In this document: positions 1-64,000 of the stretch, piece after piece
Position numbering within the stretch: position 1 is the stretch's first letter
Layout of the letters: the number at the start of each line of letters is the position of its first letter
DNA from: Verrucomicrobiota bacterium
GTDB taxonomy: Bacteria; Verrucomicrobiota; Verrucomicrobiia; Limisphaerales; UBA9464
Reading direction: 5' to 3'
Assembly (NCBI GenBank): GCA_947454705.1
Contig: CANGKZ010000002.1
Coordinates: 78,882-142,881, forward strand
Length of the DNA stretch: 64,000 nt
Notes under the pieces: generated by a model
Seen by the model: the letters and a program-made list of their open reading frames with translations, nothing else
Database searches by the model: none
Told to the model about the DNA's origin: nothing
Made by a program: the position numbers and the translations under genes

Positions 1-156
1 ATGCAGCTTGATGCGCAGACCCGGCTGCAGGAAGGAGCGGGGCACCCAGGCGGGGGCCAGACGGAGCAGGCCACCGGTGCGGCCGAGCTCGGCTTCCACC
101 AGCTTGGCGGTGTTCTTTTTGACGGTCTTGAGCTTGTTGACGGTGTTGAGACTCAT
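1..156 (-). CDS. hypothetical protein, N-terminal 52 codons only; the gene runs off the left edge
   Basis: Reverse complement of 1..156 reads MSLNTVNKLKTVKKNTAKLVEAELGRTGGLLRLAPAWVPRSFLQPGLRIKLH with the ATG at 156-154. It is below the ORF-track length cutoff. The plus-strand ORFs at 1..354 look like GC-driven noise (Arg/Gly/Ala rich). Confidence 0.35.
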   Translation of the reverse strand, partial: MSLNTVNKLKTVKKNTAKLVEAELGRTGGLLRLAPAWVPRSFLQPGLRIKLH

Positions 157-447
157 GGCGGGATGGAATTCGGTTCGATGCTGCGTGTACAACTGCGACT
201 GCAACTTCAACTACGACTACGACTGGACCGCGGACGGACGGGACAAAAACAAGGCCGGGACGCCCGGGCACTCCCGGGAAAATCGCGGCGTGGAGGAAGA
301 GTAACGGCACGTCGCGTGCGCCTGCCAACGAAAACTCAGGCGGGAAAAGCCTGAAACCTTTCAGCTCCGGGCCGGGTGCTCCCAGTGGAAACCGGATCGG
401 AGATTCCCAACGGAACGCCGATCCATGCACCGTCCGAACGCACCGAC

Positions 448-807
448 ATGAAGATTCCTACTCCATTCCGTCTGCCCCTCGTCGCCGTCATGGCCCTTGG
501 CCTGGGAGCCGCGGGTTGCATCCACACCGAAGAAACCGTCACCCGCGATGAGCCCCGCGTGAAGGTCGAGTTCGAAACCGAAACCGCCGGCCGCGTCTTC
601 TACGAGGCCCTGAGCCGCTCCAATGGCGGCCACTCCCGACGCGAATCGTCGTCCGAAGTCGAGATCCCGCTCGTGTTCGGACACAAGACCCGCACCGTCC
701 GCGGTCCGAACATGGCCTTCAACGAAGCCGTCCAGCGCGCCGACACCAACAAGGACGGCCGCATCTCCGAGATCGAGGCACGTATCTATTCCGATACGGT
801 CAGGTAG
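448..807 (+). CDS. small lipoprotein with an EF-hand-like Ca-binding loop
   Basis: ORF 376..807 trimmed to ATG 448 (MKIPTPFRLPLVAVMALGLGAAGC, signal peptide plus lipobox Cys). The C-terminal DTNKDGRISEIE matches the DxDxDG EF-hand loop pattern. Confidence 0.6.
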   Translation: MKIPTPFRLPLVAVMALGLGAAGCIHTEETVTRDEPRVKVEFETETAGRVFYEALSRSNGGHSRRESSSEVEIPLVFGHKTRTVRGPNMAFNEAVQRADTNKDGRISEIEARIYSDTVR

Positions 808-1087
808 TGCGGTCCCCGGGATTTTTCCGGGATAATTCTTTTCCAGCGGGCGGGCTGTCGGGATGCGGGTGACCAGGAACGAGAGAACCCCCGCTGACGG
901 CGGCCCGCCCGGAGGCTTCTGTCGGAACGCTGAAGATTCGACCGCGGATGGAGAGGATGACCGATCCTAGATACCAGATGCTGGATGCTGGCGGGTCTGC
1001 CTCCGTTCCTCCTGCTGGGTGAAGTCAGAAGCGAAGCCCAACCTCATGAGGTAAGTCGGCGTTGCCGTGCAGCCGTCGTTGAATTCC

Positions 1088-1120
1088 TCTTCAACGCTTC
1101 AACTTTTCAACCCTTCAACT
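1088..1120. repeat. tandem octamer array (CTTCAACN)x4, reverse orientation of the GTTGAAGN arrays
   Basis: tcttcaacgcttcaacttttcaacccttcaac lies just 3' of the minus-strand sigma gene. The same motif recurs at 22729, 39461, 39677, 44872 and 45375. Confidence 0.6.
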
Positions 1121-1142
1121 TCCATTCCCATGTCCCCCCGAT

Positions 1143-2582
1143 TCAAAGGCCCTGGGTGGGCGGAGTGCCTTTTGTTACCTGGCGGTGTTCTCGTTCCCAG
1201 TTGGAAAAATCCTCGTCAGGGGAATGATGGATTTCGACGTGTCCATCCGCGAATGCGTAGGTGCGATTGAATCCATTACCAGATGGGTCTCTGAACAATT
1301 CCCGCTCTCGCAGCACGATTACTCCTGCCGGATCCTTGACCTCGTCCAAGCGGCCTTTGTAGAGGATCTCGAGGTGTCCTGAACTAAAGCCTGGGCCCTC
1401 TGCTACTTGGAATCCTGCTGCGGTGACCTCCTCGAAGGACGCGGGAAAGATCCCATCGTGTTTCTCTAGATATTCATTAAACGCATACATCCAGGCCTTC
1501 AAGTACTGCATCCGTTCAACCCCTTGGCGGGTGTCATACCCCAACGACTCCGATATGGAGGCTGAGACATTCCGGAGGGTCTGCAGTCGGTTGTTCTCCA
1601 GTCGGAGGGAGGCTAGTTCATTTGAGAGGCCACGCATTCGGGCCACTTCGCCGCGCAGGCGGAGTAACTCCGGATCCACCGTAGGCGTCGGCGATGCGAG
1701 AACAGTTGTCGATGCCGCCGCGGCTGCAGATGCGGCCTCGGCGGATTGGATGAGTTGGTTCCGCTCCACGCGGATCGCCGAAAGTTGAAAGTGTTGCCAC
1801 GCGACCATTCCGAGGAGGGCTGCGGTGAGGGCTCCGGTGACGATGGATTGGGTTGAGGCCATGGTGATCAGGGAAGTTCCAGCAGTGGTGGCGGAGAGGG
1901 AAGTGGCGGTCGAGGCCGCGATGGCGTGAACGGCTGCGGCCGAGAGAGCGGATTGGGCAATGGCCGCCGCCTGAAGCTCGGTGGGTGTCGCCTCGATCAC
2001 GCCGGCGGCAATGGCGGCGGAGAGCGTCCCCGGGGTCACCCACGGGTGGGACCGCACCAGGGTTTCGCGCAATCGATCGAGCGCACGACTGACACGCTTT
2101 TGGGCGGCATCGGCGGTGACTCCGAGCGACCGGCCCACCTCGTCCAGGCTGCGGCCCTCAAAGAAGCGGAGCAGAACGGCGTCGCGGTCTGGATCGGACA
2201 GTTGCTGCATGGCGTCGTCGAGTACCGGGCGGAGCTGCCGCCAGTGATCCTCGACCTCGGCAGGCAGATGGGTGGCGTCGGTCATGGCCATTGAATTCTG
2301 TTCCCTGAATCGGCGGCGTCCCTCGCTGCGGTTGTGTTCCGATGCGAGATGGCAGGTGGTGTGATACAGCCAGCCTGCGAGAACCACGTTTGGGGCGAGG
2401 GACGATGCCTTCTGTGCGAGAAGGGTGAAGACCTGCTGGGCGACGTCCTCCGCGGCATCCGGGACGGTCAATCGACGCCGAGCTGCGGAAAGCACCAGTG
2501 GAAGGTGGCGACGGACCGTCTCCGTGAAGGCCTCGGTGGAAGCCCCGGAGCGAAGCGCGTTGAGCAGCTCGGGATCGGTCAT
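1143..2582 (-). CDS. ECF-type sigma-70 factor fused to a TM segment, a coiled coil and a C-terminal extracytoplasmic domain
   Basis: ORF 1143..2648; the likely start is ATG 2582 (MTDPELLNALR). Region 2 (DVAQQVFTLLAQK...WLYHTTCHLA) and region 4 (DRDAVLLRFFEGRSLDEVGRSLGVTADAAQKRVSRALDRLR) are present. They are followed by an Ala/Ser/Thr-rich hydrophobic stretch (VTGALTAALLGMVAW), a heptad-like LRLRGEVARMRGLSNELASLRLENNRLQ, and a C-terminal YAFADGHVE motif. Confidence 0.8.
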   Translation of the reverse strand: MTDPELLNALRSGASTEAFTETVRRHLPLVLSAARRRLTVPDAAEDVAQQVFTLLAQKASSLAPNVVLAGWLYHTTCHLASEHNRSEGRRRFREQNSMAMTDATHLPAEVEDHWRQLRPVLDDAMQQLSDPDRDAVLLRFFEGRSLDEVGRSLGVTADAAQKRVSRALDRLRETLVRSHPWVTPGTLSAAIAAGVIEATPTELQAAAIAQSALSAAAVHAIAASTATSLSATTAGTSLITMASTQSIVTGALTAALLGMVAWQHFQLSAIRVERNQLIQSAEAASAAAAASTTVLASPTPTVDPELLRLRGEVARMRGLSNELASLRLENNRLQTLRNVSASISESLGYDTRQGVERMQYLKAWMYAFNEYLEKHDGIFPASFEEVTAAGFQVAEGPGFSSGHLEILYKGRLDEVKDPAGVIVLRERELFRDPSGNGFNRTYAFADGHVEIHHSPDEDFSNWEREHRQVTKGTPPTQGL

Positions 2583-2776
2583 CAGGAGGTTTATGGCCGC
2601 AGCCCCAAAAAATCCGACACCAAAAAAATTCGCCACATCACACATCACACATCACAGATCGCAGATCACATCTTGGTGGAGGGCGGGGTTCCACCCACGC
2701 CCCATATTCGTGTGCGAACCCTGTGTGAAGTCGCAGCGGATAGAAGGCGAAGAGGAGAAAGGGTGTCGCCGCGTAG

Positions 2777-2980
2777 TTTTCGAGTGCGGTGCCAGAGCGG
2801 AGCGTCGACACCGCTTTCGAAACCGTTCGAGGCGTCGCACCGACCGGTGACTTCTCATCGTCGTAGAAAACATCCCGGAATCCACTCTCCGTCTCCGCGC
2901 CTCTGCGGTTCATTTGCCCTGCTGCGCGGTTGGCTTTGACCAAAGCGGCGTCGCGCTCTGCTTCCCGTCGCACTCCAAAA
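2777..2980. mobile_element. family-1 MITE/BIME-like element, copy A (about 204 bp, about 40-bp imperfect terminal inverted repeats)
   Basis: The left end is TTTCGAGTGCGGTGCCAGAGCGGAGCGTCGACACCGCTTTCGAAACC and the right end is CAAAGCGGCGTCGCGCTCTGCTTCCCGTCGCACTCCAAAA. The reverse complement of the right end aligns with the left end. It lies in the divergent gap between the sigma gene and polX. Confidence 0.6.
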
Positions 2981-3214
2981 TCGGTCGGGTGAACCGGGTT
3001 GCGGTCGGGCAACCCCAATGCCCGTGCGGATGACCTTCCACGCCCGTCGGATCCGTCTCGTTCCCTCGGCGGCTGCGAAGCGGGTGCGGGCACAGCGAGG
3101 GCGGGATTTCTTGGATCCGGTGTTGCGAGGGGGCGGGGGTATGGGTGGAATTCGCGGCGGTTCCGTTGTTTGCCTCACGTTCGCCGTCGGTTCAGCTCCA
3201 GCCATCGTCGTTTC

Positions 3215-4951
3215 ATGGATAAAGATCAGGTTGCCGCCATCCTTTCCGAAATCGGGGTGCTCCTCGAATTGAAGGGCGAGAATCCCTTCAAGACCCGCGC
3301 CTACACCAATGGCGCCCGCGTGCTCGAGGGGCTCACGGTCCCGCTGGAAACCCTCGTGGCGGAGAACCGCCTCGGGGAGCTCAAGGGCTTCGGCGACGCG
3401 CTTCAGGACAAGGTGGCCACGCTGGTGACCACCGGACAGTTGAAGTACTACGACGATCTCAAGGCGTCCGTGCCTCCCGGGCTCATAGAAATGCTCGGGA
3501 TTCAGGGTGTGGGACCCAAGAAGGTGAAGCGCCTGCACGATGAGCTCGGAATTGATACGATCGAAAAGCTGGAGGCCGCGTGCAAGGCGGGCTCGATCGC
3601 CGCACTCGACGGTTTCGGCGAGAAGTCGCAGGCAAAGATCCTGGAGGCCATTGCCTTCAAGCGGCAGTTCGCATCGAGGCATCGGTTGGTCGATGCGCTG
3701 GAGGTGGCTGAGCCCATCCTGGATTCGCTGCGGTCGCATCCCGACGTGATCCGCTGCAGCACGGCGGGGAGCCTGCGCCGTTGGAAGGAAGTGATCGGAG
3801 ACATCGATTTCCTGGTGTCGTCGAAGGATCCCGCGTCGGTCATTGAGTATTTCGTCGCGCAGCCGGGCGTCCGATCGGTGCTCGCGAAGGGCGAGACCAA
3901 GGCCAGCGTGATTCTGGGCGAGGGGATCCAGGCGGATCTGCGCGTGGTGGCGGATTCCGAGTATCCGTTCGCCCTCGCCTACTTCACCGGGAGCAAGGAG
4001 CACAACATCGTCATGCGCCAGCGCGCGATCGCCCGCGGATTGCGTCTAAACGAATACGGACTCTTCCGCAGCACCGAGGAAACCCGGGATCCGGCGCTCC
4101 GCGTGGCGTGCAATGACGAGGCGGACATCTTCCGCGAACTGGACCTGGCCTATGTCCCGCCTGAGTTGCGCGAGGATCAGGGAGAGTTCGAAGCGGGGGA
4201 AAAGGACGCGTTGCCGAGGTTGGTGGAATGGACGGATCTGAAGGGTTCGCTCCACAATCACTCCGACTGGAGCGACGGACGCAACACGCTGTCGGACATT
4301 GCGGATCGGATGGAAGAGTTGGGGTTGCAGTACTGGGCCATCACCGATCATTCACGCGCCAGCTTTCAGGCCAATGGGCTCGACGAGGCGCGGTTGCTCC
4401 GTCAGTTGACCGAAGTGGCGGCGGTGAACCGGAAGCTGGAGGAGCGCGGTTCGGACTTCCGACTGCTCACGGGGTCGGAGGTGGACATCCTCAAGGACGG
4501 TTTGGATTTCTCCGACGAGTTGTTGGCGAAGCTCGATGTGGTGGTGGCGAGTCTTCACGTGCCCTCGGGCGAGGAGGCGGAGAACACACGCCGGCTCATC
4601 GCCGCGGCGGAGAATCCGTACGTCCACATGCTCGGGCATTTGAGCGGACGTCTGCTGTTGGAGCGCGATGCCTACAAGTTGAACCAGCGTGCGGTGATCG
4701 ATGCCTGCGCCGCGACAGGCACCTGGATCGAGCTCAACGCCTCGCCGTATCGATTCGATCTCGACTGGCGGCTGTGGCATTACGCGAAGTCCAAGGGCGT
4801 CCGGTGCGTGATCAATTGTGATGCGCATCGCCTGGACCACGTGCAGTGGCTCCGGCTGGGAACGGGCATTGCCCGCAAGGGCTGGCTTACCAAGGCCGAC
4901 GTGATCAACACGCTCCCGCTCGACAAGCTCCGCGAAGCCCTGCGCCGGTGA
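3215..4951 (+). CDS. polX: DNA polymerase/3'-5' exonuclease PolX (pol-beta-like N-terminus plus PHP domain)
   Basis: ORF 2999..4951 trimmed to ATG 3215 (MDKDQVAAILSEIGVLLELKGENPFKTRAY, helix-hairpin-helix). It carries GSLRRWKEVIGDIDFLV nucleotidyltransferase and HNHSDWSDG PHP motifs; 578 aa. Confidence 0.9.
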   Translation: MDKDQVAAILSEIGVLLELKGENPFKTRAYTNGARVLEGLTVPLETLVAENRLGELKGFGDALQDKVATLVTTGQLKYYDDLKASVPPGLIEMLGIQGVGPKKVKRLHDELGIDTIEKLEAACKAGSIAALDGFGEKSQAKILEAIAFKRQFASRHRLVDALEVAEPILDSLRSHPDVIRCSTAGSLRRWKEVIGDIDFLVSSKDPASVIEYFVAQPGVRSVLAKGETKASVILGEGIQADLRVVADSEYPFALAYFTGSKEHNIVMRQRAIARGLRLNEYGLFRSTEETRDPALRVACNDEADIFRELDLAYVPPELREDQGEFEAGEKDALPRLVEWTDLKGSLHNHSDWSDGRNTLSDIADRMEELGLQYWAITDHSRASFQANGLDEARLLRQLTEVAAVNRKLEERGSDFRLLTGSEVDILKDGLDFSDELLAKLDVVVASLHVPSGEEAENTRRLIAAAENPYVHMLGHLSGRLLLERDAYKLNQRAVIDACAATGTWIELNASPYRFDLDWRLWHYAKSKGVRCVINCDAHRLDHVQWLRLGTGIARKGWLTKADVINTLPLDKLREALRR

Positions 4952-6246
4952 ACGCGTCTGAACTGAAACCCTGGGAGCTGGCCAAGAAGCAGGCCGCGGC
5001 GCGCCCGTTTCCGATCGTGCTCGGGCTGGACCGCGTGCGGGCGATCCTCGACCGCATGAGCCTCCGTCGTGCCCCCGTGGTGATCACGGTGGCCGGGACA
5101 AACGGGAAGGGGTCCACCTGCGCGATGCTGGACTCGATCCTGCGCGCCGCGGGGTACCGCGTGGGACTCTACACGTCGCCGCACCTGATTTCCTTTCACG
5201 AGCGTATCCGGATCGATGGACGGTGCATCACTGAGTCCGCGCTGGAGGCCGCGTTTGACGGCGTGTTGCGACTTCCCGGTGCGGATCAACTGACCGAATT
5301 CGAGCTCGATACCTTGGCTGCGTTCCGCGCGTTTTCGGAGGCGTCGCTCGATGTGTGGGTGTTGGAAATCGGATTGGGGGGACGGTTGGATGCGGTGAAT
5401 GTTTTGGATTCCGACTGCGGGGTGATCACGTCGATCGGTGTGGACCACGTGGAGTTTCTTGGTCCGACGCGGGAACACATCGGATACGAGAAGGCGCACA
5501 TTTATCGCACGGGCCGGCCCGCGGTTTGCAGCGATCCGAATCCGCCCGAAGCCGTGCTGCGCGTTGCGTCGGAGCTCGGTGCGCACTTGAAGGTTCAGGG
5601 GCGGGAATTTCATGGCGTCGCGCGGGATGGCGGATGGAACTATTCCGGCGAGGCCTGGTGGTTCGAGGGATTGCCCCTGCCGGCAATCGGGGGATCGAAG
5701 CAGGTGCAGAATGCCGCCGGTGTGCTCGCGGTGCTGGAATCCTTGCGCGATCGATGCCGGGTGACCGAGGAGGCGATTCGCACCGGACTTCGTTCGGTCC
5801 GTTTGACCGGGCGATTCCAAAAAATCGGAGACCATCCGGAGACCTACGTGGATGTGGCCCACAATCCCGAGGCGGCCGCGGTGCTGGCGGAATCGATCGG
5901 CGCATTGGAGAAACGCGGGCGGATCCACGCGGTGTTCGGAATCCTGCGCGACAAGGATTGCCGCGGAGTGATCGATGCGCTGAAGCCGGTGGTGGATGTG
6001 TGGCACGTGGCCTCGACCCATGGCCCGCGCGGACTCGATGCCTCGGTGCCCGCGGGGATGCTCGCGACCGGGATTCCGACGGAGGTTCACACCTGCGCGA
6101 CGGTTGCCGAGGCGCATCGTGCGGCTCTGGCCCAGGCCTTGGCTGCGGCGACTCTGGATGCCGGTGCCGGGGACCGGGTGATCGCGTTTGGAAGTTTCTC
6201 GGTGGTGTCGGAAGTGCTTCAACTCGCGGGAGTGAATCCATCATGA
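4948..6246 (+). CDS. folC: bifunctional folylpolyglutamate synthase / dihydrofolate synthase
   Basis: GTG 4948 overlaps the polX stop (GTGA). It has the VAGTNGKGST P-loop and YTSPHLISFHERIRIDG, the Mur-ligase-family layout; 432 aa. Confidence 0.9.
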   Translation: MNASELKPWELAKKQAAARPFPIVLGLDRVRAILDRMSLRRAPVVITVAGTNGKGSTCAMLDSILRAAGYRVGLYTSPHLISFHERIRIDGRCITESALEAAFDGVLRLPGADQLTEFELDTLAAFRAFSEASLDVWVLEIGLGGRLDAVNVLDSDCGVITSIGVDHVEFLGPTREHIGYEKAHIYRTGRPAVCSDPNPPEAVLRVASELGAHLKVQGREFHGVARDGGWNYSGEAWWFEGLPLPAIGGSKQVQNAAGVLAVLESLRDRCRVTEEAIRTGLRSVRLTGRFQKIGDHPETYVDVAHNPEAAAVLAESIGALEKRGRIHAVFGILRDKDCRGVIDALKPVVDVWHVASTHGPRGLDASVPAGMLATGIPTEVHTCATVAEAHRAALAQALAAATLDAGAGDRVIAFGSFSVVSEVLQLAGVNPS

Positions 6247-7313
6247 GCCTTCGCCTGTCGCATCAACCGTTTGATCTGCAGCTCCGGAACCGATGGGCCA
6301 TCTCTGGCGCGTCGGCCGCGGTCGGAGGCAAACGCGTGCATCCGGTGGTGTTGGTGCGACTCGAGGATTCGCGCGGCGGGTTCGGCCTCGGCGAGGCGTC
6401 GCCGTCCACGCAGTACCACGAGACGGTTGCGACGGTGTCGCGGTTCCTGTCCCTGGTCGATGCGTCGAAGCTCTCGTTCGAGGATCTGGCCTCGAGCGCT
6501 GCGTATTTGGATTCGATTCGTCCGATGAGTCCGCCGGCGCGTTGCGCGCTGGATCTGGCGCTGTTGGACGGAGCGGCCCGGGCGGCGGGCGTGCCGGTGC
6601 ACCGGTTTCTCGGGCTCGAATTCACCGAGGGGCGCCACCGGACTTCGTTCAGTCTCGGAATTGATACACCGGAAGTGATGGCGCAAAAGGCGGCCGATGC
6701 GGTGGCGGACGGCATGCGCCTGCTGAAGGTGAAGGTCGGGGTGGCGTCGGATCGTGAGAACCTCGCCGCCGTGCTCGGCGCGGCGCCGGAGGCAACGCTC
6801 CGGGTGGATGCCAATGCGGCGTGGACCTCGCGCGAGGAGGCGCTGGACCACATCCGTCATTTGGCCGCGACCGGTCGCGTGGAGTTCGTGGAGCAGCCCA
6901 TGCCGCCCACGCTTCCCGATGCCGACTGGATCTGGCTCAAGGAGCGCTCGCCGCTGCCGGTCCTCGGCGATGAGCTGTACCAAACCTGGGAGGATGCTGC
7001 CCGGTGCGCCCGGTGCGTGCACGGGGTGAACGTGAAGCTGGTGAAGACCGGCGGCATCACAGGCGCTCGGATCGCGCTGGAGTCGGCGCGGGCCCTCGGG
7101 TTGAAGACGATGCTGGGGTGCATGATTGAATCCTCGCTGCTGATCACCGCGGCGGCGCACCTCGCGGACCTCACCGACTACCTCGATCTCGATGGCAATC
7201 TGTTGATCCGCAACGATCCATTCACCGGGGTGAACTGCACGGCGGGGCTGCTGGGGTTTGACGGGGTCTCGCCGTTGACCGGATTGCGTGTCGCGGAACG
7301 GGCCGATCTGTAA
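6243..7313 (+). CDS. dipeptide (L-Ala-D/L-Glu-type) epimerase, enolase superfamily
   Basis: ATG 6243 overlaps the folC stop (ATGA). Motifs present are LKVKVG, RVDANAAW, VEQP, LGDE, VNVKLVKTGGI, LGCMIES and LDLDGN. The 5' part of track ORF 5355..7313 is an out-of-frame overlap with folC and was discarded. Confidence 0.85.
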   Translation: MSLRLSHQPFDLQLRNRWAISGASAAVGGKRVHPVVLVRLEDSRGGFGLGEASPSTQYHETVATVSRFLSLVDASKLSFEDLASSAAYLDSIRPMSPPARCALDLALLDGAARAAGVPVHRFLGLEFTEGRHRTSFSLGIDTPEVMAQKAADAVADGMRLLKVKVGVASDRENLAAVLGAAPEATLRVDANAAWTSREEALDHIRHLAATGRVEFVEQPMPPTLPDADWIWLKERSPLPVLGDELYQTWEDAARCARCVHGVNVKLVKTGGITGARIALESARALGLKTMLGCMIESSLLITAAAHLADLTDYLDLDGNLLIRNDPFTGVNCTAGLLGFDGVSPLTGLRVAERADL

Positions 7314-7398
7314 CGCCGGGTCCGCCGATTCGGGTCGGTGATTTCCCACCTTTCCCCTTGTCGGTCACCGGGGGTTCCGTGCACAAGATTGGGGAAGC

Positions 7399-8037
7399 GT
7401 GAATTCTTTCCTGTTTTGGTCGGCGCTCGCCTTTGCGGCCGCCGTGGTGTGGTCGTCCTTCTTTGAATGGACGCTCCACCGTTTCGTGATGCACAAGCCG
7501 CTGGGATTTTTTGACTATCCGTTCAAAGCCCACGCGCAGATCCATCATCAGATCTTCAAGGCCGACGAGACCTACCACCTCATCGAGGAGAAGGACAAGT
7601 GGACCATCCCGATGGCCTGGTGGAACGGACCGGTTTTGGTACTCCTGTGCCAGTCGCCCTTCATCCTGGCGGCGGTCCTCAGCGGCAAGTGGGCCATCTG
7701 GGCCGGTGCCGCGGTGGCGACGGTCTGCTACTTCGCCACCTACGAGTACCTGCATTGGTGCATGCACCTTCCCCGCAAGCGTGCGGTCGAACGGTCCGGA
7801 ATCTTCTTCCGGCTGAACGGGCACCACATCCTGCATCACCGCTACATGCACAAGAACTTCAACGTGGTGTTTCCGTTTGCCGATTTCTGCATGGGCACGT
7901 TGATCCTCCGTTCGAAGATCGCCTTCGCGCAGCCGAAGGGAACCGCGGTGCCGAATCTCCAGCCGGTGGAGGAGCTTCCGTCCTTCCCGCGTCGCGTGGT
8001 GCGATTCTTCGTGCTCTGCCTGACCGGCGTTCGTTAA
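7399..8037 (+). CDS. fatty-acid hydroxylase / sterol-desaturase superfamily membrane protein
   Basis: GTG start. His boxes HRFVMH, HHQIF, HWCMH and HHILHH are interspersed with hydrophobic helices. Confidence 0.8.
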   Translation: MNSFLFWSALAFAAAVVWSSFFEWTLHRFVMHKPLGFFDYPFKAHAQIHHQIFKADETYHLIEEKDKWTIPMAWWNGPVLVLLCQSPFILAAVLSGKWAIWAGAAVATVCYFATYEYLHWCMHLPRKRAVERSGIFFRLNGHHILHHRYMHKNFNVVFPFADFCMGTLILRSKIAFAQPKGTAVPNLQPVEELPSFPRRVVRFFVLCLTGVR

Positions 8038-8179
8038 CGCTGAGCGCGCGGTCGCGGAATTACCCCAAGTCAGGGGGTGACGGTTTCCCCGTTCCGCGCC
8101 TAGAGTTCCGGGGTCGCCCCTTCAGGTCTGGTATCGTTCGGTTTTCCGAACCGCCCCCCCCGGAGCGGCGACGTTTGAT

Positions 8180-10915
<2,736 letters not shown>

Positions 10916-10925
10916 GGCGCCGCGC

Positions 10926-12464
10926 ATGAATCCCAACTCCCCTTTTCATCGGTCCAGCGCTGCCTCAAATTCGGTACGCTTCGGCGCTCCGCAGAGTCGG
11001 CGCGAATTCCTGTGGCGGTCCGGCGGCGGGTTGGGAGGGATTGCGCTCGCCAGTCTGTTGGGAACCGAGGGCCTGCTGAATGCCGCGGCGGGCGGGTCCA
11101 AACCCCTCGGACATTCCAAACCGGCGCAGTTCCGTCCCAAGGCCAAGCGCGTGATCCAGATGTTCATGGGCGGCGCGGCGAGCCACCTGGATCTGTTCGA
11201 TTACAAACCGGAGTTGGTAAAGCGGGACGGGCAGAAGAGCGACTTCGGGGAACACGTGGAGGCGTTCCAGGACGGTCTTGGTCCGTGGATGAAACCGGTG
11301 TGGGAATTCCGCCGATACGGCCAATCGGGCCGCATGCTTTCGGAGGTGGTATCCGAATTGGGCAAGGTGGCGGACGAGCTCGCGTTCGTTCACAATCTGG
11401 TCGGAAAAACCGGCGTTCACAGCCAGGCGACCTACCTGCAATCGACCGGCTTTCAGCTTCCTGGGTTTCCCGGGATGGGATCGTGGGTCAGCTACGGGTT
11501 GGGCAGCGTGAACGACAATCTGCCCGCCTTTGTGGTGCTGCCGGATCACCGCGGGTTTGCCTCCAACGGCCCGAAGAATTGGGACTCCGCATTTCTGCCG
11601 GGGCAGCATGCGGGGACGATTCTCTATCCGGGCCGGCCGAATCCGATCACCGATTTGTTCCCCGGTCCTGCGGGCGATTTCGTGACGCCCGAGAGCGAGG
11701 TGGCGGCGCACGAGGTGCTGGCGCGGTTGAATCAATCGCATGCGCAGACTCGCGCGGCGGATTCCCGGCTGGAGGCGCGGATTCAGAGCTATGAACTCGC
11801 GGCCCGCATGCAGCTCGCAGCGCCCGAGGCGATGGACATCACCCGCGAGCCCGACTACCTGCTGGATCTGTACGGGATCCAACGCAACCCACCCACCTGG
11901 CCGAAGGAGATCAACGCCGAGGAGGAGATGGATTACTTCGGACGCAAGTGCCTGGTTGCGCGCCGGCTCATCGAGCGCGGGGTGCGGTTTGTCCAAATTT
12001 GGAGCGGCAACGACAATGGATTCCCGCGTCGGAACTGGGACTCGCACGAGGACATCCGGCGCGACCACGGTCCGCTGGCCATGGGCTTTGCGCGCGGCGC
12101 CTCGGCGTTGATCCAAGACTTAAAGCAGCGCGGGCTACTTGAAGACACGATCATTCTCTGGACCACCGAGTTTGGTCGCATGCCCAGTTCTCAAGGCGGC
12201 AAGGGGCGGGACCACAATCCGTACTGCTTCACCAACTGGCTCTGCGGCGGCGGCATCCGCGGCGGCGTGACGGCGGGGGAGAGTGATCCCTGGGGTTACA
12301 AGCCGCTGAACCGAAGCCAGCCGACCAACGTGCACGACATCCATGCCACGGTCCTGCACCTGCTGGGCATCGACCACACGCGTCTCACCTTCCGAAGCAA
12401 CGGACTCGACCGCCGCCTCACCGACGTGGAAGGCGAATTGATCCGCCCGCTGATCGGAGCGTGA
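10926..12464 (+). CDS. DUF1501 (sulfatase-fold) protein with a Tat leader
   Basis: It has SRREFLWRSGGGLGGIALASLLG, TTEFGRMP and GRDHNP. This is the canonical partner found immediately downstream of DUF1549/1553 genes in PVC genomes. Confidence 0.9.
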   Translation: MNPNSPFHRSSAASNSVRFGAPQSRREFLWRSGGGLGGIALASLLGTEGLLNAAAGGSKPLGHSKPAQFRPKAKRVIQMFMGGAASHLDLFDYKPELVKRDGQKSDFGEHVEAFQDGLGPWMKPVWEFRRYGQSGRMLSEVVSELGKVADELAFVHNLVGKTGVHSQATYLQSTGFQLPGFPGMGSWVSYGLGSVNDNLPAFVVLPDHRGFASNGPKNWDSAFLPGQHAGTILYPGRPNPITDLFPGPAGDFVTPESEVAAHEVLARLNQSHAQTRAADSRLEARIQSYELAARMQLAAPEAMDITREPDYLLDLYGIQRNPPTWPKEINAEEEMDYFGRKCLVARRLIERGVRFVQIWSGNDNGFPRRNWDSHEDIRRDHGPLAMGFARGASALIQDLKQRGLLEDTIILWTTEFGRMPSSQGGKGRDHNPYCFTNWLCGGGIRGGVTAGESDPWGYKPLNRSQPTNVHDIHATVLHLLGIDHTRLTFRSNGLDRRLTDVEGELIRPLIGA

Positions 12465-12508
12465 GATCCAGCCGCGCGCGAACTTCGCGCATGAACGCGA
12501 CGCGCGGC

Positions 12509-13246
12509 CTAGCTGGGCTGCAGCGATTCCAGATCGCAGCGACCGAGGATGGCGATGAGGTGACGGAGCTCCTCGTTCAATTCATCCGCGGTGACGGTGG
12601 CTGAGACTTCCCGGCGGAAGCAGGTGAAAAACTCCTCGCGGAGGGTGAAGACCAACTGCCGCACGTGATTGGGCTTGAGGTTCAATCGTGTGGCCGACGC
12701 CGCGTAGTCGCCGGCTTCCGGGGCTCCGAAGATGTGCGGCCGAAGTTCCGCGAAACGTTCGCCCCAGCCCTTTGCGCACCAATCTTGAGATAGAGCCGTG
12801 AGCGCGCTGACCGCCGCTGCTCGGGCGAAGGGTTCATCCAGGGACTGGGCGTCGCCCGCGATTTCCGGTGAAATGGAATCATCCCACGCGAGGATCTCGG
12901 CTTCGCCGCCGCGTTTGAGTGCATCCTGGCGACGCAGGTGATCCCGGAGGTGATTGCGCAGGCAGGTGCAGAGGAACACCCGGAAACGCGTGGTGGTGCG
13001 TGTGAAGCTCTTGAGCACCTCACCGGCCATCATTCGCTGGAGAAATTGCTGGGTGAGATCCTCGGCGTCGGGACGGGGGATGCGTCGCTGTTCAAGCCAT
13101 TGAAGGATGGCGCTGCGGTAGCGGGCCGCGAGTTCGCCGAGCTGATGCGATGAGTCGGAATCCTCCGCCCCGCCCGCCGATGCGGCGAGGATCAGCGTCC
13201 AGAGGGTTTCCGGAAATGGGTCCTGTTCCGAGGACTCAGGGGACAT
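12509..13246 (-). CDS. ECF-like sigma-70 family factor (Ser/Thr-kinase-linked type)
   Basis: It has a region-2-like DAEDLTQQFLQRMMAGEVLKSF...FRVFLCTCLRNHLRDHLRR and a C-terminal HTH-like LNLKPNHVRQLVFTLREEF. It lies directly downstream of the kinase gene on the same strand. Confidence 0.7.
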   Translation of the reverse strand: MSPESSEQDPFPETLWTLILAASAGGAEDSDSSHQLGELAARYRSAILQWLEQRRIPRPDAEDLTQQFLQRMMAGEVLKSFTRTTTRFRVFLCTCLRNHLRDHLRRQDALKRGGEAEILAWDDSISPEIAGDAQSLDEPFARAAAVSALTALSQDWCAKGWGERFAELRPHIFGAPEAGDYAASATRLNLKPNHVRQLVFTLREEFFTCFRREVSATVTADELNEELRHLIAILGRCDLESLQPS

Positions 13247-13379
13247 TCGTGGAGCTTGATGATTTCGACGGAATCAGGCGATTCCCAAAATGGCACTGTG
13301 CGGGATCAACCGAGAAATGAAGTTTGAGCCGCAGATGGAAGTGGAGGGAGGCAGATGAAGCTGCATCCAGTGTGGTTCA

Positions 13380-13422
13380 ACGGGGCGGCTTCAGAATCGA
13401 CATTTGGATCGCCGCCCCGTTG
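13380..13422 (-). other. 11-bp GC-rich stem-loop between the kinase and sigma genes
   Basis: AACGGGGCGGC-(21 nt)-GCCGCCCCGTT starts 15 nt after the kinase stop codon on the minus-strand transcript. No U-tract follows. Confidence 0.35.
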
Positions 13423-13436
13423 TCGTTCTGAAGGCT

Positions 13437-16400
13437 CTATTTTCGGAGTTGATCGAGATCCAGTGCCCTCCGTTCGAGGGCGCGGGCCTGGGCTTCAAAC
13501 CAGGGCTTGGTTTGTTTCGACTCGATGCGAACGGCCTTTGCCAGGGAACGATACGCGTCCGGATCCTCGAGACCGGCGAGAATCGCGAGGCGGATTCGGT
13601 ATTCGCTGGTGGGTTCCGTCAGGCGGACCAGGACGGTTTCCATCGGCGTCGAGCGATTCAGCGAAATGGTCCGTTGCCTCCGTGCGAGAAGCCAGTGGGC
13701 CCAGCGGATCCAATCGGTTTCCGTCCCCATGGATTGTATGCGGTCGCAGAGATGAAAGAATTCTTCCGGCGAAACGGGTGTTTCGTTGTCCGCGGAGTCG
13801 AGCGCGAATCCGGCGATGCCCTCCGCGAGATCCAAAAACCAACCGGGCGCGGGACCCTCGATCTGAACATTCTCCCAGAGGTCGATGCGATCGCACATAC
13901 CGGCTACGGCGATCGTTTTGCTGCGCGCGCTGTACGAGACGGCACGGGCGGCCTCGGGATAGGGAAAGGGTTCAGTCATCGCCTCCCCGAAAGAGCCGGA
14001 CCAAATTTGGGAGGAGTTGTCGATGGTGGCGACGCAAAGCCGGTCGGTGTCCAGAAACACACCGCCCGAAACCTCCCGGCCGGGCAGGAACCAGGGACCC
14101 GCCGGAGTGCCATCGGTGGAATTCCACACGCGCGCCTGGTGATCAAAGGTGCCGCTGAACCACTGCGGGGCGTGCGGCGATCGGACCGCGGTGTTGATTC
14201 CGTCGGTATGGGCCTGTCGCTGCAGGACCCGGCCATCGAGGGTGGACCAAACCTGGAGCAGCCCGTCCCCGCCGAAGGAGGCGGCGGTCCGACCATCGCT
14301 TCCGAACGCCAAGCCTGTGATAAGAAAATCGTGCCTCGGAAGTTCGTGCTGGAGGGCCTTTTGCTTGAGGTCCCACTGCTGAACGAATCCCTCCTCATCA
14401 CCCATCGCCACCGCCGATTCCGAAGGGTCAATGGCTACGGCGAGAATGTGGGATTTACGAGTGCTCAGGGAACAGATCGCACGACCATCCGAAAGGGAGA
14501 ACACCTCCAAGGATCCGTCGTCGCAGCCGCAGACACCCAACGTGGCGCCGAGATCGAGCGCGGACGATGCAATGCGCAAGCCGTTGTCCGGGTCATATTT
14601 GTTTCCCGATTTCACCGGACGCTCCCAAGCGATCCGGGCGACGTTGGTAGAAGATCTATCGATCGTGATACAGACGATGCGGCGTCCATCCACGATGCCG
14701 ATCAAACTCCGTGAGTCTGTTGTCCAAATGAGGGGGGTGCAGATTCCCCTTAAATTAAGACGAAGTGGGTTGGCTTCGGGTTCGTTGGCGTCCCAGAGAT
14801 GAAGCGTTCCAGACTCCGAGGTTGCGGCGAGATGCCGCCCGTCGGGGGAATAGTGAACGGCGTCCACGATGCCCTCAATGGGGTGGATGAGCGGGAGGTG
14901 ACGCGGTCCGGAGATGTTCCAGAGGCGGGCTTTTCCGTCGGAACACGCGGTGAGGAGTTTGCGCCCATCGGGGCTGAAACGGATCGCCCGGATCCGATTC
15001 GGATGCGCCATCGGCTCGGTGAGCAACGTGCCCTGGGTTGCATCGCGTATTTCAACATTGCCATCGAAGTATCCCAGCGCGACGCGCAGGCCAGAGGGAT
15101 CATACTCGATTCGTGTGATGCGGTGTCGCAGCGGAATGGAGGCGACGCTGGAAAGCCCGGTGGGAACATCCTGGATCTGCATCCGGAAGGCGACCTCGGC
15201 GAGCGTGATCTGACGGCCATCCGGGGAAACCGCGCCCGCGGTGAAGGCGGATCCGATCTGAAACGGGGCCTCGGTCCAAACGTTGGAGGAACCGTCGTAT
15301 CGAAACAGGCTGCGATGCGGTCCCACGCCGGCGACCCAGGATCGGTCGGCGGGTGCCAACAGCGTGCGAACGGGAAGCGCGGGGGTTGAGGTAAGGGGCT
15401 GGATGGAATCGGTGGCGGCGTTCCATCGTTGTAGGATTCCCTCCCGGTTGACGAACAATGCCGATGATCCATCGCGATCCAGCAACGCGGCGACCGCTCC
15501 AGCTTTGCGAATGCGGACGAATTGAAGCGAGGGAAGGGAGACAAGTGCCACCGACCCATCTTCTCCAACGACCAGCAAAGAGTGTTGGTCGTTCGCGGCC
15601 TCAAAGGTGGCGCCATCGAACGGAAGGGTGAGGGACGCCACGGGGTTGGTGTTTCCCGCGCTCCAAAGTCGGATCGTGCGAGTCGAGGCAGAGAGGATCG
15701 AGCGATTCGTTCGATTGTGGTAACGCGTCCAGCGAATGGATTCGCCATGGTGAAGCGTGGGACCGGTTGATTGTCCACCAGCTGCAGACCAGGTTCGCAC
15801 GGTGCCGTCGCGTGAGGCGGTGAGGATTTCCGTTCCATCGGCGGAGAACTCCGCAGCCTCCAGGATTCCGCCGTGCGCCATCGGGAGCGTGGCGGGGAAA
15901 ATCCAGGGGCGCATCTCCATGACTGACACCGCCCGGGACTTTGCAATGGGGTCGGATGGATTCCTCCGCAGCACCTTTGCGAGCCGGGCGAGTCCTGCGG
16001 CGGAGTTGCCGCTGCGGAGGAGTTCATCGGCGAGACGCCGCTCCTTGGTCGCGGTTTCGGCGCGAAGCGTGGAGGCGGCCATTAATGCCTCCTGGCTTCG
16101 CAGCTCCGCTTGTCGCCAGCCCCAAGCAGTGCTTCCGGCGACGGCCACAAGGGCAACGGCGAGGGCCGAGAGTCCGCCCGCACGAATTGGATGACGGTGC
16201 GCCCAGGAGACCAATCGCTCGCCGAAGGGACGTGGACGCGCGATCACTGGTTCGCCCCGGAGGAATCGATCCAGGTCCGCAGCCAGATCGGCCGCGGATG
16301 GGTACCGGGCATCGGAATCTTTTTCGAGGCACTTCAGGCAAATCGCATCGAGATCGGCTGGAATGCCGGATCGTGCCACCGAGGAAGGAGGGGGCGGCGC

Positions 16401-17171
16401 CTCCTCGAGGACGGCGCGAAAGAGGGCCTGCAGGTCCGGCTTGGAAAATGGCAACCGGCCGGTCAACAGATGGTAGAGGGTTGCGCCGAGGCTGTAGATA
16501 TCGGCCGAGGTGGTCGCTTCGATCGCTCCGTGGCGGATGACTTCGGGGGCAAGATATCCCGGGGTGCCGATGAGTTGTCCGTGCGCAGTGAGTTCGGAGG
16601 GATTGCCCTGCAGCCGGGCAACGCCGAAGTCCGACAGGTGCGGCTCGCCCTGTTCGTCGAGCAGGATGTTGGCGGGCTTGATGTCGCGATGAATGAAGCC
16701 GCGCTCGTGGGCGTGTTGAGTCGCGCGTGCGATCTTCAGGAGGTGGCCGGCGATGACTCGCGGATCCGCGGAGCCGTCCTTGATCCGGTCGGCAAGACTG
16801 CCCCCGGGCATGAGCGTCATGGCGAGGAACCACTGTCCGTCGGACTCCCCCACCTCGAGCACGGGGACAATGTTGGGATGGCGGAGTCGCGCCGAGGCCT
16901 CGGCTTCGCGCCGCATCCGTTCTCGAAGCATGGGATCGGACGCAGCTGCCGCGCGGGAAATTTTCACCGCCACGGGACGGTTCAGGGAGGTCTGCCTCGC
17001 CTGGTACACGACGCCCGATGCGCCCTCACCAATCCGGCTCAGGAGCACGTAGTCGCCAAACACTCTCCATCCATCACGCATCGAATGGAGCCCGTCCTTC
17101 GGTCGAACGAACGGATCCCCGGAAGAGAACGCAGCGTCCGCGTCCGAGTTAGAGCTCGAATCAAAATCCAT
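13437..17171 (-). CDS. Ser/Thr protein kinase with one TM segment and a long WD40 beta-propeller region
   Basis: ORF 13437..17294 trimmed to ATG 17171 (MDFDSSSN). Hanks motifs present are GEGASGVVYQA, AVK, HRDIKPANILL, DFG and GTPGYLAPE. A TM helix (GGLSALAVALVAVAGSTAWGW) follows, then many repeats of the form SPDG..LA/T.S.DG..RLW/VW. Confidence 0.9.
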   Translation of the reverse strand: MDFDSSSNSDADAAFSSGDPFVRPKDGLHSMRDGWRVFGDYVLLSRIGEGASGVVYQARQTSLNRPVAVKISRAAAASDPMLRERMRREAEASARLRHPNIVPVLEVGESDGQWFLAMTLMPGGSLADRIKDGSADPRVIAGHLLKIARATQHAHERGFIHRDIKPANILLDEQGEPHLSDFGVARLQGNPSELTAHGQLIGTPGYLAPEVIRHGAIEATTSADIYSLGATLYHLLTGRLPFSKPDLQALFRAVLEEAPPPPSSVARSGIPADLDAICLKCLEKDSDARYPSAADLAADLDRFLRGEPVIARPRPFGERLVSWAHRHPIRAGGLSALAVALVAVAGSTAWGWRQAELRSQEALMAASTLRAETATKERRLADELLRSGNSAAGLARLAKVLRRNPSDPIAKSRAVSVMEMRPWIFPATLPMAHGGILEAAEFSADGTEILTASRDGTVRTWSAAGGQSTGPTLHHGESIRWTRYHNRTNRSILSASTRTIRLWSAGNTNPVASLTLPFDGATFEAANDQHSLLVVGEDGSVALVSLPSLQFVRIRKAGAVAALLDRDGSSALFVNREGILQRWNAATDSIQPLTSTPALPVRTLLAPADRSWVAGVGPHRSLFRYDGSSNVWTEAPFQIGSAFTAGAVSPDGRQITLAEVAFRMQIQDVPTGLSSVASIPLRHRITRIEYDPSGLRVALGYFDGNVEIRDATQGTLLTEPMAHPNRIRAIRFSPDGRKLLTACSDGKARLWNISGPRHLPLIHPIEGIVDAVHYSPDGRHLAATSESGTLHLWDANEPEANPLRLNLRGICTPLIWTTDSRSLIGIVDGRRIVCITIDRSSTNVARIAWERPVKSGNKYDPDNGLRIASSALDLGATLGVCGCDDGSLEVFSLSDGRAICSLSTRKSHILAVAIDPSESAVAMGDEEGFVQQWDLKQKALQHELPRHDFLITGLAFGSDGRTAASFGGDGLLQVWSTLDGRVLQRQAHTDGINTAVRSPHAPQWFSGTFDHQARVWNSTDGTPAGPWFLPGREVSGGVFLDTDRLCVATIDNSSQIWSGSFGEAMTEPFPYPEAARAVSYSARSKTIAVAGMCDRIDLWENVQIEGPAPGWFLDLAEGIAGFALDSADNETPVSPEEFFHLCDRIQSMGTETDWIRWAHWLLARRQRTISLNRSTPMETVLVRLTEPTSEYRIRLAILAGLEDPDAYRSLAKAVRIESKQTKPWFEAQARALERRALDLDQLRK

Positions 17172-17409
17172 GGGGCTGTGCCGTGGGGACGTCTCTCGAA
17201 AGCGCGGAGTTGGAACCTGAAGGCATCGGGATGAGGCCGGGGTGGTTGAGCGGGTTGGTGGCGAAATCCTGTCCCGATTTCCCGGGCTGATCAAGCCACC
17301 CCGCGGCAGCCGTTGGAAAAACTTGAGAGAAAAATTCTAACTGCACCAAAAAAGATGCGTTTGACCCGGTGGGAGCGGCATGTGGCCGCACCAGTCTTTC
17401 AAATCGTCC

Positions 17410-18681
17410 ATGAACCCCATTTCTCGAGTTGTTCTCTCCGCAGTGCTTGGTGCGCTGCTCGCGCAAGGTGCCCGCGCCGCCCTGGTTGTTCCCGGGGCGG
17501 ATGGGACTGACGGGGCCCTCAACATCACCAGCGACACGGTCATTGATCTGTCGCAGGCGGTGACGGCCAGCTGGGACACCGGCAATTCGGCGAACAGCGG
17601 CAGGGGCGTGTATGACGCGCAAAAGTGGGCCGTCGTGTTTAAGTACACCGACGTCAACATCGCCGCCGGCGCCACGGTAAGATTCAAGAATCACGCGAGT
17701 CGCGCCCCGGTGGTTTGGTTGGTTAGTGGGAATGTGACGATTGATGGAAATCTGGTTCTCACGGGGGAAAATTGGCGTCCCGCACCCCAACTGTCTGAGC
17801 CGGGTCCTGGTGGTTTTCGAGGAGGGCGTGCGGCGTCCTTTTATGGCGCAGGACAACAGAGTTCCGGATTTGGTCCGGGCGGTGGTGCTGATTTCACACA
17901 ATATGATGGATACGCTTATGAGGGCAGCGGTTCTTACGCAACCCGTGGGACACGGGGATCGGATCCCTATGGTAATCCCTCCCTTCTACCTTTAATTGGA
18001 GGCTCCGGAGGGGCTGGGCATTGGGGAGGATCCTATGGAGGAGCTGCTGGAGGGGGTGCCATCCTGATCGCGGTGCAAAATCAGCTGACCCTTCGAGGAT
18101 TCATCAACGCCGACGGGGGAACTGGCGCCGGAGGGACGACAGGCGGTCACGGTTCCGGAGGAGGAGTTCGACTGATCGCGGCTCGACTTTCCGGCTCCGG
18201 CAGCGGAATCCGTGCTGCGGCCTTCGGAGACGCTCAATCAAAGGGTGGAGACGGCCGTATCCGGGTGGAACGCGTCGCGAACGACGCCACGTTTTCCGTC
18301 GCACCCGACCCGAGCGTGATTGACCTTCAGGAGAACGCCACGGCCATCCTTTGGCCTCCTACCGGTGCTCCAGAAGTCCGGGTTCTTTCAGTAGGCGGTG
18401 TGAACACACCCGCAGATCCACGTGCCGAATTTGGTACTTTTGGTCCGGATATCGCCCTGCCGCAGGTGTCACAGACTCAGGTGCTGGTGGAGACGCGCTA
18501 CGTGGAGCAGGCCTCGCAGGTGAAGGTGCGCGTGACTCCGCGCTCGAATGGAAACTTCACGGAGGTGGCTGCGACAGTGGATTCCGTGGTCACCACGGAT
18601 CCGTTGGTGATTCGCTGGCGGGCTGATCTGCCGGTGAACATTGGTTACTCCGCAGTGCAGGTGAAGGTTGTCAGGCCTTGA
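17410..18681 (+). CDS. secreted glycine-rich beta-helix-like protein
   Basis: ORF 17380..18681; the likely start is ATG 17410 (MNPISRVVLSAVLGALLAQGARA signal peptide). It has AGATVRFKN...VVWLVSGNVTIDGNLVLTG, then GGSGGAGHWGGSYGGAAGGGAILIAV..LTLRGFINADGGTGAGGTTGGHGSGGGVRLIA..LSGSGSGIRA coils. Confidence 0.75.
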   Translation: MNPISRVVLSAVLGALLAQGARAALVVPGADGTDGALNITSDTVIDLSQAVTASWDTGNSANSGRGVYDAQKWAVVFKYTDVNIAAGATVRFKNHASRAPVVWLVSGNVTIDGNLVLTGENWRPAPQLSEPGPGGFRGGRAASFYGAGQQSSGFGPGGGADFTQYDGYAYEGSGSYATRGTRGSDPYGNPSLLPLIGGSGGAGHWGGSYGGAAGGGAILIAVQNQLTLRGFINADGGTGAGGTTGGHGSGGGVRLIAARLSGSGSGIRAAAFGDAQSKGGDGRIRVERVANDATFSVAPDPSVIDLQENATAILWPPTGAPEVRVLSVGGVNTPADPRAEFGTFGPDIALPQVSQTQVLVETRYVEQASQVKVRVTPRSNGNFTEVAATVDSVVTTDPLVIRWRADLPVNIGYSAVQVKVVRP

Positions 18682-18812
18682 TTTGAGGAAGTCCGCTCCG
18701 GCCTGAAATCGAATCAAAGTCCCGCAGTCCAACGCCGAGCTCCCAATCCTGAATGCTTCGGGAATTGCCCCCTGTTTCCCTGCAGTCGTGCCGTTCCGCG
18801 GATTCACGCCTC

Positions 18813-21038
18813 ATGTCCTTCCGTGCCATCCAATTCGCCCTGGCTCTGCTCCTTTTTGGAGCGGTGGTGCGTGGGGATGTGCTGATCCAGGAGGTCGTGT
18901 CGCGCGAGCTCTCTGTGCACGTGGGCGGCATTCAAACGCCCGAGATTCGGGAGGTGGTGTCGCGGGAGATCTCCTTCTCCGTGGCCAATGGCTCCGAGGA
19001 TTCAATTCACGAATTGATCTCCCGCGAGATCAGTATCGTGAACACCACCCCGGAGCCGCCGCCGATCCTCTCCGGTTTGCGTGCCACGCCGTCCGCGACC
19101 GGAGATCGGATCGCTTTGGATTGGAGCACTTACAATCCCTGGGAGGTTCGCGACGTGGCGCGGTTCGATGTTTACCTGCTGCCGACGAGTGGGGGATCGG
19201 TGACGGGGTTGACTCCGGTGATGAGCGTGGGTGGGGAGACACTCCAGGCAACATTGGACGGATTGGCCCCCAATATTGATCGAACGGTAGCGGTGGTCGC
19301 TGTCGATGGTCTGGGCAACTTCAATGCGGAGGTGCATGCGGTGGGCGTCTACCTGATTTCACGCGAGGTTGTGTCGCGCGAACTGACAGTGTTCGTTGGG
19401 TCGGATGCCAATTCCCCCTACCGCGAAGTGGCTTCGCGCGAAGTGAGTGTTCTGTTTTCCACCCCCGAGCCCCCGCCCGCCGTCACGGGCCTTCGAACCC
19501 GCCGATCTGACACCGGCGAATCCGTGGCGCTCGATTGGAGCACGTACAATCCATGGGAAGTGCGGGATGTGGCCCGGTTTGAAATCTACTACGCCGATCA
19601 TTTGTTCACCTCGGTGGCCGGCATGACGCCGGTGTTGTCGGTCGGGGCGGAATCGCTGACGGCCGTGGTCAACGGACTTCCCAGAACTGGGGATCACTTC
19701 CTGGCGGTGGTGCCAGTGGATGGCGGCGGACAGTTCATTTCCGCGGTTAACGCCGCCGGGGCTTATCAGTTCGTCGGTGAAGTGGTGTCGCGTGAGGTGT
19801 CGATGTTTGTGGGGGATGATTCCGGGCATCCGATGACTTCGCTGGTCTCACGGGAAGTGAGTGTGGTGGTTCCCGACGCCGACACGCCGCCGCCAGTAAC
19901 AGGCATCGGAGGCGGATTCACTGCGGTGACTTCGGTGGTGAGGCCACGGGCGCTGGATCTGAACTGGTCCGCGTATCCGGAGGACGACCAGCGCGATGTG
20001 GTGCGCTACCGAGTCTATATTCGCGATTCGTTCTTCACCACGATTGATCCCGAATGGCCGTACCAGGTCTCGGCCGATGGCAACCGCAGGGCCACGGTGG
20101 ATGGTCTGCAAAGCGCGCGGATCTACTACGTCGCCGTGGTGGCGGAGGATGCGTTGGGGAACTTCAACCCATCGGTCCAGTCGGTGTCCGCCATCACCAC
20201 GTCGGCCCTCGTGCTCTCGGTGCCCACGCTCACGGCGCGGGTGGGCCTGCCGCTGACGTACCAGGTGGGAGTCACGGAGCAGGATCTGACCGCATACGCG
20301 TTGCGATTCGAACTGGTTTCCGGACCCACGGGTCTGACGGTGGGGGCGGACGGAATGTTGCGTTGGACTCCGTCCGCCCTGCAGTCGCATCGGACGCATC
20401 CGGTCACGGTCCGCGTCACGGACAACGGCCGCCCGACGGCCAGTGCGGAGGGTCAGTTGCTGATCGCGGTGGAGGGCGACAATGCGCCGCCAATTGCGAA
20501 CCCGGATTCCTTCACCCGGCCCAATACGGAAACCATCGCCAAGATCCGCCTGAGCGCATTGCTTTCGAATGATTCCGATCCCGATGGAGACGCACTGTCG
20601 GTCCTGTCGGTCGGCAATGCGACGCCTGCTGGTGCCTCGGTCTCGATCGTTGGAGGCTGGGCAGTGTACGTGGCGCCGTCGAAGCAGGCGGGGAATGGCC
20701 AGTTCTCCTACACGCTGTGGGATGGAATCGGAGGGCACGAGGTGACGACCACGGTTGTGGTTCAGGAAATCGGACCCGACACGTCGAACGCCGGGGCGCA
20801 ACCAGTCTTCATCGGAGCCGAGGGAGCCGACTTCCGTCTCAAATTCGTGGGTGTGCCTGGACGGATGTACCGGATTCAGTACGCGACCGAGTCCGCGCCG
20901 CCCTATCTCTGGCGCGAGTTTGTTCCCGCCGCGATTTATCAGGGTTCGCAGGGGATCGATGCCGGATTCTTCGAACACCTCGATGTGAATCCTCCGCAAT
21001 CGCTTCGTCTTTACCGCGCAATTCCCCATGCCAACTAG
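18813..21038 (+). CDS. secreted multidomain protein: 7x VSRExS motif, 3 FN3-like modules, He_PIG/dystroglycan-type Ig, cadherin-like domain and a C-terminal FYR-type beta-sandwich
   Basis: ORF 18753..21038 trimmed to ATG 18813 (MSFRAIQFALALLLFGAVVRG). Modules 1 and 2 share the string DWSTYNPWEVRDVARF. LTYQVGVTE...LVSGPTGLTVGADGMLRWTP looks like a putative-Ig domain. NAPPIANPDSF...NDSDPDGDALSV is cadherin/VCBS-like. Confidence 0.8.
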   Translation: MSFRAIQFALALLLFGAVVRGDVLIQEVVSRELSVHVGGIQTPEIREVVSREISFSVANGSEDSIHELISREISIVNTTPEPPPILSGLRATPSATGDRIALDWSTYNPWEVRDVARFDVYLLPTSGGSVTGLTPVMSVGGETLQATLDGLAPNIDRTVAVVAVDGLGNFNAEVHAVGVYLISREVVSRELTVFVGSDANSPYREVASREVSVLFSTPEPPPAVTGLRTRRSDTGESVALDWSTYNPWEVRDVARFEIYYADHLFTSVAGMTPVLSVGAESLTAVVNGLPRTGDHFLAVVPVDGGGQFISAVNAAGAYQFVGEVVSREVSMFVGDDSGHPMTSLVSREVSVVVPDADTPPPVTGIGGGFTAVTSVVRPRALDLNWSAYPEDDQRDVVRYRVYIRDSFFTTIDPEWPYQVSADGNRRATVDGLQSARIYYVAVVAEDALGNFNPSVQSVSAITTSALVLSVPTLTARVGLPLTYQVGVTEQDLTAYALRFELVSGPTGLTVGADGMLRWTPSALQSHRTHPVTVRVTDNGRPTASAEGQLLIAVEGDNAPPIANPDSFTRPNTETIAKIRLSALLSNDSDPDGDALSVLSVGNATPAGASVSIVGGWAVYVAPSKQAGNGQFSYTLWDGIGGHEVTTTVVVQEIGPDTSNAGAQPVFIGAEGADFRLKFVGVPGRMYRIQYATESAPPYLWREFVPAAIYQGSQGIDAGFFEHLDVNPPQSLRLYRAIPHAN

Positions 21039-21732
21039 TGCCGTGAAGACATCACCCCTTGTGAAATCGCTCCGTCTCGCGCCGTGGATTGCATGGATGG
21101 CTCTCCCTGCGCTGGGCGATGTGATTACCGAACCCACGCGGTTCTATGCGGTGGGATTCGACATTCCGGACCATCAGGATCCGCCCCTGAACTTCGAAGT
21201 AACGATTCTGGATTCGACGATTTTCTCCGTCACGGAGGTGCGGGTGGGATTGAATTTGGTGGGGAGAAATGGAGGCGGGTTTGCGAGCGAGATGTATGTG
21301 GCGCTGAGTCACAACAGCTCGGCAACCAGTGTATTAATCAACAGGGTGGGGGTGACCGATACCGACCCGATTGGTGCCGGATACGATGGTTGGCAGGTGA
21401 CGTTTGCGGACAATGCGCCGGCGGGGAACATCCACACAGCGACCCTGGCGAGTGGGATCCTGACGGGGGAATACGCGCCCGATGCGCGGATCGAGGTCCC
21501 CTCGCTCTCTCTGCCCGCCTCCTTGTCGGTGTTCAGCGGCGGCGCCGGCAATGGAGTCTGGCGCCTGAGTGTCGGAGACCTCGCGCTCGGGGGGGAGATG
21601 CGACTGGAAAGCTGGTCGCTCTCCCTCTCGGGAACGAGCGTGGTCCCCGAGGCGTCATCTTGGTCGGCGGGCGCGCTTCTCGGGGTCCTCTGCGCCGGTA
21701 GCTACTGGCGTCGGAGCCGGCGGCGATCGTGA
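21028..21732 (+). CDS. stand-alone proprotein-convertase P-domain-like protein with a PEP-CTERM anchor
   Basis: VTEVRVGLNLVG...EMYVALSHNSSATSVLINRVG...GEYAPD...LSVFSGGAGNGVWRLSVGDLALGGEMRLESWSLSL matches the P-domain pattern. The C-terminus VPEASSWSAGALLGVLCAGSYWRRSRRRS is PEP-like plus TM plus a basic tail. It overlaps the upstream gene by 11 nt. Confidence 0.7.
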   Translation: MPTSAVKTSPLVKSLRLAPWIAWMALPALGDVITEPTRFYAVGFDIPDHQDPPLNFEVTILDSTIFSVTEVRVGLNLVGRNGGGFASEMYVALSHNSSATSVLINRVGVTDTDPIGAGYDGWQVTFADNAPAGNIHTATLASGILTGEYAPDARIEVPSLSLPASLSVFSGGAGNGVWRLSVGDLALGGEMRLESWSLSLSGTSVVPEASSWSAGALLGVLCAGSYWRRSRRRS

Positions 21733-22715
21733 GCTTCCGGCAGCGCTCGACGCATCGTGGCGTGGACTCGACGAATGGACGGGTGCATCGCATGGTGCCG
21801 GGCATGACGCATTCGATGCGACCGATGATAAAGTGGATGATGGGGGCCCTCGCAGGGCTGATCCTGACGGGACGCCTTTGGGGCGCGGCCCTGGTGTTTC
21901 AAACCGATTTCGGCCTGAAGGACGGCGCCGTCTCGGCCATGAAGGGCGTGGCGTTCGGTGTGGATCCGAACCTTCACCAGTTCGATCTCACCCACGAGAT
22001 CCCCGCCTTCAATGTGTGGGAGGCGGCCTTCCGACTGAAGCAGACCGTGCAGTACTGGCCCGCCGGGACCGTGTTCGTGAACGTGGTGGATCCCGGCGTG
22101 GGAACTGAGCGACGCGCCATCGTCGCGAAAACCCGCGGCGGACATTACATCGTCACTCCCGACAACGGCACGCTGACCTTCCTCGCGGAGACCCCGGGTC
22201 TTGAAGAAGTGCGGGTCATCGACATTGCGCGTCAGCGTCTGAAGGGCAGCGAAGAGAGCTACACCTTCCACGGTCGGGATCTGTTCGCGTACGTGGGCGC
22301 CCGCATCGCCGCTGGGAAACTGGAGTTCCGCGACTGCGGCGTGCGGATGACCAACGACGTGGTGCGGCTTCCGTATGAGCACGCGCGTCGCGACGGAAAC
22401 CGGCTCATCGGCACCATCCCCGTGCTCGACGTTCAGTACGGCAACGTGTGGTCCAACCTTCCCAAGCGCCTCTTCCAGGAATTGAACCCCAAGGTGGGAG
22501 AATCATTTGTGGTACGCATCGGCCGCGGCGGCCGCGTGGTGTGGGAGGGGCGGGTGCCCTACGGCGAAACCTTTGGTGCGGTGCCCCCGGGCAAGCCGGT
22601 GTTGTTCCTCAACAGCCTGCTCGAAGTGGCGGTGGCGTTGAACCAGGACAGCTTTGCCGCGGTGAACCAAGTGGCGAGCGGAGCGGATTGGACGTTTGAA
22701 GTGTCGAGGCCGTGA
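21729..22715 (+). CDS. SAM hydroxide adenosyltransferase / SAM hydrolase family (DUF62) protein with an N-terminal hydrophobic leader
   Basis: LVFQTDFGLKDGAVSAMKGV, VNVVDPGVGTERR and HYIVTPDNGTL are DUF62 signatures. The start is uncertain: GTG 21729 (GTGA overlap with the upstream stop) or an internal ATG at 21792, 21816 or 21825. All of them precede the hydrophobic MMGALAGLILTGRLWGAA. Confidence 0.8.
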   Translation: MSFRQRSTHRGVDSTNGRVHRMVPGMTHSMRPMIKWMMGALAGLILTGRLWGAALVFQTDFGLKDGAVSAMKGVAFGVDPNLHQFDLTHEIPAFNVWEAAFRLKQTVQYWPAGTVFVNVVDPGVGTERRAIVAKTRGGHYIVTPDNGTLTFLAETPGLEEVRVIDIARQRLKGSEESYTFHGRDLFAYVGARIAAGKLEFRDCGVRMTNDVVRLPYEHARRDGNRLIGTIPVLDVQYGNVWSNLPKRLFQELNPKVGESFVVRIGRGGRVVWEGRVPYGETFGAVPPGKPVLFLNSLLEVAVALNQDSFAAVNQVASGADWTFEVSRP

Positions 22716-22728
22716 GGGCGCAGGCGGC

Positions 22729-22762
22729 GGTTGAAGGGTTGAAAAGTTGAAGCGTTGAAGAG
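22729..22762. repeat. GTTGAAGN octamer array (x4)
   Basis: ggttgaagggttgaaaagttgaagcgttgaaga lies 14 nt after the DUF62 stop. Confidence 0.6.
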
Positions 22763-22777
22763 GGGGCGCGGTTCAAT

Positions 22778-22982
22778 TTTGGAGTGCGGTGGCAGAGCGG
22801 AGCGTCGACACCGCTTTCGAAACCGGCTGTGTTGCAACACCGACCGGCGACCCGCCGCATGCGTACCAGAAACAGAATTCTCAACCGCTCTGCGTCTCCG
22901 CGTCTCTGCGGTTCCTTGCTTCAGTTCGTCGGTGGAGGTTGAGCAAAGCGGCGTGGCGCTGCGCTTCCCGCCGCACTCCAAA
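22778..22982. mobile_element. family-1 MITE/BIME-like element, copy B (205 bp)
   Basis: The left end is TTTGGAGTGCGGTGGCAGAGCGGAGCGTCGACACCGCTTTCGAAACCGG...ACCGACCGG. The right end is GCAAAGCGGCGTGGCGCTGCGCTTCCCGCCGCACTCCAAA. It lies between convergent genes. Confidence 0.65.
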
Positions 22983-23026
22983 GGGCCGTACGCGTTGTCT
23001 GATGCAAGGCCGCCGTCTTGCGACAG

Positions 23027-23953
23027 CTACTCGGTGAACTCGAGAGTTCGCATCAGATTCTCCGAGGCGGAACGGCACAGGCCGACGAAGGTTTCCTCGG
23101 CGATGGTCATGCGACGCCCCCGCCAATGCAGGACACCCCAGTCGCGCTTCAGCTGGCGTCGTCCGAGCGGCAATCCCACCAGCGATCCATCGCGCACCTC
23201 CTGCTGGGCAACCCACGGGGCCATGATGCTCACGCCCAGACCCAGCTTCACCATCTCCTTGATCGCCTCCATGCTGCCGAGCTCGATCACCGTGTTGAGC
23301 ACGATGTCCTCCTTGCGGAAGTATTCGTCCACGAGTCGGAAGGTGTGCGACGACTTGCGGTAGATGATGAGGTTCTGTCGCGCGATCTCGCCGCGCGGCA
23401 CCGTCCCGGCACGGGCCCACGGATGAAGCGGTGAGGTGATGAAGACGAGCTGGTCGGAGAACAGGGGCAGGAATTCAAACCGCTCATCGGCCATGGGCTG
23501 CAACGCCACGGCCAGATCCATGCGCTGTCGTTCGAGTCCCTGGACCAGCTCGCTGGTGTCGCCCGGCTCCACCTGGATCAGGCTTTGCGGGAAGCTTTCC
23601 TTGAACTCCCGCAGCACCGGCGGAAGGAGCACCTGGCAGATCGAAGTGGTGGTACCAATCCTGAGACGCCCGCGTCCCCACTTGCCCAGATGCTCAATGC
23701 CGTCGCGCGCTGCAATCATTTCGCGCAGCACGATCTGCGCATGTTTGAGAAGGTGTTCGCCCGCCTGGGTGAGCATCACTTTCTTGCCCACCCTGTCCAA
23801 AAGACGACAACCGATGTCGCTTTCCAACGCCTTCATCGAGTGGCTGACGGCACTCTGGGTGAGGAAGAGTTCACGAGCGGTGTGCGTGAAACTCCCGGTT
23901 CTAGCGAGGATGACAAACGCTTGGAGCTGTCTGCTGTCGAGTGGGCCCTTCAT
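23027..23953 (-). CDS. LysR-family transcriptional regulator
   Basis: ORF 23027..24073 trimmed to ATG 23953 (MKGPLDSRQLQAFVILARTGSFTHTARELFLTQSAVSHSMKALE, winged HTH). A LysR substrate-binding fold region follows. It is divergent from the nitrate operon. Confidence 0.9.
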   Translation of the reverse strand: MKGPLDSRQLQAFVILARTGSFTHTARELFLTQSAVSHSMKALESDIGCRLLDRVGKKVMLTQAGEHLLKHAQIVLREMIAARDGIEHLGKWGRGRLRIGTTTSICQVLLPPVLREFKESFPQSLIQVEPGDTSELVQGLERQRMDLAVALQPMADERFEFLPLFSDQLVFITSPLHPWARAGTVPRGEIARQNLIIYRKSSHTFRLVDEYFRKEDIVLNTVIELGSMEAIKEMVKLGLGVSIMAPWVAQQEVRDGSLVGLPLGRRQLKRDWGVLHWRGRRMTIAEETFVGLCRSASENLMRTLEFTE

Positions 23954-23955
23954 GA

Positions 23956-23970
23956 ATGAACCTGTTTCAT
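23956..23970. promoter_or_regulatory. candidate LysR box (T-N11-A dyad)
   Basis: ATGAAcctgtTTCAT is a perfect 5+5 dyad containing TGAA-N5-TTCA. It lies 3 nt upstream of the LysR start, in the divergent gap to the nitrate operon. Confidence 0.45.
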
Positions 23971-24120
23971 TGAAACCAGTTGGATTTAGAGGAGCACTCA
24001 TTCGGCCAACTTTTGGATTTCGGCATTCCGGCGGCTTGTGGTGCCGGCGTGACGACCGCAATCCATGCACCACAACGCGCCTCCGGGACGGGGACGGTGC
24101 GTTCCAATTCCGGGTCCGGA

Positions 24121-25173
24121 ATGCCGATCCGGCTCGGATTCGTGCCGTTGAACGACTGCGCCCCGGTGATTGTGGCGCGGGAGCGCGGACTCTTTGAGCG
24201 GCATGGATTGCGCGTCCGCCTGAGCCGCGAGCTCGGCTGGGCCACGGTGCGCGACAAGCTCGCGCAGGGAGAGCTCGATGCCGCGCATGCGCCGTGCGGA
24301 CTCCCGCTCGTGCTCGCCGCGGGACTCCAGTGCGTGCCGACGGACACGGTCGCCGGCATGATCCTCAACCTGGAGGGCAATGCGATCACCCTCGGACAAA
24401 ACCTCTGGGACGCCGGCGTGCGCGATGCCGCGACCCTCCGGGCCTACATCCTCCAGAACCGCGGCCGGCGGGTGCTCACGTTTGGTACGGTCTCTTCGAA
24501 CTCCTCCCATTCTCATCTGCTTCGCACCTGGTTGAACTCGGGTGGCGGCGCCGTGGATCACGAGGTGCGGCTGGCGGTGGTGCCGCCGCCGCAGATGCAG
24601 GCCAACCTGGCTGCGGGTCATCTCGATGGATTCTGCGCGGGCGAGCCGTGGAACAGCCACGCGGTGTCGGAGGGCTCCGGCTGGATCGCGGCGACAAGCC
24701 GCACCGTGGCTCCGGGGCATCCGGAAAAGGCGCTGGTGGCTCGCGCGGATTTCGCACGCCGCCGATCGGAGGAGCACGTGGCCCTGATGGCGGCGTTGCT
24801 GGAGGCGTGCAAGTGGTGCGCCGAGCCGGCGAATCATGAAGAGCTTGCATCCATGTTGGCCGACCGCCGGCACGTGGGGGTGGCCGCACCGCTGATCCGG
24901 CACGGGCTCTCGGGTCCGCTGCCGCGCGGATGCGGGCTCCCGCCGATCCCGGGCGGCACCTGTATCTTTTCCGGTCCGTGGGTGCACGAGCCCAGCCAGG
25001 ACCGCGCGGCCTGGATCGCGTCGAACCTGCTCGATCCCTCGCTTCGTTCCGCGTTCCCGGCGGAGCGTCTGGCCCAGATTTTCCAAGGCGACTGCCACCG
25101 CGCAGCGCTCGCACTTTCCGAACAACCCCATCCCGCACTCTCCTCCCGTGAAACCAACACACTCCCTGCCTGA
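24121..25173 (+). CDS. NrtA/NasS-like nitrate-binding-fold protein without a signal peptide (putative cytoplasmic sensor)
   Basis: ORF 23980..25173 trimmed to ATG 24121 (MPIRLGFVPLNDCAPVIVARERGLF). It has PPPQMQANLAAGHLDGFCAGEPWN. No hydrophobic or Tat leader is present. Confidence 0.8.
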   Translation: MPIRLGFVPLNDCAPVIVARERGLFERHGLRVRLSRELGWATVRDKLAQGELDAAHAPCGLPLVLAAGLQCVPTDTVAGMILNLEGNAITLGQNLWDAGVRDAATLRAYILQNRGRRVLTFGTVSSNSSHSHLLRTWLNSGGGAVDHEVRLAVVPPPQMQANLAAGHLDGFCAGEPWNSHAVSEGSGWIAATSRTVAPGHPEKALVARADFARRRSEEHVALMAALLEACKWCAEPANHEELASMLADRRHVGVAAPLIRHGLSGPLPRGCGLPPIPGGTCIFSGPWVHEPSQDRAAWIASNLLDPSLRSAFPAERLAQIFQGDCHRAALALSEQPHPALSSRETNTLPA

Positions 25174-26410
25174 CGCCGGTCGCCGGCAATTCCTCAAACG
25201 CTCCGCCACGGCCGCGCTGCTGGCGGGTCTGCCCACCGGTTGGAGCGGACGCGTGTTCGCCGATGATTCCCCGGAAACCCCGAACTGCCGCTGTGGCATC
25301 ATCGCCCTCACCGACTGCTCCCCGTTCGTCATCGGCGCCGAGAAGGGCTTCTTCAAGAAGTACGGCTTGAACGTGACCATCGCCAAGGGCGCGAACTGGG
25401 CCGCGATCCGCGATTCGCTTTCCAACAACGACAATCAATTTACCCACATGCTGCTCGGCATGCCGTTCGCGTCGTCGATGGGCCTGCTGGGATCGCCGAA
25501 GAAGCCGATGGTGATTCCCTGGATCGTGAGCCGGAATGGACAGGCCATCACGCTCAAGTCCGAGTTCAAAGGCCAGGTGAAGGACGACGCGAAGGCGCTG
25601 CTCCCGATGGTGAAGAAGGCCAAGGGCCTGGGTGAGCCGCTGACATTCGCCATGACCTTCCCGCCGGGCACGCACGCCATGTGGCTCCGCTACTGGCTCG
25701 CCGCGGGCGGCATCCATCCCGACAAGGACGTTTCGCTCATCACCATCCCGCCTCCTCAGATGGTGGCGAACATGAAGGTGGGCAAGATGGACGGCTTCTG
25801 CGTGGGCGAGCCATGGAATGCCCGTGCGGTGGCGGACAACATCGGCTACACCGCCATCACCACCCAGGCGATCTGGAAGGATCATCCCGAGAAGGTCTGC
25901 GCCTTTACCCGCGAATTTGCGGAGAAGAATCCGAAGACCGTGAAGGCCGTGCTGAAGGGGTTGAACGAGGCGAGCGTGTGGCTCGACAAGATGGAGAACC
26001 GCCCTGAGCAGTGCGACATCGTCAGCAAGCCCAACTACATCAACTGCCAGAAGGAGATCATACTCGGGCGTCTGCTGGGCGACTACAACCTCGGGGACGG
26101 CCGGACCTACAAGGATCCGAATCCGATGATCTTCAGTCAGCGCAACTGCAACTACCCGCAGGCCAAGTTCGGCATCTGGTGGCTCACGCAGTTCCGCCGC
26201 TGGGGCATGGTGACCGGCGCGCCAGATTATCAGGGCATCGCATCGCAGGTGTTCCGTGCCGATCTGTACGAGGAGGCGATGAAGGAAATCGGCCACACCC
26301 ACGGCGGTGTGGATGCGAAGCCGGAAACGTTCTTCGACGGCGGCGTGTTCGATCCCGCCCAGCCCGAGGCCTACGCGAAGGCGTTCCCGGTGAACAATCT
26401 CAAGGGCTGA
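25148..26410 (+). CDS. nrtA: nitrate/nitrite ABC transporter substrate-binding protein with a Tat leader
   Basis: GTG start. It has the RRQFLKRSATAALLAGL twin-arginine leader, LTDCSPFVIGAEKGFFKKYGL, PPPQMVANMKVGKMDGFCVGEPWN and WWLTQFRRWGM. Confidence 0.85.
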   Translation: MKPTHSLPDAGRRQFLKRSATAALLAGLPTGWSGRVFADDSPETPNCRCGIIALTDCSPFVIGAEKGFFKKYGLNVTIAKGANWAAIRDSLSNNDNQFTHMLLGMPFASSMGLLGSPKKPMVIPWIVSRNGQAITLKSEFKGQVKDDAKALLPMVKKAKGLGEPLTFAMTFPPGTHAMWLRYWLAAGGIHPDKDVSLITIPPPQMVANMKVGKMDGFCVGEPWNARAVADNIGYTAITTQAIWKDHPEKVCAFTREFAEKNPKTVKAVLKGLNEASVWLDKMENRPEQCDIVSKPNYINCQKEIILGRLLGDYNLGDGRTYKDPNPMIFSQRNCNYPQAKFGIWWLTQFRRWGMVTGAPDYQGIASQVFRADLYEEAMKEIGHTHGGVDAKPETFFDGGVFDPAQPEAYAKAFPVNNLKG

Positions 26411-26448
26411 GCCGGGCCCGAAAACCCAGTCGCTGATTCCGAATTCCG

Positions 26449-27669
26449 ATGACCTTCTCCCACACATCCCTCCCCGCGGACGCTCTGCCTTCCGGCGGGG
26501 GCCGCAGTGGCGCGGGGGCGCCGGAGATCACGGATCTGCGACTGGGATTCCTCCCGCTGACTGATGCCGCACCGCTGCTGGTCGCGGTGGCCCGCGGATT
26601 CTTTGCGGCCGAGGGATTGAATGCCGAGGCGGTGCGCGTCCCCAGTTGGACCGCGTCGCGCGACGCCCTTGAATCCGGCGCGGTTCACGCCGCGCAGATG
26701 CTCTACAGCATGCCGCTGGCCTCGCGCCTCGGCATTCTCGGCCACGAGTCCGCACCCCTGGTGGTTCCCTGGGTTCTCTCGCGCGGCGGACAGGCCATCA
26801 CGCTGGCCAAGCGCCACGCGGGCTCGGTGAAGTCCGACGCCCGCGCGCTGCATCGGCTGGCTTCAGAACGGATCGAAATGGGTCGCCCGCTGGTCTTTGC
26901 CCAGACACTTCCTCCCGGCACGCATGCCCTCTGGCTGCGTTACTGGCTGGCGGCGGGTGGTATTGATCCCGACCGCGACGTCGCCCTGATAACCATTCCG
27001 CCTCCGATGATGGTGCGGAATCTTGCCGGTGGACGCCTCGATGGTTTCTGCGCGGGTGAACCATGGAATGCCGTCGCTCAGCGCGAAGGCAGCGGCTTTA
27101 CCGCCATTACCTCCGACACCTTGTGGGCGAATCATCCGGAGAAAGTCTGCGCCTTCCGCTCCGACTTCGCCGCCCAACATCCACGCACCGTGAAGGCTGT
27201 GCTCCGCGCGCTGCATGCCGCGGGACGCTGGTGCGATGATCCTGCAAACGCTGCGGAACTCTCCTCGCTGCTCGCCGCCCCGCAACATCTCAACTGCGCG
27301 GTGGAAACGGTTCAGTCGCGGTTGAAGCCCGGATTCGAGCTCGGCGACGGACGCCAGGCGGGCGTCGGGGCGGTGCCGGTGTTCTCGGGCGATGCGATGA
27401 ACCGCCCGCGCATCGATGAATGCCTGTGGTTCCTCTCCCAGTACCGCCGATGGGGTTTCATTTTTGGTACGCCCGATTACCGCGCGATCGCCGACTCGGT
27501 GCTCCGGCCGGATTTGTACCGCGACGCGCTCTCCGAACTGGGCATCGCTGTCGCGGATTCGGAGGAGACGCCCGGTCCGCACGCGGCAGCGTTTCAATCG
27601 ATGAACTTCGATCCCGCAAATCCCGAAGCCTGCGCGCTCGCGTTCGAGATCAAATCCCCGCGCTCCTGA
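26449..27669 (+). CDS. second signal-less NrtA-like protein
   Basis: The N-terminus MTFSHTSLPADALPSGGGRSGAGAPEITDLRLGFLPLTDAAPLLVA has no leader. It has PPPMMVRNLAGGRLDGFCAGEPWN and LWFLSQYRRWGF and is paralogous to the 25148 gene. Confidence 0.8.
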   Translation: MTFSHTSLPADALPSGGGRSGAGAPEITDLRLGFLPLTDAAPLLVAVARGFFAAEGLNAEAVRVPSWTASRDALESGAVHAAQMLYSMPLASRLGILGHESAPLVVPWVLSRGGQAITLAKRHAGSVKSDARALHRLASERIEMGRPLVFAQTLPPGTHALWLRYWLAAGGIDPDRDVALITIPPPMMVRNLAGGRLDGFCAGEPWNAVAQREGSGFTAITSDTLWANHPEKVCAFRSDFAAQHPRTVKAVLRALHAAGRWCDDPANAAELSSLLAAPQHLNCAVETVQSRLKPGFELGDGRQAGVGAVPVFSGDAMNRPRIDECLWFLSQYRRWGFIFGTPDYRAIADSVLRPDLYRDALSELGIAVADSEETPGPHAAAFQSMNFDPANPEACALAFEIKSPRS

Positions 27670-27717
27670 CCGTTTTGCCCGCATCTGTTGGTTCCCATTT
27701 CCCTGTTTCCCTGTGTC

Positions 27718-28512
27718 ATGAAAACTCCCTGGAATCGCTTTGATTTCCTCCTCCTGCCGCTGCTGGGCGGGGCCTTCATTCTGCTACTCTGGCACCTGTC
27801 GAGCCACTCATGGTCGGGTGATTTGCCGGACCCGGCGAAGACCTGGCATGAGTCCAAGCCCTACGTGCTCGAACCTTGGGCCAAGCGCGGAGAGCTCGAT
27901 CAGGGCATCCTGCGGTTCACCTTCCTGTCGCTCATCCTGGTGGCCAAGGGCTATGCCATCGCGCTGATTCTCGGTACGCCGATCGGGTTTTTCCTCGGTC
28001 TCTCGCCGACCTTCAACAAGGCCTTCGATCCGATCATCCAGATCCTCCGTCCGGTTTCCCCGCTCGCGTGGCTTCCGCTCGGGATGGTGCTGTTTGCCAA
28101 GATCAAGGGGATCAATGTCACCGAAGTCGCCGCGTTGTTCACCATCGCGCTGTGCTCGATGTGGCCGACCGTTCTCAACACTGCGGTCGGAGTGCGGGCG
28201 ATTCCGACCGATTACCTCAACGTGGCGCGGGTGTTGAAGCTCTCGCGCTGGAAGACGCTCACCAAGGTCATGATCCCGGCGACGTTGCCGTACATGTTCA
28301 CCGGGTTCCGGCTGAGCCTCGGCATTGCGTGGCTGGTGATCGTCGCTGCTGAAATGCTCACCGGCCGTCCCGGCGTCGGCGGCTTCCTGTGGCAGCAGTA
28401 CAACGCGCTGGTGTACGAGCAGATCATCCTCTGCATCCTCACCATTGGCGGCGTGGGCTTCATCCTCGACCGCCTGATGAGCGTGATCGAACGCCGCTTC
28501 AAGACGATCTGA
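27718..28512 (+). CDS. nrtB: nitrate ABC transporter permease
   Basis: ORF 27688..28512; ATG 27718 is preferred over TTG 27688. It is a multi-TM protein with the EAA-like loop VARVLKLSRWKTLTKVMIPATLPYMFTG. Confidence 0.85.
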   Translation: MKTPWNRFDFLLLPLLGGAFILLLWHLSSHSWSGDLPDPAKTWHESKPYVLEPWAKRGELDQGILRFTFLSLILVAKGYAIALILGTPIGFFLGLSPTFNKAFDPIIQILRPVSPLAWLPLGMVLFAKIKGINVTEVAALFTIALCSMWPTVLNTAVGVRAIPTDYLNVARVLKLSRWKTLTKVMIPATLPYMFTGFRLSLGIAWLVIVAAEMLTGRPGVGGFLWQQYNALVYEQIILCILTIGGVGFILDRLMSVIERRFKTI

Positions 28513-28546
28513 TCCGATCCCTTCCCACACCTGCCCAAACCAAGCC

Positions 28547-29467
28547 ATGGCATTTCTCCAACTCCAGGGAGTCTCGATGGGCTACGGCGTGCCCGGGGGC
28601 CGAACCGAGGTGCTTGCCGACATCGATCTCGAGATCGAGCAGGGCGAGTTCGTGGCGATCGTTGGATACTCCGGATCGGGAAAGACCACGCTGATGTCGA
28701 TCCTCGCGGGACTCATCCGCCCCGAAAAGGGACGCGTGATCTTCGACGGGCAGGACACCCCGGGACCGGGTCCGGACCGCGGACTCGTGTTCCAGAATTA
28801 CAGCCTGCTTCCCTGGCTCACGGTTCACGAGAACGTCTCGCTCGCGGTGGACCAAGTCTTCCCGCAGCTGAGCGAATCGGAACGCAAGAGCCACACCGAT
28901 CGGTTTGTGCAGATGGTGAATCTCACCCCGGCACGCGACAAACGTCCGAGCGAACTCTCCGGCGGCATGCGTCAGCGCGTGAGTGTGGCCCGAACCCTGT
29001 CCATGCAGCCCAAGGTGCTGTTGCTCGATGAACCGCTCGGCGCCCTCGATGCGCTGACCCGCGCGACGCTTCAGGATGAAATCTCCCGCATCCGTCTGGC
29101 CGAGAAGCAGACCGTGGTGTTGATCACGAATGATCCGGATGAAGCCATCCTGCTGGCCGACCGCGTGATCCCGCTCACCGCGGGTCCGCGCGCGACGCTC
29201 GGACCGAGCATTCCCGTGACGCTGTCGCAGCCGCGCGATCGCCGCACGCTGCTGGGCAATTACGACTTCAAGCAGATCCGCCACGAGGTGATCCAGTACC
29301 TGCTCAAGGCGCGTCCGCGGCATCGCACCACGCTCTCCCGTTCGCTCGTGCTTCCCGACGTGGAACCCGAGGACATCACGCATCGCCCGCCCCCACTGTT
29401 CGCCAAGCCGGGCAGCGCGCGGAGAAAGAGTGAAATGAAGACCGAATCGGTGGAGGTGACCCTGTGA
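28547..29467 (+). CDS. nitrate ABC transporter ATP-binding protein (NrtC-type core, no C-terminal NrtA-like domain)
   Basis: It has Walker A GYSGSGKTT, the signature LSGGMRQR and Walker B LLLDEP. Confidence 0.85.
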   Translation: MAFLQLQGVSMGYGVPGGRTEVLADIDLEIEQGEFVAIVGYSGSGKTTLMSILAGLIRPEKGRVIFDGQDTPGPGPDRGLVFQNYSLLPWLTVHENVSLAVDQVFPQLSESERKSHTDRFVQMVNLTPARDKRPSELSGGMRQRVSVARTLSMQPKVLLLDEPLGALDALTRATLQDEISRIRLAEKQTVVLITNDPDEAILLADRVIPLTAGPRATLGPSIPVTLSQPRDRRTLLGNYDFKQIRHEVIQYLLKARPRHRTTLSRSLVLPDVEPEDITHRPPPLFAKPGSARRKSEMKTESVEVTL

Positions 29468-30309
29468 GCGCGCACCTCGAACTCTTCAACCTCACCAAGG
29501 TGTATCCCTCGAAAAAGGGGCCGCAGACCATTGTCCGCGATTTCAACCTCCAGATTCCGAAGGGCGAATTCGTCAGCATCATCGGCCACTCCGGCTGCGG
29601 AAAATCCACGGTGCTCATGATGGTGGCCGGTCTCACCACGGTGACCAGCGGCGGCATCATCCTGGCCGGACGCGAACTCAGCGGGCCCGGCCCGGACCGC
29701 GGAATTGTGTTCCAATCACCCTCGCTCCTTCCGTGGATGACCGCGCGCGAGAACGTGATGCTCGGCATCAACCAGGTGTTCTTCACCGCCACCGAACAGG
29801 AGCGCGCGCAGATCGCCGAGTACTACCTCAGCGTGGTGGGGCTCGCGGACTTCATGGACAAGCGTCCCGCGGAGTTGTCCCAGGGCATGCGCCAGCGCGT
29901 GGGCATTGCCCGCGCCTTCGCGCTCAAGCCGAAGATGCTCCTGCTCGACGAGCCGTTCGGCATGCTTGATTCCCTCACGCGCTACGAATTGCAGCAGGTG
30001 CTCATCGACCTGTGGCGACGCAATCAGATCACCACCGTCATGGTGACGCACGATGTGGACGAGGCGCTGTATCTGTCGGACCGCGTGGTCTGCATGACCG
30101 ACGGCCCCGAGGCCGGCATCGGCGAGATCCTCAACGTCCCGCTCCCCCGGCCGCGCGACCGCAAGGCCATCCTTGAGCTCCCCGAGTATCACCGTCTTCG
30201 CGCCACGCTCATCGAGTTCCTCGAAGTCCGTGCCCATCACCGTCCCAACTCCTCCAACTCTCCTTCCGGCGCAGCAACCCCGCCGGCGTCCGTTCCCGTT
30301 TCCGCCTGA
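29464..30309 (+). CDS. nrtD: nitrate ABC transporter ATP-binding protein
   Basis: GTG 29464 overlaps the upstream stop (GTGA). It has Walker A GHSGCGKST, the signature LSQGMRQR and Walker B LLLDEP. Confidence 0.85.
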   Translation: MSAHLELFNLTKVYPSKKGPQTIVRDFNLQIPKGEFVSIIGHSGCGKSTVLMMVAGLTTVTSGGIILAGRELSGPGPDRGIVFQSPSLLPWMTARENVMLGINQVFFTATEQERAQIAEYYLSVVGLADFMDKRPAELSQGMRQRVGIARAFALKPKMLLLDEPFGMLDSLTRYELQQVLIDLWRRNQITTVMVTHDVDEALYLSDRVVCMTDGPEAGIGEILNVPLPRPRDRKAILELPEYHRLRATLIEFLEVRAHHRPNSSNSPSGAATPPASVPVSA

Positions 30310-30337
30310 ACCCGACTGATCTCCCATTCGAATTCCC

Positions 30338-31870
30338 ATGAACACTCCCTCCCCCATCACCTCTCCGGCCCGAACCGCTCTCGCCGCCGCGGCGGTGCTC
30401 GCGGTCGCCTGTTCCATCACGTCGTCCCAAGCCTCGCCGCCGCTCGACCTCGGGATCAACACGCCGCTCCGCCCCAGCACCGGTTATCTCAATGATTACC
30501 TGCGTGCCGATGATCCCTACATGGCCGCATGGAACCTCGGCGTGCAGTATCGTGCGCGGTACGAGATCAAGGAAAACGGCGGCGCGACCGGCGCGGGATC
30601 GGGAACTGACTTTTCCGCCAAACCCGGCGTCGCCAATGACAATGCGTATCTGCTCCAGAAGACGCTGATCCGCGTCGGCTACACCGCCAAGTGGTGGGAG
30701 GCGTTCGTCCAGGGTCGCAACAGCTCGAGCACGAGCGACAAGCGTCCCAGCACTGGTGCACTGCCCGGATCGGGCGCGGGACCAGAGTCCGACGGCCCCA
30801 TCGATCTCCACCAGGCCTACATCAGCGTCGGCAACCACAAGGAATTCCCATTCTCCGTTAAAGTGGGACGCCAGGAGCTGAGCTACGGCGAGGAGCGTCT
30901 GGTGGGTGCGTTCGCCTGGAACAATATCGGACGCGTGTTCGATGCCGCGAAGTTGCGCTGGCAGAACTCGTGGTTCTCGGGCGACTTCTTCACCTCGCGT
31001 ATCGTCCTGCCCGACGACAACAACTTCAACACGCCGAACGACTACGACTACTTCTCCGGCGCGTACCTCACCTCGAAGAAGATTCCGACGATGCAGACGG
31101 AATTCTACTTCCTCGCCCGCAACGCGAGCCCGCAGGCCACCGCCCCTGGACCGCGCAGCCCGTTCACCGTCGGAACGGCGCGCGACATCTACACCGTCGG
31201 TGCCCGTCTGGTCACCGCCACCAACGACTGGGGCAACATCAACTTCTTCGTCGATGGCGCGTACCAATTTGGACACTACAACGATCCGGCCATCGCCGCG
31301 GTCGGCGCGCGCGGTCTCGAACAGAAGGCCTACATGGTGGTGGCCAACGGCAGCTACACGTGGCAGGAGGCGGCCTTCACGCCGAAGCTCGGATTGGAAT
31401 ATTGCTTCGGCTCCGGTGACTCGAACCCCACCGACGGCAAGCACGAGACGTTCGAGAATCTCTTCCCCACCAACCACAAGTTCTACGGCTTCGCGGATTT
31501 CGCCTCGCTGCAGAACCTTCACGACGTCCGCCTCTACAGCAGCGTCAAGCCGCTCTCCCGTTTGACGCTCCTCGCCGAGGCGCATCTGTTCTGGTTGGCC
31601 GACACCCACGACAATTTCTACAACGTCGGCGGCGCGCGCCGCGGCGGCCTCGCGGCCACCCCGGGCACCGGATACGGAATCAATCCCGGATACAGCTCGG
31701 ACCTCGGCACCGAAACCGACCTGATCGCCACCTGGGCCCTGTCCCCGTACGCCAGCATCGAAGTCGGCTACTGCCACTTCTTCCGCGGCAACTACGTGAA
31801 GGACTCGCTCTCCGTGATCGGATCCAAGGATGCCGACTACGTGTACCTCCAGACTCAGCTGAGCTTCTGA
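30338..31870 (+). CDS. outer-membrane beta-barrel porin, alginate-export (AlgE-like) family
   Basis: It has a signal peptide (AAAAVLAVACSITSSQA), IDLHQAYISVGN...VKVGRQELSYGEERLVGAFAWNNIGRVFDAAKLRW, alternating-residue strands and a terminal aromatic F. Confidence 0.75.
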   Translation: MNTPSPITSPARTALAAAAVLAVACSITSSQASPPLDLGINTPLRPSTGYLNDYLRADDPYMAAWNLGVQYRARYEIKENGGATGAGSGTDFSAKPGVANDNAYLLQKTLIRVGYTAKWWEAFVQGRNSSSTSDKRPSTGALPGSGAGPESDGPIDLHQAYISVGNHKEFPFSVKVGRQELSYGEERLVGAFAWNNIGRVFDAAKLRWQNSWFSGDFFTSRIVLPDDNNFNTPNDYDYFSGAYLTSKKIPTMQTEFYFLARNASPQATAPGPRSPFTVGTARDIYTVGARLVTATNDWGNINFFVDGAYQFGHYNDPAIAAVGARGLEQKAYMVVANGSYTWQEAAFTPKLGLEYCFGSGDSNPTDGKHETFENLFPTNHKFYGFADFASLQNLHDVRLYSSVKPLSRLTLLAEAHLFWLADTHDNFYNVGGARRGGLAATPGTGYGINPGYSSDLGTETDLIATWALSPYASIEVGYCHFFRGNYVKDSLSVIGSKDADYVYLQTQLSF

Positions 31871-31918
31871 ACCGGCACGGATCCGATTTCACCGCTGCGT
31901 TTCATACCACTCCCAGTC

Positions 31919-33724
31919 ATGCCCGTGGTCCCGCGAATTCCTGAAAGCGCCCCCTTCACGCCGCAGCAGCGGGCGTGGCTCGATGGATACCTCGCGGGCC
32001 TTCTCTACGACGCTCCGGGCAACGGAGCGTCGGGTGCGACTGCGACGGCGAGTGCATCAATCCCGGTACAGCGCATTCCGCTGCTGGTGGCCTTTGGGTC
32101 GCAGACCGGATCGGCGGGGAACCTGGCCAAGTCGATCTCGCGTGAGGCGGATCGACGCGGCTTTCAATCCACGCTCAAGGAACTGAACACCGTCTCTCCT
32201 GCGGATCTCGCGGCCCAGTCGCTCTGCGTGCTGGTCACCAGCACGTGGGGCGACGGCGATCTGCCCGACAACGGCGTCGAGTTTTGGAATGCCCTTCGCG
32301 GTGACACCGCGCCGCGAATGGAATCGCTTCGCTTCGCGGTGTTGGGATTGGGCGACAAAAACTACGCCGACTTCTGCGGGGCCGCGCGGAAGTTGGATGA
32401 ACGGCTCGCCACCCTCGGTGCACGACGCCTCGTTCCCCGGGGCGAGTGCGATGTCGATTTTCAAGCCGCCGCTGCGGCATGGACGGCGTCGTTGTGGTCC
32501 GCGTTGGAAGCGGAGAAATCGGGAGCCAGTTCCGCTCCCGCAGCGGCACCCGCTTCGGTCGTTCCTGCGAACCCCGCTCTCGAGCACCCGGCTCCCGCCT
32601 ACTCCCGCGCCAAGCCGTTCGGCTCCCGCCTCCTCGTGAATCGGAAGCTCAACCGCGAGGGTTCCGAAAAAGATACGCGCCATCTGGAGCTCTCGCTCGC
32701 GGGAAGTGGATTGACCTATGAGGCGGGCGACGCGCTGGGCGTGGTGCCTTCGAATCCTCCAGCTTTGGTGGATGCAGTCCTCACGCGGCTCGGATGTTCG
32801 GGTGGTGAGTCCATTGCTCTCGCCGATGCCGGAGCGATCCCGCTCGGCGAAGCGCTGTCCCGCCGTCTGCTGTTGTCGGCGATTCCCGATTCCTTCCTTC
32901 AGGAGTCGGCCAAGCGGTCTTCTAACTCCGCGTTGATGGCGCTGTTCCAACCGGATCAGAAGCCGGCGTTGGAAGCGTGGAAGTACGGCCGCGACATCCT
33001 CGACGTTTTGGAGGCGTGTCCGGCGGCTAAGTTTGATCCCGCTGAATTCACCGGCTTCCTGCGCAAGCTCCAGCCGCGGTTGTACTCCATTGCCTCGTCC
33101 CCGAAGGCGCATCCGGGCGAGGTGCATCTCACGGTGTCGGTGGTGCGGTACGAGACCCACGGTCGCAAGCGCACCGGGCTTTGCTCCGGATTCCTGGCCG
33201 ATCATGTGGCCCTGCGCGAAACCGAGGTGCCGGTGTACGTGCAGACCTCGCACGGGTTCCGTCTGCCCACGGATGGTTCGGTGCCGGTGATCCTCATCGG
33301 ACCGGGCACCGGCATCGCGCCGTTCCGCGCCTTTCTGGAAGAGCGGCGCGCCACCGGGGCCAGCGGTTCCAACTGGTTGTTTTTCGGCGACCAGCGTCGT
33401 GCGGTTGATTTCCTGTATGAGGAGGAGCTGGTGCCGATGCATCAGGATGGATTCCTCACGCGGCTCGATCTGGCCTTCAGCCGCGATCAGGCGGCCAAGA
33501 TTTACGTGCAGGACCGCATGCGCGAGCACGGAGCAGAACTCTGGAAGTGGCTCGAGCGCGGTGCGCATCTGTACGTGTGTGGCGACGCCAAGCGCATGGC
33601 CAAGGATGTGGATGCGGCGTTGCGCCAGGTGATCGAGCAGGCCGGCGGCCGCACGACCGATCAAGCCGCCGAGTACGTGGCCGCGCTCAAGACGGCCAAG
33701 CGGTATCAGCGCGACGTGTACTGA
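31919..33724 (+). CDS. CysJ-like diflavin (FMN flavodoxin + FAD/NADPH) reductase
   Basis: The flavodoxin part has LLVAFGSQTGSAGNLAK...TSTWGDGDLPDN. The FNR part has RLYSIASSP, GLCSGFL, IGPGTGIAPFRAF, FFGDQ and YVCGD...MAKDV. The N-terminal roughly 50 aa carry the motif QQRAWLDGYLAGLL. Confidence 0.85.
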   Translation: MPVVPRIPESAPFTPQQRAWLDGYLAGLLYDAPGNGASGATATASASIPVQRIPLLVAFGSQTGSAGNLAKSISREADRRGFQSTLKELNTVSPADLAAQSLCVLVTSTWGDGDLPDNGVEFWNALRGDTAPRMESLRFAVLGLGDKNYADFCGAARKLDERLATLGARRLVPRGECDVDFQAAAAAWTASLWSALEAEKSGASSAPAAAPASVVPANPALEHPAPAYSRAKPFGSRLLVNRKLNREGSEKDTRHLELSLAGSGLTYEAGDALGVVPSNPPALVDAVLTRLGCSGGESIALADAGAIPLGEALSRRLLLSAIPDSFLQESAKRSSNSALMALFQPDQKPALEAWKYGRDILDVLEACPAAKFDPAEFTGFLRKLQPRLYSIASSPKAHPGEVHLTVSVVRYETHGRKRTGLCSGFLADHVALRETEVPVYVQTSHGFRLPTDGSVPVILIGPGTGIAPFRAFLEERRATGASGSNWLFFGDQRRAVDFLYEEELVPMHQDGFLTRLDLAFSRDQAAKIYVQDRMREHGAELWKWLERGAHLYVCGDAKRMAKDVDAALRQVIEQAGGRTTDQAAEYVAALKTAKRYQRDVY

Positions 33725-33743
33725 ATCGAATCCAAGAACTCCC

Positions 33744-35489
33744 ATGACCTGGACCGAGATCGCTGGAGAAAAACTGAACGCGGAGCAGGGGGCCTATCTC
33801 GACGGACTGTTCGCCGGGTTGCGCAATCGCGGATTCTCCTTCGCCGATGCGGCGCCGGGACCTTCGGGCGGGGCGGTCGCAACGCCGCCGCCGTTGGAAG
33901 ACCTCATCCCCGAGGAGCGGATCAAGCGTGAGCTGCATCCGCTCGATGCCTATCCGCTGCTGCTCCAGCACGCCACGGCGAATCAGGGACCCGACCGCGA
34001 GAACACCTTTCGCTTCAAGTGGAATGGCCTCTTCTACGTCGCGCCGAAGCAGGACGGCTACATGGCACGCCTTCGGATTCCGGGCGGACAACTCTTCAGC
34101 TTCCAACTCCGTGAACTCGCGGCGATCGCCGACGAACTCACCTCCGGCTACACGCAGATTACAACCCGGGCGAATCTGCAAATGCGGCTCATCCAGCCCC
34201 GCGACACGATTGAATTCCTGCGCCGCGTCCAGGGCACCGGCCTCCACACCCGCGGCGCGGGCGCGGACAATGTTCGGAATCTCACCTGCGATCCCACCAG
34301 CGGCTTCGCCCCCGAAGAATTGATCGAGACCATGCCCCTGACGCAGGGCCTCGCTCAGTTAATCCTCAACCACCGCGAGTTCTACGACCTTCCCCGCAAG
34401 TTCAACATCGCCTTCTACGGCGGCGGCCCGATCCCCACGGTCGAGGACACCAACGACATTGGCTTCCGCGCCGTCCGTATCGAAGCCTCGAAAGAGGACG
34501 CTCCCGGAATTGAACCCGGCGTGTACTTCCGCGTGGCGCTCGGCGGTGCCACCGGACACAAGGCCTTTGCCCGCGATCTCGGCGTGCTGGTGAAGCCTGA
34601 TCAGGCCGTGCAGGTGGCGGGTGCGCTGCTGCGGGTTTACGTCGCGAATGGAAATCGGACGGATCGAAAGAAGGCGCGGCTCAAGCACCTGCTCGAGACC
34701 TGGACCCTCGAACGCTACCTCGCCGAGACCGAGCGACTTCTCGGCCACACGTTGCTTCGCGCTCCCGCGGAAACCGTCGTGCCCGAACCCCCGAGTACTT
34801 CGCATCCGCAGGTGGGCGTGTTCCCGCAAAAGCAGCGCGGACTGAACTGGATTGGCGTCGCCGTGCCCGTGGGACAGATCACCTCGCGTCAGTTGCGCCG
34901 GCTCGCGGAACTTTCCGAACTTTACGGCAACGGGGAGGTGCGGCTCACCGTGTGGCAGAACCTGATTCTCCCGGGCATTGGCGATGCGTTTGTCGAAACG
35001 GTGAAGAAGGCGCTGGTGCGGATTGGGCTCGATTGGAAGGCGTCCAATGTCGGCACCGGGATCATCGCCTGCACCGGAAACCGCCACTGCAAGTTTGCGA
35101 GCGCCGACACCAAGGGCCACGGGCTCGCGCTGATGAAGCACCTCGAATCGCGCGTGGAGCTCGATCAACCCATCAACATCCACCTCACCGGATGCCCGAA
35201 CTCGTGCGCGCAGCACTACATGGGCGACCTCGGATTGCTCGGGGCGACGGTTAAGGTCGGCGGCGAATCCCGCGAGGGGTATCACATTTTTGTCGGCGGC
35301 GGATTCGGCTCCCGCCAGGCAGTGGGACGCCAGCTCTTCCAGGGCGTCACGCTTCAGGAACTCCACTCCACGGTGGAACGGATCCTTCGCGGCTACCTGC
35401 GTCATCGGAGCGCGGGCGAATCCTTCCAGGCCTTCACGGTTCGACACGAGATCGGCCGGCTGCAGGAACTGTTCGCCGAGCCGGTGTGA
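33744..35489 (+). CDS. nirA: siroheme/[4Fe-4S] nitrite (or sulfite) reductase hemoprotein, NirA-type
   Basis: Cluster and siroheme Cys motifs are IACTGNRHCKFA and TGCPNSCAQHYMGDLGL, with two NIR_SIR repeats. The nitrate context favours nitrite reductase. The N-terminus carries EQGAYLDGLFAGL. Confidence 0.8.
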   Translation: MTWTEIAGEKLNAEQGAYLDGLFAGLRNRGFSFADAAPGPSGGAVATPPPLEDLIPEERIKRELHPLDAYPLLLQHATANQGPDRENTFRFKWNGLFYVAPKQDGYMARLRIPGGQLFSFQLRELAAIADELTSGYTQITTRANLQMRLIQPRDTIEFLRRVQGTGLHTRGAGADNVRNLTCDPTSGFAPEELIETMPLTQGLAQLILNHREFYDLPRKFNIAFYGGGPIPTVEDTNDIGFRAVRIEASKEDAPGIEPGVYFRVALGGATGHKAFARDLGVLVKPDQAVQVAGALLRVYVANGNRTDRKKARLKHLLETWTLERYLAETERLLGHTLLRAPAETVVPEPPSTSHPQVGVFPQKQRGLNWIGVAVPVGQITSRQLRRLAELSELYGNGEVRLTVWQNLILPGIGDAFVETVKKALVRIGLDWKASNVGTGIIACTGNRHCKFASADTKGHGLALMKHLESRVELDQPINIHLTGCPNSCAQHYMGDLGLLGATVKVGGESREGYHIFVGGGFGSRQAVGRQLFQGVTLQELHSTVERILRGYLRHRSAGESFQAFTVRHEIGRLQELFAEPV

Positions 35490-35514
35490 ACCATTTTTGA
35501 TCCGCACTGCCGTC

Positions 35515-37224
35515 ATGACGCGTCCGCATCTTGCCGAGTCCCCCGGGGAAGACGTCGGCACGTTGATCGATGCGTTGATCCGCGAGCAGCAGCAGCTCAG
35601 CGCCGTGGAGGCCTTCTCCGCCCGGCACGATTCCGCGGGCCCCGCGCTTGAGGGGCAGTACCGACACCTCATCCCGCTTACCGCGCCGCGGCCCGGCGAA
35701 CAGTACGGATTCCAGGTGGATCTCGACCGCTGCTCCGGCTGCAAGGGATGCGTCACCGCCTGCCATTCGCTCAATGGATTGGAACCCGGCGAGAGCTGGC
35801 GCGAGGTGGGCCTGTTGGTGGGCGAAGCCATCCTGCCGCGACCCGCGGGAGCCGGTCCGGGCTCGGTTGCGTTGCCCGTGCAGCGGACGGTGACCACGGC
35901 CTGCCATCACTGCATCGAGCCCGCGTGCCTGCTCGGCTGCCCGGTGCTGGCCTACGACAAGGAGCCGGTCACCGGCATTGTGCGTCACCTAGACGACCAA
36001 TGCATCGGATGCAGCTACTGCATCATGACCTGTCCGTACGAGGTCCCCAAGTTCTCCAAAAAGCGCGGAATCGTTCGCAAATGTGATCTTTGCCACGGAC
36101 GCCTCTCCGAAGGCGAGGCGCCGGCGTGTGTGCAGGCGTGTCCGAATCAAGCCATCCAGGTGACGCTGGTTTCGCGGGAGTGGGTGCGATTGGAATTCCG
36201 TCCGCCCGGCGGAGCGAAAGACAACGCGACTGCCTGCGGAAGCACGTGGCTGCCGGACGCGCCGCAACCGGGCATCACGCTTCCCACCACGCGTTATCTC
36301 ACGCGGAATCCCGATGTCTCGCTGGTGGCGGCCGATCACTTTGAATCCAAGCCTCAGCCCGCGCACGTGCCGCTGATTCTGCTGCTGATCGGCACCCAGA
36401 CGGGAATGGGCGGCATGGCGGTTGCCGCGCTGATGCACTGGATCGGAGCCGCGGATCGAAGTGGACCAGGATTGGTTCAGCTGGGATTTGCCGCGATGAC
36501 GTTGTTTGGGGTCGGCATGCTGGGCAGTGTCGCCCACCTGGGCCGGCCGCAGAAGGCGTGGCGCGTGTGGATGGGATGGCGAACCAGTTGGTTGAGCCGC
36601 GAGGCGATGATTCTCCCCGTGTTTGGTGCCGTGGCTGGCGGTGTACTGACCGACTGGATGGCGCGGCTCTGGATTCCGGAGCATTGGATTTCCACGCCGG
36701 TCGCCGCGCCTGTCGTGGCCGCCGTGTGGATCGTCGCGCTGCTTTGCCTGATTGCCCAGACGCAGGTGTACGCCAGCACCGCCCGATGGAGCTGGCGCGT
36801 GGGATCCACGTTTCCGCGATTTGTTGGATCGAGTGTCATTCTTGGATCCGCGCTCGGCCTCGCTGTTCCGGCTGCTGCGGAACAGAGCGCGCCCCTGTTG
36901 CTGTCGCTCGTGATCGCGAGTGTGTGGAAGCTCGTTCTTGAAGTCCGAGCCGTGACCGGACGGGGCATCGATGCGCGATGGAAGGTGGAATCCGACCGTC
37001 AAATCCGGCTGCTCAGCGGACCGTTGCGAATCTTCTGGGGACTCCGCGTATCGATCAGCCTGCTGTCGGGAATCGCGCTGCCGTTGGGACTGCTGGTCGG
37101 ATCCGGGAAGGTGAGTCCGATGGTTGGTGCGAGTTTGTTTTTGGGGGCGCTCTCTGGAGAAGTGCTGGAACGATGGTTGTTTTTCCGCGCTGCGGCGCAG
37201 AACCGGATGCCGGGAATGCCATGA
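35515..37224 (+). CDS. fusion of a DmsB/PsrB-like four-cluster ferredoxin and an approximately 8-TM DmsC-like membrane anchor
   Basis: ORF 35290..37224 trimmed to ATG 35515 ([11 protein letters not shown]). The Cys motifs are [37 protein letters not shown] and CDLCHG...ACVQACP. The C-terminal half has about eight hydrophobic helices. There is no RR leader. Confidence 0.8.
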
Positions 37225-39473
37225 AGCACGATGCGTCAACCGAAGGACCGATTCCGGTACGCCCGCCCAACACGCTCCTGCGCGAGTGGACGGGGCCGAT
37301 GACGTCGGACCTCGTGCGGTCACCGGGCGCGTTCGGACTCGGCCAGGTCCCGTCGCGGCTCAAGCCGGATTCCGTCACCACCGCGGTGTGTGGGTTTTGC
37401 TCCACCGGATGCGGGCTCAAGCTGCACCTGCGCGAGGGTGAGGCGGTGAACGTCACGCCCGATCCGGCGTATCCGGTGAATTTGGGAATGGCGTGTCCCA
37501 AGGGCTGGGAAGTGCTCGCTCCGCTCGAGGCGACCGATCGCGTCACCACGCCGCTCCTGCGCAATCCGGCGAGCGGGAAGCTCGAACCGGTGTCATGGGA
37601 ACAGGCGATGACGGCGTTCGTCACGCGCATGCGCGGCGTGCAGGAGCGGCACGGAGCCCATTCCATCGCGTACCTGAGCACGGGGCAGATCTGCACCGAG
37701 GAAATGGCCTACCTTGGGGCGTTGTTCAAATTTGGGATGGGCGGATTGCACGGCGATTCCAACACCCGCCAGTGCATGGCCACCGCGCACGTGGCGTACA
37801 AGCAGAGTTTCGGATTTGATGCGCCGCCTTACACCTACGCGGATTTCGAGGAGTCGGACGTGCTGGTGTTCGTGGGCGCGAATCCGTGCATCGCGCATCC
37901 CATCCTGTGGCAGCGGGTGCTGAGGAATCCGCATCGGCCCGAGATCATCGTGCTGGACCCGCGCCGCACCGAGACCGCAGTCAACGCCACGCTGCATCTC
38001 CCGCTCGCGCCGAAGTCGGACCTCACCCTGCTGTACGGAATCGCGGCGGCGCTGATCGCCCGCGGTGCGGTGAACCAGGCGTTTGTCGAAGCCCACACCG
38101 AGGGCTACGAGGCGTTCGCCGCGTTCGTCGCGAACTTTACCCCGGAGCAGGCCTGTGCTGCAGCGGAGTTGGAGCGTACCGAGTTTGATCGATGCGTGGA
38201 TCTCATCGCCCGCGGCAAGCGCGTGAGCTTCTGGTGGACCATGGGAGTGAACCAGGGTCACGAGTCCACGCGCACTGCGCAGGCGTTGATCAACATCGCG
38301 TTGATGACCGGCAATATTGGTCGACCGGGCACGGGGGCGAATTCGATCACCGGTCAGTGCAACGCGATGGGCTCGCGGTTGTACGCCAATGCGACTTCGC
38401 TCCTGGGCGGACGTGACTTTGCCCAGCCTGCGCACCGCGCCCGTGTGGCGGCGGACCTCGGGATCGATCCCGCGCGTGTGCCCGACCAGAGTTCGTGGGC
38501 CTACGATCAAATCATCGATGGCATCGACCGGGGCGACATCAAGGGCCTGTGGGTGATCGCCACCAACTCCTCGCATTCGTGGATCGACGGCGGGAGGTTC
38601 GACCGGATTCTCGACAAGCTGGATTTCCTCGTGGTGCAGGACTTGTACGCCACCACGGACACGGCGCGTCGGGCGGACCTGATTCTCCCCGCCGCTGGAT
38701 GGGGGGAGAAGGAAGGCACGCTGATCAACAGCGAGCGGCGGATCGGCCGGGTGAAGAAGGTGCGTCGCGCGCCGGGCGTGGCGTTGAGTGATTTCGCGAT
38801 CTTCCGATTGGTCACTGCGGCGTGGGGATGCGGTTCGATGTTTGCGGAATGGAATTCCCCCGAGGCCGTGTTTCACGTGTTGAAGCGGCTCAGTGCGGGT
38901 CAGCCGTGCGACATGACCGGCATTCGCGACTACGCGCATTTGGATCAATCGGGCGGAATCCAATGGCCGTGGCCCGCCGCCGCGGGCGATGCCCTGGAAC
39001 AGGAGCCGGCCACGGAGCGGCGTTTGTTTTCCGATGGGCGCTTTCCCACGGCGTCGGGACGTGCGCGGTTCCTGTTCGATCCCCCGCGGGCCGTGGCCGA
39101 GCCCACCGATGCGGAGTATCCGTTTGTGCTGATGACCGGTCGCGGATCCTCGGCGCAGTGGCATACCAACACGCGCACGGGGAAGTCGGATATTTTGCGT
39201 CGGCTCTATCCGGCCGAGGCGTACGTGGAGATTCATCCCGCGGATGCTGCGCGGCTGGGGATCCGACCGCATGCGAAGGTGGTGGTGCGGACGCGTCGGG
39301 GCAGTTTGGAAGTGAATGCGTTTGTGACCCCGACCGTTCGGGAAGGGCAGGTGTTCCTGCCGATGCATTACGACGGCGTGAATCGCCTGACGGCACCGGC
39401 CTTTGATCCGCACTCACGTCAGCCGAGCTACAAGCACTGCGCTGCGGTGCTTGAGGCGAGGTTGAACGGTTGA
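37221..39473 (+). CDS. nasA: assimilatory-type molybdopterin nitrate reductase catalytic subunit (NasA/NarB-like), no Tat leader
   Basis: ATG 37221 overlaps the upstream stop (ATGA). It has the N-terminal [4Fe-4S] motif [13 protein letters not shown]...GMACPKG plus bis-MGD domain strings ([37 protein letters not shown]). The 5' part of track ORF 36978..39473 was discarded. Confidence 0.85.
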
Positions 39474-39476
39474 AGA
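39461..39476. repeat. short GTTGAA(C/G)N array overlapping the nasA stop codon
   Basis: gttgaacggttgaaga encodes the last residues ..RLNG* of NasA. It is paired with the inverted array at 39677-39708. Confidence 0.45.
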
Positions 39477-39490
39477 TGGCGCGGTGCGAA

Positions 39491-39654
39491 TTTGGAGTGC
39501 GGTGGCAGAGCGGAGTGTCGACACCGCTTTCGAGTCCGGGGCGAAGAAGAGACCGACCGGTCCCATCGCATGCGCGTGGGGTTCCTCGGTTGGTTTGTGT
39601 GTGACCACCGTTGAGCAAAGCGGCGTGGCGCTTCGCTTCCCGCCGCACTCCAAA
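39491..39654. mobile_element. family-1 MITE/BIME-like element, copy C (164 bp)
   Basis: The ends are TTTGGAGTGCGGTGGCAGAGCGGAGTGTCGACACCGCTTTCGAG ... GCAAAGCGGCGTGGCGCTTCGCTTCCCGCCGCACTCCAAAA. It is flanked by inverted GTTGAA arrays and lies between convergent genes. Confidence 0.65.
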
Positions 39655-39676
39655 AGGCCGCCGCCGCTTCCTCCCT

Positions 39677-39708
39677 CTTCAACCCTTCAGCTCTTCAACG
39701 TTTCAACC
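39677..39708. repeat. CTTCAACN octamer array (inverted partner of 39461-39476)
   Basis: The sequence is ctcttcaacccttcagctcttcaacgtttcaacc. Confidence 0.55.
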
Positions 39709-39721
39709 TCTCCCCGTTCTC

Positions 39722-42700
39722 TCACTTCCTCCGTCCCGCGGCATCGACTTCCACCGGCGAGACAAACACGTACAACCGTTTCTGGTACGTGCTGGTGGAT
39801 TCGGATCGGAACAGGCGGCCCAGCAGCGGGACATCGCCCAGCACCGGCACCTTGTCCTTCATCCGCACCGTTTCGGTCACCAACGGGCCGCGCAACGCCA
39901 GGGTTCCGCCCAGCGGGAACGTGGAGTCCGCAATCGCCATGCGAATGCGCAGGTGCGGAAGGGGAACGATGCCCTTCAACGGCTTCCCGCCCGGTTGTGC
40001 GGCCGCGACGCTTTGACCCTTCGGATCATCGTATCCGAGGAACTCGGTGATCTTCGCCGTCAGATGCATGCGCAGGGAATCTCCTTCGAGAATGGGAAGA
40101 AACTCCACCGAGGGACCGAGATCGACGGATCGGGTTTGATACTGCACCGCGGCCTTGTTGGTGCTGGATCCGGACACCGCCTTGACGTCATCGACCAGGG
40201 TTTTGGTTTCAGTGACCGTCACCTTGGTTTGCCGGCCGGACGAGGTTAGGACCTTTGGCGCTGTCAGCAATTCGGTGCCCGCCTGCGCTTCGAGCCGCGC
40301 GATCAGGGCCTTGAACTGCTCGGGCGTGAGTTCCGCCCGTTCGCCAATGGTTCGCAGCAGGTCCACACGATACCGGTTGTCCTGTGCGATCGATGGCGTG
40401 GCCTCCAACTCCTGCACCGATCCGGGTTCGATCACCGACGCTTTGTTTGTGGAGTTCCCGAAGATCCAATCCAACCCCAACCCGCTGACGTTTGATTCGC
40501 GCACCTCGGCGAATTTGATTTCCACCTCAATCTGGCGTGGGTCGGCGGTCAGGGATTCGGGAGCGGCGACTTTGGCGTGGGTCGGCGCGGATGACGCGGA
40601 TGGAATGAAGGGCTTTGAGGGCGCAGTGGCGCGTTCGAGCTCTGACTCCAGTGCATTCCGGGCCTGCACGGCCTCAACTACTTTTGGGTGTTTCCAGCGG
40701 TACTTGGTTCTCAACTCCTTCAGGTTGTCTTCGGCCTGTTGGAGTCGGTTTCGAAGGTTATGGATGTAATTGACCTCCTTTACCGGGTCAGCCTCGCGCA
40801 GGGCGATGTAAGTGGAGTGCTCGGACGGACCTCGTTGGGCTTCAACCGCTGTGGAACCCGAGGCTGGTTTCGAAACGGGGCGGGTTTCGAGTTCCGATGC
40901 AATGGGGCTGCTCGTCACCAACGAGAGCGCTCGTCCAATGCGATCAAGCTCAGGCATCGAAGCGCGCACAAAAAGCCCTCCCAACTGTTCTTGAAGAAAC
41001 ACGGCTCTTTGATCCTGCGGAGACGCGGTGTTGGTAGATCCGGGCGTGGGTTTGAATTCCGTAAACACCACTCCCTGTTCGGCGCAAAAGGCGCGTACCT
41101 CGGCCTGGACGTCGGGGTAGATGGTGGTGTCGCCCGCCTTCGTGCGTCGGCTTCGGATCAGCGCGAGAAACCTGGGTGGATCGACATGGAACTGCCGGGT
41201 GCGAAGCGGCCACTTTCCGGAGGCAATCGTGCGGAACACGATCTCGTCCCCATTCAGCACCCATTCCACCGGAGTCGTGCAGTTGTCGGCAACCGATTCC
41301 AGCCTGTGAGGCAGAGGGCCGGAGCCCATGTTAAGGGTCTGCCCGATTTTGAGTCCCTTCGTGGCCACCGTGATCCGCCAGCTCCTCTTTTCCGGGTCAG
41401 CGTCGCGAATCATGGACTGAAGTTTTGTAGCAACGTCTTCCAGCGGTCCTTCCGGGATGGAAAGGAACGGCAGGGTAATTGCGTCCAATTTGTTGGTTCC
41501 GCTGCGTGCGGACTCCTTCCGTTGGATCAGCGGTGAAAGGATTTGACCGATGTGATCCAGCGTCGAACGCGGAGCACGAACCGTGAGCGTGTTGATTTTT
41601 GTGTGATAGGAGATCGCTTCCAACCCTGTGGTTAATTCCTGCTTGGGAGCATGAGTGAGCGAAGAAGAAAGGAGGCTCAAATCTTCACCGAGCGTCGACG
41701 GATTCTTAGGTCCACCTTCGGACAGATTGAGGCCTTTCATCTGAATGTAGTGCAATATCTCACGATAGGTGATGTTGGTTTCCCAGGAAGGACGAAACGT
41801 AGTCAGCCCGACCTCCAATCGGACAGGGTCGAGAACATATTGCCGCGCCTCCACCGGCCCGGAAGGGGGCTCGGTAATCAAGGCGCCGCCCACCGGTGTC
41901 CAGATCACAGACGCCGATTCGCATACGGCATCCAAAGTCTGTCGAAGGGTAACTTGTTTCAGCGAAATCGGATGTCGAAGTCGCTTGGATCCCAATGCCG
42001 GGGAATCCGTCCAACTAAACCCGCCACCGCTGCCTGCGGTGGTAGAAAGCTTTCCGACGTGTATCGGGAATCCGGTCTTCTTCGGGTCATGCTTTCGGAC
42101 GAGGTCGAACAGGGCGGTTGCGGCTTCACCCAGCGTGATCGTTCCAAGTTCGAAACTGGGTAGAACGATGGTATCCAGCTTCTCATTGTCACTTCCGACG
42201 AATTCCCCCTTGGTCACGAGAAATGCGGCGCTGCTGAAGTTTTCGTTCACGCGCTTCGCATCGTATCCGACCAACGATCCATCCCCGAGGCGGTTGGTTT
42301 CGATGGATTCCAGCGAGCCGCGGGTGGCGAAGGGGTTTGGCTCTGGGACCGACTGGGTGGTTCTAACAGCGCGCAGATTGGATTTATTTGAACTCGATTC
42401 GGACTTCGCCTCGGTGGCGCCGCCGTTCGCGGTCGCTGGCTTCGGTTCCAGCGATTCGATGGATTCCAACGCCGCGACCAGTACGGGTTGCGCGCCTTCG
42501 CCAGGCCAGGGGGCGATGCCGATGGCGAGGATGGTTCCGAGCGCGCCGGCGAGGGTCACTCGCGTCAGCAGGCGCGAGGCGGCGTGGGCTGGAGCGCTGA
42601 GCAATCGCGTCACACGACCGGCGAGTTCGGACTTCAATCCGCCGACGCCGAATCCTGCGGGCGAGGCCTCGGCAGTGAGTTGATGCCCGAAGGCCACCAG

Positions 42701-43519
42701 CGCCTCGGCGAGGGCAATGCGTCCGCCTGGGATCAGGCTGCTGGCTTCATCGGCCGCCGCCTCACTGGTGGCACGCAGACGCCGACGCGCCCACCACACC
42801 GCCGGATGCCACCACAGAAGTCCGGTGAGGACATCGCTGATCGCCAGCCAGAGCGGGTCGCGCGCGGCCAGGTGCGCGAGCTCGTGCGCGAGGAGGACCT
42901 TGAGTTCGAGGTCTCCGTGTTGATTCGCAAATCCGCGCGGCAGCAGCACCGTGGGCCGCAGAATTCCAAATGCCACCGGGCCTCCAAACCCGGCGGCTTC
43001 GCGGAGTCGCACGCGGCGCGGGGCGAGGCCGAGTCGATCGGCAATCTCCCGGGCTGCCGCCACGTCCACGCGCTCGCTGTGTCGCACGAGTTTCCCCAAC
43101 TGCCAGCGGCTGCGCACGGAGCGAACCAGAATTGATACCGTCCCAAGCAGCCACAGGGCGAACAGAAGCGTGGGCCAGTGCGAGGGGGCGGGAGGTTCGA
43201 CCGGCGCGGGCATTTCGGCCGCGAACTGGGAGGGATCGACTTCCGCGGAGGGAACTGGCGCGGCGACTTCGGTAATGAACCTGCGGGGTTCAGTGCGGCG
43301 CGACTCGGAGCGCAGCCATTGGGCGGCGGCGCGCCGCGCTTCCGTGCGGAGCCCGGTGAGTTCCACCACGGTGAGCAGCGCTAGGATGCTGAGAATGGCG
43401 CACCAAAGGCGGCGCCGGTCACGCACCGACGGTAGAAGTCGTTCGGCCACGATGCCGACCCCGGCCACCAGCAGCACCTCGCTGGCGAGGGTGATCAAAA
43501 GTGATGCGAGAGGGTTCAT
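39722..43519 (-). CDS. BlaR1-type M56 metallopeptidase sensor fused to a long periplasmic region and a C-terminal secretin domain
   Basis: The N-terminal TM helices carry the HEXXH site LLAHELAHLAARDPLW and WWHPAVWWARRRL (M56). The middle has repeated STN/secretin-N-like units (LDAITLPFLSIPEGPLEDVATKLQSMIR) and a Wzz/PCP-like helix (LRTKYRWKHPKVVEAVQARNALESEL). The C-terminus IEVEIKFAEV...LTAPKVLTSSGRQTKV...VPVLGDVPLLGRLFRS...LYVFVSPVEV is a secretin signature. Confidence 0.8.
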   Translation of the reverse strand: MNPLASLLITLASEVLLVAGVGIVAERLLPSVRDRRRLWCAILSILALLTVVELTGLRTEARRAAAQWLRSESRRTEPRRFITEVAAPVPSAEVDPSQFAAEMPAPVEPPAPSHWPTLLFALWLLGTVSILVRSVRSRWQLGKLVRHSERVDVAAAREIADRLGLAPRRVRLREAAGFGGPVAFGILRPTVLLPRGFANQHGDLELKVLLAHELAHLAARDPLWLAISDVLTGLLWWHPAVWWARRRLRATSEAAADEASSLIPGGRIALAEALVAFGHQLTAEASPAGFGVGGLKSELAGRVTRLLSAPAHAASRLLTRVTLAGALGTILAIGIAPWPGEGAQPVLVAALESIESLEPKPATANGGATEAKSESSSNKSNLRAVRTTQSVPEPNPFATRGSLESIETNRLGDGSLVGYDAKRVNENFSSAAFLVTKGEFVGSDNEKLDTIVLPSFELGTITLGEAATALFDLVRKHDPKKTGFPIHVGKLSTTAGSGGGFSWTDSPALGSKRLRHPISLKQVTLRQTLDAVCESASVIWTPVGGALITEPPSGPVEARQYVLDPVRLEVGLTTFRPSWETNITYREILHYIQMKGLNLSEGGPKNPSTLGEDLSLLSSSLTHAPKQELTTGLEAISYHTKINTLTVRAPRSTLDHIGQILSPLIQRKESARSGTNKLDAITLPFLSIPEGPLEDVATKLQSMIRDADPEKRSWRITVATKGLKIGQTLNMGSGPLPHRLESVADNCTTPVEWVLNGDEIVFRTIASGKWPLRTRQFHVDPPRFLALIRSRRTKAGDTTIYPDVQAEVRAFCAEQGVVFTEFKPTPGSTNTASPQDQRAVFLQEQLGGLFVRASMPELDRIGRALSLVTSSPIASELETRPVSKPASGSTAVEAQRGPSEHSTYIALREADPVKEVNYIHNLRNRLQQAEDNLKELRTKYRWKHPKVVEAVQARNALESELERATAPSKPFIPSASSAPTHAKVAAPESLTADPRQIEVEIKFAEVRESNVSGLGLDWIFGNSTNKASVIEPGSVQELEATPSIAQDNRYRVDLLRTIGERAELTPEQFKALIARLEAQAGTELLTAPKVLTSSGRQTKVTVTETKTLVDDVKAVSGSSTNKAAVQYQTRSVDLGPSVEFLPILEGDSLRMHLTAKITEFLGYDDPKGQSVAAAQPGGKPLKGIVPLPHLRIRMAIADSTFPLGGTLALRGPLVTETVRMKDKVPVLGDVPLLGRLFRSESTSTYQKRLYVFVSPVEVDAAGRRK

Positions 43520-43581
43520 GCGGAGGGATTCCCTTCAGTTCACGGCCTGCGTTCGCGGGATTGAGGTGTCTTTTGCGGGGA

Positions 43582-43968
43582 TTATTGGGCGCGGCGCTTG
43601 GCTTCCTTGATCAGCTTTTCCAGCTGGTCGAGTTCGTCGCGGCTGACCTCGCGGCTGGTGAGGAGGTGGCTGACTGCCTCGGTGAGACTGCCGGCGGAGA
43701 GTCGATCCACGAGGTGTTGTCCCACGCTGCGGCTGACTTCCTCGGCCGCCACGAGCGCGCGGTAGAGAAAGCTGCGTCCCTCCTCGCGATGCGTCACCAG
43801 GCCGCGGGTCTCCATCTTTCGCAGCATGGTGGCCACGGTGGTGTAGGCGAGGTCGCGCTCGGGCTTCAATTCGGCGTGCACCTCGGCCACCGAGGAATCC
43901 GGCCGATCCCAGAGCGATTGAAGGATGCGAAGCTGGAGGTCTCCGAGGCGATGCGAGGGGGATTTCAT
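43582..43968 (-). CDS. BlaI/MecI/CopY-family transcriptional repressor
   Basis: It has LGDLQLRILQSLWDRPDSSVAEVHAEL...AYTTVATMLRKMETRGLVTHREEGRSFLYRA (winged helix); 128 aa. It lies immediately upstream of the M56 gene. Confidence 0.9.
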   Translation of the reverse strand: MKSPSHRLGDLQLRILQSLWDRPDSSVAEVHAELKPERDLAYTTVATMLRKMETRGLVTHREEGRSFLYRALVAAEEVSRSVGQHLVDRLSAGSLTEAVSHLLTSREVSRDELDQLEKLIKEAKRRAQ

Positions 43969-43991
43969 GGCGTTGAGAACGACCGTGGCAA

Positions 43992-44007
43992 TACTACCCG
44001 GGTAGTA
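43992..44007. promoter_or_regulatory. perfect 16-bp palindrome, candidate BlaI operator
   Basis: TACTACCCGGGTAGTA lies 24-39 nt upstream of the blaI-like start codon, in the gap shared with divergent fabI. It contains TAC...GTA half-sites reminiscent of BlaI/CopY boxes. Confidence 0.5.
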
Positions 44008-44073
44008 GCTGCGTCAAGAGAGGGCTTAAATGGGCTTGGGCCTTCTCCTGTTTTCCGGTTTGCTGGTGGGGCT

Positions 44074-44844
44074 ATGTCATCGCTTCAAGGTAAGTTCGGA
44101 GTTGTGTTCGGCGTCGCCAACAAACGTTCCATCGCGTGGGCGATCGCCCAGGCGTGGAAACGGGAGGGGGCCACATTGGCGTTCACCTATCAGGGCGAGC
44201 GTCTGAAGGAGAACGTCGAGGAGCTCGCCGGGACCTTCGGGCCGGACACGCTGATCCTGCCGTGCGATGTGACCCGCGATGAGGACATCGATGCGGTGTT
44301 CGCCAAGGTGGGCGAGAAGTTTGGTCGCTTGGATTTGCTGCTCCACTCCGTCGCCTACGCGCCGCGCGAGGCCTTGGAAGGAGATTTTCTCAACACCAGC
44401 CGTGACGCCTTCAAGGTGGCGCACGATGTGAGTGCGTATTCGCTGATCGGCGTGTCGCGCGCCGCGGCTCCGCTGATGACCAACGGCGGCAGCATCATTG
44501 CGATGAGCTACTACGGCGCGGAGAAGGTGATCCCGCACTACAACGTGATGGGTGTGGCGAAGGCCTCGCTCGAAGCCTCCACGCGGTATCTGGCGTACTC
44601 GCTGGGCACCCGGAAGATCCGTGTGAACTGCATCAGCGCGGGCCCGATGAATACCCTGGCCGCGCGCGGCATTGCCGGGTTTGGCGACATGCTGAAGCAC
44701 TACGAAGCCCACGCCCCGCTCAAGCGCAACGTGCTGCCTGATGAACTCGGTGCGACCGGTGCGTTCCTGGCCTCGGATGGCGCGGCTGCGATCACGGGTC
44801 AGGTCCTGTACGTGGACGCGGGATATCAGATCATGGGGATGTGA
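44074..44844 (+). CDS. fabI: enoyl-[acyl-carrier-protein] reductase (NADH), FabI
   Basis: ORF 43501..44844 trimmed to ATG 44074 (MSSLQGKFGVVFGVANKRSIAWAIA). It has YYGAEKVIPHYNVMGVAKASLE (the Tyr/Lys catalytic pair) and ISAGPMNTLAA; 256 aa. Confidence 0.9.
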   Translation: MSSLQGKFGVVFGVANKRSIAWAIAQAWKREGATLAFTYQGERLKENVEELAGTFGPDTLILPCDVTRDEDIDAVFAKVGEKFGRLDLLLHSVAYAPREALEGDFLNTSRDAFKVAHDVSAYSLIGVSRAAAPLMTNGGSIIAMSYYGAEKVIPHYNVMGVAKASLEASTRYLAYSLGTRKIRVNCISAGPMNTLAARGIAGFGDMLKHYEAHAPLKRNVLPDELGATGAFLASDGAAAITGQVLYVDAGYQIMGM

Positions 44845-44871
44845 CGGGGCCGGGGCCCTGGCCCCGGCCGA

Positions 44872-44912
44872 GGTTGAAGGGTTGAAAGGTTGAAGCGTTG
44901 AAGCGTTGAAGA
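44872..44912. repeat. GTTGAAGN octamer array (x5)
   Basis: The sequence is ggttgaagggttgaaaggttgaagcgttgaagcgttgaagag. It is preceded by a GC hairpin ccgggg-ccctgg-ccccgg right after the fabI stop. Confidence 0.6.
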
Positions 44913-44932
44913 GGAAAACCGCCGCGGCGCGA

Positions 44933-45004
44933 TTTTGGAGTGCGGTGGCAGAGCGCAGCGTCGACACCGCTTTCGAAACCGGTCGGGGTGCAAAACCGAC
45001 CGGT
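44933..45004. repeat. family-1 element, solo left half (copy D)
   Basis: TTTTGGAGTGCGGTGGCAGAGCGCAGCGTCGACACCGCTTTCGAAACCGGTCGGGGTGCAAAACCGACCGG is present with no matching right end nearby. Confidence 0.55.
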
Positions 45005-45049
45005 TACCCACGCGACTCCCATCGTTCGCCCATTTAAGCCTTCAACCTG

Positions 45050-45095
45050 AAAACGGCAGTTTGAACCGCAGATGGACGCAGATGAACGCTGATGG
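45050..45095. repeat. family-2 (CAGATG decamer-iteron) element, solo end
   Basis: The sequence is aaaacggcagtttgaaCCGCAGATGGACGCAGATGAACGCTGATGG. A matching outer terminus ttcaactgccgttt lies at 45385-45398. Confidence 0.5.
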
Positions 45096-45155
45096 GCGGA
45101 AGATAAAGCGTTTGATGCGCTTCCTGTTCGCCCACCTGCAGGATGACTCTCAATG

Positions 45156-45177
45156 GCCTCCGGGCTGAGGCTTTTTT
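45156..45177 (+). terminator. candidate intrinsic terminator
   Basis: GCCTC-cgggct-GAGGC is followed by TTTTTT. The stem is short (5 bp). It lies about 310 nt downstream of fabI, inside the repeat nest. Confidence 0.35.
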
Positions 45178-45217
45178 CTCTCTCAACTCCGGATTTCGCC
45201 GACGGGGTCCCTCACAC

Positions 45218-45340
45218 GTTTGGAGTCCCGCGTTTACGCGGCTCTGCGGTTGGACGCGGGGTCATCGACCGGTTGAAAAGCAACCCGCTGCCTCGCTCGA
45301 GACACACCTCCCCGAACCGTCTGAAGACGGGACTCCAAAC
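45218..45340. mobile_element. family-3 small inverted-repeat element (123 bp)
   Basis: The termini are GTTTGGAGTCCCG ... CGGGACTCCAAAC. They share the TTTGGAGT/ACTCCAAA tips of family 1. There is an internal hairpin cccgcgtttacgcgg. Confidence 0.5.
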
Positions 45341-45374
45341 GAATAAGAAACCCCTCGAGGCAGGGTCGGACTCC

Positions 45375-45420
45375 CCTTCAACGCTTCAACTGCCGTTTCT
45401 AGGTTCAACCCTTCAACCTC
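45375..45420. repeat. CTTCAACN arrays (inverted partner of 44872-44912), interrupted by a family-2 terminus
   Basis: The sequence is ccttcaacgcttcaactgccgtttctaggttcaacccttcaacctc. Confidence 0.55.
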
Positions 45421-45427
45421 GGCCTGG

Positions 45428-46237
45428 TCACTTCCCGGAGGTCGACGGAAGCGGCAGTCGCTTGAAGACGATTACGTGCTGGCGGGGGAGAAAATGCAGG
45501 GTCTCCACCCACTCCAGCGGATGCAGGGCCATCTCCTTGCGGACCTGCGCTTCGGTCATTTTGTGGAGGGCCTTGATCGGAACCCAGCGTTCCTCGCCCT
45601 TGTATTCCACAAAGACCAAACGCCCTCCCGGCTTGAGTGATTCGCACAGCTTCTGGATCAATTCATACGGGTGGTCGCACTCGTGGTACACGTCCACGAA
45701 GATCGCCAGATCGATCGCGTTGGCGGGCAGTTTCGGATCGAGCACGGTGCCCTGGATTCCGATCACGTTGGTCACCCCATGCGCGAGCACGTTGGTGCGC
45801 AGGATGGCCAGCATCTCGGGTTGGATGTCGTTGGCATAGACGCGTCCGGTGGGCGCCACCTTGCGGGCCATTCGCCAGCTCAGGTATCCGCTGCCCGCAC
45901 CGATGTCGGCCACGACGTCGCCGGGTTTCAATTTGAGCGATTCAATCAGCCGCGTGGGCTGCTCCTCCTCCTCGCGCTCGGGTCGCTCAAGCCACATCGC
46001 GCCTTGGTGCGACATGAAGTGCGCGATCTCGCGTCCCATGAACCAACGACCGATGCCATCGAACGATCCCGGCCGTTCTTCGTACAACGGATCGGGCCGG
46101 ACGACAGCGGGCTTTTCCGCATCGGCGGCGAAGCCCACCACGGACACGGCGCGCATCAGGGCCAGACATCCCATCAGCAGCATCCACCCGTGAAAGGTCC
46201 GTTCGATCCGGGAGTGGGAGCGGGGGGAAGACTTCAT
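45428..46237 (-). CDS. class I SAM-dependent methyltransferase with an N-terminal signal/anchor sequence
   Basis: It has the motif I string VADIGAGSGYLS, then GRVYANDIQ and LKPGGRLVFVEY. The N-terminus is MKSSPRSHSRIERTFHGWMLLMGCLALMRAVSVVGFAAD. Confidence 0.8.
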   Translation of the reverse strand: MKSSPRSHSRIERTFHGWMLLMGCLALMRAVSVVGFAADAEKPAVVRPDPLYEERPGSFDGIGRWFMGREIAHFMSHQGAMWLERPEREEEEQPTRLIESLKLKPGDVVADIGAGSGYLSWRMARKVAPTGRVYANDIQPEMLAILRTNVLAHGVTNVIGIQGTVLDPKLPANAIDLAIFVDVYHECDHPYELIQKLCESLKPGGRLVFVEYKGEERWVPIKALHKMTEAQVRKEMALHPLEWVETLHFLPRQHVIVFKRLPLPSTSGK

Positions 46238-46276
46238 GGGGCAGGGTGTACCGAAATTGGAACTAATCCGGCCGGG

Positions 46277-47032
46277 CTAACGCGGGCGGGCGCGGCAGGC
46301 ATCGACGAACGCGCTGAACAATCGCGCATGGGCCGGGAGGGTGGGAGCGAGGCGTTCGGGATGGAACTGCACGGAGAGGAACCATCCGTTGGCAGCGGCG
46401 GCGGTGGCGTCCCATTCCATGGCTTCGACAATGCCATCGTCGGCACGGGCCACGGCGCGAAGGCCCGGGGCGGGCTGATTCACGGCCTGGTGATGGGTGG
46501 AGTTCACGCCGAGTTCCGATCCGCCGGCCAGGGTTTCAAGGAGTGAGCCAGGTTCGATCCGCACTGGATGCACGGCTTCGAAGCGTCGGGCCACCTGATT
46601 GTGCTGAACGTTGCCCGGGGCTTCGCTGGGGAGGTCGATGTAGAGCGATCCACCGAGGGCCACGTTGACCAATTGATGTCCGCGGCAGATGGCGAACATC
46701 GGCACGCGACGCCGGAAGGTCTCGCGGATCAGCGCGAGCTCCATGGCATCGCGCATGGGATGATCGAGAAAGCAGGTGGAGCGCAGGGCCTCGCTTACCT
46801 CGGAGCGGTGGAGTGTGGGCTCAATGTCCTCGCCGCCGGTCAGCAGCACGCCATCGGCCTGGGCCACCGCATCGGCAATGGCCTCAAGCTCCGTGACCAG
46901 CGGCAGCGACACCGGGATCCCGCCCGCCTTCAGGATTCCGTCGAGATAAGCGCCGGCGACGCTGATGGACGGATCGGGCATTTCCACGCCGGCCGCCGCG
47001 ATGCTGGGACTGACGAGGATGAGGGGGCGCAT
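46277..47032 (-). CDS. gamma-glutamyl-GABA hydrolase-like class-I glutamine amidotransferase (peptidase C26 family)
   Basis: ORF 46277..47164 trimmed to ATG 47032 (MRPLILVSPS). It has FAICRGHQLVNVALGG (nucleophile Cys), NSTHHQAV and VQFHPE. Confidence 0.85.
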   Translation of the reverse strand: MRPLILVSPSIAAAGVEMPDPSISVAGAYLDGILKAGGIPVSLPLVTELEAIADAVAQADGVLLTGGEDIEPTLHRSEVSEALRSTCFLDHPMRDAMELALIRETFRRRVPMFAICRGHQLVNVALGGSLYIDLPSEAPGNVQHNQVARRFEAVHPVRIEPGSLLETLAGGSELGVNSTHHQAVNQPAPGLRAVARADDGIVEAMEWDATAAAANGWFLSVQFHPERLAPTLPAHARLFSAFVDACRARPR

Positions 47033-47064
47033 GGGATGAACTGAGCTGAGCTGAGCTGGGCAGA

Positions 47065-47346
47065 TCAGAATTTGTGGTCCGGGAATTTCTCGCGGATCAC
47101 GCGGCGGAGGTGCTCGACGAAATCGGGCGGGTGCAGATCGCGCGCGGCGCGGCGTTCCACGCATTCGAGCAGCTCAAGCCAGTCGTTCAGCGGGGGATTC
47201 TTCATCTCGGCCCACTGGATTTCTTTGCCCGCGCGCTTGGGGCGTTCGAAGAACTCCCAGGTTTTGCCGACCCGGTGCGCGAAGACGTGGCGCTTCACGC
47301 CATCCTCGCCGGGGGTCGTCCATCCGATTTCCGCTTTTGATCCCAT
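47065..47346 (-). CDS. small hypothetical protein (93 aa)
   Basis: The ORF sits snugly between ispF and the amidotransferase gene on the same strand, and its amino-acid composition is not GC-noise-like (K, E, W and F rich). No recognisable motif was found. Confidence 0.55.
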   Translation of the reverse strand: MGSKAEIGWTTPGEDGVKRHVFAHRVGKTWEFFERPKRAGKEIQWAEMKNPPLNDWLELLECVERRAARDLHPPDFVEHLRRVIREKFPDHKF

Positions 47347-47389
47347 GTTGATTGGTTGTTCCGAGTCGCTGCTCTTGGCTTGGCTTCGA

Positions 47390-47869
47390 TTACTCCGGCA
47401 GATCCACGCTGGCGACCGCCATGGCGGCGATGCCCTCCTCGCGTCCGAGGAAGCCCATGCGTTCGTTGGTGGTGGCCTTGATGCCGACCTTGTTCACCGG
47501 CAGGCCGAGGGCTGCGGCGACGCGTTCCTTCATCAGGCCGATGTGCGGAAAAATCTTGGGACGCTCCGCGATGAGCGTGGCGTCGATGTTCACGATGCGG
47601 CCGCCGCGGGCTTTCACCTGGCGCGCGGATTCCTCAAGAAACACGCGGCTGGGAGCGCCCTTCCAGCGCGGATCGGTGTTGGGGAAGAAGTGGCCGATGT
47701 CGACTTCGCCAATCGCCCCGAGCACGGCATCCGTGATGGCGTGCGCGAGGGCATCGGCATCCGAGTGCCCATCCAGCCCGCGTTCGTGCGGAATCTCGAC
47801 GCAGCCCAGGACGAGCTTGCGACCTTCCACCAGCGCATGGACATCGTATCCGATGCCGACGTGTATCAT
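47390..47869 (-). CDS. ispF: 2-C-methyl-D-erythritol 2,4-cyclodiphosphate synthase
   Basis: ORF 47390..47899 trimmed to ATG 47869 (MIHVGIGYDVHAL). It has GHSDADALAHAITDAVLGA, ATTNERMGF and FFPNTDPRWKGA. Confidence 0.9.
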   Translation of the reverse strand: MIHVGIGYDVHALVEGRKLVLGCVEIPHERGLDGHSDADALAHAITDAVLGAIGEVDIGHFFPNTDPRWKGAPSRVFLEESARQVKARGGRIVNIDATLIAERPKIFPHIGLMKERVAAALGLPVNKVGIKATTNERMGFLGREEGIAAMAVASVDLPE

Positions 47870-47950
47870 GGGAGCGAGCCTAGGCCGGGACGCGCGCAAA
47901 GTCCATGTCCCCGCCGATCGGATCGCGACTTGAAGCCGCGGCGGGCGGGG

Positions 47951-48868
47951 TCAGGTCCAGCGGAAGCGGTGCCGGCTGGTGTAGTAAATCAGGCCCAGAA
48001 CGCGTGCCTGGACCACGGCGAAGTAGAGGGAGAAGAACCCGTTCAACAGCGCCGACAGGATCCCCAGCCGTGCGTTGGCCACGAGGAGTTGCGCGAGGAG
48101 GTTGAGAACCAGAATCCCGGCAAACAGAAGCAGGGCGCCCGCGTAACGAAACGGGATGGCAGCGATCGACGGGATCACCACCCGCGGGTCCAGACCCACC
48201 AGGGAACTGGTCATGGCCACCGCCAGCAGGGCCATGGGGAGGTAGGCGGCCCCGCCGATGAGCAGCGCAATCGCCAGTCCGGCGCGGGTCGAATCCGGGC
48301 TCCAGGCATTGTAATAAAGAAGAATGGCCCCGGGTCCGAGGCAGACAAAAATGGTCCCCGCCAGATTCAAGCAGGGCCGGAGGAAATCCATCACCCAGGT
48401 GGCAGGGTTGAACGTGGGCCATGCCGGGATCTTGTCCTCCCCCATGGCGCTGGCCTGGACGATTTCCCGCAGCGTGATCAGCAGATAGCCGGAGCAGAAC
48501 AGTCCCACCAGGCCGGTGAACCGGACGAGCACCATGGAGCCCATTCCCAAAAGACTGAAGAACAGCGTGCCGGCAATGAGGATGATAATGCCATCGCCCC
48601 GGAACGGATAGGCCAGCGCACTGATCAGCAGGGGGTCCCGGTCGGTGGTTTCCCCGGAGAATTCGTGGACCGAATTTGGTACGCAGTCCGGGAACAGCTC
48701 CGACAGTGCCCGCCATTCGGGCCAGCCTTCGGTCCAGGCGTGCTGTTCGGGGAGGAAGCGTCCCGATTGCATCCCGGCGATCACTTCGCTCAACGGATAG
48801 GGACCGGTGGGTGCGCCATTCACCAGGATTTGATACACCGGTTCCGCTTCAGGGATGGTCGTGCTCAT
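47951..48868 (-). CDS. GYF_2 (DUF4339)-domain protein with a polytopic membrane C-terminal half
   Basis: ORF 47951..48937 trimmed to ATG 48868 (MSTTIPEAEPVYQILVNGAPTGPYPLSEVIAGMQSGRFLPEQHAWTEGWPEWRAL). About six hydrophobic helices follow. Confidence 0.7.
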   Translation of the reverse strand: MSTTIPEAEPVYQILVNGAPTGPYPLSEVIAGMQSGRFLPEQHAWTEGWPEWRALSELFPDCVPNSVHEFSGETTDRDPLLISALAYPFRGDGIIILIAGTLFFSLLGMGSMVLVRFTGLVGLFCSGYLLITLREIVQASAMGEDKIPAWPTFNPATWVMDFLRPCLNLAGTIFVCLGPGAILLYYNAWSPDSTRAGLAIALLIGGAAYLPMALLAVAMTSSLVGLDPRVVIPSIAAIPFRYAGALLLFAGILVLNLLAQLLVANARLGILSALLNGFFSLYFAVVQARVLGLIYYTSRHRFRWT

Positions 48869-49013
48869 GGGGCTCGGGCGACGGAGCCATCGCACGATGC
48901 ATGGGGTATTCCCGCAAGAACCAAACAGTGTTCCCAATTTTGGTCCAACGACAGATCCGGGTTGATGTCAGTTCTGACTGGGGGAGGATTGGTCCACGCG
49001 GCACGGCCGCGGT

Positions 49014-51314
49014 ATGAGCTCCGTATCCTCCAATTCCCGCGCCAACCCCGAATACGCCCCCTGGCGCTCGCGGCTCGACGCCTGGTTGTCAGCTCCCGTG
49101 AACGGGGCGTCGCTGGCGGTGTTTCGATTCTGCATCGGCGTGATCATGGTGCTTGAGGCCTGGACCTTGTGCGTGCCCTCGGCGAGCACGTTTAACGAGG
49201 TTCCGCTGACCACCTTTTACACCGGGGCGAACCTTCACTTTCGCATCCCGTATCCCTGGTTCGAATGGGTGCCGTTGCTTCCGCCGGTCTGGATCCATGT
49301 GGTGGTGGGGGCGCTGGCCGTCGGGGGCGTTTGCCTGGCCATCGGATTGTTCCACCGCGTGGCGGCGACGCTGGTGTTCCTTTCCTGGGGTTACCTGTAC
49401 GTCGTGGAATCCACGCGGACGTACTGGATGAGCTACTACTATCTGGAGCTGCTGGTGGCGTTCCTGTTGATCTGGATGCCGGCATCGCGGCGGTTCAGCG
49501 TCGATGCGTGGTTGTTCCGGAAGGGCGATTCCCCAACCACAGTTCCGCGTTGGACGCTCGTGCTGCTGCAGGCGCAGTTGGTGGTCACGTATTTCTACGC
49601 CGGTCTGGCCAAGGTGAATTACGACTGGCTGATGGATGGCGAACCGGTTCGTTTCTTCCTCTCGCAGGCGCGGATCGTGTCCGAACTCGGTCCGAAACTC
49701 AGCGCCTCCCAACTGCAGACCCTGCAGGGAATCCTCCACCACCAAGGGCTCGTTTATTTCATCAGCTGGGTCGGAGCGGGCTTTGATCTGGCGATCGGAT
49801 TCCTGCTGCTGGCGCGTCGGACGCGAATCTTCGGGATGATCCTGATCCTGATTTTCCACGGGACGAATCACTTCATTCTGTTCAAGGACATCCACTGGTT
49901 CCCATTCATTGGCATCACCAGTGCGACGATCTTTTTTGATCCCGACTGGCCGGAGCGCGCGTGGCGGTGGCTCCGTTCGCCGCGCGTGGCGAAGCCCGAC
50001 TGGCGATATTTCTTCGCAGGCGGCGTGTTGTTTCCGGGCGTGGGGGCGTCGCTCGGATGGAGCCTCGAACCCACACCTGTGGCTCCAGCCGCTTCTGCTT
50101 CACGCTCAGCGAGCCGATGGATGCTGCCGCTGGTTGCGGGATGGATTGCGTGGCAGTCGATCAATCCGCTGCGGCAATACCTTTCCGGTGCCGACAGCCG
50201 TCTCACTTGGGAGGGGCTGAGCTTTTGCTGGCGTCTGAAGGCCGAGGTGTACCGGTGCATCCCGAGCCAGTATTTCATCGGCGATTCGGGAATCATTTCC
50301 ACCAATGTCGACCGCGGCGTGGACATCCACTGGAACGCCTGGAAGGGCGAGCCGGTGCTGTATCGACGGATGAATCCCACGAAGGTGGACTGGACCGGAT
50401 TGCCGGAGCTGGTGGTGACCTTCGAGCCACAGATCGGCGAACGGATTCTCTTCAATCCCCTGTCCGGATCGATGGTTCCCCACACCGAGCAGGAATCGGT
50501 TCAACGCATTCGACAGCTCTGGCAGGAGCGCTACGGACGCGCGCCGCAATCGATTCGTCGCACCGCAGTCTTGGGCCAGATCACCGACGCCTATGCGGCA
50601 TCGCTTCGGGCCCACGGCGTGGCGGTGGCTTCGCGTGAGGAGGCATTGGAGCGCCTGCAACAAACCATGCGCGAGGGCCGCACTGCGGAGATCCAGCCGC
50701 TGCTGCGCCGGCTTCAACCCTTCGCCCTCGAAGGAGCCACCCCGGTGGCCACGCCCTTGTTCCTGATCGAAGACCCGCTGCTGCTCCCGTTGCAGGCGTC
50801 CACGAATTCTTCCTCCCGATTGCCCCGCGTGAACCGCGCGGCTTGGAAACCCGGAGCGGAAAACCACGGCGGTGGTAGTTCGGGAATTCAGCATTCAGGC
50901 GGGGAACCGATGCTGGTCCTGACCACCGAGACGTTGCTGGAGTCGGGCACGGAAATGCCCGCGGCCTTTTTTCAGGAATCGCAGGATCGACTCGGGGCAG
51001 CGCCGCAGATCCGGTGGAATCCGATGTCCGAACTCACCCAGGAGCTCCGCATGCACGTGAGCCTCCAGCCCTTTTTGTTGCGGCGATATGCGCGTCATGT
51101 GGCGGACCTTTGGGAGAAGGACCACGGGCGACGCCCGGCGGTGTTTGCGATGACCGGAGTGTCGTTGAACGGCCGTCCGGTGCAGCCGGTGGTGGATCCG
51201 AATGCCGATCTCGCGCGGGTCTCGGTGCGTTGGTGGGGGCACAATCCGTGGATCCGCGACCTGGAAACGCCGCGCGTGCCGAAGGGCGGGATTCCGCAGC
51301 TGACCGGGCCTTGA
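49014..51314 (+). CDS. HTTM-domain protein, full-length homologue of vitamin K-dependent gamma-glutamyl carboxylase
   Basis: [24 protein letters not shown] parallels the human GGCX string [38 protein letters not shown] parallels IVYFIAGVKKLDADWV. It has multiple TM helices and a roughly 400-aa C-terminal soluble region; 766 aa. Confidence 0.8.
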   Translation: [766 protein letters not shown]

Positions 51315-51450
51315 AATTGGGGGGCGAGCGTTGCTCGGGCTCGATCCGTTGGAAAACCGGGTTGAAGTCTCCCATTCCTTCCCGATACTCCACGCGACCT
51401 CAACGGGTTGGAATCTTCGGAGCGAATCCCTCGGAACGTCTACGTCTGTC

Positions 51451-52155
51451 ATGCTGGAATGGAACATTCAAAGTCGGGCCCATGCCTGCCACGCCACCGG
51501 TCGCGCCTTTGCCGATGGTGAACCCTGCCACACCGTGCTGGTGTCGGCGGGCCCGTTGTTTGAGCGGTTGGATCTGAGCGAGGAGGGCTGGAAGGCCCAG
51601 AGCGCCGAGATCCTCGCCCGGCCTGATCTCATTTCCCACTGGAAGGGCACCTACCACGCCCCTCCTGCCGCGCCTCCGGAGGCGATTGCCAAGGGCGATG
51701 CCGAGGCCCTGCTGCGCAAGCTGGTGGAGCGTCGCGACGAACGCCACGCCCCGGCCTGCTACATCCTCGCGGTGATGCTCGAACGCAAACGCATCCTCAA
51801 GGTGAAGCAGCAGCTCCGCGAAAACGGCAAGCGCGTGTTCGTGTACGAGCAGTCCCGCACCGGGGACATCTTCGCCATCGTCGATCCCGATCTTCATCTC
51901 GAACAGCTCGAGGCCGTGCAGCGCGATGTGGCCGATCTGCTGGAGAACGGGCTTCCCTCGACCGAGGCTCCCGCCGCCGCAGTTGCAGCGACCGCCACGG
52001 AACCTGCATCCGGATCCGAATCCGAATCTGAACCCGAGTCCGCATTGGCGGAAACGGAAACTGCGGCCGAGGCCGCGGAGGTCGCGGAACTCCCGGTGGT
52101 TGCCGAGGAATCGGCGGCTCCGGCCGGTGAGGTGTCGTCGGTGGCGCAGTCCTGA
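51451..52155 (+). CDS. hypothetical protein with a CxxT..CH N-terminus and a strongly acidic Glu/Ala/Ser tail
   Basis: ORF 51331..52155 trimmed to ATG 51451 (MLEWNIQSRAHACHATGRAFADGEPCHTV). The C-terminal tail is EPASGSESESEPESALAETETAAEAAEVAELPVVAEESAAPAGE. It ends 8 nt before rnc. Confidence 0.6.
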   Translation: MLEWNIQSRAHACHATGRAFADGEPCHTVLVSAGPLFERLDLSEEGWKAQSAEILARPDLISHWKGTYHAPPAAPPEAIAKGDAEALLRKLVERRDERHAPACYILAVMLERKRILKVKQQLRENGKRVFVYEQSRTGDIFAIVDPDLHLEQLEAVQRDVADLLENGLPSTEAPAAAVAATATEPASGSESESEPESALAETETAAEAAEVAELPVVAEESAAPAGEVSSVAQS

Positions 52156-52163
52156 TTCCGTCC

Positions 52164-52913
52164 ATGATTCCCACCGCCGAGCTCGAGACCGCACTGGGTC
52201 ACACCTTTCGTGACCGCCAGTTGCTCATCCTCGCGCTGACCCATCCGTCGCTCGCCCACGAGGCCGGTGTGGGACATCTTCAGCAGCACAATCAACGGCT
52301 CGAATTCCTGGGCGATGCGGTGCTGCAGCTGGTCCTGACCAACGAGCTTTACGCCCGATTTCCCGCGCACGGCGAGGGCCCGCTCACCCAGGCCCGTGCG
52401 CAGCTGGTCAATCGCGCCTCGCTCGCCGAGCAGGGGCGCCGCCTCAATCTTGGGCGCTTCCTGATTCTCAGTCGCGGCGAAGATTCCAGCGGCGGTCGCA
52501 CGCGCAATTCCACGCTGGCCGATGCCTTTGAAGCCGTGGTGGGTGCGGTGTTCCTCGATGCCGGATACGAGGTCGCCCGCGCCCTGGTGCTCAGCCAATT
52601 TCGCAATCTCTTTGGCGAACTCGGGGAACTTCCCAATCTGGAAAACCCCAAGGGCGAACTGCAGGAGCTGCTTCAGGCCAACTCGCCGAATCCGCCCGGA
52701 TACGAGCAAATCTCGGTCGAAGGCCCCGACCACGATCGCCGCTTCGAATGTGCGGTTTATCACGGTGGAGTGGAACTCGCGCGTGGCAACGGTCGAAGCA
52801 AGAAGCTCGCGGAAAGCGCCGCCGCACTCGTGGCGCTGCAAAAGATCAAGGCGGGTGAGATTCGCGTGAGCACCGGGGCCGGCACTGGAGCCAGTACTGC
52901 GGCGAGCGCGTAG
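52164..52913 (+). CDS. rnc: ribonuclease III
   Basis: It has the NQRLEFLGDAVL signature and ADAFEAVVGAVFLD, plus a C-terminal dsRBD (GPDHDRRFECAVY...GRSKKLAESAAA). Confidence 0.9.
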   Translation: MIPTAELETALGHTFRDRQLLILALTHPSLAHEAGVGHLQQHNQRLEFLGDAVLQLVLTNELYARFPAHGEGPLTQARAQLVNRASLAEQGRRLNLGRFLILSRGEDSSGGRTRNSTLADAFEAVVGAVFLDAGYEVARALVLSQFRNLFGELGELPNLENPKGELQELLQANSPNPPGYEQISVEGPDHDRRFECAVYHGGVELARGNGRSKKLAESAAALVALQKIKAGEIRVSTGAGTGASTAASA

Positions 52914-52922
52914 GATTCCTTC

Positions 52923-53801
52923 ATGGGCGACGCGATTTCATCCCCGCGGGGCCCTCATTCTCTTCGGTCGCGCGTGTGGCGTCTGGCGCGTCTGCCGCTC
53001 GTTGCCTACCTGGGCTTCTGCCTCCTCGTGGCGGTGTTCCAGCGCAGTCTGGTGTTTCACCCGCCTTCGGTTTCCACCGCCGACCTGGAGCGATTCGCCG
53101 CTGAGCGTCGGTTCATCGCCTGGACGAATGCCTCGGGTCTTCGGATTGGCTGGCATCGTCCAGCTCCCCGATCGGGTCACCCTTCCAAGCCGGCTACGGT
53201 CCTCATTGTCCATGGCAACGCTGGCACCGCGGTGGGACGCGAATACCTGGCCGATCCCATCCAGGAAGTTTTTCCAGCCGAAGTGTTCCTCCTCGAATAC
53301 CCCGGCTACGCAGACCGCCCCGGGTCACCCTCGCAGTCTTCGTTCCTCGCCGCCGCTGAGGAGGCGTTTGGCCGTTTGCCGACCGGGGTCCCAGTGTACG
53401 TGGTCTCGGAATCCATCGGAACCGGCACCGCCGCGTGGCTGGCGGGTCGGCATCCGGATCGCGTCGCAGGCCGGTGCTGCCTCGTGCCCTACGACCGATT
53501 GGTCCGCGTGGCCCGGGATCGCATGCCGTGGCTTCCGGTGGAGCTGATGCTGCTCGACCGCTTTCCGGCATCCGACTGGTTGTCCGACTACCACGGCCCG
53601 GTCGCGGTCGGCGTGGCCGGGGAGGATGAAACGATTCGTCCCGCCCGCGGAATCAACCTTCACGACCAGTACCACGGCCCGAAGAAACTTTGGGTCTTTC
53701 CCGGACTTAGCCACAACGAAGCCATCCGGCAGCCCGCTGCATGGTGGCGCGAGGTGGTCCAATTTTGGAACAACCCGCCCGCCACCTCCCCCCGTCCATG
53801 A
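52923..53801 (+). CDS. alpha/beta hydrolase with an N-terminal membrane anchor
   Basis: It has VLIVHGNAG, the nucleophile elbow VVSESIGTG and a C-terminal SHNE. A TM helix (LPLVAYLGFCLLVAVF) is present. Confidence 0.75.
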   Translation: MGDAISSPRGPHSLRSRVWRLARLPLVAYLGFCLLVAVFQRSLVFHPPSVSTADLERFAAERRFIAWTNASGLRIGWHRPAPRSGHPSKPATVLIVHGNAGTAVGREYLADPIQEVFPAEVFLLEYPGYADRPGSPSQSSFLAAAEEAFGRLPTGVPVYVVSESIGTGTAAWLAGRHPDRVAGRCCLVPYDRLVRVARDRMPWLPVELMLLDRFPASDWLSDYHGPVAVGVAGEDETIRPARGINLHDQYHGPKKLWVFPGLSHNEAIRQPAAWWREVVQFWNNPPATSPRP

Positions 53802-54709
53802 TTCCCCGCCGCCGGCTCGCGTTCCTGTTACGATTCCTCGTCGGTTGGTGTTTTGCCGCGCTTGTTGCGTCCAGAGTGGTTTCCATCCTGCAGGCCGGGA
53901 CCGGCGTGCAGTTTCGTACACCAGTGGGCGACATCGAGGTCGAGCTTTACGATGCGGAGAAACCCAGGACGGTGCAGAACTTCCTGCAGCATGTGGAATC
54001 CGGGTTGTATCGCGATTCCTTCATCCACTATCTGGTCCCCGGCTTTGTGGCAGCTGGTGGCGAGTACACCGAGATCAACCGGGGGAAATCTGGCGCGGAC
54101 TTTGCGCGCATCGCCCTCCTGCCTGGAATCACCAACGAGGTGAAGAGCGGCACGGTGATCTCGAATCTCTTCGGCACCCTGGCCATGGGCAACATTGCCG
54201 ACGGACCCGGACGTCCCATTTCCGGGGCGTGGTTCTTCAACCTCGGAACCAACAGTCCCACGCTTGAAACCATCAATGGCGGCTACCCGGTGTTTGGCCG
54301 CGTGGTCTCCGGGATTCCGGTGCTGCAGACTTTGAATGGTTTCGTCTCCAGCTCGGAGCGCGACACCAACGCGCTCGTGATCCTCTTTGATCCCAACCTG
54401 CCATTCGCGCAGGGACCGCGTCCGGTCGTGCCCCTGACCCTGGTGGATCACACCTCGATCGCGGGCCTGTACCGCAATGTGCTGTGGGTCGACGTCACGC
54501 TCTTGAAGGTGCACATCACCCCGACCAACGGAACCCAGCGCATCACGTGGAACGCGGTGCCCGGGCGCACCAACCGCGTCGAATACACCGAATCATTGCC
54601 CCCGGATTGGAAAACGCTGAGTGCGGCCCTTCCCGCGTCCACCAATGGACTGTCGATCGATTCGACGGGATTACGCCGGTTTTACCGCGTTCGCGTGGAG
54701 GCTCCGTGA
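53798..54709 (+). CDS. cyclophilin-type peptidyl-prolyl isomerase with a C-terminal FYR-type beta-sandwich domain
   Basis: ATG 53798 overlaps the upstream stop (ATGA). It has a signal/anchor sequence, then GDIEVELYDAEKPRTVQNFLQHV...FGTLAMGN...GYPVFGRVVSG. The C-terminal part has AVPGRTNRVEYTESLPPDWKTL...RRFYRVRVEAP. Confidence 0.8.
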   Translation: MIPRRRLAFLLRFLVGWCFAALVASRVVSILQAGTGVQFRTPVGDIEVELYDAEKPRTVQNFLQHVESGLYRDSFIHYLVPGFVAAGGEYTEINRGKSGADFARIALLPGITNEVKSGTVISNLFGTLAMGNIADGPGRPISGAWFFNLGTNSPTLETINGGYPVFGRVVSGIPVLQTLNGFVSSSERDTNALVILFDPNLPFAQGPRPVVPLTLVDHTSIAGLYRNVLWVDVTLLKVHITPTNGTQRITWNAVPGRTNRVEYTESLPPDWKTLSAALPASTNGLSIDSTGLRRFYRVRVEAP

Positions 54710-54711
54710 GG

Positions 54712-55575
54712 ATGATTTCGGTAGGCAATCCGCGCTGCGATTGTCGCCCGAAGACTGCCATCGGAGCGGGTCCGAAGGATCCGGTAATCAACGGAGCCAA
54801 CATCGCGGTGCCGCGGGCCCTCGCCGTGGCTCTGGGGTTGCGGTTGCCGGTCGCAAACGATGGGACGGTGACCTTCAACAAGGACACCCTTGCGTCCAAC
54901 CCGGCGGGATTCCTTTGAGTGATCCAGCACAAGCTCTACGAAGTGCTCGGCACCCCGAGCAGCCTCCCCAACGGAGGCGGCGCGGTCCCCGCCACGATCG
55001 CGCCTGCGGATCTTTTCCGGTATACCGCCGCCGGCGCGCGGAGCTTTGAGTCTAAAAACGGCAGTTAAAGAAGAGTCCAACCACAGATGGACACGGATGA
55101 ACACAGATGGAACTGCGCGGAGCGGAAGGATTCCTAGATCACCCAAAAGGCCAAATGGTTCGAGTCCAGTCGAGCAATCCATCCCCTTCTCTATCTGTGT
55201 GGATCTGTGTTCATCTGTGGTTTCAACTGCCACTTCTAAGTTGATCCCAATGTGGCCAACGACCCCACCAAGAAGGCCTACTTCCGCATCAGCCCGTTCG
55301 GTCCCGACATCCAGGAATGGAATAACCTTCCGAATGGGGACGACCATGGCGACCGGGCGACGGGGACCTTCCCCGCCGCTCCCCAGGACTACACCGGTAA
55401 TCCCGCGGTATTCACCAGCATGTCCAACAGCGCTGCGGAATTGGTCCTGTTGGATGCCATCGGATCTGGCCTGGCTCCCGTGCCCGAACCCGCCGGCGTG
55501 GCGATGGCGGTGGGTGTCTCGCTGATGGGCTTTGCCGGATGGCGCCGCGTGCGCAGCCGGTCGATTCAGGGCTGA
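54712..55575 (+). pseudogene. decayed PEP-CTERM protein gene (metalloprotease-like remnant) with an in-frame TGA and a MITE insertion
   Basis: The first segment reads ...VPRALAVALGLRLPVANDGTVTFNKD...GFL*VIQHKLYEVLGTPSS...PADLFRYTAAGARSF, with the TGA at 54916-54918. It is interrupted by the family-2 element at 55056-55234. It resumes VANDPTKKAYFRI...LLDAIGSGLAPVPEPAGVAMAVGVSLMGFAGWRRVRSR (PEP-CTERM tail). No signal peptide is left at the N-terminus. Confidence 0.55.
55056..55234. mobile_element. family-2 MITE (179 bp) with decamer-iteron terminal inverted repeats and a possible TCTAA target duplication
   Basis: The left end is aaaacggcagttaaagaagagtccaaCCACAGATGGACACGGATGAACACAGATGG. The right end is CTATCTGTGTGGATCTGTGTTCATCTGTGGtttcaactgccact. 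TCTAA occurs at 55051-55055 and at 55235-55239. Confidence 0.65.
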
Positions 55576-55698
55576 ACCCAAGTTTTTCAACACCCGCGGC
55601 CTGCCGGCTCGACCGGTGGCCGCGGGTTTTTTGTGCCCGGAGGGCGCAGTCGTTTCCGCACTTTCACTTCTTCCCGCCTTCCCCATAGGCTCTCCCCA

Positions 55699-56613
55699 AT
55701 GAAAACGCCGTACTGGCAGGGTGTCTTCCCCGCCATCACCACCCAGCTTCACAAGGATGGTTCGCTCGATCTCGACGCCACCGCAGCCCATGCCGATGCC
55801 CTGATCCAATCCGGAATCAAGGGCCTCGTGTTCCTCGGCTCGCTGGGTGAAAACCAGACGCTCACCGCCGACGAAAAACGCACCGTCATCCGCGAGATGG
55901 TGAAGACCGTCTTCGGCCGCGTGCCCGTGCTCAGCGGCGTGGCCGAGAGCAGCGTGTCGGAAGCGGTCCGCTACGTGCGCGACCTCGAAACCCTCGGGGC
56001 CGACGGCTACATGCTGATGCCGCCGATGATCTACAAGTCCCCGGATGCCCGGGAGTCGGTGTATCATTTCCGGACCGTTGCCAAGTCCTCGGGACTCCCG
56101 GTGATGATCTACAACAACCCGATCAGCTACGGACACGACATTACCCCCGAGCTGTTCGCGGAGCTCGCATCGGAGAAGAACTTCGTCGCCCTGAAGGAAA
56201 GCTCCGGCAACCCGCGTCGCATCACCGATCTGCACCGCGTGGTGGGCGACCGCTATGCGTTGTTCACCGGTGTCGATGACCTCGCGCTGGAAAGCGCGAT
56301 CCTTGGTATCGACGGTTGGGTGGCCGGCACGGGCATCGCATTCCCGAAGGAAAACCAGTATTTCTGGGAACTCACCCGCGCCGGCGAATGGGAAAAGGCC
56401 CGCGAGATCTACCGCTGGTTCACCCCGCTGCTGCACCTCGACGTGCACCCGAAGTTCGTCCAGTACATCAAGCTGGCCGTGCAGGAAACCGGTCTCGGCA
56501 AGGAATGGGTCCGCGCCCCGCGTCTCACCCTCACCGGTGCCGAGCGCAAGTCGGTGCTGAAGATCATTCACGACGGCATCGCCGCCCGCCCCAAGCTTCC
56601 CAAGCGGAAGTGA
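55699..56613 (+). CDS. dihydrodipicolinate synthase / N-acetylneuraminate lyase family (class I aldolase) protein
   Basis: ORF 55633..56613 trimmed to ATG 55699 (MKTPYWQGVFPAITT). It has GLVFLGSLGENQTL, MIYNNP and FVALKESSG (Schiff-base Lys). The exact substrate is not assignable from sequence alone. Confidence 0.8.
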   Translation: MKTPYWQGVFPAITTQLHKDGSLDLDATAAHADALIQSGIKGLVFLGSLGENQTLTADEKRTVIREMVKTVFGRVPVLSGVAESSVSEAVRYVRDLETLGADGYMLMPPMIYKSPDARESVYHFRTVAKSSGLPVMIYNNPISYGHDITPELFAELASEKNFVALKESSGNPRRITDLHRVVGDRYALFTGVDDLALESAILGIDGWVAGTGIAFPKENQYFWELTRAGEWEKAREIYRWFTPLLHLDVHPKFVQYIKLAVQETGLGKEWVRAPRLTLTGAERKSVLKIIHDGIAARPKLPKRK

Positions 56614-56636
56614 GGCGTTTTGTTGCCCTCCCTCTA

Positions 56637-56685
56637 AATGCAGCGGTTTGAACCGCAGATCGACGCAGATAAACGCAGATGCGGA
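56637..56685. repeat. family-2 element, solo end
   Basis: The sequence is aaatgcagcggtttgaaCCGCAGATCGACGCAGATAAACGCAGATGCGG, starting 24 nt after the DapA-family stop. Confidence 0.5.
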
Positions 56686-56732
56686 GGATGATTCGCGGGA
56701 AGATGCTGGATGCCGAAAAATATCGGCTCCGC

Positions 56733-56762
56733 TCTTCCTGCTTTCCTGCTTTCCAAATTCAT
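56733..56762. repeat. family-4 (TCCTGCTT iteron) element, solo end
   Basis: cttcctgctttcctgctttccaaattcatc is identical in core to the right end of the element at 59978-60105. Confidence 0.5.
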
Positions 56763-56871
56763 CCCACTCCGCGGCCCGCGCGGGGGCACTCGCAGGAATG
56801 TTGAAAAAGATTCCCGGTGAATCCGCCTTTGCCTCTTGGCTGAGGCGGATTTCCTGAACAGGCTTTGTCCC

Positions 56872-58323
56872 GTGAATCATCCCCGGGGATTGCGGACGCT
56901 GTTCTTCACCGAGATGTGGGAACGGTTCAGTTACTACGGCATGCGGGCCCTGCTCGTGTTGTTCATGACCGCCGAGATTCAGCGCGGCGGTCTGGGCCTG
57001 AACGACAAGGTGGCCACCGCGATTTACGGCCTCTACGTCGCCGGTGTGTACCTCTCGGCCCTGCCCGGCGGATGGATTGCGGATCGCCTCCTCGGCGCGC
57101 AACAGGCGCTCATCGCAGGTGGCGTGTTGATCGCCCTCGGCCACTTCTCGCTCGCCCTGCCTTCGATCAAGTTCTTCTACCTCGGCCTCGTCCTGGTGGT
57201 CCTCGGCACCGGGCTGCTCAAGCCGAATATCAGTGCGCTCGTCGGACAGCTCTATCCCGAAGGCGGCGCGCGGCGCGACGCGGGGTTCACGATCTTCTAC
57301 ATGGGGATCAATTTGGGTGCAGCCCTCGGACCCCTGGCCTGCGGCTCGCTCGGGGAGCGGGTGAACTGGCACTACGGCTTCGGCGCGGCGGGACTCGGGA
57401 TGGTGCTGGGATTGATCCAATTTCAGTTCACCCGCAAACACCTCGGTCCGATCGGTCTGGTCCCGGCGCACCGTGGGTCTGCCACGCAACAGGATTGGAA
57501 ATCGCTGTTCGTGGCCGTGGGGGCCATTGCGGTCGTTCTCGCCCTGACCTTCTCGGGCGTGCTGCCGGTCAATCCTCTCCAACTCGCGCGGTGGACCACG
57601 GTGCTGATCGTCGGAGTCGCGGTGTTGTATTTCCTCTGGGCCTTCTTCCTGGCCGGACTCGAACTCGCCGAGAAAAAGCGCATGGGCGTCATCGCCATTT
57701 TGTTCGTCGCCGCTGCGTTGTTCTGGAGCGGATACGAACAGGCGGGCTCCTCCCTCAACTTGTTTGCCGAGCGCTACACGCAGCGGACGTTCGGGGCCAT
57801 GGCCTCGCCGGTGCCGGCGAGCTGGTTCCAATCCCTGCCGGCGATCTTTGTCATCGTCTTTGCGCCGGTGGTTGCGGCGGTGTGGATCCGGATGGCCAAG
57901 CACGGACGCAATCCCTCGCTCGGAACCAAGATGGGTTGGGGACTGATGTTCCTCGCCATCGGATTTTTGGTGGTGGCGTTTGCCTCGAAGCGTGCCCTCG
58001 CAACGGGTCCGGTTTGGCCCAGCTGGCTGGTGTTCACTTATCTGCTGCACGTATTGGGTGAACTGCTGATCAGCCCGGTCGGACTCAGCTCCGTGACCAA
58101 GCTCGCCCCGCAACGGCTGGTGGGGCAGATGATGGGCATCTGGTTCCTCGGGGCCTCGTTGGGCAATTTGATTGCGGGTCTGTTCGCCGGCGAAGTCAGC
58201 GGCGACAACGCCGCGGCCATGCCTGCGCGATTCTTCCAGGTGGTGCTGTTCGCGGGCGGAGTGGGATTGATCCTCCTGCTCTGCAGCAAACGCATCCGCC
58301 GCCTCATGCCGGGAGTGGAGTAG
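56872..58323 (+). CDS. proton-dependent oligopeptide transporter (POT/PTR2 family)
   Basis: It has the FFTEMWERFSYYGMRALLVLFM signature plus GGWIADRLLG and 12 or more TM helices. The start is either GTG 56872 (VNHPRGLRTLFF) or TTG 56836. Confidence 0.85.
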   Translation: MNHPRGLRTLFFTEMWERFSYYGMRALLVLFMTAEIQRGGLGLNDKVATAIYGLYVAGVYLSALPGGWIADRLLGAQQALIAGGVLIALGHFSLALPSIKFFYLGLVLVVLGTGLLKPNISALVGQLYPEGGARRDAGFTIFYMGINLGAALGPLACGSLGERVNWHYGFGAAGLGMVLGLIQFQFTRKHLGPIGLVPAHRGSATQQDWKSLFVAVGAIAVVLALTFSGVLPVNPLQLARWTTVLIVGVAVLYFLWAFFLAGLELAEKKRMGVIAILFVAAALFWSGYEQAGSSLNLFAERYTQRTFGAMASPVPASWFQSLPAIFVIVFAPVVAAVWIRMAKHGRNPSLGTKMGWGLMFLAIGFLVVAFASKRALATGPVWPSWLVFTYLLHVLGELLISPVGLSSVTKLAPQRLVGQMMGIWFLGASLGNLIAGLFAGEVSGDNAAAMPARFFQVVLFAGGVGLILLLCSKRIRRLMPGVE

Positions 58324-58344
58324 GCGGCCGAGGCAGGAAGCAGA

Positions 58345-58500
58345 ACTGCGGTAACCACAGATGGACACAGATGAACACGGATAAAAAGGCGCGGAACGAA
58401 CGGATTTCGAGTTCATCCCGCAGTCGAAACACTGCTCTCTGTCTAGGGTCTACTCTTCCTACCTCCCATCTGTGTGAATCTGTGTCCATCTGTGGTAAAG
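58345..58500. mobile_element. family-2 MITE (about 155 bp)
   Basis: The left TIR is AACCACAGATGGACACAGATGAACACGGAT (58353-58382). The right TIR is CCATCTGTGTGAATCTGTGTCCATCTGTGGT (58466-58496). The outer limits are approximate. Confidence 0.6.
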
Positions 58501-58519
58501 GTTCCCTAGAGAATTTGTC

Positions 58520-59935
58520 ATGACTCCACTCCTTCGAGTTCTGGGTTGGTGCCGCGTGGTGGGTTGCCTTCTGGCCTGCGCCGCGGCGATGGGGGCCGGC
58601 GCGCGCGTTCATGCCGCGGAGCCGGTCCCGGTGGTCCGGCCGATTCCCGAGCCGTTGCGACGCGAGTTCTCCCTCGCCCCGTTTTATCAAAGGCACGTGG
58701 TGGTGGAGCGATTGCCCATCGTGGGCTCCTCTAAAATCTCCGACAACGCGCTGCGGGAGGCCGCCTGGATTCTTCAACACATGCTGCCCAAACGGGCCGA
58801 CGTGCTGCACGCCATGGCCTCGAACCACGTTCGATTGGCCGTGATGGCGTGGAACGAATTCACGACCGACATTCCGGAGCATTCGAATCTCACGCCCAAG
58901 ATTTTCTGGGACCGACGCGCCCGCGGATTGGGCGCATCGCCCGAGGCTCCGGCGGTGAGCTGTGCCGAGGAGAATCTGCTCTGCTACCGGAACGATCCGT
59001 ATTCCACCGAGAACATCCTCATCCACGAATTCGCCCACGCGATTCACCTCACCGGGATGAACGCGCTCGATCCCACCTTTGATGAACGCCTGGCGAAGTC
59101 CTTTCACAGCGCGACCAATCGCGGGTTGTGGAAGAGCACCTACGCGGCTTCGAACCGGGAGGAGTACTGGGCCGAGGCGACCCAATCCTGGTTCGACAAC
59201 AACCGGGCCAACGACGCGCTTCACAACGACATCGACACCCGCGACAAGCTCAAGCGCTACGACCCCGGAGTCGCGGCGCTGTGCCTGGAGGTCTATGGCG
59301 ATCTGGAATGGCGTTACCACAAGCCCGCGCAGCGATCGCCGGAAGGCCGGGCGCATCTCACGCCGATGGATCCGGCGAAGACGCCCATTTTTGAGTGGCC
59401 GGACGAACCCGTGGGAAAAGCGCCGGTGGTGTCGATTCAAACCGCGCTGGGCGACATTGAAGTCGAGCTCGACGCCACCAAGGCTCCGGTCACCGCGCGG
59501 AATTTTCTACGCTACGTTCGGAAGGGATTTTACAGCGACGGCCGGTTCCATCGGGCTGTGACCCCGCAGAACCAGCCGACCAATCAGATCCGGATCGAAG
59601 TCATCCAGGCCGATTCGAATCCGGCGCGGGTGGAAGAGACCGATCCGCCGATCGCCCTCGAGCGCACGCGCGACACGGGGTTGAAGCATCTGGACGGAAC
59701 AATCTCGATGGCGCGCGACGGTGTTGATTCCGCGACGTCGGACATTTTCATCTGCATTGGCGACCAGCCTGAGCTCGATTTCGGCGGCCGTCGCAACCCC
59801 GACGGTCAGGGCTTCGCTGCGTTCGGCCGAGTGATCAAGGGCATGGACGTCGTGCGCCTGATCCAGAGCCAGCCTGCCGACGGCCAGACCCTCACGCCCC
59901 CGGTGCGAATCCAACGCGCCCTGCGGTTGAAGTGA
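58520..59935 (+). CDS. secreted fusion of an HEXXH putative metallopeptidase-like domain and a cyclophilin PPIase domain
   Basis: It has a signal peptide (VVGCLLACAAAMGAGARVHA). The N-terminal domain has ILIHEFAHAIHLTG...EEYWAEATQSWF. The C-terminal domain has GDIEVELDATKAPVTARNFLRYV...ISMARDG...FAAFGRVIKGMDVV. Confidence 0.8.
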   Translation: MTPLLRVLGWCRVVGCLLACAAAMGAGARVHAAEPVPVVRPIPEPLRREFSLAPFYQRHVVVERLPIVGSSKISDNALREAAWILQHMLPKRADVLHAMASNHVRLAVMAWNEFTTDIPEHSNLTPKIFWDRRARGLGASPEAPAVSCAEENLLCYRNDPYSTENILIHEFAHAIHLTGMNALDPTFDERLAKSFHSATNRGLWKSTYAASNREEYWAEATQSWFDNNRANDALHNDIDTRDKLKRYDPGVAALCLEVYGDLEWRYHKPAQRSPEGRAHLTPMDPAKTPIFEWPDEPVGKAPVVSIQTALGDIEVELDATKAPVTARNFLRYVRKGFYSDGRFHRAVTPQNQPTNQIRIEVIQADSNPARVEETDPPIALERTRDTGLKHLDGTISMARDGVDSATSDIFICIGDQPELDFGGRRNPDGQGFAAFGRVIKGMDVVRLIQSQPADGQTLTPPVRIQRALRLK

Positions 59936-59977
59936 AGCTTCCGGTTTTCCTCAACTCTGCTGAGCCGGGGAGGGGGT

Positions 59978-60105
59978 GAATTTGGAAAGCATGAAAGCAG
60001 GAGGAACAGCCTGGGAAAATCCGAGCTCATTTTTTCCTAACTTCCAGCTCCTAGCTGCCAACTCTTCTGCATTTCCCCGTCCTGCTTTCCTGCTTTCCAA
60101 ATTAT
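59978..60105. mobile_element. family-4 small inverted-repeat element (128 bp)
   Basis: The left end is GAATTTGGAAAGCATGAAAGCAGGAGGA. The right end is GTCCTGCTTTCCTGCTTTCCAAATTAT. The ends are made of two tandem octamers each. Confidence 0.55.
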
Positions 60106-60144
60106 CCCCCTTCCGCTTCGGGCTTGGGCTCTTTCCTGTCTGGC

Positions 60145-60214
60145 GCCGGTCGGTTTTAGACTTCGGCCGGTTTCGAAAGCGGTGTCGGCGCTGCGCTCTG
60201 CCACCGCACTCCAT
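60145..60214. repeat. family-1 element, solo half in reverse orientation (copy E)
   Basis: The sequence is gccggtcggttttagacttcggCCGGTTTCGAAAGCGGTGTCGGCGCTGCGCTCTGCCACCGCACTCCA. It is the reverse complement of the left-end consensus, including the ACCGACCGG box. Confidence 0.55.
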
Positions 60215-60246
60215 AGGGCCGGTCCGCATCGGGACGTGGGGCTCAA

Positions 60247-61419
60247 TTACCGACCGCTGCGGAGGCGTTGGAGGAGTTCGGGGAGGATCGAGAGAACACG
60301 ATCGACTTCTTCCGATGTCGATCCCCGACCGAGCGAAAATCGAACCAACGCATTGGCTTCGTTCGTCGGGACGCCCATCGCCGCCAATACGTGACTGGGC
60401 TCCAACGATCCCGCGGAACACGCGGATCCACTCGAGGCACAGATGCCTTCCAGATCGAGCGTGGCCATCAACGCAATCCCATCGGTGCCCTGAACCGAGA
60501 ACGCGATGGTGTTCGACAGCCGATCCGATGCCGGGCTCCGCAGCGTCACTCCGGGAAGCGCCGCCGCTCCGGTTGCGAGCCGTTGGGTGAGCGAAAGGAG
60601 CTGCGCGGGATCAAACACCGGCGTGACCACAAAACGTTCGAAGGCGGTTACCAGCCCGACGATCGCGGCGAGATTCTCCGTGCCGGCGCGACGCTCGTTC
60701 TCGTGTCCTCCACCCCATTGCGTGGGCAACGGTTGAAGCGGGGACTTGATGAACAGGGCCCCGGATCCCTTGGGTCCGTGAAATTTGTGGGCGCAGACCG
60801 AAACGAGGTCGGCCTCGAATTGATGGATGTCGCGAAAGGGCAGTTTTCCAAATGCCTGCACGGCGTCGGTGTGGAACTTCACGCCGCGCGCGCGACACAG
60901 GGCGCCAATCTCCGCGACGGGTTGAATGGTTCCGACTTCGTTGTTCGCCGTCATCACCGACACCAGCGTGGTGTCCGGACGCTGGCTCAGGAGGGATTCC
61001 AAATCTGATACCGAGACGCGTCCTTCGGCATCGACCGGCAGCAGGCTGAGTTCGAAGCCTTCGTGCTGTTGCAGAGAGCGGAAGGCGTGGAGGGCTGCGG
61101 GGTGTTCAACGGCGGAGCAGATGAGGTGGCGTCCGCGAGGCTTCAGCAGTCGCGCAGTGCCGAGGATGGCGAGGTTGTTGGACTCGGTTCCGCCTCCGGT
61201 GAAGACCACTTCCGAGGGCTTGCAACGCCAGAGGCTGGCGAGTCGGTAGCGCGCCGTGTCGAGCGCGGCGCGGGCGGTCTGGCCGATGGCGTGAACGCTG
61301 GAGGGGTTGCCCCAGGTTTTGCCGAGTAAGGGGAGCATCGCCTGGAGCACCGCAGGATCGAGCGGTGTCGTGGCGTTGTAGTCGAAATAGACCGGGGCTG
61401 GAACCGGAGCGGACGGCAC
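60247..61419 (-). CDS. cysteine desulfurase (NifS/IscS class, PLP-dependent)
   Basis: It has YFDYNATTP, FTGGGTESNN, HTDAVQA, SVCAHKFHGPKGSGALF (PLP Lys) and SSGSACSAGS (the catalytic Cys loop). Confidence 0.9.
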   Translation of the reverse strand: MPSAPVPAPVYFDYNATTPLDPAVLQAMLPLLGKTWGNPSSVHAIGQTARAALDTARYRLASLWRCKPSEVVFTGGGTESNNLAILGTARLLKPRGRHLICSAVEHPAALHAFRSLQQHEGFELSLLPVDAEGRVSVSDLESLLSQRPDTTLVSVMTANNEVGTIQPVAEIGALCRARGVKFHTDAVQAFGKLPFRDIHQFEADLVSVCAHKFHGPKGSGALFIKSPLQPLPTQWGGGHENERRAGTENLAAIVGLVTAFERFVVTPVFDPAQLLSLTQRLATGAAALPGVTLRSPASDRLSNTIAFSVQGTDGIALMATLDLEGICASSGSACSAGSLEPSHVLAAMGVPTNEANALVRFSLGRGSTSEEVDRVLSILPELLQRLRSGR

Positions 61420-61456
61420 GGGCCAAGAATCGCCGGAAGCGCGCGGTTGTCCACGC

Positions 61457-62797
61457 TCACTTCCGCGGCGCGGGCTTCTGCGGATCGAAGGCGTCGACGA
61501 ACTTCACCAGCGCGCGGACGTCGTGGTAGTTGGCCTTCCAGTTGTGGGCGAGTCCCGGGGCCTTGGGCGCGCCTTCGGAGGTGACCGAGTCGACCCAGAT
61601 GCCGGTGCGGGAATCGGTCATGTGGGTGTTTACAAACTGGAACGTCTGCGTGAGGGCGGTGCGATACGCCGCGTTCGAGGGCTGGTTTCCCAGACCGTCG
61701 GTGAGGGCGGCAATCATCTCGGCCTGCACCCACCAGACCTTGGTGGTGTCGGTGGCGGGTCCGTTGCCGGCACCGCGGTTGTACACGCCGCCGAGTTTGG
61801 AATCGGTGCCGTGCGCGAGCGCGTGCTGGACGTGCGCATGGAAATGCGGCCAGGAGCGGGGCGTCCGCAGCACTTCCTCGGCGCGAATCATCAGCCAGGC
61901 GAATTCGACGTTGTGGCCGTAGCTGAGTCCGGCTGAGGACGGATCGGTGGAGGGCGACCAGTCGGGATGAAAATGAAACGCGGACTTGGCGGGATCCGCC
62001 GGATAGAAGCGGCGGCGGTTGATCTCCAGGGCTTCGGTAAGTGACTTGCGGACTTCGGCGTCGTGGGTGGCGTCGTAGAGCTCGGCGAGGGCCTCCATCC
62101 AGTGCAGATGCGTGTTCGCGCTCTTGTGTCCGGCGAGTTCCACGATGGCGTTGCGGTCGCCGACGGGGAGCGGGGTCCAGTCGCGCTCGAAGTGCTCCAT
62201 CCATCCCGGATGCGCGGTGTCGTGGGTCCGCTTCTGCAGCACGTGATACAGGTCGAGGGCTTCGCGCAGGGCTGCGGCGTCGCCCGAGGCGCGGTGGTAT
62301 TCCACCAGGGCGTACACCACGAAGGATTCGCCGTAGAGGCGCTTGCGTCCATCGCGCAGGGCACCGTCGGGAGCAACCGACCAGAAGTGTCCGCCGTGTT
62401 CGCGATCCTTCATCGCGGATTGGAGGAACTCGACGCCGTGGCGCGCGGCCTTGAGGTAGTCGCGCTGCGCGGTGCTGTACCCTTTTCGATGCGCGAGGGA
62501 GAAGGTCCAGACCATCCGCGCCTGGGTCACGATCTGCTTTTCGTCCGGCGTACCGCGTCCGCGGACGGCATCATCGGCCAGCACGTAGCCGCCGCGTTTC
62601 CAGTCGATCGCGGTGTCGTACCAATACGGCAGGATGCGTTCGGAGAGGTTTTTTCTCCAAGCCACGGCCTCCGCGTGCAGGGCCGCATCGGTGGGGACCT
62701 GCACCGCAGGCAATGCGGCCGCGCCGGGAAGCGAACTCAACGCCAGCGCGAGAATCAGTGCCTGTGGGATGCGGGCCACGGATCGAGGATGCGGCAT
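61457..62797 (-). CDS. secreted N-acylglucosamine 2-epimerase (AGE) superfamily protein
   Basis: It has a signal peptide (ALILALALSSLPGAAA), then the (alpha/alpha)6-type strings ILPYWYD, MVWTFSLAH, YGESFVVYALVEY, ANTHLHWMEAL and YGHNVEFAWL. Confidence 0.75.
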   Translation of the reverse strand: MPHPRSVARIPQALILALALSSLPGAAALPAVQVPTDAALHAEAVAWRKNLSERILPYWYDTAIDWKRGGYVLADDAVRGRGTPDEKQIVTQARMVWTFSLAHRKGYSTAQRDYLKAARHGVEFLQSAMKDREHGGHFWSVAPDGALRDGRKRLYGESFVVYALVEYHRASGDAAALREALDLYHVLQKRTHDTAHPGWMEHFERDWTPLPVGDRNAIVELAGHKSANTHLHWMEALAELYDATHDAEVRKSLTEALEINRRRFYPADPAKSAFHFHPDWSPSTDPSSAGLSYGHNVEFAWLMIRAEEVLRTPRSWPHFHAHVQHALAHGTDSKLGGVYNRGAGNGPATDTTKVWWVQAEMIAALTDGLGNQPSNAAYRTALTQTFQFVNTHMTDSRTGIWVDSVTSEGAPKAPGLAHNWKANYHDVRALVKFVDAFDPQKPAPRK

Positions 62798-62846
62798 GAT
62801 GATGCGTTTTGCGTTGCGGCTCGCTTGCTACCACCCGTTCAGCCGG

Positions 62847-64000
62847 TCACTTGCTCAGGAATCCCTTGGGATGCTGTGCGGGTGCGGGCGGGAACGGGAG
62901 GACATCGGGAATGACCTTCACGTTGGTGGTCAGCTTGAGCGGGGTGGAGGCGCCGACGTCGTAGGTCATCTCGAGGAAGTAGCCGGTCCAGCCTTTCTCA
63001 GGCTTGGTGATGGATGCGGTGTAGTTGCCTGCAGCGTCGGGAGAGACGGGGGTGGATTTCCAGATCGGGCCGGAGGTCTCGAGGCGGAAGTCGCGGACGG
63101 TGTCTACGTGGGCCTGCCAGAGCAGCACCTGACGCGGGGCGTCCTTCGGTGTGACGGTCACGGTGCCTTCGTCGGCATGCTTCCAGGTGAATTCGGGCAG
63201 GTGACCCTTGGTGGCCGCGAGATGCTGCCAGGCGAGCAATGATTCATACGCATCGCTGTTGCGCATGGAGTGATCGGTGTTCGGGACGTAGCGGAGGTAC
63301 TTCGGTCCGGTGAGCTGGTCGAAGTAGAACTGCGAGGAGTCCGGGAGGAAGAACTGGTCGCCCGCCGCGTTCATGAGGAGCTTCGGCATGGTGAGGCGGT
63401 CGCGGTAGGAGAAGGGATCTTCGATTTCGTACAGCTTCTTGATCTCACGGGTGCCGTTCCAGTCCATGATGTGGTGCTGGGTGTAATTGCCCACCGCCGG
63501 GGCATAGAACCCGTAGGCCTGGTAGTGGTGCTGCATGGATTTCTCCACGTTGAGGACGTCGATCACGATCGGGCAGATGGCCACGACGCGCGGGTCGACG
63601 GCTGCGGTGGTCCAGGTGGTCCAGCCGCGCTTGGATCCGCCGGAGACGACGAACTTGTCGACCTTCACATTGCCGCCCTCGGGGGAACCGAGGAAGGCGG
63701 TGACGGTGTCCATGGCGCGAACCGCGGACTTGGTCATGGGCAGCCGGGCCGGCCAGCGTTCATCGCCGGTGCGGAGGTACTTGTCCCAGGTGTAGGCGAT
63801 GAGGTCGTCTTCGGTGCGTTCCACGCCGTCGTTGCCGAAGATCAGGGGCTGATTCGGCACCATTTTGAGCTCGGCCACTACGGAATGGGTTTCCTTGGCG
63901 ATGCGGATGAGCTCCCGGGTCGGCATCGGGGGGCGATCGCCGCGATTGGCGCCGCCGGAGATGAACAGCAGGGCGGTGGAGTTGTTGAGATTGTCGGGTT
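62847..64000 (-). CDS. PhoPQ-activated pathogenicity-related (PqaA-type) hydrolase-fold protein, 5' end beyond the window
   Basis: It has FVVSGGSKRGWTTWTTAAVDPRVVAICPIVIDVLN and LLMNAAGDQFFLPDSSQFY. The reading frame stays open upstream of ATG 63926 to the window edge (..NSTALLFISGGANRGDRPP). Confidence 0.75.
   Translation of the reverse strand, partial: PDNLNNSTALLFISGGANRGDRPPMPTRELIRIAKETHSVVAELKMVPNQPLIFGNDGVERTEDDLIAYTWDKYLRTGDERWPARLPMTKSAVRAMDTVTAFLGSPEGGNVKVDKFVVSGGSKRGWTTWTTAAVDPRVVAICPIVIDVLNVEKSMQHHYQAYGFYAPAVGNYTQHHIMDWNGTREIKKLYEIEDPFSYRDRLTMPKLLMNAAGDQFFLPDSSQFYFDQLTGPKYLRYVPNTDHSMRNSDAYESLLAWQHLAATKGHLPEFTWKHADEGTVTVTPKDAPRQVLLWQAHVDTVRDFRLETSGPIWKSTPVSPDAAGNYTASITKPEKGWTGYFLEMTYDVGASTPLKLTTNVKVIPDVLPFPPAPAQHPKGFLSK

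Follow-up and report, generated by a model that had tools for sequence, protein, structure and literature searches.

Repetitive extragenic palindromes of the REP type and the transposases associated with them, i.e., the RAYTs, are well described (PMC3116915, PMC5581495), and the paradigm for their mechanism is provided by TnpArep and the REPs of Escherichia coli together with the IS200/IS605 elements (PMC3479197, PMC6006769). The closest described systems are the REPs and BIMEs of E. coli with TnpArep (4ER8) and the REPINs of Pseudomonas (Bertels and Rainey, 2011, PMC3116915). With these, the repeats analysed here share (i) a short, imperfectly palindromic unit whose 5' foot is conserved, (ii) an extragenic location near the 3' ends of genes without target-site duplication, and (iii) a Y1/HUH transposase gene bracketed by units, an organisation called REPtron; as in the BIMEs of E. 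coli, moreover, units of different subtypes form inverted doublets, comparable to the Y and Z REPs, with variable spacers. They differ from both in the foot, which reads GGA[G/C]T in place of GT[AG]G, and in the hairpin, which is longer, carries a conserved G.A mismatch and has a structured apical part. Whereas proteobacterial REPs are genus- or species-specific, the present unit is conserved across orders and phyla, and the host of the window, namely the whole 64-kb stretch of DNA that was analysed, belongs to the Verrucomicrobiota.

Among the TnpAREP transposases, subclass 2.8 is characterised by an HYH motif, a proline-rich N-terminus and a spread of close relatives over unrelated phyla (Quentin et al., 2018, PMC6006769). 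The transposase associated with the present repeats resembles it by the NHYH motif, a WPHAP.H N-terminus, a length of about 190-200 aa and genes flanked by long REPs, a likeness in these marks. Subclass 2.8, however, takes its definition from Cyanobacteria, where the feet read GT[AG]G and the tyrosine motif YIHYNP, in place of which the present proteins have Y[TV]HQNP and their units a different foot; non-canonical feet do occur in other TnpAREP classes (PMC6006769). In the same phylum as the window, the REP families GTAG-17 to GTAG-20 of Opitutus terrae are short stem-loops tagged GTAG or GTGG (Di Nocera et al., 2013, PMC3733652). These form head-to-head and tail-to-tail dimers and include intragenic copies, but carry the GTAG/GTGG tag, the comparison being one of descriptions as their sequences are shown in figures. 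The unit sequence was found neither in the searchable papers nor in the supplements of Di Nocera et al. The family is undescribed so far and the kind of element is well known: with a probability of about 0.85, the repeats constitute a REP/REPIN (BIME-like) family with a cognate RAYT, i.e., a REPtron.

Repeat units of the window and their anatomy

An nhmmer profile built from the units detects eight units of about 40 nt in the window, five called left and three called right, grouped as three inverted doublets (2778-2979, 22778-22982 and 39491-39654) and two single units (44934-44973 and 60176-60215). The five repeat sites of the initial annotation are all present, and its three full copies and two solo halves correspond to the doublets and the single units, with the refinement that the ends of a full copy are separate units. 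Its description of the right end as an imperfect inverse of the left holds for the inversion but not for the implied simple terminal inverted repeats, each end being a self-contained hairpin of a different subtype. With at most two mismatches, the left-end 19-mer GGAGTGCGGTGGCAGAGCG occurs five times in the window (2781+, 22781+, 39494+, 44937+ and 60194-) against 0.03 expected. For the adjoining 20-mer GACACCGCTTTCGAAACCGG there are likewise five occurrences, where 0.00 would be expected. A ACCGACCGG box lies downstream of each of the five left units (seven matches in the whole window, 1.41 expected), so that the shared left end with its nearby box, as originally proposed, is found at every left unit. 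The right end occurs three times, as the closing unit of each doublet.

Copy 1 comprises a left unit of the GT/AC stem subtype with a foot mutated to CGAGT (2778-2817, + strand, nhmmer 42.1 bits), a spacer (2818-2941, +) holding a ACCGACCGG box at 2839-2847 and a unit of a second repeat family (CTCTCCGTCTCCGCGCCTCTGCGGTTC) at about 2880-2912, and a right unit of a degenerate GC-type subtype, inverted with respect to the left one (2942-2979, - strand, 26.9 bits). In copy 2, the left unit is again GT/AC and contains the exact 19-mer (22778-22818, +, 50.1 bits); its spacer (22819-22944, +) includes a ACCGACCGG box at 22839-22847 as well as a palindrome (AACCGCTCTGCGTCTCCGCGTCTCTGCGGTT) that is a unit of the second repeat family, and the right unit, 38 nt long, is of the GC/GC subtype (22945-22982, -, 34.3 bits). 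The left unit of copy 3 (GT/AC; 39491-39531, +, 45.8 bits) starts 18 nt past the stop codon of a nitrate-reductase gene and is followed by a spacer (39532-39616, +) with a ACCGACCGG box at 39552-39560 and by a GC/GC right unit (39617-39654, -, 35.1 bits). Copy 4 is a single GT/AC unit (44934-44973, +, 51.9 bits) followed by a spacer-type second hairpin (AACCGGTCGG...CCGACCGGTT; 44974-45005, +) with a 10-bp stem in the DNA fold. Copy 5, a single GT/AC unit (60176-60215, -, 50.5 bits) located 32 nt past the stop codon of an aminotransferase gene on the same strand, is accompanied by a spacer module (60145-60175, -) with a ACCGACCGG box at 60146-60154.

On the evidence of Pfam-supported flanking ORFs and a simple home-made codon-usage gene caller, convergent genes flank copies 2, 3, 4 and 5, and the gap that holds copy 1 separates the divergent sigma-70 and PolX genes, in agreement with the earlier description of four convergent sites and one divergent gap. 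The full copies can indeed fold into a long hairpin, as had been proposed (copy 2 as RNA, -99.7 kcal/mol, z = -4.0; copy 3 as DNA, z = -4.6), and do so on both strands with about equal stability. A tblastn search for a Y1 transposase or RAYT encoded in the 64-kb window was empty, consistent with the absence of a cognate transposase noted at the outset.

In each unit, an imperfect hairpin follows a single-stranded 5' foot, YTT-GGA[G/C]T; the stem is GCG-NN-G / C-N'N'-CGC, a G.A mismatch is conserved, and the apical part reads GCAGAGCG-N-AGCGGCGA. From outside to inside, the left unit reads TTT-GGAGT-GCGGTG-GCAGAGCG-N-AGCGTCGA-CACCGC-TTT and the right unit, as its reverse complement, TTT-GGAGT-GCGGCG-GGAAGCG-N-AGCGCCA-CGCCGC-TTT; since a T-A pair of the one is a C-G pair in the other, each unit retains its own stem. 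Conservation sets in abruptly at the outer boundary, YTT|GGAGTGC (Y-T-T-G-G-A-[G/C]-T), and the canonical GT[AG]G foot is absent, the conserved foot reading GGAGT or GGACT. In minimum-free-energy DNA folds, three subtypes adopt this hairpin and leave a 5' foot of 8 nt unpaired.

The stem is borne out by covariation among 242 units gathered with the nhmmer profile from the window and 109 other loci. Out of 780 column pairs, mutual information is highest in two predicted stem pairs, namely 12-34 (GC 103, CG 26) and 13-33 (TA 73, CG 52), each 98% paired. When 61 distinct units are aligned with MAFFT blind to structure, 93% of the cells of the 10-pair hairpin are paired; three stem pairs, with 51 cells, are changed on both sides, a result reached by none of 500 shuffles, and slid controls give at most three cells. 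As a variant, a RAYT gene on a 6.6-Mb contig (L195, GCA_963852985.1) is flanked at 9909-9940 and 10587-10618 by short-loop units (TTTGGAGTGCGGTGGCGGGCAGACACCGCTTTGG) in which the apical part is replaced and the foot and basal stem are kept, which suggests that the enzyme reads the foot and the basal stem.

Arrangement and genomic context across loci

Altogether, the 242 units form 149 elements, i.e., 93 doublets and 56 single units, with a direct pair met only once. All 93 doublets are tail-to-tail, the feet being outside, with spacers of 19-178 nt, and in 80 of them the two units belong to different stem subtypes (GT with GC or CC). Target-site duplications, for which a search had been recommended, were not found: among 91 doublets, flanking direct repeats of 2-8 bp do not exceed chance. 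As a candidate, the classical MITE was rejected on this test.

Barring start-codon over-calls and a few intragenic cases, the elements lie outside genes. Convergent, tandem and divergent gaps hold 30, 33 and 11 elements, respectively, against a baseline of 76, 306 and 84, so that 12 convergent cases would be expected (chi-square p = 1e-7), these counts and those of orientation resting on a home-made gene caller. The distance from element to stop codon has a median of roughly 30-45 nt. With respect to the nearest upstream gene, the elements are oriented at random: 10 single units are sense and 13 antisense, and the GT-type unit of a doublet is proximal to the upstream gene in 21 cases and distal in 11. 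A strand-specific 3'-UTR element, as might be read from the window, where four of the five left units are sense just past a stop codon, was accordingly rejected on the larger sample of single units. In two Pyrinomonadaceae MAGs, a doublet lies midway along a very long NRPS-like ORF with the frame intact (L029 4712-4830 and L102 1572-1676), at a site that is apparently orthologous as the flanks are similar; these intragenic doublets are reminiscent of the intragenic REPs of Opitutus terrae. In an unusually dense region, Luteolibacter marinus carries more than 15 doublets around its RAYT gene (NZ_JACZFQ010000036.1, 32-55.7 kb; loci L078, L016 and L089), many of them in tandem at a spacing of about 220 nt.

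For copy 3, a filled or empty orthologous site was sought among nitrate-reductase orthologues at 96%, 86%, 85% and 84% identity, and none was found. The contig of the 96%-identical orthologue (L110) stops 23 nt past the stop codon, inside a GTTGAAG tract, and the orthologues at 84-86% are followed by other genes, synteny being lost. Among named relatives, the closest in nitrate reductase are Verrucomicrobiota MAGs, Opitutaceae and Oleiharenicola, with 72% identity at most.

The partner transposase and the breadth of the family

The initial annotation advised a search for a RAYT partner, and such a gene exists in relatives, flanked by units. When all ORFs of the loci selected by the 19-mer were clustered, one family recurred directly beside units. 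A RAYT gene directly flanked by units is found at eight loci (L035, L016, L073, L107, L108, L109, L195 and L196), e.g., in a Limisphaerales MAG (L035), where a 204-aa ORF stands between a unit and an inverted unit, in Luteolibacter marinus (L016), where two doublets lie on either side of the gene, in an Akkermansia sp. MAG (L073), where the gene is downstream of a doublet, and in a Pyrinomonadaceae MAG (L196), where PGAP names the gene (homologue P0257) a 'REP-associated tyrosine transposase'.

The protein of the Limisphaerales MAG (L035) scores 82.9 bits against the NCBIfam model REP_Tyr_transpos (NF047646; cutoff 80), 16 bits against the NCBIfam IS200 model (cutoff 55) and 20.3 bits against Pfam Y1_Tnp, below the cutoff of 23. 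Its best sequence match is E. coli TnpArep (4ER8, E = 1.1e-5), and 4ER8 is also the top PDB fold match of its AlphaFold model (E = 6.4e-7; pLDDT 60.8, i.e., moderate), followed by the transposases of IS200, IS608 and ISDra2. Its homologues, of about 189 aa, number in the thousands; among 20 of them, the motifs NHYHF (HUH) and Y147-x-H-Q-N-P are invariant, and the N-terminus reads WPHAP. The L. marinus protein scores 65.5 bits against REP_Tyr_transpos, below the cutoff of 80, and may derive from a pseudogene or a sequencing error, since the tblastn match continues past a TAG codon.

As the first 105 loci had been picked by the exact 19-mer, the identity of their left units holds by construction, and an independent sample was therefore drawn, consisting of 80 metagenome loci chosen by RAYT protein motifs alone. 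A unit lies within 350 nt of the RAYT gene in 53 of these 80 loci, upstream in 44/68 and downstream in 43/68, and units occur on both sides in 37 of the 57 loci where both flanks are present; in the other 27 of the 80, no unit is detectable within 350 nt. Downstream units of this sample typically begin 6-40 nt past the RAYT stop codon. The exact 19-mer is present in only 2 of the 80 loci, and most positions of the unit are still at least 90% conserved; those that vary are the covarying stem, the G/C of the foot and loop positions with indels. With thousands of RAYTs, their cognate units, covarying stems and an invariant foot, the family offers a natural data set on the way in which Y1 transposases read hairpins.

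Copies are not limited to this region, which settles a point raised by the initial annotation: by record titles, with taxon labels as deposited, the exact 19-mer occurs in at least 105 stretches from many genomes among the matches listed, several per MAG. The listed 105 divide into 70 from Verrucomicrobiota (including Opitutales, Verrucomicrobiales, Chthoniobacterales, Limisphaerales/Pedosphaerales and Methylacidiphilales), 19 from Acidobacteriota, mostly Pyrinomonadaceae/Blastocatellia, five from Hydrogenedentota, three from one Nitrospirales MAG and eight under other labels; single matches in Klebsiella and Bifidobacterium probably reflect binning errors or chance. A partner subtype with a CC/GG stem is particular to the Blastocatellia, which also have a RAYT of their own. 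Between Pyrinomonadaceae and Verrucomicrobiota, RAYT identity amounts to 66-70%, against 60-76% within Verrucomicrobiota; the inter-phylum values being no lower than those within the phylum, inter-phylum transfer or very strong long-term conservation is suggested.

We put at about even odds the broader proposition that a single REP/RAYT lineage, with a near-invariant 40-nt unit and RAYTs 60-83% identical, is common to many orders of Verrucomicrobiota, to the Blastocatellia/Pyrinomonadaceae of the Acidobacteriota, to Hydrogenedentota and probably to other phyla, through repeated inter-phylum transfer or extreme conservation. Either would conflict with the picture of REPINs as lineage-specific, strictly vertical and centred on Gammaproteobacteria, and cross-phylum sharing, if true, would bear on the notion of REPIN-RAYT systems as strictly vertical 'endosymbiont-like' replicators. 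This breadth is the sole unusual aspect of the repeat family, by which REPIN-RAYT biology is extended past the Proteobacteria.

Nature of the elements and neighbouring repeats

That the element is a non-autonomous one of BIME or MITE likeness, as the initial annotation had it, stands for the REP/BIME type, given the hairpin units, the inverted doublets and the RAYT in relatives, and falls for the classical MITE, given the lack of target-site duplication and the independent hairpins of two subtypes. A MITE that descends from a DDE-transposase element and bears terminal inverted repeats and target-site duplications would account for outer ends (TTTGGAGTGCGG...CCGCACTCCAAA) that resemble terminal inverted repeats and for the variable cores, but can hardly be credited, considering that the 91 doublets tested show no duplication of 2-8 bp beyond chance, that single units are common (56/149 elements), that either end forms a hairpin by itself and shows compensatory changes of its own, and that the sole recurrent neighbour gene encodes a Y1 transposase. 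The nature of this gene, with its HUH motif and with IS200, IS608 and ISDra2 transposases as next-best fold matches, might rather point to an autonomous insertion sequence of the IS200/IS605 type, of which the units would be the ends and the small copies internally deleted derivatives (PATEs); hairpins do bracket the gene on both sides, and similar RAYTs in different phyla suggest a horizontal spread like that of insertion sequences. We regard this as very improbable, for the protein stays far below the cutoff of the IS200 model and passes that of REP_Tyr_transpos, with TnpArep as best match by both sequence and fold. In addition, several doublets, variable in number, flank the genes in REPtron style, with no single defined left or right end, no tnpB lies beside the genes examined, and units outnumber genes, the window holding eight of the former and none of the latter.

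The position near stop codons, the enrichment between convergent genes, the long stable hairpins and the covarying stems could also be expected of a structured RNA or 3'-UTR device, e.g., a terminator or a structure protecting against 3' exonucleases, maintained by selection on transcripts, to which the RAYT would be secondary. Such a device is unlikely in view of the missing orientation preference in single units and doublets alike, the nearly equal folding on both strands, the absence of any Rfam match and the location of copy 1 in a divergent promoter gap. The reading as a long RNA hairpin is further weakened as covariation keeps the hairpin of the single unit and the two units of a doublet differ. 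The suggestion of a bidirectional terminator is not supported by the anatomy: on either strand, the hairpin has a T-run before it and an A-run after it, the reverse of the order in an intrinsic terminator, which, together with the lack of strand bias, makes a canonical terminator unlikely. The advised comparison with known RNAs gave no Rfam 15 family at gathering thresholds over the whole window, copy 2 yielding only a chance-level miRNA match (E = 3.2). REPs of E. coli stabilise upstream mRNA, and by analogy a stabilising effect of the present units on upstream mRNA is possible. A tRNA-like origin was also considered, as the left end bears a loose resemblance to the 5' part of tRNA-Ser, and was rejected, ARAGORN finding no tRNA in the window and Rfam none.

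Under the preferred reading as a REP/REPIN family with its RAYT, the full copies would be two units of different subtypes placed tail-to-tail around a spacer, and the solo halves single units. On single-stranded DNA, the folded unit with its foot would serve as the recognition site of a single-copy HUH/Y1 RAYT, presumably encoded between units elsewhere in the host genome as in the relatives; the enzyme would cut next to the unit and join it to a new extragenic site, the target remaining unduplicated. By analogy with the described systems, cleavage and mobilisation would both be the work of this enzyme. Copies would then persist, through purifying selection, mainly downstream of genes, where the harm is small.

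The REP family accounts for recurrent intergenic repeats, spurious ORFs (..ECGGRAERRHRF.., ..ALPPHSK..) and contig breaks in verrucomicrobial and acidobacterial assemblies. Two short-read (Logan) contigs from the same or a 96%-identical organism end in this manner, one (L106) inside a REP unit at window position 60184 and the other (L110) inside the GTTGAAG tract, which indicates that the repeats break assemblies.

This tract belongs to a set of tracts of two to five tandem octamers each (GTTGAAGN), located at 22730-22760, 44873-44911 and 39455-39475 on the forward strand and at 1089-1119, 39677-39707 and 45376-45390 on the reverse strand. All six are sense to the preceding gene and start between just before its stop codon and about 40 nt past it, one of them overlapping the stop. 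A tract also follows the orthologous nitrate-reductase gene of the 96%-identical relative (L110 4749-4776), and the octamers hardly occur in about 1 Mb of other loci; the tract is a lineage-specific, strand-specific 3' feature.

A second repeat family, built of heptads (AACCGCAGATGGACGCAGATGAACGC / GAACCGCAGAGGCGCGGAGGCGCGGAG), occupies 13301-13357, 45038-45094, 55043-55155, 56625-56681 and 58353-58429 of the window, with one unit within the spacers of copies 1 and 2 (about 2880-2912 and 22885-22915). It forms an inverted pair about 220 nt apart in locus L192 (4747-4775 and 4995-5025), and heptad-like repeats adjoin REP units in five further loci (L004, L007, L021, L058 and L084); the heptads may thus far be viewed as a candidate for a further REP-like family. 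In six loci of Verrucomicrobiae (L037, L079, L018, L051, L086 and L101), a small hairpin motif, TGGTTGCGGC-N-GCCGCG, comes after the right unit and may represent a further co-located palindromic unit. Lastly, an intergenic two-copy repeat (TCCTGCTTTCCTGCTTTCCAAATT...) occurs in the window at 56736-56772 and 60080-60116, with 86% identity over 37 nt, and one of its copies adjoins copy 5.

What the first reader, a model, noticed from the sequence alone, without database searches (positions are those of the whole stretch)
31919..35489. CysJ-like diflavin reductase paired with a NirA-type siroheme enzyme; both carry a similar N-terminal xxAxLDGxxAGL motif
Seen in sequence: a 601-aa flavodoxin+FNR protein (CysJ layout) ends 19 nt before a 581-aa NirA/CysI-type hemoprotein. 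Both begin with an extra segment containing a near-identical short motif (QQRAWLDGYLAGLL versus EQGAYLDGLFAGL). Established: CysJ donates NADPH electrons to the sulfite reductase hemoprotein CysI, whereas NirA-type nitrite reductases normally use ferredoxin. Inference: within a nitrate operon this suggests an NADPH-driven CysJI-like nitrite reductase. The shared N-terminal motif may act as a docking or oligomerisation tag.
Basis: partly seen in the sequence, partly recalled or inferred. Interest (0 to 1): 0.55.

Follow-up and report, generated by a model that had tools for sequence, protein, structure and literature searches.

The report
Nitrite reductase pair sharing assembly tag
A nitrate-assimilation operon encodes a siroheme nitrite reductase next to a CysJ-type NADPH flavoprotein, and both start with the same short helix that in E. 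coli CysJ is the self-assembly tag, which points to a tethered NADPH-driven nitrite reductase that I could not find described or tested.

Summary
A 601-aa CysJ-type diflavin reductase ends 19 nt before a 581-aa NirA-family hemoprotein. They sit in one nitrate operon (3x nrtA, ntrB, 2 ATPases, porin, cysJ-like, nirA, FeS-membrane protein, nasA).

The hemoprotein has all four cluster/siroheme cysteines. Its anion site is nitrite-type (R109, R178, K219, N221), whereas sulfite reductases have Lys at the last position. It belongs to a monophyletic, tag-bearing clade, separate from untagged sulfite reductases that sit next to cys genes.

In 80 related loci from Verrucomicrobiota, Acidobacteriota and Alphaproteobacteria, a CysJ-like gene is adjacent in 69 and in the cluster in 4 more. 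No gene annotated for sulfate assimilation (cysC, cysH, sat) was seen in the annotated tag-bearing loci.

The shared motif is real (profile-profile P=5.6e-11) and present in every complete orthologue. In both proteins it is a predicted helix with a GxxxG core, followed by a disordered tether.

On the CysJ side it corresponds to the E. coli CysJ N-terminal peptide, which is necessary and sufficient for octamerisation. The critical Y39/F40 fall between the two glycines.

Best reading: an NADPH:nitrite reductase built like CysJI, possibly co-assembled through the shared tag. No biochemistry exists.

The parts
31919..33724 (+). cysJ-like gene: 601-aa NADPH diflavin reductase (tag, tether, flavodoxin/FMN, FAD, NADPH)
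   Evidence: Pfam domains at residues 57-182, 229-425 and 459-564. TIGR01931 cysJ scores 624 bits, below its cutoff of 668; NF004859 scores 518, above 432. E. coli SiRFP-60 scores 426 bits from residue 55. The FNR module is 47% identical to E. coli CysJ.
31940..32008 (+). N-terminal tag of the reductase (residues 8-30, PESAPFTPQQRAWLDGYLAGLLY); predicted helix 15-28; GxxxG core G23-Y-L-A-G27
   Evidence: AF2 predicts helix 15-28 with pLDDT of about 75-82. The tag is conserved in 113/120 close orthologues by regex and in all complete CysJ-like ORFs of the related loci. It aligns to E. coli CysJ residues 29-44 and lies within the TIGR01931 match, which starts at residue 14.
32009..32074 (+). Ala/Gly/Ser/Thr-rich disordered tether of the reductase (residues 31-52)
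   Evidence: AF2 pLDDT is below 50 for residues 32-49. Length and sequence vary among orthologues.
32087..33610 (+). Catalytic modules of the reductase: flavodoxin (32087-32464), FAD-binding (32603-33193), NAD(P)H-binding (33293-33610)
   Evidence: G60-S-Q-x-G64 and S521-R522...K527 are invariant in alignment A3. Their roles as the FMN loop and the 2'-phosphate ligands are from my own knowledge of CPR and CysJ.
33744..35489 (+). nirA-family gene: 581-aa siroheme/[4Fe-4S] hemoprotein
   Evidence: NF007126 scores 738 bits, above its cutoff of 523. Tobacco and spinach ferredoxin-nitrite reductases score 230 and 222 bits; E. coli CysI scores 75. The AF2 model has mean pLDDT 79.7.
33765..33833 (+). 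N-terminal tag of the hemoprotein (residues 8-30, GEKLNAEQGAYLDGLFAGLRNRG); predicted helix 13-28; GxxxG core G21-L-F-A-G25
   Evidence: AF2 predicts helix 13-28 with pLDDT 53-65. The tag is conserved in 112/120 close orthologues and in 80/80 N-termini that lie on their contig, counting the window. It lies upstream of the segment that aligns to the E. coli CysI N-terminus. It is absent from E. coli CysI and from the SirA-type enzymes.
33834..33902 (+). Pro/Ala/Gly-rich disordered tether of the hemoprotein (residues 31-53)
   Evidence: AF2 pLDDT is below 50 for residues 35-45. The segment varies among orthologues.
34398..34406 (+). Codons for K219-F220-N221, the nitrite-type anion-site signature (sulfite reductases have K-x-K)
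   Evidence: A MAFFT alignment maps E. coli CysI K215/K217 to K219/N221. The residues are invariant in A1. They align to tobacco nitrite reductase LPRKWN. K-x-N tracks nitrate context and K-x-K tracks cys context.
35070..35207 (+). Codons for the four cluster/siroheme cysteines C443, C449, C484 and C488
   Evidence: They map to E. coli CysI C434, C440, C479 and C483 and are invariant in A1.
23980..30309 (+). Nitrate ABC transporter genes upstream in the same orientation: three NrtA-like binding proteins (23980-25173, 25148-26410, 26449-27669), permease (27688-28512) and two ATPases (28547-29467, 29464-30309)
   Evidence: NMT1_2 domains, TIGR01183 ntrB and TIGR01184 ntrCD.
30338..31870 (+). Alginate_exp-family outer-membrane porin gene directly upstream of cysJ-like
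   Evidence: PF13372 scores 209 bits. The gene recurs in related nitrate clusters.
35515..37224 (+). DmsB-like poly-ferredoxin fused to a DmsC-like membrane anchor; the likely electron input for the nitrate reductase
   Evidence: Fer4_11 plus PF04976 DmsC. The start codon was chosen by eye. The gene is conserved next to nasA in 49/80 loci.
37221..39473 (+). NasA-type molybdopterin assimilatory nitrate reductase; its start overlaps the previous stop (ATGA)
   Evidence: Molybdop_Fe4S4, Molybdopterin and Molydop_binding domains. The NasA and NasC models are the best NCBIfam hits, though below their cutoffs.

Best explanation
The two genes encode the two subunits of an NADPH-dependent assimilatory nitrite reductase, organised like E. 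coli sulfite reductase CysJI but specialised for nitrite. Electrons would pass NADPH -> FAD -> FMN in the CysJ-like protein, then to the [4Fe-4S]-siroheme centre of the NirA-family hemoprotein, which reduces nitrite to ammonium. Each subunit begins with a roughly 16-residue helix ([LF]-[ST]-x-E-Q-x-x-[WY]-L-x-G-[FYL]-[FL]-A-G-[LV], with a GxxxG core) held on a 20-25-residue disordered tether. The reductase's helix is the counterpart of the E. coli CysJ N-terminal peptide that drives octamerisation. I propose that the hemoprotein's copy lets it join the same helical bundle, so that donor and acceptor are tethered in one hetero-oligomer. Shown here: the gene anatomy, the cofactor and active-site residues, conserved synteny, conservation and statistical significance of the tag, and the helix-plus-tether prediction. 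Established elsewhere: the oligomerisation function of the E. coli peptide. Inferred: that the CysJ-like protein is the physiological donor of NirA (about 0.7), and that the two tags co-assemble rather than each protein self-assembling (about 0.4-0.5).
For: 1. Nitrite-type hemoprotein. R109, R178, K219 and N221 plus all four Cys ligands are present. The family-score order is NirA family 738 > ferredoxin-nitrite reductase 368 > CysI 160/117. Plant nitrite reductases are the best PDB hits. The tag-bearing clade is monophyletic at 100/100.

2. A complete CysJ-type reductase. It matches E. coli SiRFP at 426 bits. The residues I take, from my own knowledge, to be the FMN loop and the NADPH 2'-phosphate ligands are invariant.

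3. Synteny. In 80 loci from three phyla the CysJ-like gene is adjacent to nirA in 69, in either order, and elsewhere in the cluster in 4 more. Most of the rest are cut by contig ends. The neighbours are nrtABCD, nasA and the FeS-membrane gene.

4. In Alphaproteobacteria the partner keeps the tag and the FNR module but swaps flavodoxin for a PF04060 Fe-S module. The tag plus FNR plus NirA association therefore survives a change of the electron-carrier domain.

5. The Methylocystis cluster has both an Flp-like FAD oxidoreductase and the tagged reductase between the transporter genes and the nitrate reductase. In B. japonicum, Flp is needed for nitrate but not nitrite assimilation (PMC4724949). 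That leaves the tagged reductase as the candidate donor for NirA.

6. Tag statistics. hhalign P=5.6e-11 and the cross-family HMM test. Among the 150 best tag carriers in 1.84 billion representative proteins, 133 are CysJ-like, 16 are NirA and 1 is an unrelated repeat protein.

7. Both tags are predicted helices followed by tethers with pLDDT below 50.

8. E. coli CysJ residues 1-52 are necessary and sufficient for octamerisation. Y39/F40 (with Q22 and Q47) are critical, and they map between the two glycines of the motif.

9. Negative controls. Untagged K-x-K homologues lie next to cysC, cysH or sat and have no CysJ-like neighbour.
Against: There is no biochemical or genetic test of the donor for any member. 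B. japonicum NirA was assayed only with methyl viologen and is called ferredoxin-dependent by assumption. I did not verify that bll4571 belongs to this clade.

A few loci have a tagged NirA with no CysJ-like gene within reach: L010 (10 kb on each side), L007 and L034.

In E. coli the hemoprotein docks on the FNR domain through its own N-terminal 80 residues, not through the CysJ tag. Residues 54-86 of NirA align to that CysI region, so docking could work in the E. coli manner and the tag could serve only for self-assembly.

Family-specific residues in the two tags (RAW-LNG versus K-x-Y-L-x-G) are each conserved, so the tags are not interchangeable copies. AF2 confidence for the NirA helix is only 53-65. 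No multimer prediction could be run. The deep phylogeny of NiR versus SiR is unresolved in my NJ tree (6/100).
Confidence: 0.62

Rival explanations
1. NirA is ferredoxin-dependent, as it is annotated, and the CysJ-like protein serves another acceptor in the cluster, such as the nitrate reductase, or acts as a general NADPH:flavodoxin-type reductase. Each tag then only drives homo-oligomerisation of its own protein.
For: The field view is that siroheme nitrite reductases use ferredoxin (PMC11947256). Diflavin modules do feed nitrate reductases in NasN-type fusions. In L060 the cysJ-like gene follows nasA rather than nirA. The E. coli tag is a homo-oligomerisation device.
Against: The cysJ-like gene is directly adjacent to nirA in 69/80 loci, whatever the position or presence of nasA. 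NasA has its own FeS-membrane partner in 49/80 loci, and an Flp-like partner in Methylocystis. The Sulfitobacter plasmid carries only the NirA plus flavodoxin-FNR pair, with no annotated nitrate reductase in the stretch fetched. No ferredoxin gene was found in the window cluster. Among the top carriers, the tag occurs on no family other than these two.
Confidence: 0.2
2. The pair is a sulfite reductase (a CysJI variant) that happens to sit in a nitrate cluster. M. tuberculosis 'NirA' turned out to be a sulfite reductase in this way.
For: The flavoprotein is named 'sulfite reductase subunit alpha' by NF004859 and nearly reaches the cysJ equivalog cutoff. M. tuberculosis NirA/SirA is the third-best group of solved homologues at 202 bits.
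Against: Asn221 replaces the second Lys of the sulfite site. The CysI and Sir models score 103-160 bits against cutoffs of 457-757. Homologues in a cys context all have K-x-K, lack the tag and fall outside the clade. No cys gene was seen in the annotated tag-bearing loci, and neighbours in the 80 loci are nitrate-assimilation genes.
Confidence: 0.04
3. Both tags bind a common third partner or surface, for example the FeS-membrane protein or the membrane itself, rather than each other.
For: GxxxG helices are common in membrane-protein packing (my own knowledge). A membrane-anchored FeS protein is encoded next door in 49/80 loci.
Against: The tag is retained in alphaproteobacterial and Sulfitobacter clusters that lack the FeS-membrane gene. 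The helix is short and carries E, Q, R/K and N/D residues. The E. coli peptide oligomerises a soluble SUMO fusion by itself.
Confidence: 0.07
4. The N-terminal similarity is chance or convergent low complexity and has no shared function.
For: Only about 17-19 columns are involved, and the hydrophobic moment is unremarkable. One unrelated repeat protein tops the profile search.
Against: hhalign P=5.6e-11. The NirA-only HMM ranks 51/75 CysJ-like ORFs above all unrelated ORFs. Both tags occupy the same place (extreme N-terminus, then a tether) and are conserved across three phyla. 149 of the 150 top carriers belong to the two families.
Confidence: 0.03

Closest known systems
[quoted passage not shown]
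   Same: A two-gene unit of a diflavin reductase (N-terminal oligomerisation peptide, tether, flavodoxin, FNR) and a siroheme/[4Fe-4S] hemoprotein. The FNR module is 47% identical. The Cys ligands and three of the four anion-site residues are conserved.
   Different: The fourth anion-site residue is Asn, not Lys. The context is a nitrate cluster, not a cys cluster. The hemoprotein carries a copy of the reductase's tag, which E. coli CysI lacks. E. coli CysI docks on the FNR domain through its own N-terminal 80 residues. Both equivalog cutoffs are missed.
Ferredoxin-nitrite reductase NirA of plants, cyanobacteria and haloarchaea (EC 1.7.7.1)
   Same: The best solved homologues (230 bits). It shares the K-x-N signature, monomer fold and nitrate-assimilation role.
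   Different: Those enzymes have no N-terminal tag and no CysJ-like neighbour; alignment to plant nitrite reductase begins only at residue 87. The NF007125 cutoff is not reached (368 < 594). Their donor is free ferredoxin.
Bradyrhizobium japonicum NirA (bll4571)
   Same: A genetically proven assimilatory nitrite reductase of an alphaproteobacterium, of similar length (625 aa), lacking FAD/NAD domains. Bradyrhizobiaceae and Methylocystis carry tagged NirA-family genes with a tagged FNR partner.
   Different: Its donor was never tested; only methyl viologen was used. I did not verify that bll4571 is in this clade. Its published locus is nasT-nasS-nirA, and a partner gene is not discussed.
E. coli SiRFP N-terminal octamerisation peptide (residues 1-52)
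   Same: The position, the following tether, and a G-[YF]-[FL]-x-G core preceded by Q-x-A-W. The critical Y39/F40 map to Y24/L25 of the reductase and L22/F23 of NirA.
   Different: E. coli is predicted to have a helix-turn-helix with two partial repeats, whereas one helix is predicted here. I did not find it described on a hemoprotein in the papers I read. Oligomeric states here are unknown.
NasN-type NADPH nitrate reductase of mycobacteria and NasA-CysJ fusions
   Same: A precedent for a CysJ-type diflavin module feeding a nitrogen-assimilation enzyme.
   Different: There the module is covalently fused to a molybdoenzyme and reduces nitrate. Here it is a separate subunit paired with a siroheme nitrite reductase.
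NirBD/NasB NAD(P)H-dependent siroheme nitrite reductases
   Same: A pyridine-nucleotide-driven assimilatory nitrite reduction on a siroheme/[4Fe-4S] centre.
   Different: NirB has its FAD/NADH domain fused and belongs to another subfamily (TIGR02374 scores 62 bits against a cutoff of 578). It has no flavodoxin module and no tag.

Membership tests
NCBIfam NF007126 'NirA family protein' (PRK09567) | Whole-protein score above the curated cutoff of 523 bits | tested here: met
   737.9 bits, residues 49-579.
NCBIfam NF004859 'sulfite reductase subunit alpha' (PRK06214) | Whole-protein score above the curated cutoff of 432 bits | tested here: met
   518 bits in two stretches; the best covers the FNR part, 189-601. 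Typical alphaproteobacterial members have a PF04060 Fe-S module where this protein has flavodoxin.
CysJ, NADPH sulfite reductase flavoprotein (TIGR01931 / NF008197) | Equivalog cutoff (668 / 838 bits) | tested here: not met
   624 and 520 bits.
CysJ, NADPH sulfite reductase flavoprotein | Architecture: N-terminal oligomerisation peptide, tether, flavodoxin, connection/FAD domain, NADPH domain | tested here: met
   The TIGR01931 alignment starts at residue 14, so it includes the tag.
CysJ, NADPH sulfite reductase flavoprotein | Partner is a sulfite-reducing CysI encoded in a cys operon | tested here: not met
   The partner has K-x-N and lies in a nitrate cluster.
CysI/SirA sulfite reductase hemoprotein | Anion site Arg, Arg, Lys, Lys (E. 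coli R83, R153, K215, K217) | tested here: not met
   R109, R178, K219 and N221. CysI and Sir models score 103-160 bits, far below their cutoffs.
Siroheme nitrite/sulfite reductase superfamily | Four Cys ligands of the [4Fe-4S]-siroheme centre and two NIR_SIR repeats | tested here: met
   C443, C449, C484 and C488 map to E. coli C434, C440, C479 and C483. Pfam finds NIR_SIR x2 and NIR_SIR_ferr x2.
Ferredoxin-nitrite reductase NirA (NF007125, EC 1.7.7.1) | Equivalog cutoff of 594 bits | tested here: not met
   368 bits.
Ferredoxin-nitrite reductase NirA | Nitrite-type K-x-N signature and nitrate-assimilation context | tested here: met
Ferredoxin-nitrite reductase NirA | Reduced ferredoxin is the physiological donor | not testable with these tools
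   This needs an enzyme assay. The conserved CysJ-like neighbour argues for another donor.
SiRFP-type N-terminal oligomerisation tag | An extreme N-terminal helix with a G-(aromatic/hydrophobic)2-x-G core, followed by a flexible tether | tested here: met
   It holds for both proteins: helices 15-28 and 13-28, and tethers with pLDDT below 50. The mapping to E. coli G38-Y-F-W-G42 is.
SiRFP-type N-terminal oligomerisation tag | Drives stable oligomer (octamer) formation, also when fused to a carrier | not testable with these tools
   Shown only for E. coli. No multimer prediction was available.
CobG precorrin-3B synthase (TIGR02435) | Score above the 234.8 cutoff and a cobalamin-pathway context | tested here: inconclusive
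   The score of 329.6 exceeds the cutoff, but it is less than half the NirA-family score. The context is nitrate assimilation with no cob genes. I rejected it as the assignment.

The most novel reading that the evidence does not exclude
A siroheme hemoprotein has acquired a variant of its reductase's portable GxxxG oligomerisation helix. Donor and acceptor would then co-assemble into one tethered hetero-oligomer through a mixed N-terminal helical bundle. That assembly principle differs from E. coli sulfite reductase, where the hemoprotein docks on the FNR domain and only four of eight reductase subunits are occupied. The same tag system is used with two alternative electron-carrier modules, flavodoxin in Verrucomicrobiota and Acidobacteriota and a PF04060 [4Fe-4S] module in Alphaproteobacteria. 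This would define a widespread, overlooked class of NAD(P)H-dependent NirA nitrite reductases, currently annotated as 'ferredoxin-nitrite reductase' plus 'sulfite reductase subunit alpha'.
Probability: 0.4. Interest if true: 0.75.

Novelty: new variant of a known kind. Interest (0 to 1): 0.6.

Why it matters
Assimilatory NirA-type nitrite reductases are treated as ferredoxin-dependent in textbooks, metabolic models and metagenome annotation. The partner gene is labelled as a sulfite-reduction gene.

If the pair is an NADPH:nitrite reductase, nitrogen and sulfur budgets inferred from cysJ and nirA counts are mis-assigned. This applies to soil and freshwater Verrucomicrobiota, Acidobacteriota and many Alphaproteobacteria, including methanotrophs and rhizobia relatives. 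The untested donor of the alphaproteobacterial NirA family would also gain a concrete candidate.

For enzymology, the shared tag is a natural experiment on the long-standing question of why and how CysJ oligomerises. It predicts a hemoprotein that enters the bundle itself. It also shows the tag staying with the FNR module when the carrier domain is swapped.

The tag is of practical interest as a small self-assembly module. The 2026 E. coli preprint already proposes it as an oligomerisation tag for cryo-EM.

Tried and rejected
1. CobG assignment. The TIGR02435 cutoff is exceeded. I rejected it because the NirA-family score is more than twice as high and the context is nitrate assimilation.

2. 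Sulfite-reductase reading. I rejected it on Asn221, the model scores, the clade and the context.

3. Natural NirA::CysJ fusions. P0247, P0282 and P0380 looked like fusions in the representative search. Their sequences show frame-shifted read-through of the nirA-cysJ junction with the cysJ start Met visible. They are not fusions.

4. P0241, the top profile hit, is a 1754-aa repeat protein with 10 copies of WSWLTGFFSGLMGDGSG. It is unrelated.

5. A tag on other operon proteins. There is none in NasA, the FeS-membrane protein, the porin or the transporters, in the window or in 80 loci.

6. The idea that the NirA tag is the counterpart of the E. coli CysI 'ESNYLRG' N-terminal segment. I rejected it because that segment aligns to NirA residues 54-70, downstream of the tag and tether.

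7. The promoter and terminator scan of 23-41 kb gave fewer or as many sites as shuffles, so it is uninformative about operon structure.

8. The helical hydrophobic moment is unremarkable (0.13-0.21) and not diagnostic.

9. The exact-sequence contig lookup for P0121 found nothing, so the source genome was not identified beyond 'Verrucomicrobiota-like'.

10. Five literature searches for a described NirA-CysJ system found none. That is absence from the open-access library only.

11. Co-variation between paired tags was not attempted statistically. Both tags are too conserved, and shared phylogeny would confound it.

Full report
**Observation.**
- ORF 31919-33724(+) encodes a 601-aa protein with Flavodoxin_1 (residues 57-182), FAD_binding_1 (229-425) and NAD_binding_1 (459-564).
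- ORF 33744-35489(+) encodes a 581-aa protein with two NIR_SIR and two NIR_SIR_ferr repeats.
- The two are separated by 19 nt.
- QQRAWLDGYLAGLL and EQGAYLDGLFAGL are present near the two N-termini.
- A strict pattern for the motif matches nowhere else in the six-frame translation of the window.

**Gene context.** The two genes lie in a co-directional run that reads as a nitrate-assimilation operon.
- Three NrtA-like binding proteins (23980-27669), an NtrB permease and two NtrC/D ATPases (27688-30309).
- An Alginate_exp-family porin (30338-31870).
- The cysJ-like gene and nirA.
- A DmsB-like poly-ferredoxin fused to a DmsC-like membrane anchor (35515-37224).
- A NasA-type molybdoenzyme (37221-39473) whose start overlaps the previous stop.

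The promoter and terminator scan was uninformative. Close homologues are from Verrucomicrobiota.

**What the hemoprotein is.**
- NCBIfam places it in NF007126 'NirA family protein' (738 bits, cutoff 523). It lies far above the ferredoxin-nitrite reductase equivalog (368, below its cutoff of 594) and the CysI and Sir models (103-160).
- The best solved relatives are tobacco and spinach ferredoxin-nitrite reductases (230 and 222 bits). M. tuberculosis SirA (202), maize sulfite reductase (114) and E. coli CysI (75) follow.
- Aligned to E. coli CysI, the four cluster/siroheme cysteines are conserved (C443, C449, C484, C488). The anion site reads R109, R178, K219, N221 against E. coli R83, R153, K215, K217. 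All these residues are invariant among 20 orthologues.
- The K-x-N triplet aligns to LPRKWN of plant nitrite reductase.

**Small tree with controls.** I built an NJ tree that adds annotated plasmid-borne homologues.
- All tag-bearing proteins form one clade (100/100 bootstraps) and all have K-x-N.
- Homologues next to cysC, cysH or sat have K-x-K where the triplet could be read (Deinococcus, Streptomyces, Thermus, Cytobacillus). This group, including Planctomyces whose triplet did not match, has no tag and no CysJ-like neighbour. Chlorohelix, next to siroheme-synthesis genes, is also K-x-K and untagged.
- A haloarchaeal ferredoxin-nitrite reductase next to nasA has K-x-N and no tag.
- Deep branching among nitrite and sulfite reductases is not resolved (6/100). 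I therefore claim only that the family is distinct and nitrite-type, not its exact sister group.

**What the flavoprotein is.**
- It is a genuine CysJ homologue: 426 bits to E. coli SiRFP-60 from residue 55. Identity to E. coli CysJ is 47% in the FNR module and 33% in the flavodoxin module.
- It narrowly misses the cysJ equivalog cutoff (624 < 668). It passes NF004859 'sulfite reductase subunit alpha'.
- The G-S-Q-x-G loop (residues 60-64) and the S521-R522...K527 triad are invariant in 20 orthologues. That these are the FMN loop and the NADPH 2'-phosphate ligands is my own knowledge of CPR and CysJ, not a test made here.

**Conservation of the pairing.** A scan of one genome per species returned 80 loci.
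- They come from several orders of Verrucomicrobiota, from Acidobacteriota (Granulicella, Paracidobacterium) and from Alphaproteobacteria (Xanthobacteraceae, Bradyrhizobiaceae, Stellaceae, Methylovirgula). A few MAGs carry implausible labels.
- A CysJ-like gene is directly adjacent to nirA in 69 loci (26 upstream, 43 downstream) and elsewhere in the cluster in 4.
- Of the remaining 7, four are limited by a contig end. L010, L007 and L034 lack the gene within the sequence available.
- NasA occurs in 58 loci, nitrate transporter genes in 42 and the FeS-membrane gene in 49.
- The neighbour screen compared ORFs only with the window's own proteins, so it could not detect cys genes. RefSeq annotation of the Methylocystis and Sulfitobacter loci lists none.

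RefSeq annotation of cultured strains shows the same arrangement. Methylocystis sp. MJC1 has ANTAR regulator, nrtA x2, ntrB, ATPase, an FAD-dependent oxidoreductase, 'NirA family protein', 'sulfite reductase subunit alpha' and nitrate reductase. Sulfitobacter pontiacus has 'NirA family protein' followed by a 584-aa 'flavodoxin domain-containing protein', with no annotated nitrate reductase in the stretch fetched.

**The motif.**
- Among the 120 closest database homologues of each protein, the motif is found by regex in 112 (NirA) and 113 (CysJ-like). The misses are single substitutions or truncated entries.
- Across the diverse loci, every NirA N-terminus that lies on its contig has it (80/80 counting the window). 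So does every complete CysJ-like protein. The apparent exceptions are contig-end truncations, one frameshift and two regex misses.
- The consensus is APF-[ST]-x-EQR-A-W-[LVI]-N-G-[FY]-[LF]-A-G-[LVM] in the reductase and [LF]-[STN]-x-EQ-x-x-Y-L-x-G-[FL]-[FM]-[AS]-G-[LV] in the hemoprotein.
- The invariant or near-invariant columns are the Gln and the two Gly of a G-x-x-x-G.
- Profile-profile comparison of the two N-terminal alignments gives 97.1% probability and P=5.6e-11.
- As an empirical control, an HMM built from NirA tags alone scores 51 of 75 CysJ-like ORFs above the best of roughly 11,000 unrelated stop-to-stop ORFs. The reverse test is weaker, at 11/80.
- A combined 31-column profile searched against 1.84 billion representative proteins finds 846 at E<=1e-3. 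Of the best 150, 133 are CysJ-like (many are N-terminal fragments), 16 are NirA and 1 is an unrelated repeat protein.
- No other protein in the window or in the 80 loci carries the tag.

**Anatomy of the tag.** AlphaFold2 with 20-sequence alignments predicts the same layout in both proteins: a single N-terminal helix, a low-confidence segment, then the folded enzyme.

| Protein | Helix | Helix pLDDT | Segment with pLDDT < 50 |
|---|---|---|---|
| NirA family | 13-28 | 53-65 | 35-45 |
| CysJ-like | 15-28 | ~75-82 | 32-49 |

In NirA, the tag and tether precede the segment 'LIPEERIKRELHPLDAY' (residues 54-70). That segment is what aligns with the N-terminal 'LTDAERMKHESNYLRG' region of E. coli CysI. 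The tag is therefore an addition upstream of the usual hemoprotein N-terminus.

**Link to known biology.**
- The TIGR01931 cysJ model aligns to the window protein from residue 14, so it includes the tag.
- E. coli CysJ residues 29-44 (TPTQLAWVSGYFWGVL) align to the reductase tag HMM. E. coli CysI gives no hit.
- A 2026 preprint reports that E. coli SiRFP residues 1-52 are necessary and sufficient for octamerisation: a SUMO fusion becomes an oligomer. It also reports that Q22, Y39, F40 and Q47 are critical, and that AlphaFold predicts a helix-turn-helix on a tether.
- In the E. coli sequence, Y39 and F40 sit between G38 and G42. These are the positions occupied by Y24-L25 in the window reductase and L22-F23 in NirA.
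[quoted passage not shown] It also restates the view that siroheme nitrite reductases use transiently bound ferredoxin.
- The reductase half of the 'shared motif' is thus the ordinary CysJ oligomerisation peptide. The unusual part is that the hemoprotein has one too.

**Module swap.**
- In the alphaproteobacterial loci, the partner lacks flavodoxin. Behind the same tag and tether it has a Cys-rich module, AAMAQQDCGQCGY-x-C...LNLCVPGG (C-x2-C-x3-C-x19-C). This matches Pfam PF04060 'Putative Fe-S cluster'. The FNR module follows.
- The association of tag, FNR module and tagged NirA is therefore kept while the carrier domain differs. This is hard to explain unless the protein works with NirA.
- The Methylocystis cluster also encodes an Flp-like FAD oxidoreductase. 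In B. japonicum, Flp is required for growth on nitrate but not nitrite, and the donor of NirA was only assumed to be ferredoxin because assays used methyl viologen.
- In the window, the nitrate reductase has its own FeS-membrane neighbour. By elimination, the tagged reductase is left for NirA. This step is inference.

**Mechanism proposed.** NADPH reduces FAD, then FMN, in the CysJ-like subunit. In Alphaproteobacteria the second carrier would be the Fe-S module. The carrier domain reduces the [4Fe-4S]-siroheme centre of NirA, which performs the six-electron reduction of nitrite to ammonium. Both subunits are held together by their N-terminal GxxxG helices in a mixed bundle, with 20-25-residue tethers that allow the carrier domain to reach the hemoprotein. 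I rate the donor-acceptor relationship at about 0.7 and the co-assembly at about 0.4-0.5.

The main alternative keeps NirA ferredoxin-dependent and lets each tag drive only homo-oligomerisation. A variant has docking occur as in E. coli, through NirA residues 54-86. Points against my reading:
- there is no biochemistry for any member;
- three loci lack the partner nearby;
- each tag keeps its own family-specific residues;
- AF2 confidence for the NirA helix is modest;
- I could not run a multimer prediction.

**Novelty.** Five literature searches found no description of a NirA-CysJ nitrite reductase or of the tag on a hemoprotein. The nearest precedents are diflavin modules fused to nitrate reductases, namely NasN and NasA-CysJ. 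The search covers open-access papers only. The gene pair is common and is already modelled by NCBIfam, so specialists may have noticed it. I rate it a new variant of a known kind: a CysJI-type architecture applied to nitrite, with an assembly feature not seen in E. coli. Interest is 0.6.

Noticed in passing
window 35515-39473 (+): A DmsB-like four-cluster ferredoxin fused to a DmsC-like membrane anchor (PF04976) is translationally coupled (ATGA) to a NasA-type nitrate reductase. Neither shows a Tat or signal peptide by eye. The pair recurs in 49 of 80 related loci. It may be a quinol-fed, cytoplasm-facing assimilatory nitrate reductase.
   Followed up: partly
L064, L067, L071, L072, L077, L080; L082 8728-10317: The alphaproteobacterial 'sulfite reductase subunit alpha' partners carry the same N-terminal tag. 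They replace flavodoxin with a PF04060 Fe-S module (C-x2-C-x3-C-x19-C) in front of the FNR domain.
   Followed up: partly
window 30338-31870 (+): An Alginate_exp-family outer-membrane porin gene is embedded between the nitrate ABC transporter and the reductase genes. Homologues recur in many related clusters, so it may be a nitrate/nitrite porin.
   Followed up: no
window 23980-27669 (+): Three tandem NrtA/NMT1_2 substrate-binding protein paralogues (36-46% identical to each other) precede the single permease. Related loci often have two or three as well.
   Followed up: no
window 33744-35489 (+): The NirA-family protein also exceeds the curated cutoff of the CobG (precorrin-3B synthase) equivalog TIGR02435 (329.6 > 234.8). 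This is a possible source of mis-annotation.
   Followed up: partly
P0241 (representative library), residues ~700-1100: A 1754-aa protein with ten tandem copies of '...WSWLTGFFSGLMGDGSG...' is the top hit of the tag profile. It looks like a tape-measure-type repeat protein and is unrelated to the reductases.
   Followed up: partly
window 39722-43519 (-): A 1265-aa ORF combines an N-terminal BlaR1-type M56 peptidase domain with a C-terminal Secretin domain, immediately downstream of the nitrate operon and convergent with it.
   Followed up: no
L082 5764-6978 (Methylocystis sp. MJC1 plasmid): An Flp-like FAD-dependent oxidoreductase sits directly upstream of the NirA family gene and the tagged FNR partner, and nitrate reductase follows. 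The cluster therefore carries two different candidate reductases, one per terminal enzyme.
   Followed up: partly
L004, L012, L023 (record titles): Some MAGs carrying near-identical Verrucomicrobia-type clusters are labelled Kapaibacterium or Bifidobacteriaceae/Bifidobacterium. This is probably binning contamination or mislabelling.
   Followed up: no

Follow-up and report, generated by a model that had tools for sequence, protein, structure and literature searches.

In a Verrucomicrobiota genome, the last two genes of a nitrate-uptake and nitrite-reductase operon probably encode a nitrate reductase that is bound to the cytoplasmic side of the cell membrane, is fed from the quinol pool, and serves nitrate assimilation. 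At least 592 species-level genomes contain this pair, which is therefore not a chance arrangement. No published description of such a pair was found in the open-access literature, which cannot prove that none exists. Databases already contain many members of the protein family under automatic names; the novelty lies in recognising it and not in the sequence.

The Gene Pair and Its Operon

The window, that is, the whole 64-kb stretch of DNA analysed, contains the features listed in Table 1. The pair closes the operon, as the earlier note had proposed, with three nrtA genes, nrtBCD, a porin gene, and the cysJ-like and nirA genes upstream on the same strand, and the next gene (39722–43519) lies on the opposite strand. 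The three NrtA-like proteins match the Pfam family NMT1_2 with E values of 2.6e-72, 1.3e-90, and 1.5e-83. NrtB reaches 209.1 bits with the TIGR01183 ntrB model, whose cut-off is 209.05, and the two transporter ATPases score 282 and 314.8 bits with TIGR01184 ntrCD. The Alginate_exp porin occupies the same position in related loci, while the CysJ-like flavoprotein is presumed to be the electron donor of NirA. The true start of the divergent LysR-family gene is probably near 23953, since its HTH domain starts at residue 48 of the listed open reading frame.

Table 1. Features of the operon and of the two proteins encoded by its last genes, with window positions.
Feature	Position	Strand	Basis
LysR-family regulator, divergent from the operon	23027–24073	-	Pfam HTH_1 + LysR_substrate
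Three tandem NrtA-like substrate-binding genes (23980–25173, 25148–26410, 26449–27669)	23980–27669	+	Pfam NMT1_2
Nitrate ABC transporter: permease NrtB (27688–28512), ATPases (28547–29467, 29464–30309)	27688–30309	+	NCBIfam
Outer-membrane porin, alginate-export family	30338–31870	+	Pfam Alginate_exp, E 1.2e-61
CysJ-like flavoprotein (flavodoxin, FAD, and NAD(P)H domains)	31919–33724	+	Pfam; NCBIfam NF004859, 518 bits (cut-off 432)
NirA-family sirohaem/[4Fe-4S] nitrite reductase	33744–35489	+	NCBIfam NF007126, 738 bits (cut-off 523)
Fused electron-transfer and anchor subunit	35515–37224	+	569 aa
N-terminal hydrophilic conserved region, aa 1–62	35515–35700	+	Kept in alignments; no family match
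Four-cluster ferredoxin domain, aa 63–218	35701–36168	+	NCBIfam DmsB-type match, aa 63–218
DmsC/NrfD-like anchor, eight helices, aa 285–558, N terminus predicted inside the cell	36367–37188	+	Pfam DmsC, AlphaFold2, Foldseek, Lys+Arg
Predicted quinol-site loop H341[22 protein letters not shown]363, cytoplasmic face	36535–36603	+	Alignment to DmsC
Mo-bisPGD catalytic subunit, Nas/Nap type, 750 aa, without Tat leader	37221–39473	+	Pfam Molybdop_Fe4S4 + Molybdopterin + Molydop_binding
Clade-specific N-terminal extension, aa 1–56	37221–37388	+	Occupies Tat-leader position of exported relatives
FS0 [4Fe-4S] motif C57-x2-C60-x3-C64 ... C92-P-K93	37389–37499	+	Translation; Pfam Molybdop_Fe4S4, aa 51–95
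TRQ-C185-M186-AT, Mo-ligand Cys then Met, nitrate-reductase signature	37764–37784	+	Aligned with D. desulfuricans NapA C140-M141

The earlier note had described four Cys motifs of the DmsB/PsrB/NrfC type followed by about eight hydrophobic helices in one polypeptide, and an ATGA at 37221–37224 in which the TGA of this fused gene overlaps the ATG of the Mo gene on the + strand. Both descriptions hold, and the coordinates and reading frames are correct. Independent gene calls on exact-copy metagenome contigs give the same 569-aa and 750-aa products with an identical 4-base overlap.

The 16 Cys residues of the FeS domain form four groups (C73/76/79/83, C130/133/138/142, C163/166/169/173, and C190/193/205/209), and in an alignment of 112 homologues each is either invariant or conserved in 90% or more. 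Pfam places Fer4_11 at aa 127–216; a PDB sequence search matches FdnH (1kqf_B, E 1.1e-20), and Foldseek matches the fold to FdnH and ArrB. The anchor matches Pfam DmsC (PF04976) at aa 285–557 with 53.3 bits against a cut-off of 22.3. Its eight helices, on which hydropathy and the AlphaFold2 model agree, lie at residues 285–309, 318–342, 359–386, 398–420, 429–450, 458–481, 505–528, and 535–558 of the model, forming the bundle of two four-helix repeats typical of DmsC/NrfD-like anchors. Its fold matches PsrC (2vpw_C, TM-score 0.71 on the target) and also ActC. The model is of the fused subunit by itself, with neither cofactors nor its partner (pLDDT 81, pTM 0.84), and its confidence is low for aa 1–62. 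In databases, the fused protein carries automatic names such as ‘DMSO reductase anchor’ or ‘formate dehydrogenase iron-sulfur subunit’.

Quinol as the Predicted Electron Donor

In the alignment to DmsC, H341 and E363 of the anchor correspond to His65 and Glu87, mutations of which block quinol oxidation in DmsC (PMC8076601). Both are invariant among 112 sequences, and the whole loop between helices 2 and 3 is invariant across three phyla. The invariance of both quinol-site residues strengthens the link to quinol, the electron donor suggested by the sequence. A SoeABC-like cluster without Tat signals (L093) has an anchor with the same loop motif, [23 protein letters not shown], and the same C-terminal ERWxFF; the present anchor is closer to it (E 2e-13) than to E. 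coli DmsC (E 1e-4).

It is less plausible, and on balance unlikely, that the anchor is a mere tether, holding the enzyme for example beside NrtABCD, while electrons from NAD(P)H enter the four-cluster domain through the CysJ-like flavoprotein (NirB in other phyla) and no quinol is oxidised. Such a flavoprotein, NADPH-dependent and encoded three genes upstream in the same operon, could in principle feed the FeS domain, and known Nas enzymes use soluble donors. In addition, the sister-clade enzyme of Cetobacterium has a soluble NAD(P)H route, its partners being an FAD oxidoreductase and a small 4Fe-4S protein. Nevertheless, a passive tether has no need of an invariant H341, E363, and helix 2–3 loop; eight conserved helices far exceed what tethering requires, and the fused subunit is retained where NirBD replaces CysJ/NirA.

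Conserved Neighbourhood and Probable Assimilatory Role

The neighbourhood survey covered 80 related loci, 64 of which had room for a downstream gene. In 62 of these 64, the fused gene is followed by the Mo gene, which is directly downstream in 61 and a frameshifted copy in one; in two loci (L002 and L044) no Mo gene comes after it. An assimilatory nitrite reductase is encoded in the flanks of 35 of 36 loci (NirA in 20, NirB in 15). The fused gene almost always keeps the company of nitrate genes instead of occurring mostly away from them. The type of nitrite reductase varies, from NirA with CysJ to NirBD, the latter being the neighbour in Sorangium and Planctomycetes loci, while the fused subunit stays constant. 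The arrangement is widespread in Verrucomicrobiota, Planctomycetota, and Myxococcota, and it is also present in some Acidobacteriota.

This company bears on whether the enzyme could be mainly an electron sink, used to balance redox state or in a nitrate respiration that conserves no energy, so that assimilation would be incidental. Quinol-linked nitrate reduction is a respiratory pattern; the cytoplasm-facing NarGHI supports nitrate ammonification together with NirBD in enterobacteria, and NirBD adjoins the pair in the Sorangium and Planctomycetes loci. Such a role is nonetheless quite unlikely, given the tight linkage to genes for a porin, for an ABC importer with high affinity for nitrate, and for NirA/CysJ or NirBD, as well as the absence of respiratory accessory genes from the operon. 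Moreover, DmsC-type anchors lack haem and both reaction sites are predicted to be cytoplasmic, so that no redox loop is expected.

Identity of the Catalytic Subunit

The 750-aa subunit carries the active-site set C185-M186, D200, M341, and R386, which is the NapA/Nas pattern according to the alignment and motif table, whereas formate dehydrogenases (Fdh) have Sec-His and Gly at the matching positions. In a tree with 11 reference sequences, none of them a cyanobacterial NarB, 196 of 200 bootstraps place this subunit with Nas and Nap, apart from Fdh and DmsA. The subunit thus does not fall into a non-nitrate clade. Its placement within Nas received no more than 83 and 77 of 200 bootstraps. The label ‘NasA-type’ in the earlier note is approximate: the subunit lies on the Nas/Nap side of the tree, but it forms its own clade with about 36–38% identity to annotated Nas enzymes. 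It scores 475 bits with the NasA equivalog model (NF041323, cut-off 1000) and 386 bits with the NasC one (NF047855, cut-off 1100), and it reaches the curated cut-off of none of the named nitrate-reductase models in NCBIfam. Pfam detects no C-terminal electron-transfer domain in it. Among plasmid-encoded proteins, most of the best-matching relatives are annotated as nitrate reductases and adjoin nirBD, an MFS transporter, or nrt genes. The active-site pattern, the tree, and these relatives suggest nitrate as the substrate.

A molybdenum enzyme acting on formate, chlorate, or an S- or N-oxide, with only an incidental position in a nitrate operon, is very improbable. Its score with the Fdh-alpha model, 432 bits, does lie near that with NasA, all curated cut-offs are missed, and F420-dependent and other formate dehydrogenases are among the strong PDB matches. 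Yet the Cys-Met pair in place of Sec/Cys-His, the Asp200, Met341, and Arg386 shared with NapA/Nas, the bootstrap separation from Fdh, and the linkage to nitrite reductase across phyla all tell against such substrates.

Membrane Orientation

Neither protein has a twin-arginine motif, as had been noticed earlier, nor does either have a hydrophobic leader, and neither feature was found in 120 of 120 homologues of one protein and 120 of 120 of the other. The loops of the anchor on the side of the FeS domain contain 19 Lys and Arg residues, versus 3 on the opposite side. The same bias is present in all 14 anchors counted, this one and 13 relatives (15–21 versus 0–4), while E. coli DmsC, counted by hand, has the reverse (4 versus 8). 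This charge bias and the absent export signals support a cytoplasmic position of the FeS domain. The ABC importer and the cytoplasmic nitrite reductase, which share the operon with the pair, were counted toward the same orientation.

The expectation that enzymes with an FeS subunit and a quinol anchor are usually Tat-exported had been stated in the earlier note; it has to be amended, as cytoplasm-facing precedents exist in NarGHI and in SoeABC. Enzymes with a DmsC/NrfD-like anchor are mostly periplasm-facing, SoeABC being the precedent for the other side, and a quinol site on the cytoplasmic side has been proposed for SoeC only (PMC8076601). In this family, the usual periplasmic quinol site beside a periplasmic FeS subunit is replaced by a site predicted to be cytoplasmic. 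That the complex faces the periplasm after all, like ordinary DmsABC-type enzymes and through an unrecognised export route, is scarcely credible even though most relatives of its anchor do so (PMC8076601), because it would require export of a folded N-terminal cofactor domain without any leader, against the charge bias, and with a substrate imported into, and a product consumed in, the cytoplasm.

Relationship to Known Enzymes

The pair combines features of two enzyme types. It resembles CISM enzymes in the Mo-bisPGD subunit with its N-terminal [4Fe-4S] motif (C57/C60/C64/C92), in the four-cluster module, and in an eight-helix DmsC anchor of PsrC/ActC fold with H341 and E363, where quinol binding is predicted. 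It resembles NasA, NasC, and NarB in the N-terminal [4Fe-4S] cluster, the Cys-ligated Mo-bisPGD and active-site pattern, the Tat-less cytoplasmic character, and the neighbouring genes for nitrate transporters and an assimilatory nitrite reductase. The latter enzymes are soluble, lack both the N-terminal extension of about 50 aa and a membrane partner, and are supplied by ferredoxin, by flavodoxin, or by NAD(P)H via a diaphorase or Rieske partner, while the constant partner here is a membrane-anchored four-cluster protein.

NarGHI shares the predicted orientation: it is a quinol:nitrate oxidoreductase bound to the membrane and facing the cytoplasm. It also contains a four-cluster subunit, and it has been reported to serve assimilation in Mycobacterium tuberculosis. 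NarG belongs to a different clade and has an Asp ligand; the anchor NarI carries di-haem b and takes its electrons from quinol at the outer face, so that a proton-motive redox loop results. An identity of the pair with NarGHI was rejected: the narH model matches only aa 128–210 with 45 bits, the anchor is of DmsC type, and neither NarG nor NarI appears among the family and PDB matches.

Among annotated proteins, the catalytic subunit is nearest to a molybdopterin oxidoreductase of Cetobacterium somerae (L082), with 42% identity and a sister position in 200 of 200 bootstraps. Both share the TR-x-CMAT and QCNAMGSR motifs. The Cetobacterium enzyme, whose small partners are both soluble, has no anchor and no N-terminal extension, and no nitrate-assimilation neighbours occur in the stretch shown.

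E. coli DmsABC has a comparable four-cluster DmsB-type module and an eight-helix, haem-free DmsC anchor with the conserved His65 and Glu87 (PMC8076601 for DmsC). Unlike the present pair, DmsAB is Tat-exported and periplasm-facing, DmsB and DmsC are encoded by separate genes, and the catalytic subunit is only 22% identical. The SoeABC sulfite:quinone oxidoreductase of Allochromatium vinosum and Aquifex aeolicus is closer in this respect, being Tat-less and thought to be cytoplasm-facing, with an anchor containing His65 and Glu87; among NrfD-like anchors, an inverted position has been suggested for SoeC only (PMC8076601). The present anchor is nearest to that of cluster L093, which we infer to be a true SoeABC from its architecture only, and has the same Lys+Arg bias in addition to the common loop motif, as befits an inverted anchor of SoeABC type. 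In contrast, the L093 Mo subunit of about 977 aa is Psr/Phs-like, with PhsA as its best match, and sulfite-oxidising SoeA-type subunits have about 950–980 aa, whereas the subunit here has 750 aa and is Nas/Nap-like. In SoeABC, electrons flow from substrate to quinone and the three parts are encoded by separate genes, instead of the fused FeS–anchor gene.

Proposed Electron Flow

On the available sequence evidence, the two proteins would form one complex, a two-polypeptide, three-module CISM enzyme on the cytoplasmic face of the inner membrane. The stop/start overlap of the genes and their adjacency in 62 of 64 loci support such a complex indirectly. Menaquinol would be oxidised at the DmsC-type site in the helix 2–3 loop (H341, E363), facing the cytoplasm. 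Electrons would then pass through the ferredoxin part of the fusion, with its four [4Fe-4S] clusters, to the N-terminal [4Fe-4S] cluster and the Mo-bisPGD centre, with Cys185 as its ligand, where nitrate imported by NrtABCD would be reduced to nitrite. The operon’s NirA, with the CysJ-like NADPH flavoprotein, would convert nitrite to ammonium, a step for which NirBD would serve in other phyla. Such a route would have the benefit of supplying nitrate assimilation from the quinol pool instead of from ferredoxin or NAD(P)H.

As both half-reactions would take place on the same side of the membrane, the step should be electroneutral. The anchor is assumed to be haem-free, as in the DmsC/NrfD-like family. 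The span from menaquinol to nitrate is roughly 0.5 V by standard potentials. Ion-conducting pathways have been proposed for NrfD-like relatives of the anchor (PMC8076601), and it is possible, if improbable, that the complex conserves energy by releasing quinol protons, or pumping protons, to the periplasm through this inverted anchor. In that case, R424, R511, E549, E552, and R553 of the second four-helix bundle, all invariant or nearly so in 112 sequences, would be candidates for the ion path.

Implications for Nitrate Assimilation

Textbook bacterial nitrate assimilation has two electron supplies, ferredoxin/flavodoxin and NAD(P)H. If the proposed reading is true, a quinol-fed, membrane-anchored enzyme would represent a third. 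It would also be a second, independent case, beside SoeABC, of an anchor of the NrfD/DmsC type working upside down, and would be useful for the question of how haem-free anchors couple quinone chemistry to ion movement. The reading of metagenome ‘nasA’ hits is affected as well, since the fused partner currently carries the automatic names given above. The idea is directly testable, because cultured carriers exist (Sorangium, Gimesia, and Adhaeretor).

Verrucomicrobiota, Planctomycetota, Myxococcota, and Acidobacteriota are abundant in soil and fresh water. The quinol-fed route would be the usual one in Verrucomicrobiota and would occur also in Planctomycetota, Myxococcota, and some Acidobacteriota. 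Electrons for nitrate would then come in by way of the respiratory chain, with the chance of energy conservation at complex I, and neither NAD(P)H nor ferredoxin would be drained directly, so that the estimated energy cost of growth on nitrate would change.

Organization of the Nitrate Gene Cluster

The genes of the fused iron–sulfur (FeS)/anchor protein and of its molybdenum partner stand at the end of a single co-directional cluster on the + strand, which extends from ~23980 to 39473 and whose genes are closely packed, with small gaps or overlaps. The ATGA overlap between these two genes at 37221-37224, claimed in the earlier note, is real in the sequence. Moreover, two metagenome contigs carry exact copies of both proteins with identical gene calls. 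Longer reading frames starting at TTG 35290 and ATG 36978 were rejected because they overlap the preceding genes; they are also contradicted by homologues and independent gene calls, which use 35515 and 37221. Likewise rejected was an ORF of 663 aa with an ATG start on the - strand (24476-26467), which has no family match and overlaps the real NrtA-like genes. In all likelihood it is an artefact, one of many long ORFs that the window contains on the non-coding strand. No terminator-like site was found 3' of 39473, and neither tRNA genes nor Rfam families at gathering score were found across the whole 64-kb window.

Genes of the nitrate cluster and its borders (window coordinates)
Feature	Coordinates	Strand	Remarks
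LysR-family regulator	23027-24073	divergent	upstream of the cluster
NrtA-like binding protein	23980-25173	+	
NrtA-like binding protein	25148-26410	+	
NrtA-like binding protein	26449-27669	+	
NrtB permease	27688-28512	+	
NrtC/D ATPase	28547-29467	+	
NrtC/D ATPase	29464-30309	+	
Alginate-export-family porin	30338-31870	+	
CysJ-like flavoprotein	31919-33724	+	
NirA-family nitrite reductase	33744-35489	+	738 bits against a cut-off of 523
Fused FeS/anchor protein	35515-37224	+	569 aa
Mo-bisPGD enzyme	37221-39473	+	750 aa
BlaR1-type/secretin protein	39722-43519	-	next gene downstream of the Mo subunit; 1265 aa

Several genes of the window deserve comment in their own right. The NrtA-like (NMT1_2) binding-protein genes stand three in tandem at the start of the operon, while related loci of Verrucomicrobia contain one or two; the three proteins may bind different ligands (e.g., nitrate, nitrite or cyanate), or one of them may be a sensor. 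The porin gene separates the ABC transporter genes from those of the reductases, and because many related loci keep it in this position, it probably encodes a porin for nitrate or nitrite. The pairing of a CysJ-like NADPH flavoprotein with a NirA-family sirohaem nitrite reductase resembles the layout of the CysJI sulfite reductase. Beyond the cluster, the downstream protein combines an N-terminal BlaR1-type M56 peptidase/sensor domain with a C-terminal secretin domain. The ORF at 43501-44844 encodes an enoyl-ACP-reductase-type short-chain dehydrogenase domain (aa 204-442) preceded by ~200 residues without a match, and its GTG start may have been placed too far upstream.

The Fused Iron–Sulfur/Anchor Protein

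The four cysteine groups and the roughly eight hydrophobic helices described in the earlier note were both recovered. The cysteines lie within residues 63-218 (C73/76/79/83, C130/133/138/142, C163/166/169/173 and C190/193/205/209), and all 16 are invariant or at least 90% conserved in an alignment of 112 sequences. The top profile match of this FeS domain is DmsB, and its closest solved relative by sequence is FdnH. Residues 285-557 match the Pfam family DmsC, and eight membrane helices together with two short amphipathic ones are indicated both by hydropathy and by an AlphaFold2 model. The model reached a pLDDT of 81 and a pTM of 0.84 with the 112 sequences, compared with a pLDDT of 59 with a 14-sequence alignment. 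In Foldseek searches, the membrane part matched PsrC (2vpw_C, TM-score 0.71 on target) and ActC of alternative complex III, and the FeS part matched FdnH and ArrB. Residues 1-62 are hydrophilic and conserved, with no family match.

The Catalytic Subunit

The Mo subunit contains an N-terminal [4Fe-4S] cluster motif (C57, C60, C64 and C92) and three Mo-bisPGD domains. None of the curated family models matched it at its cut-off (NasA 475/1000, Fdh-alpha 432/666 and NasC 386/1100 bits). Among solved structures, the best match is D. desulfuricans NapA, a monomeric enzyme (349 bits); in the alignment of the two, C185-M186 falls on C140-M141, D200 on D155 and M341 on M308. In a multiple alignment, R386 coincides with the conserved arginine of Nas and NapA. 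At the matching positions, FdhF and FdnG of E. coli carry Sec-His and Gly and lack the Arg. The Mo subunit is 36-38% identical to Nas references, 32% to NapA and 27.5% to FdhF.

A neighbour-joining tree was built from 19 sequences, namely nine family members, six plasmid-encoded relatives (five annotated nitrate reductases, one of them named NasA, and an enzyme from Cetobacterium), and NapA, FdhF, FdnG and DmsA of E. coli; support was obtained by counting splits over 200 replicates. The family alone was recovered in 184/200 replicates and the family together with the Cetobacterium enzyme in 200/200. Nas and Nap were separated from Fdh and DmsA in 196 of the 200, which places the Mo subunit on the nitrate side, as had been proposed, and a non-nitrate substrate is less likely. 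A single group of all Nas enzymes without NapA appeared in only a minority of replicates (83/200).

Additionally, family Mo subunits carry an N-terminal extension of ~45-55 aa (LLRxWxGPLTxDLVRxPGxFGLGQVPxRLKPD), which is missing from the Cetobacterium sister enzyme and from soluble Nas references with a short N-terminus (cluster motif at residues 8-19). It occupies the position of the Tat leaders in NapA and FdnG. Both subunits thus have clade-specific, conserved, hydrophilic N-terminal extensions without a family match (35515-35700 and 37221-37388); that of the Mo subunit may serve in docking or be what is left of a leader.

Membrane Orientation and the Predicted Quinol Site

Neither subunit has a Tat motif or a hydrophobic leader, in agreement with the earlier observation that twin-arginine signals are absent, and none was found in 120 homologues of each subunit. 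As no signal was found in these 240 sequences, Tat or Sec export was rejected. The distribution of charges is strongly biased as well. When the helix boundaries of the window's fused protein are used, it has 19 Lys+Arg on FeS-side loops and 3 on the opposite side, and 13 relatives have 15-21 and 0-4, respectively. E. coli DmsC works with periplasmic partners, and a hand count of its loops finds 4 Lys+Arg on the side of the N-terminus and 8 on the opposite side. By the positive-inside rule, the bias in the window's protein and its relatives indicates a cytoplasmic FeS domain and helix 2-3 loop, and for an anchor inverted relative to E. coli DmsC. A periplasmic orientation is less likely, as both the charge bias and the missing leaders point to the cytoplasm. 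The cytoplasmic orientation is also consistent with the operon, where a nitrate importer is encoded together with cytoplasmic nitrite reductases.

A BLASTP alignment with E. coli DmsC places H341 on His65 and E363 on Glu87, and both residues are invariant in the 112 sequences. In DmsC, changing His65 blocks quinol oxidation, and Glu87 is important in quinol binding (PMC8076601). Both residues likewise occur in SoeC, the anchor of SoeABC; this is the only NrfD-like complex for which a cytoplasmic orientation, with the anchor inverted, is assumed (PMC8076601).

Within the plasmid collection, the anchors most similar to that of the window come from Burkholderia, Paraburkholderia and Rhizobium. 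The annotated one, locus L093, has a SoeABC-like layout in which a 977-aa Mo subunit and a 251-aa FeS protein, both leaderless, are followed by a 319-aa anchor as the third gene. From this architecture we infer an authentic Soe enzyme, NCBIfam having no Soe model. The L093 anchor matches the window anchor with an E value of 2e-13, compared with 1e-4 when E. coli DmsC is used; the window and L093 anchors have in common the motif [23 protein letters not shown] and a C-terminal ERWxFF, and they show the same charge bias. On the strength of these similarities, the window anchor can be assigned to the family's inverted branch, that of SoeC-like anchors.

Distribution and Gene Neighbourhood

The protein database contains thousands of proteins related to the fused subunit, with automatically assigned names such as 'DmsC/YnfH family molybdoenzyme membrane anchor subunit' or 'formate dehydrogenase iron-sulfur subunit'. 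When one genome was scanned for each species, the fused gene was found in at least 592 species. Judged by their record titles, most of the best 80 loci come from Verrucomicrobiota; among the others are Planctomycetota (Gimesia and Adhaeretor mobilis), one Bryobacteraceae genome and, from Myxococcota, a large number of complete genomes of Sorangium. No full-length fused homologue was found in the plasmid collection.

The possibility that the fused gene occurs mostly away from nitrate genes is not borne out. Of the 36 loci that extend 8 kb or more to either side, 35 encode an assimilatory nitrite reductase in the flanks (20 NirA and 15 NirB), and a mainly dissimilatory role is less likely. In 61 of the 64 loci that leave room for it, the Mo gene comes immediately after the fused gene, on the same strand; in a 62nd locus it is broken up into three frames. 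Sorangium and several Planctomycetes have the order (MFS nitrate transporter)-nirB-nirD-fused-Mo, with NirBD in place of the CysJ-like and NirA pair; no CysJ-like gene was found in the flanks of these loci. The nitrate reductase thus keeps the fused subunit as its partner throughout, and the types of nitrite reductase and transporter vary around the pair.

Some loci depart from this arrangement. In L070 (11720-14007), the Mo gene lies in three frames through a frameshift or an assembly error, and L002 and L044 show the fused gene but, in the stretch examined, no Mo gene after it. Several stand-alone anchors of ~300 aa could have been a split form, but the one examined belongs to a decayed locus; L094 (268-1431) and L095 (319-1482) contain such a decayed module, with a 297-aa anchor lacking the FeS domain and then a 54-aa Molydop_binding fragment. 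L096 (1737-6137) has four added genes between the porin and cysJ, encoding a 660-aa NirB-N-terminal-like flavoprotein (Pyr_redox_2 + Fer2_BFD), a Tll0287-like protein, a globin and a protein with only faint multihaem-cytochrome matches. They may be an NO-handling add-on.

Proposed Function

All modules of the pair are known, and cytoplasm-facing three-part enzymes exist (NarGHI and SoeABC). The apparently new part is the combination of a Nas-type enzyme with a DmsC/NrfD-like anchor. No description of it was found in the open-access full-text literature; PMC4013037, considered as a prior description, concerns other enzymes. A 2021 survey of all NrfD-like complexes includes no Nas-type enzyme (PMC8076601).

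The best-supported reading of these sequences is a complex on the cytoplasmic side of the membrane. Quinol would be oxidized at the H341/E363 site, electrons would pass through the four clusters and the N-terminal cluster to Mo, and nitrate would be reduced to nitrite, which would be passed to NirA/CysJ or NirBD. Menaquinone is the quinone of DmsC-type sites and is probably the one used by the phyla that carry the fused gene. It is possible that the anchor is a pure tether and that NAD(P)H is the donor, but this leaves unexplained both the invariant quinol-site loop and the retention of the fused subunit in loci without CysJ.

With quinol oxidation in the cytoplasm-facing complex, the nitrate-reduction step should be electroneutral, because the quinol and nitrate sites are on the same face; the drop from menaquinol to nitrate, ~0.5 V at standard potentials, may be either lost or put to use. 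The operon resembles the cyanobacterial nirA-nrtABCD-narB layout. The two steps that depend on ferredoxin there appear to have been rewired here to suit a heterotroph, with NADPH serving nitrite through the CysJ-like protein and quinol serving nitrate through the fused subunit.
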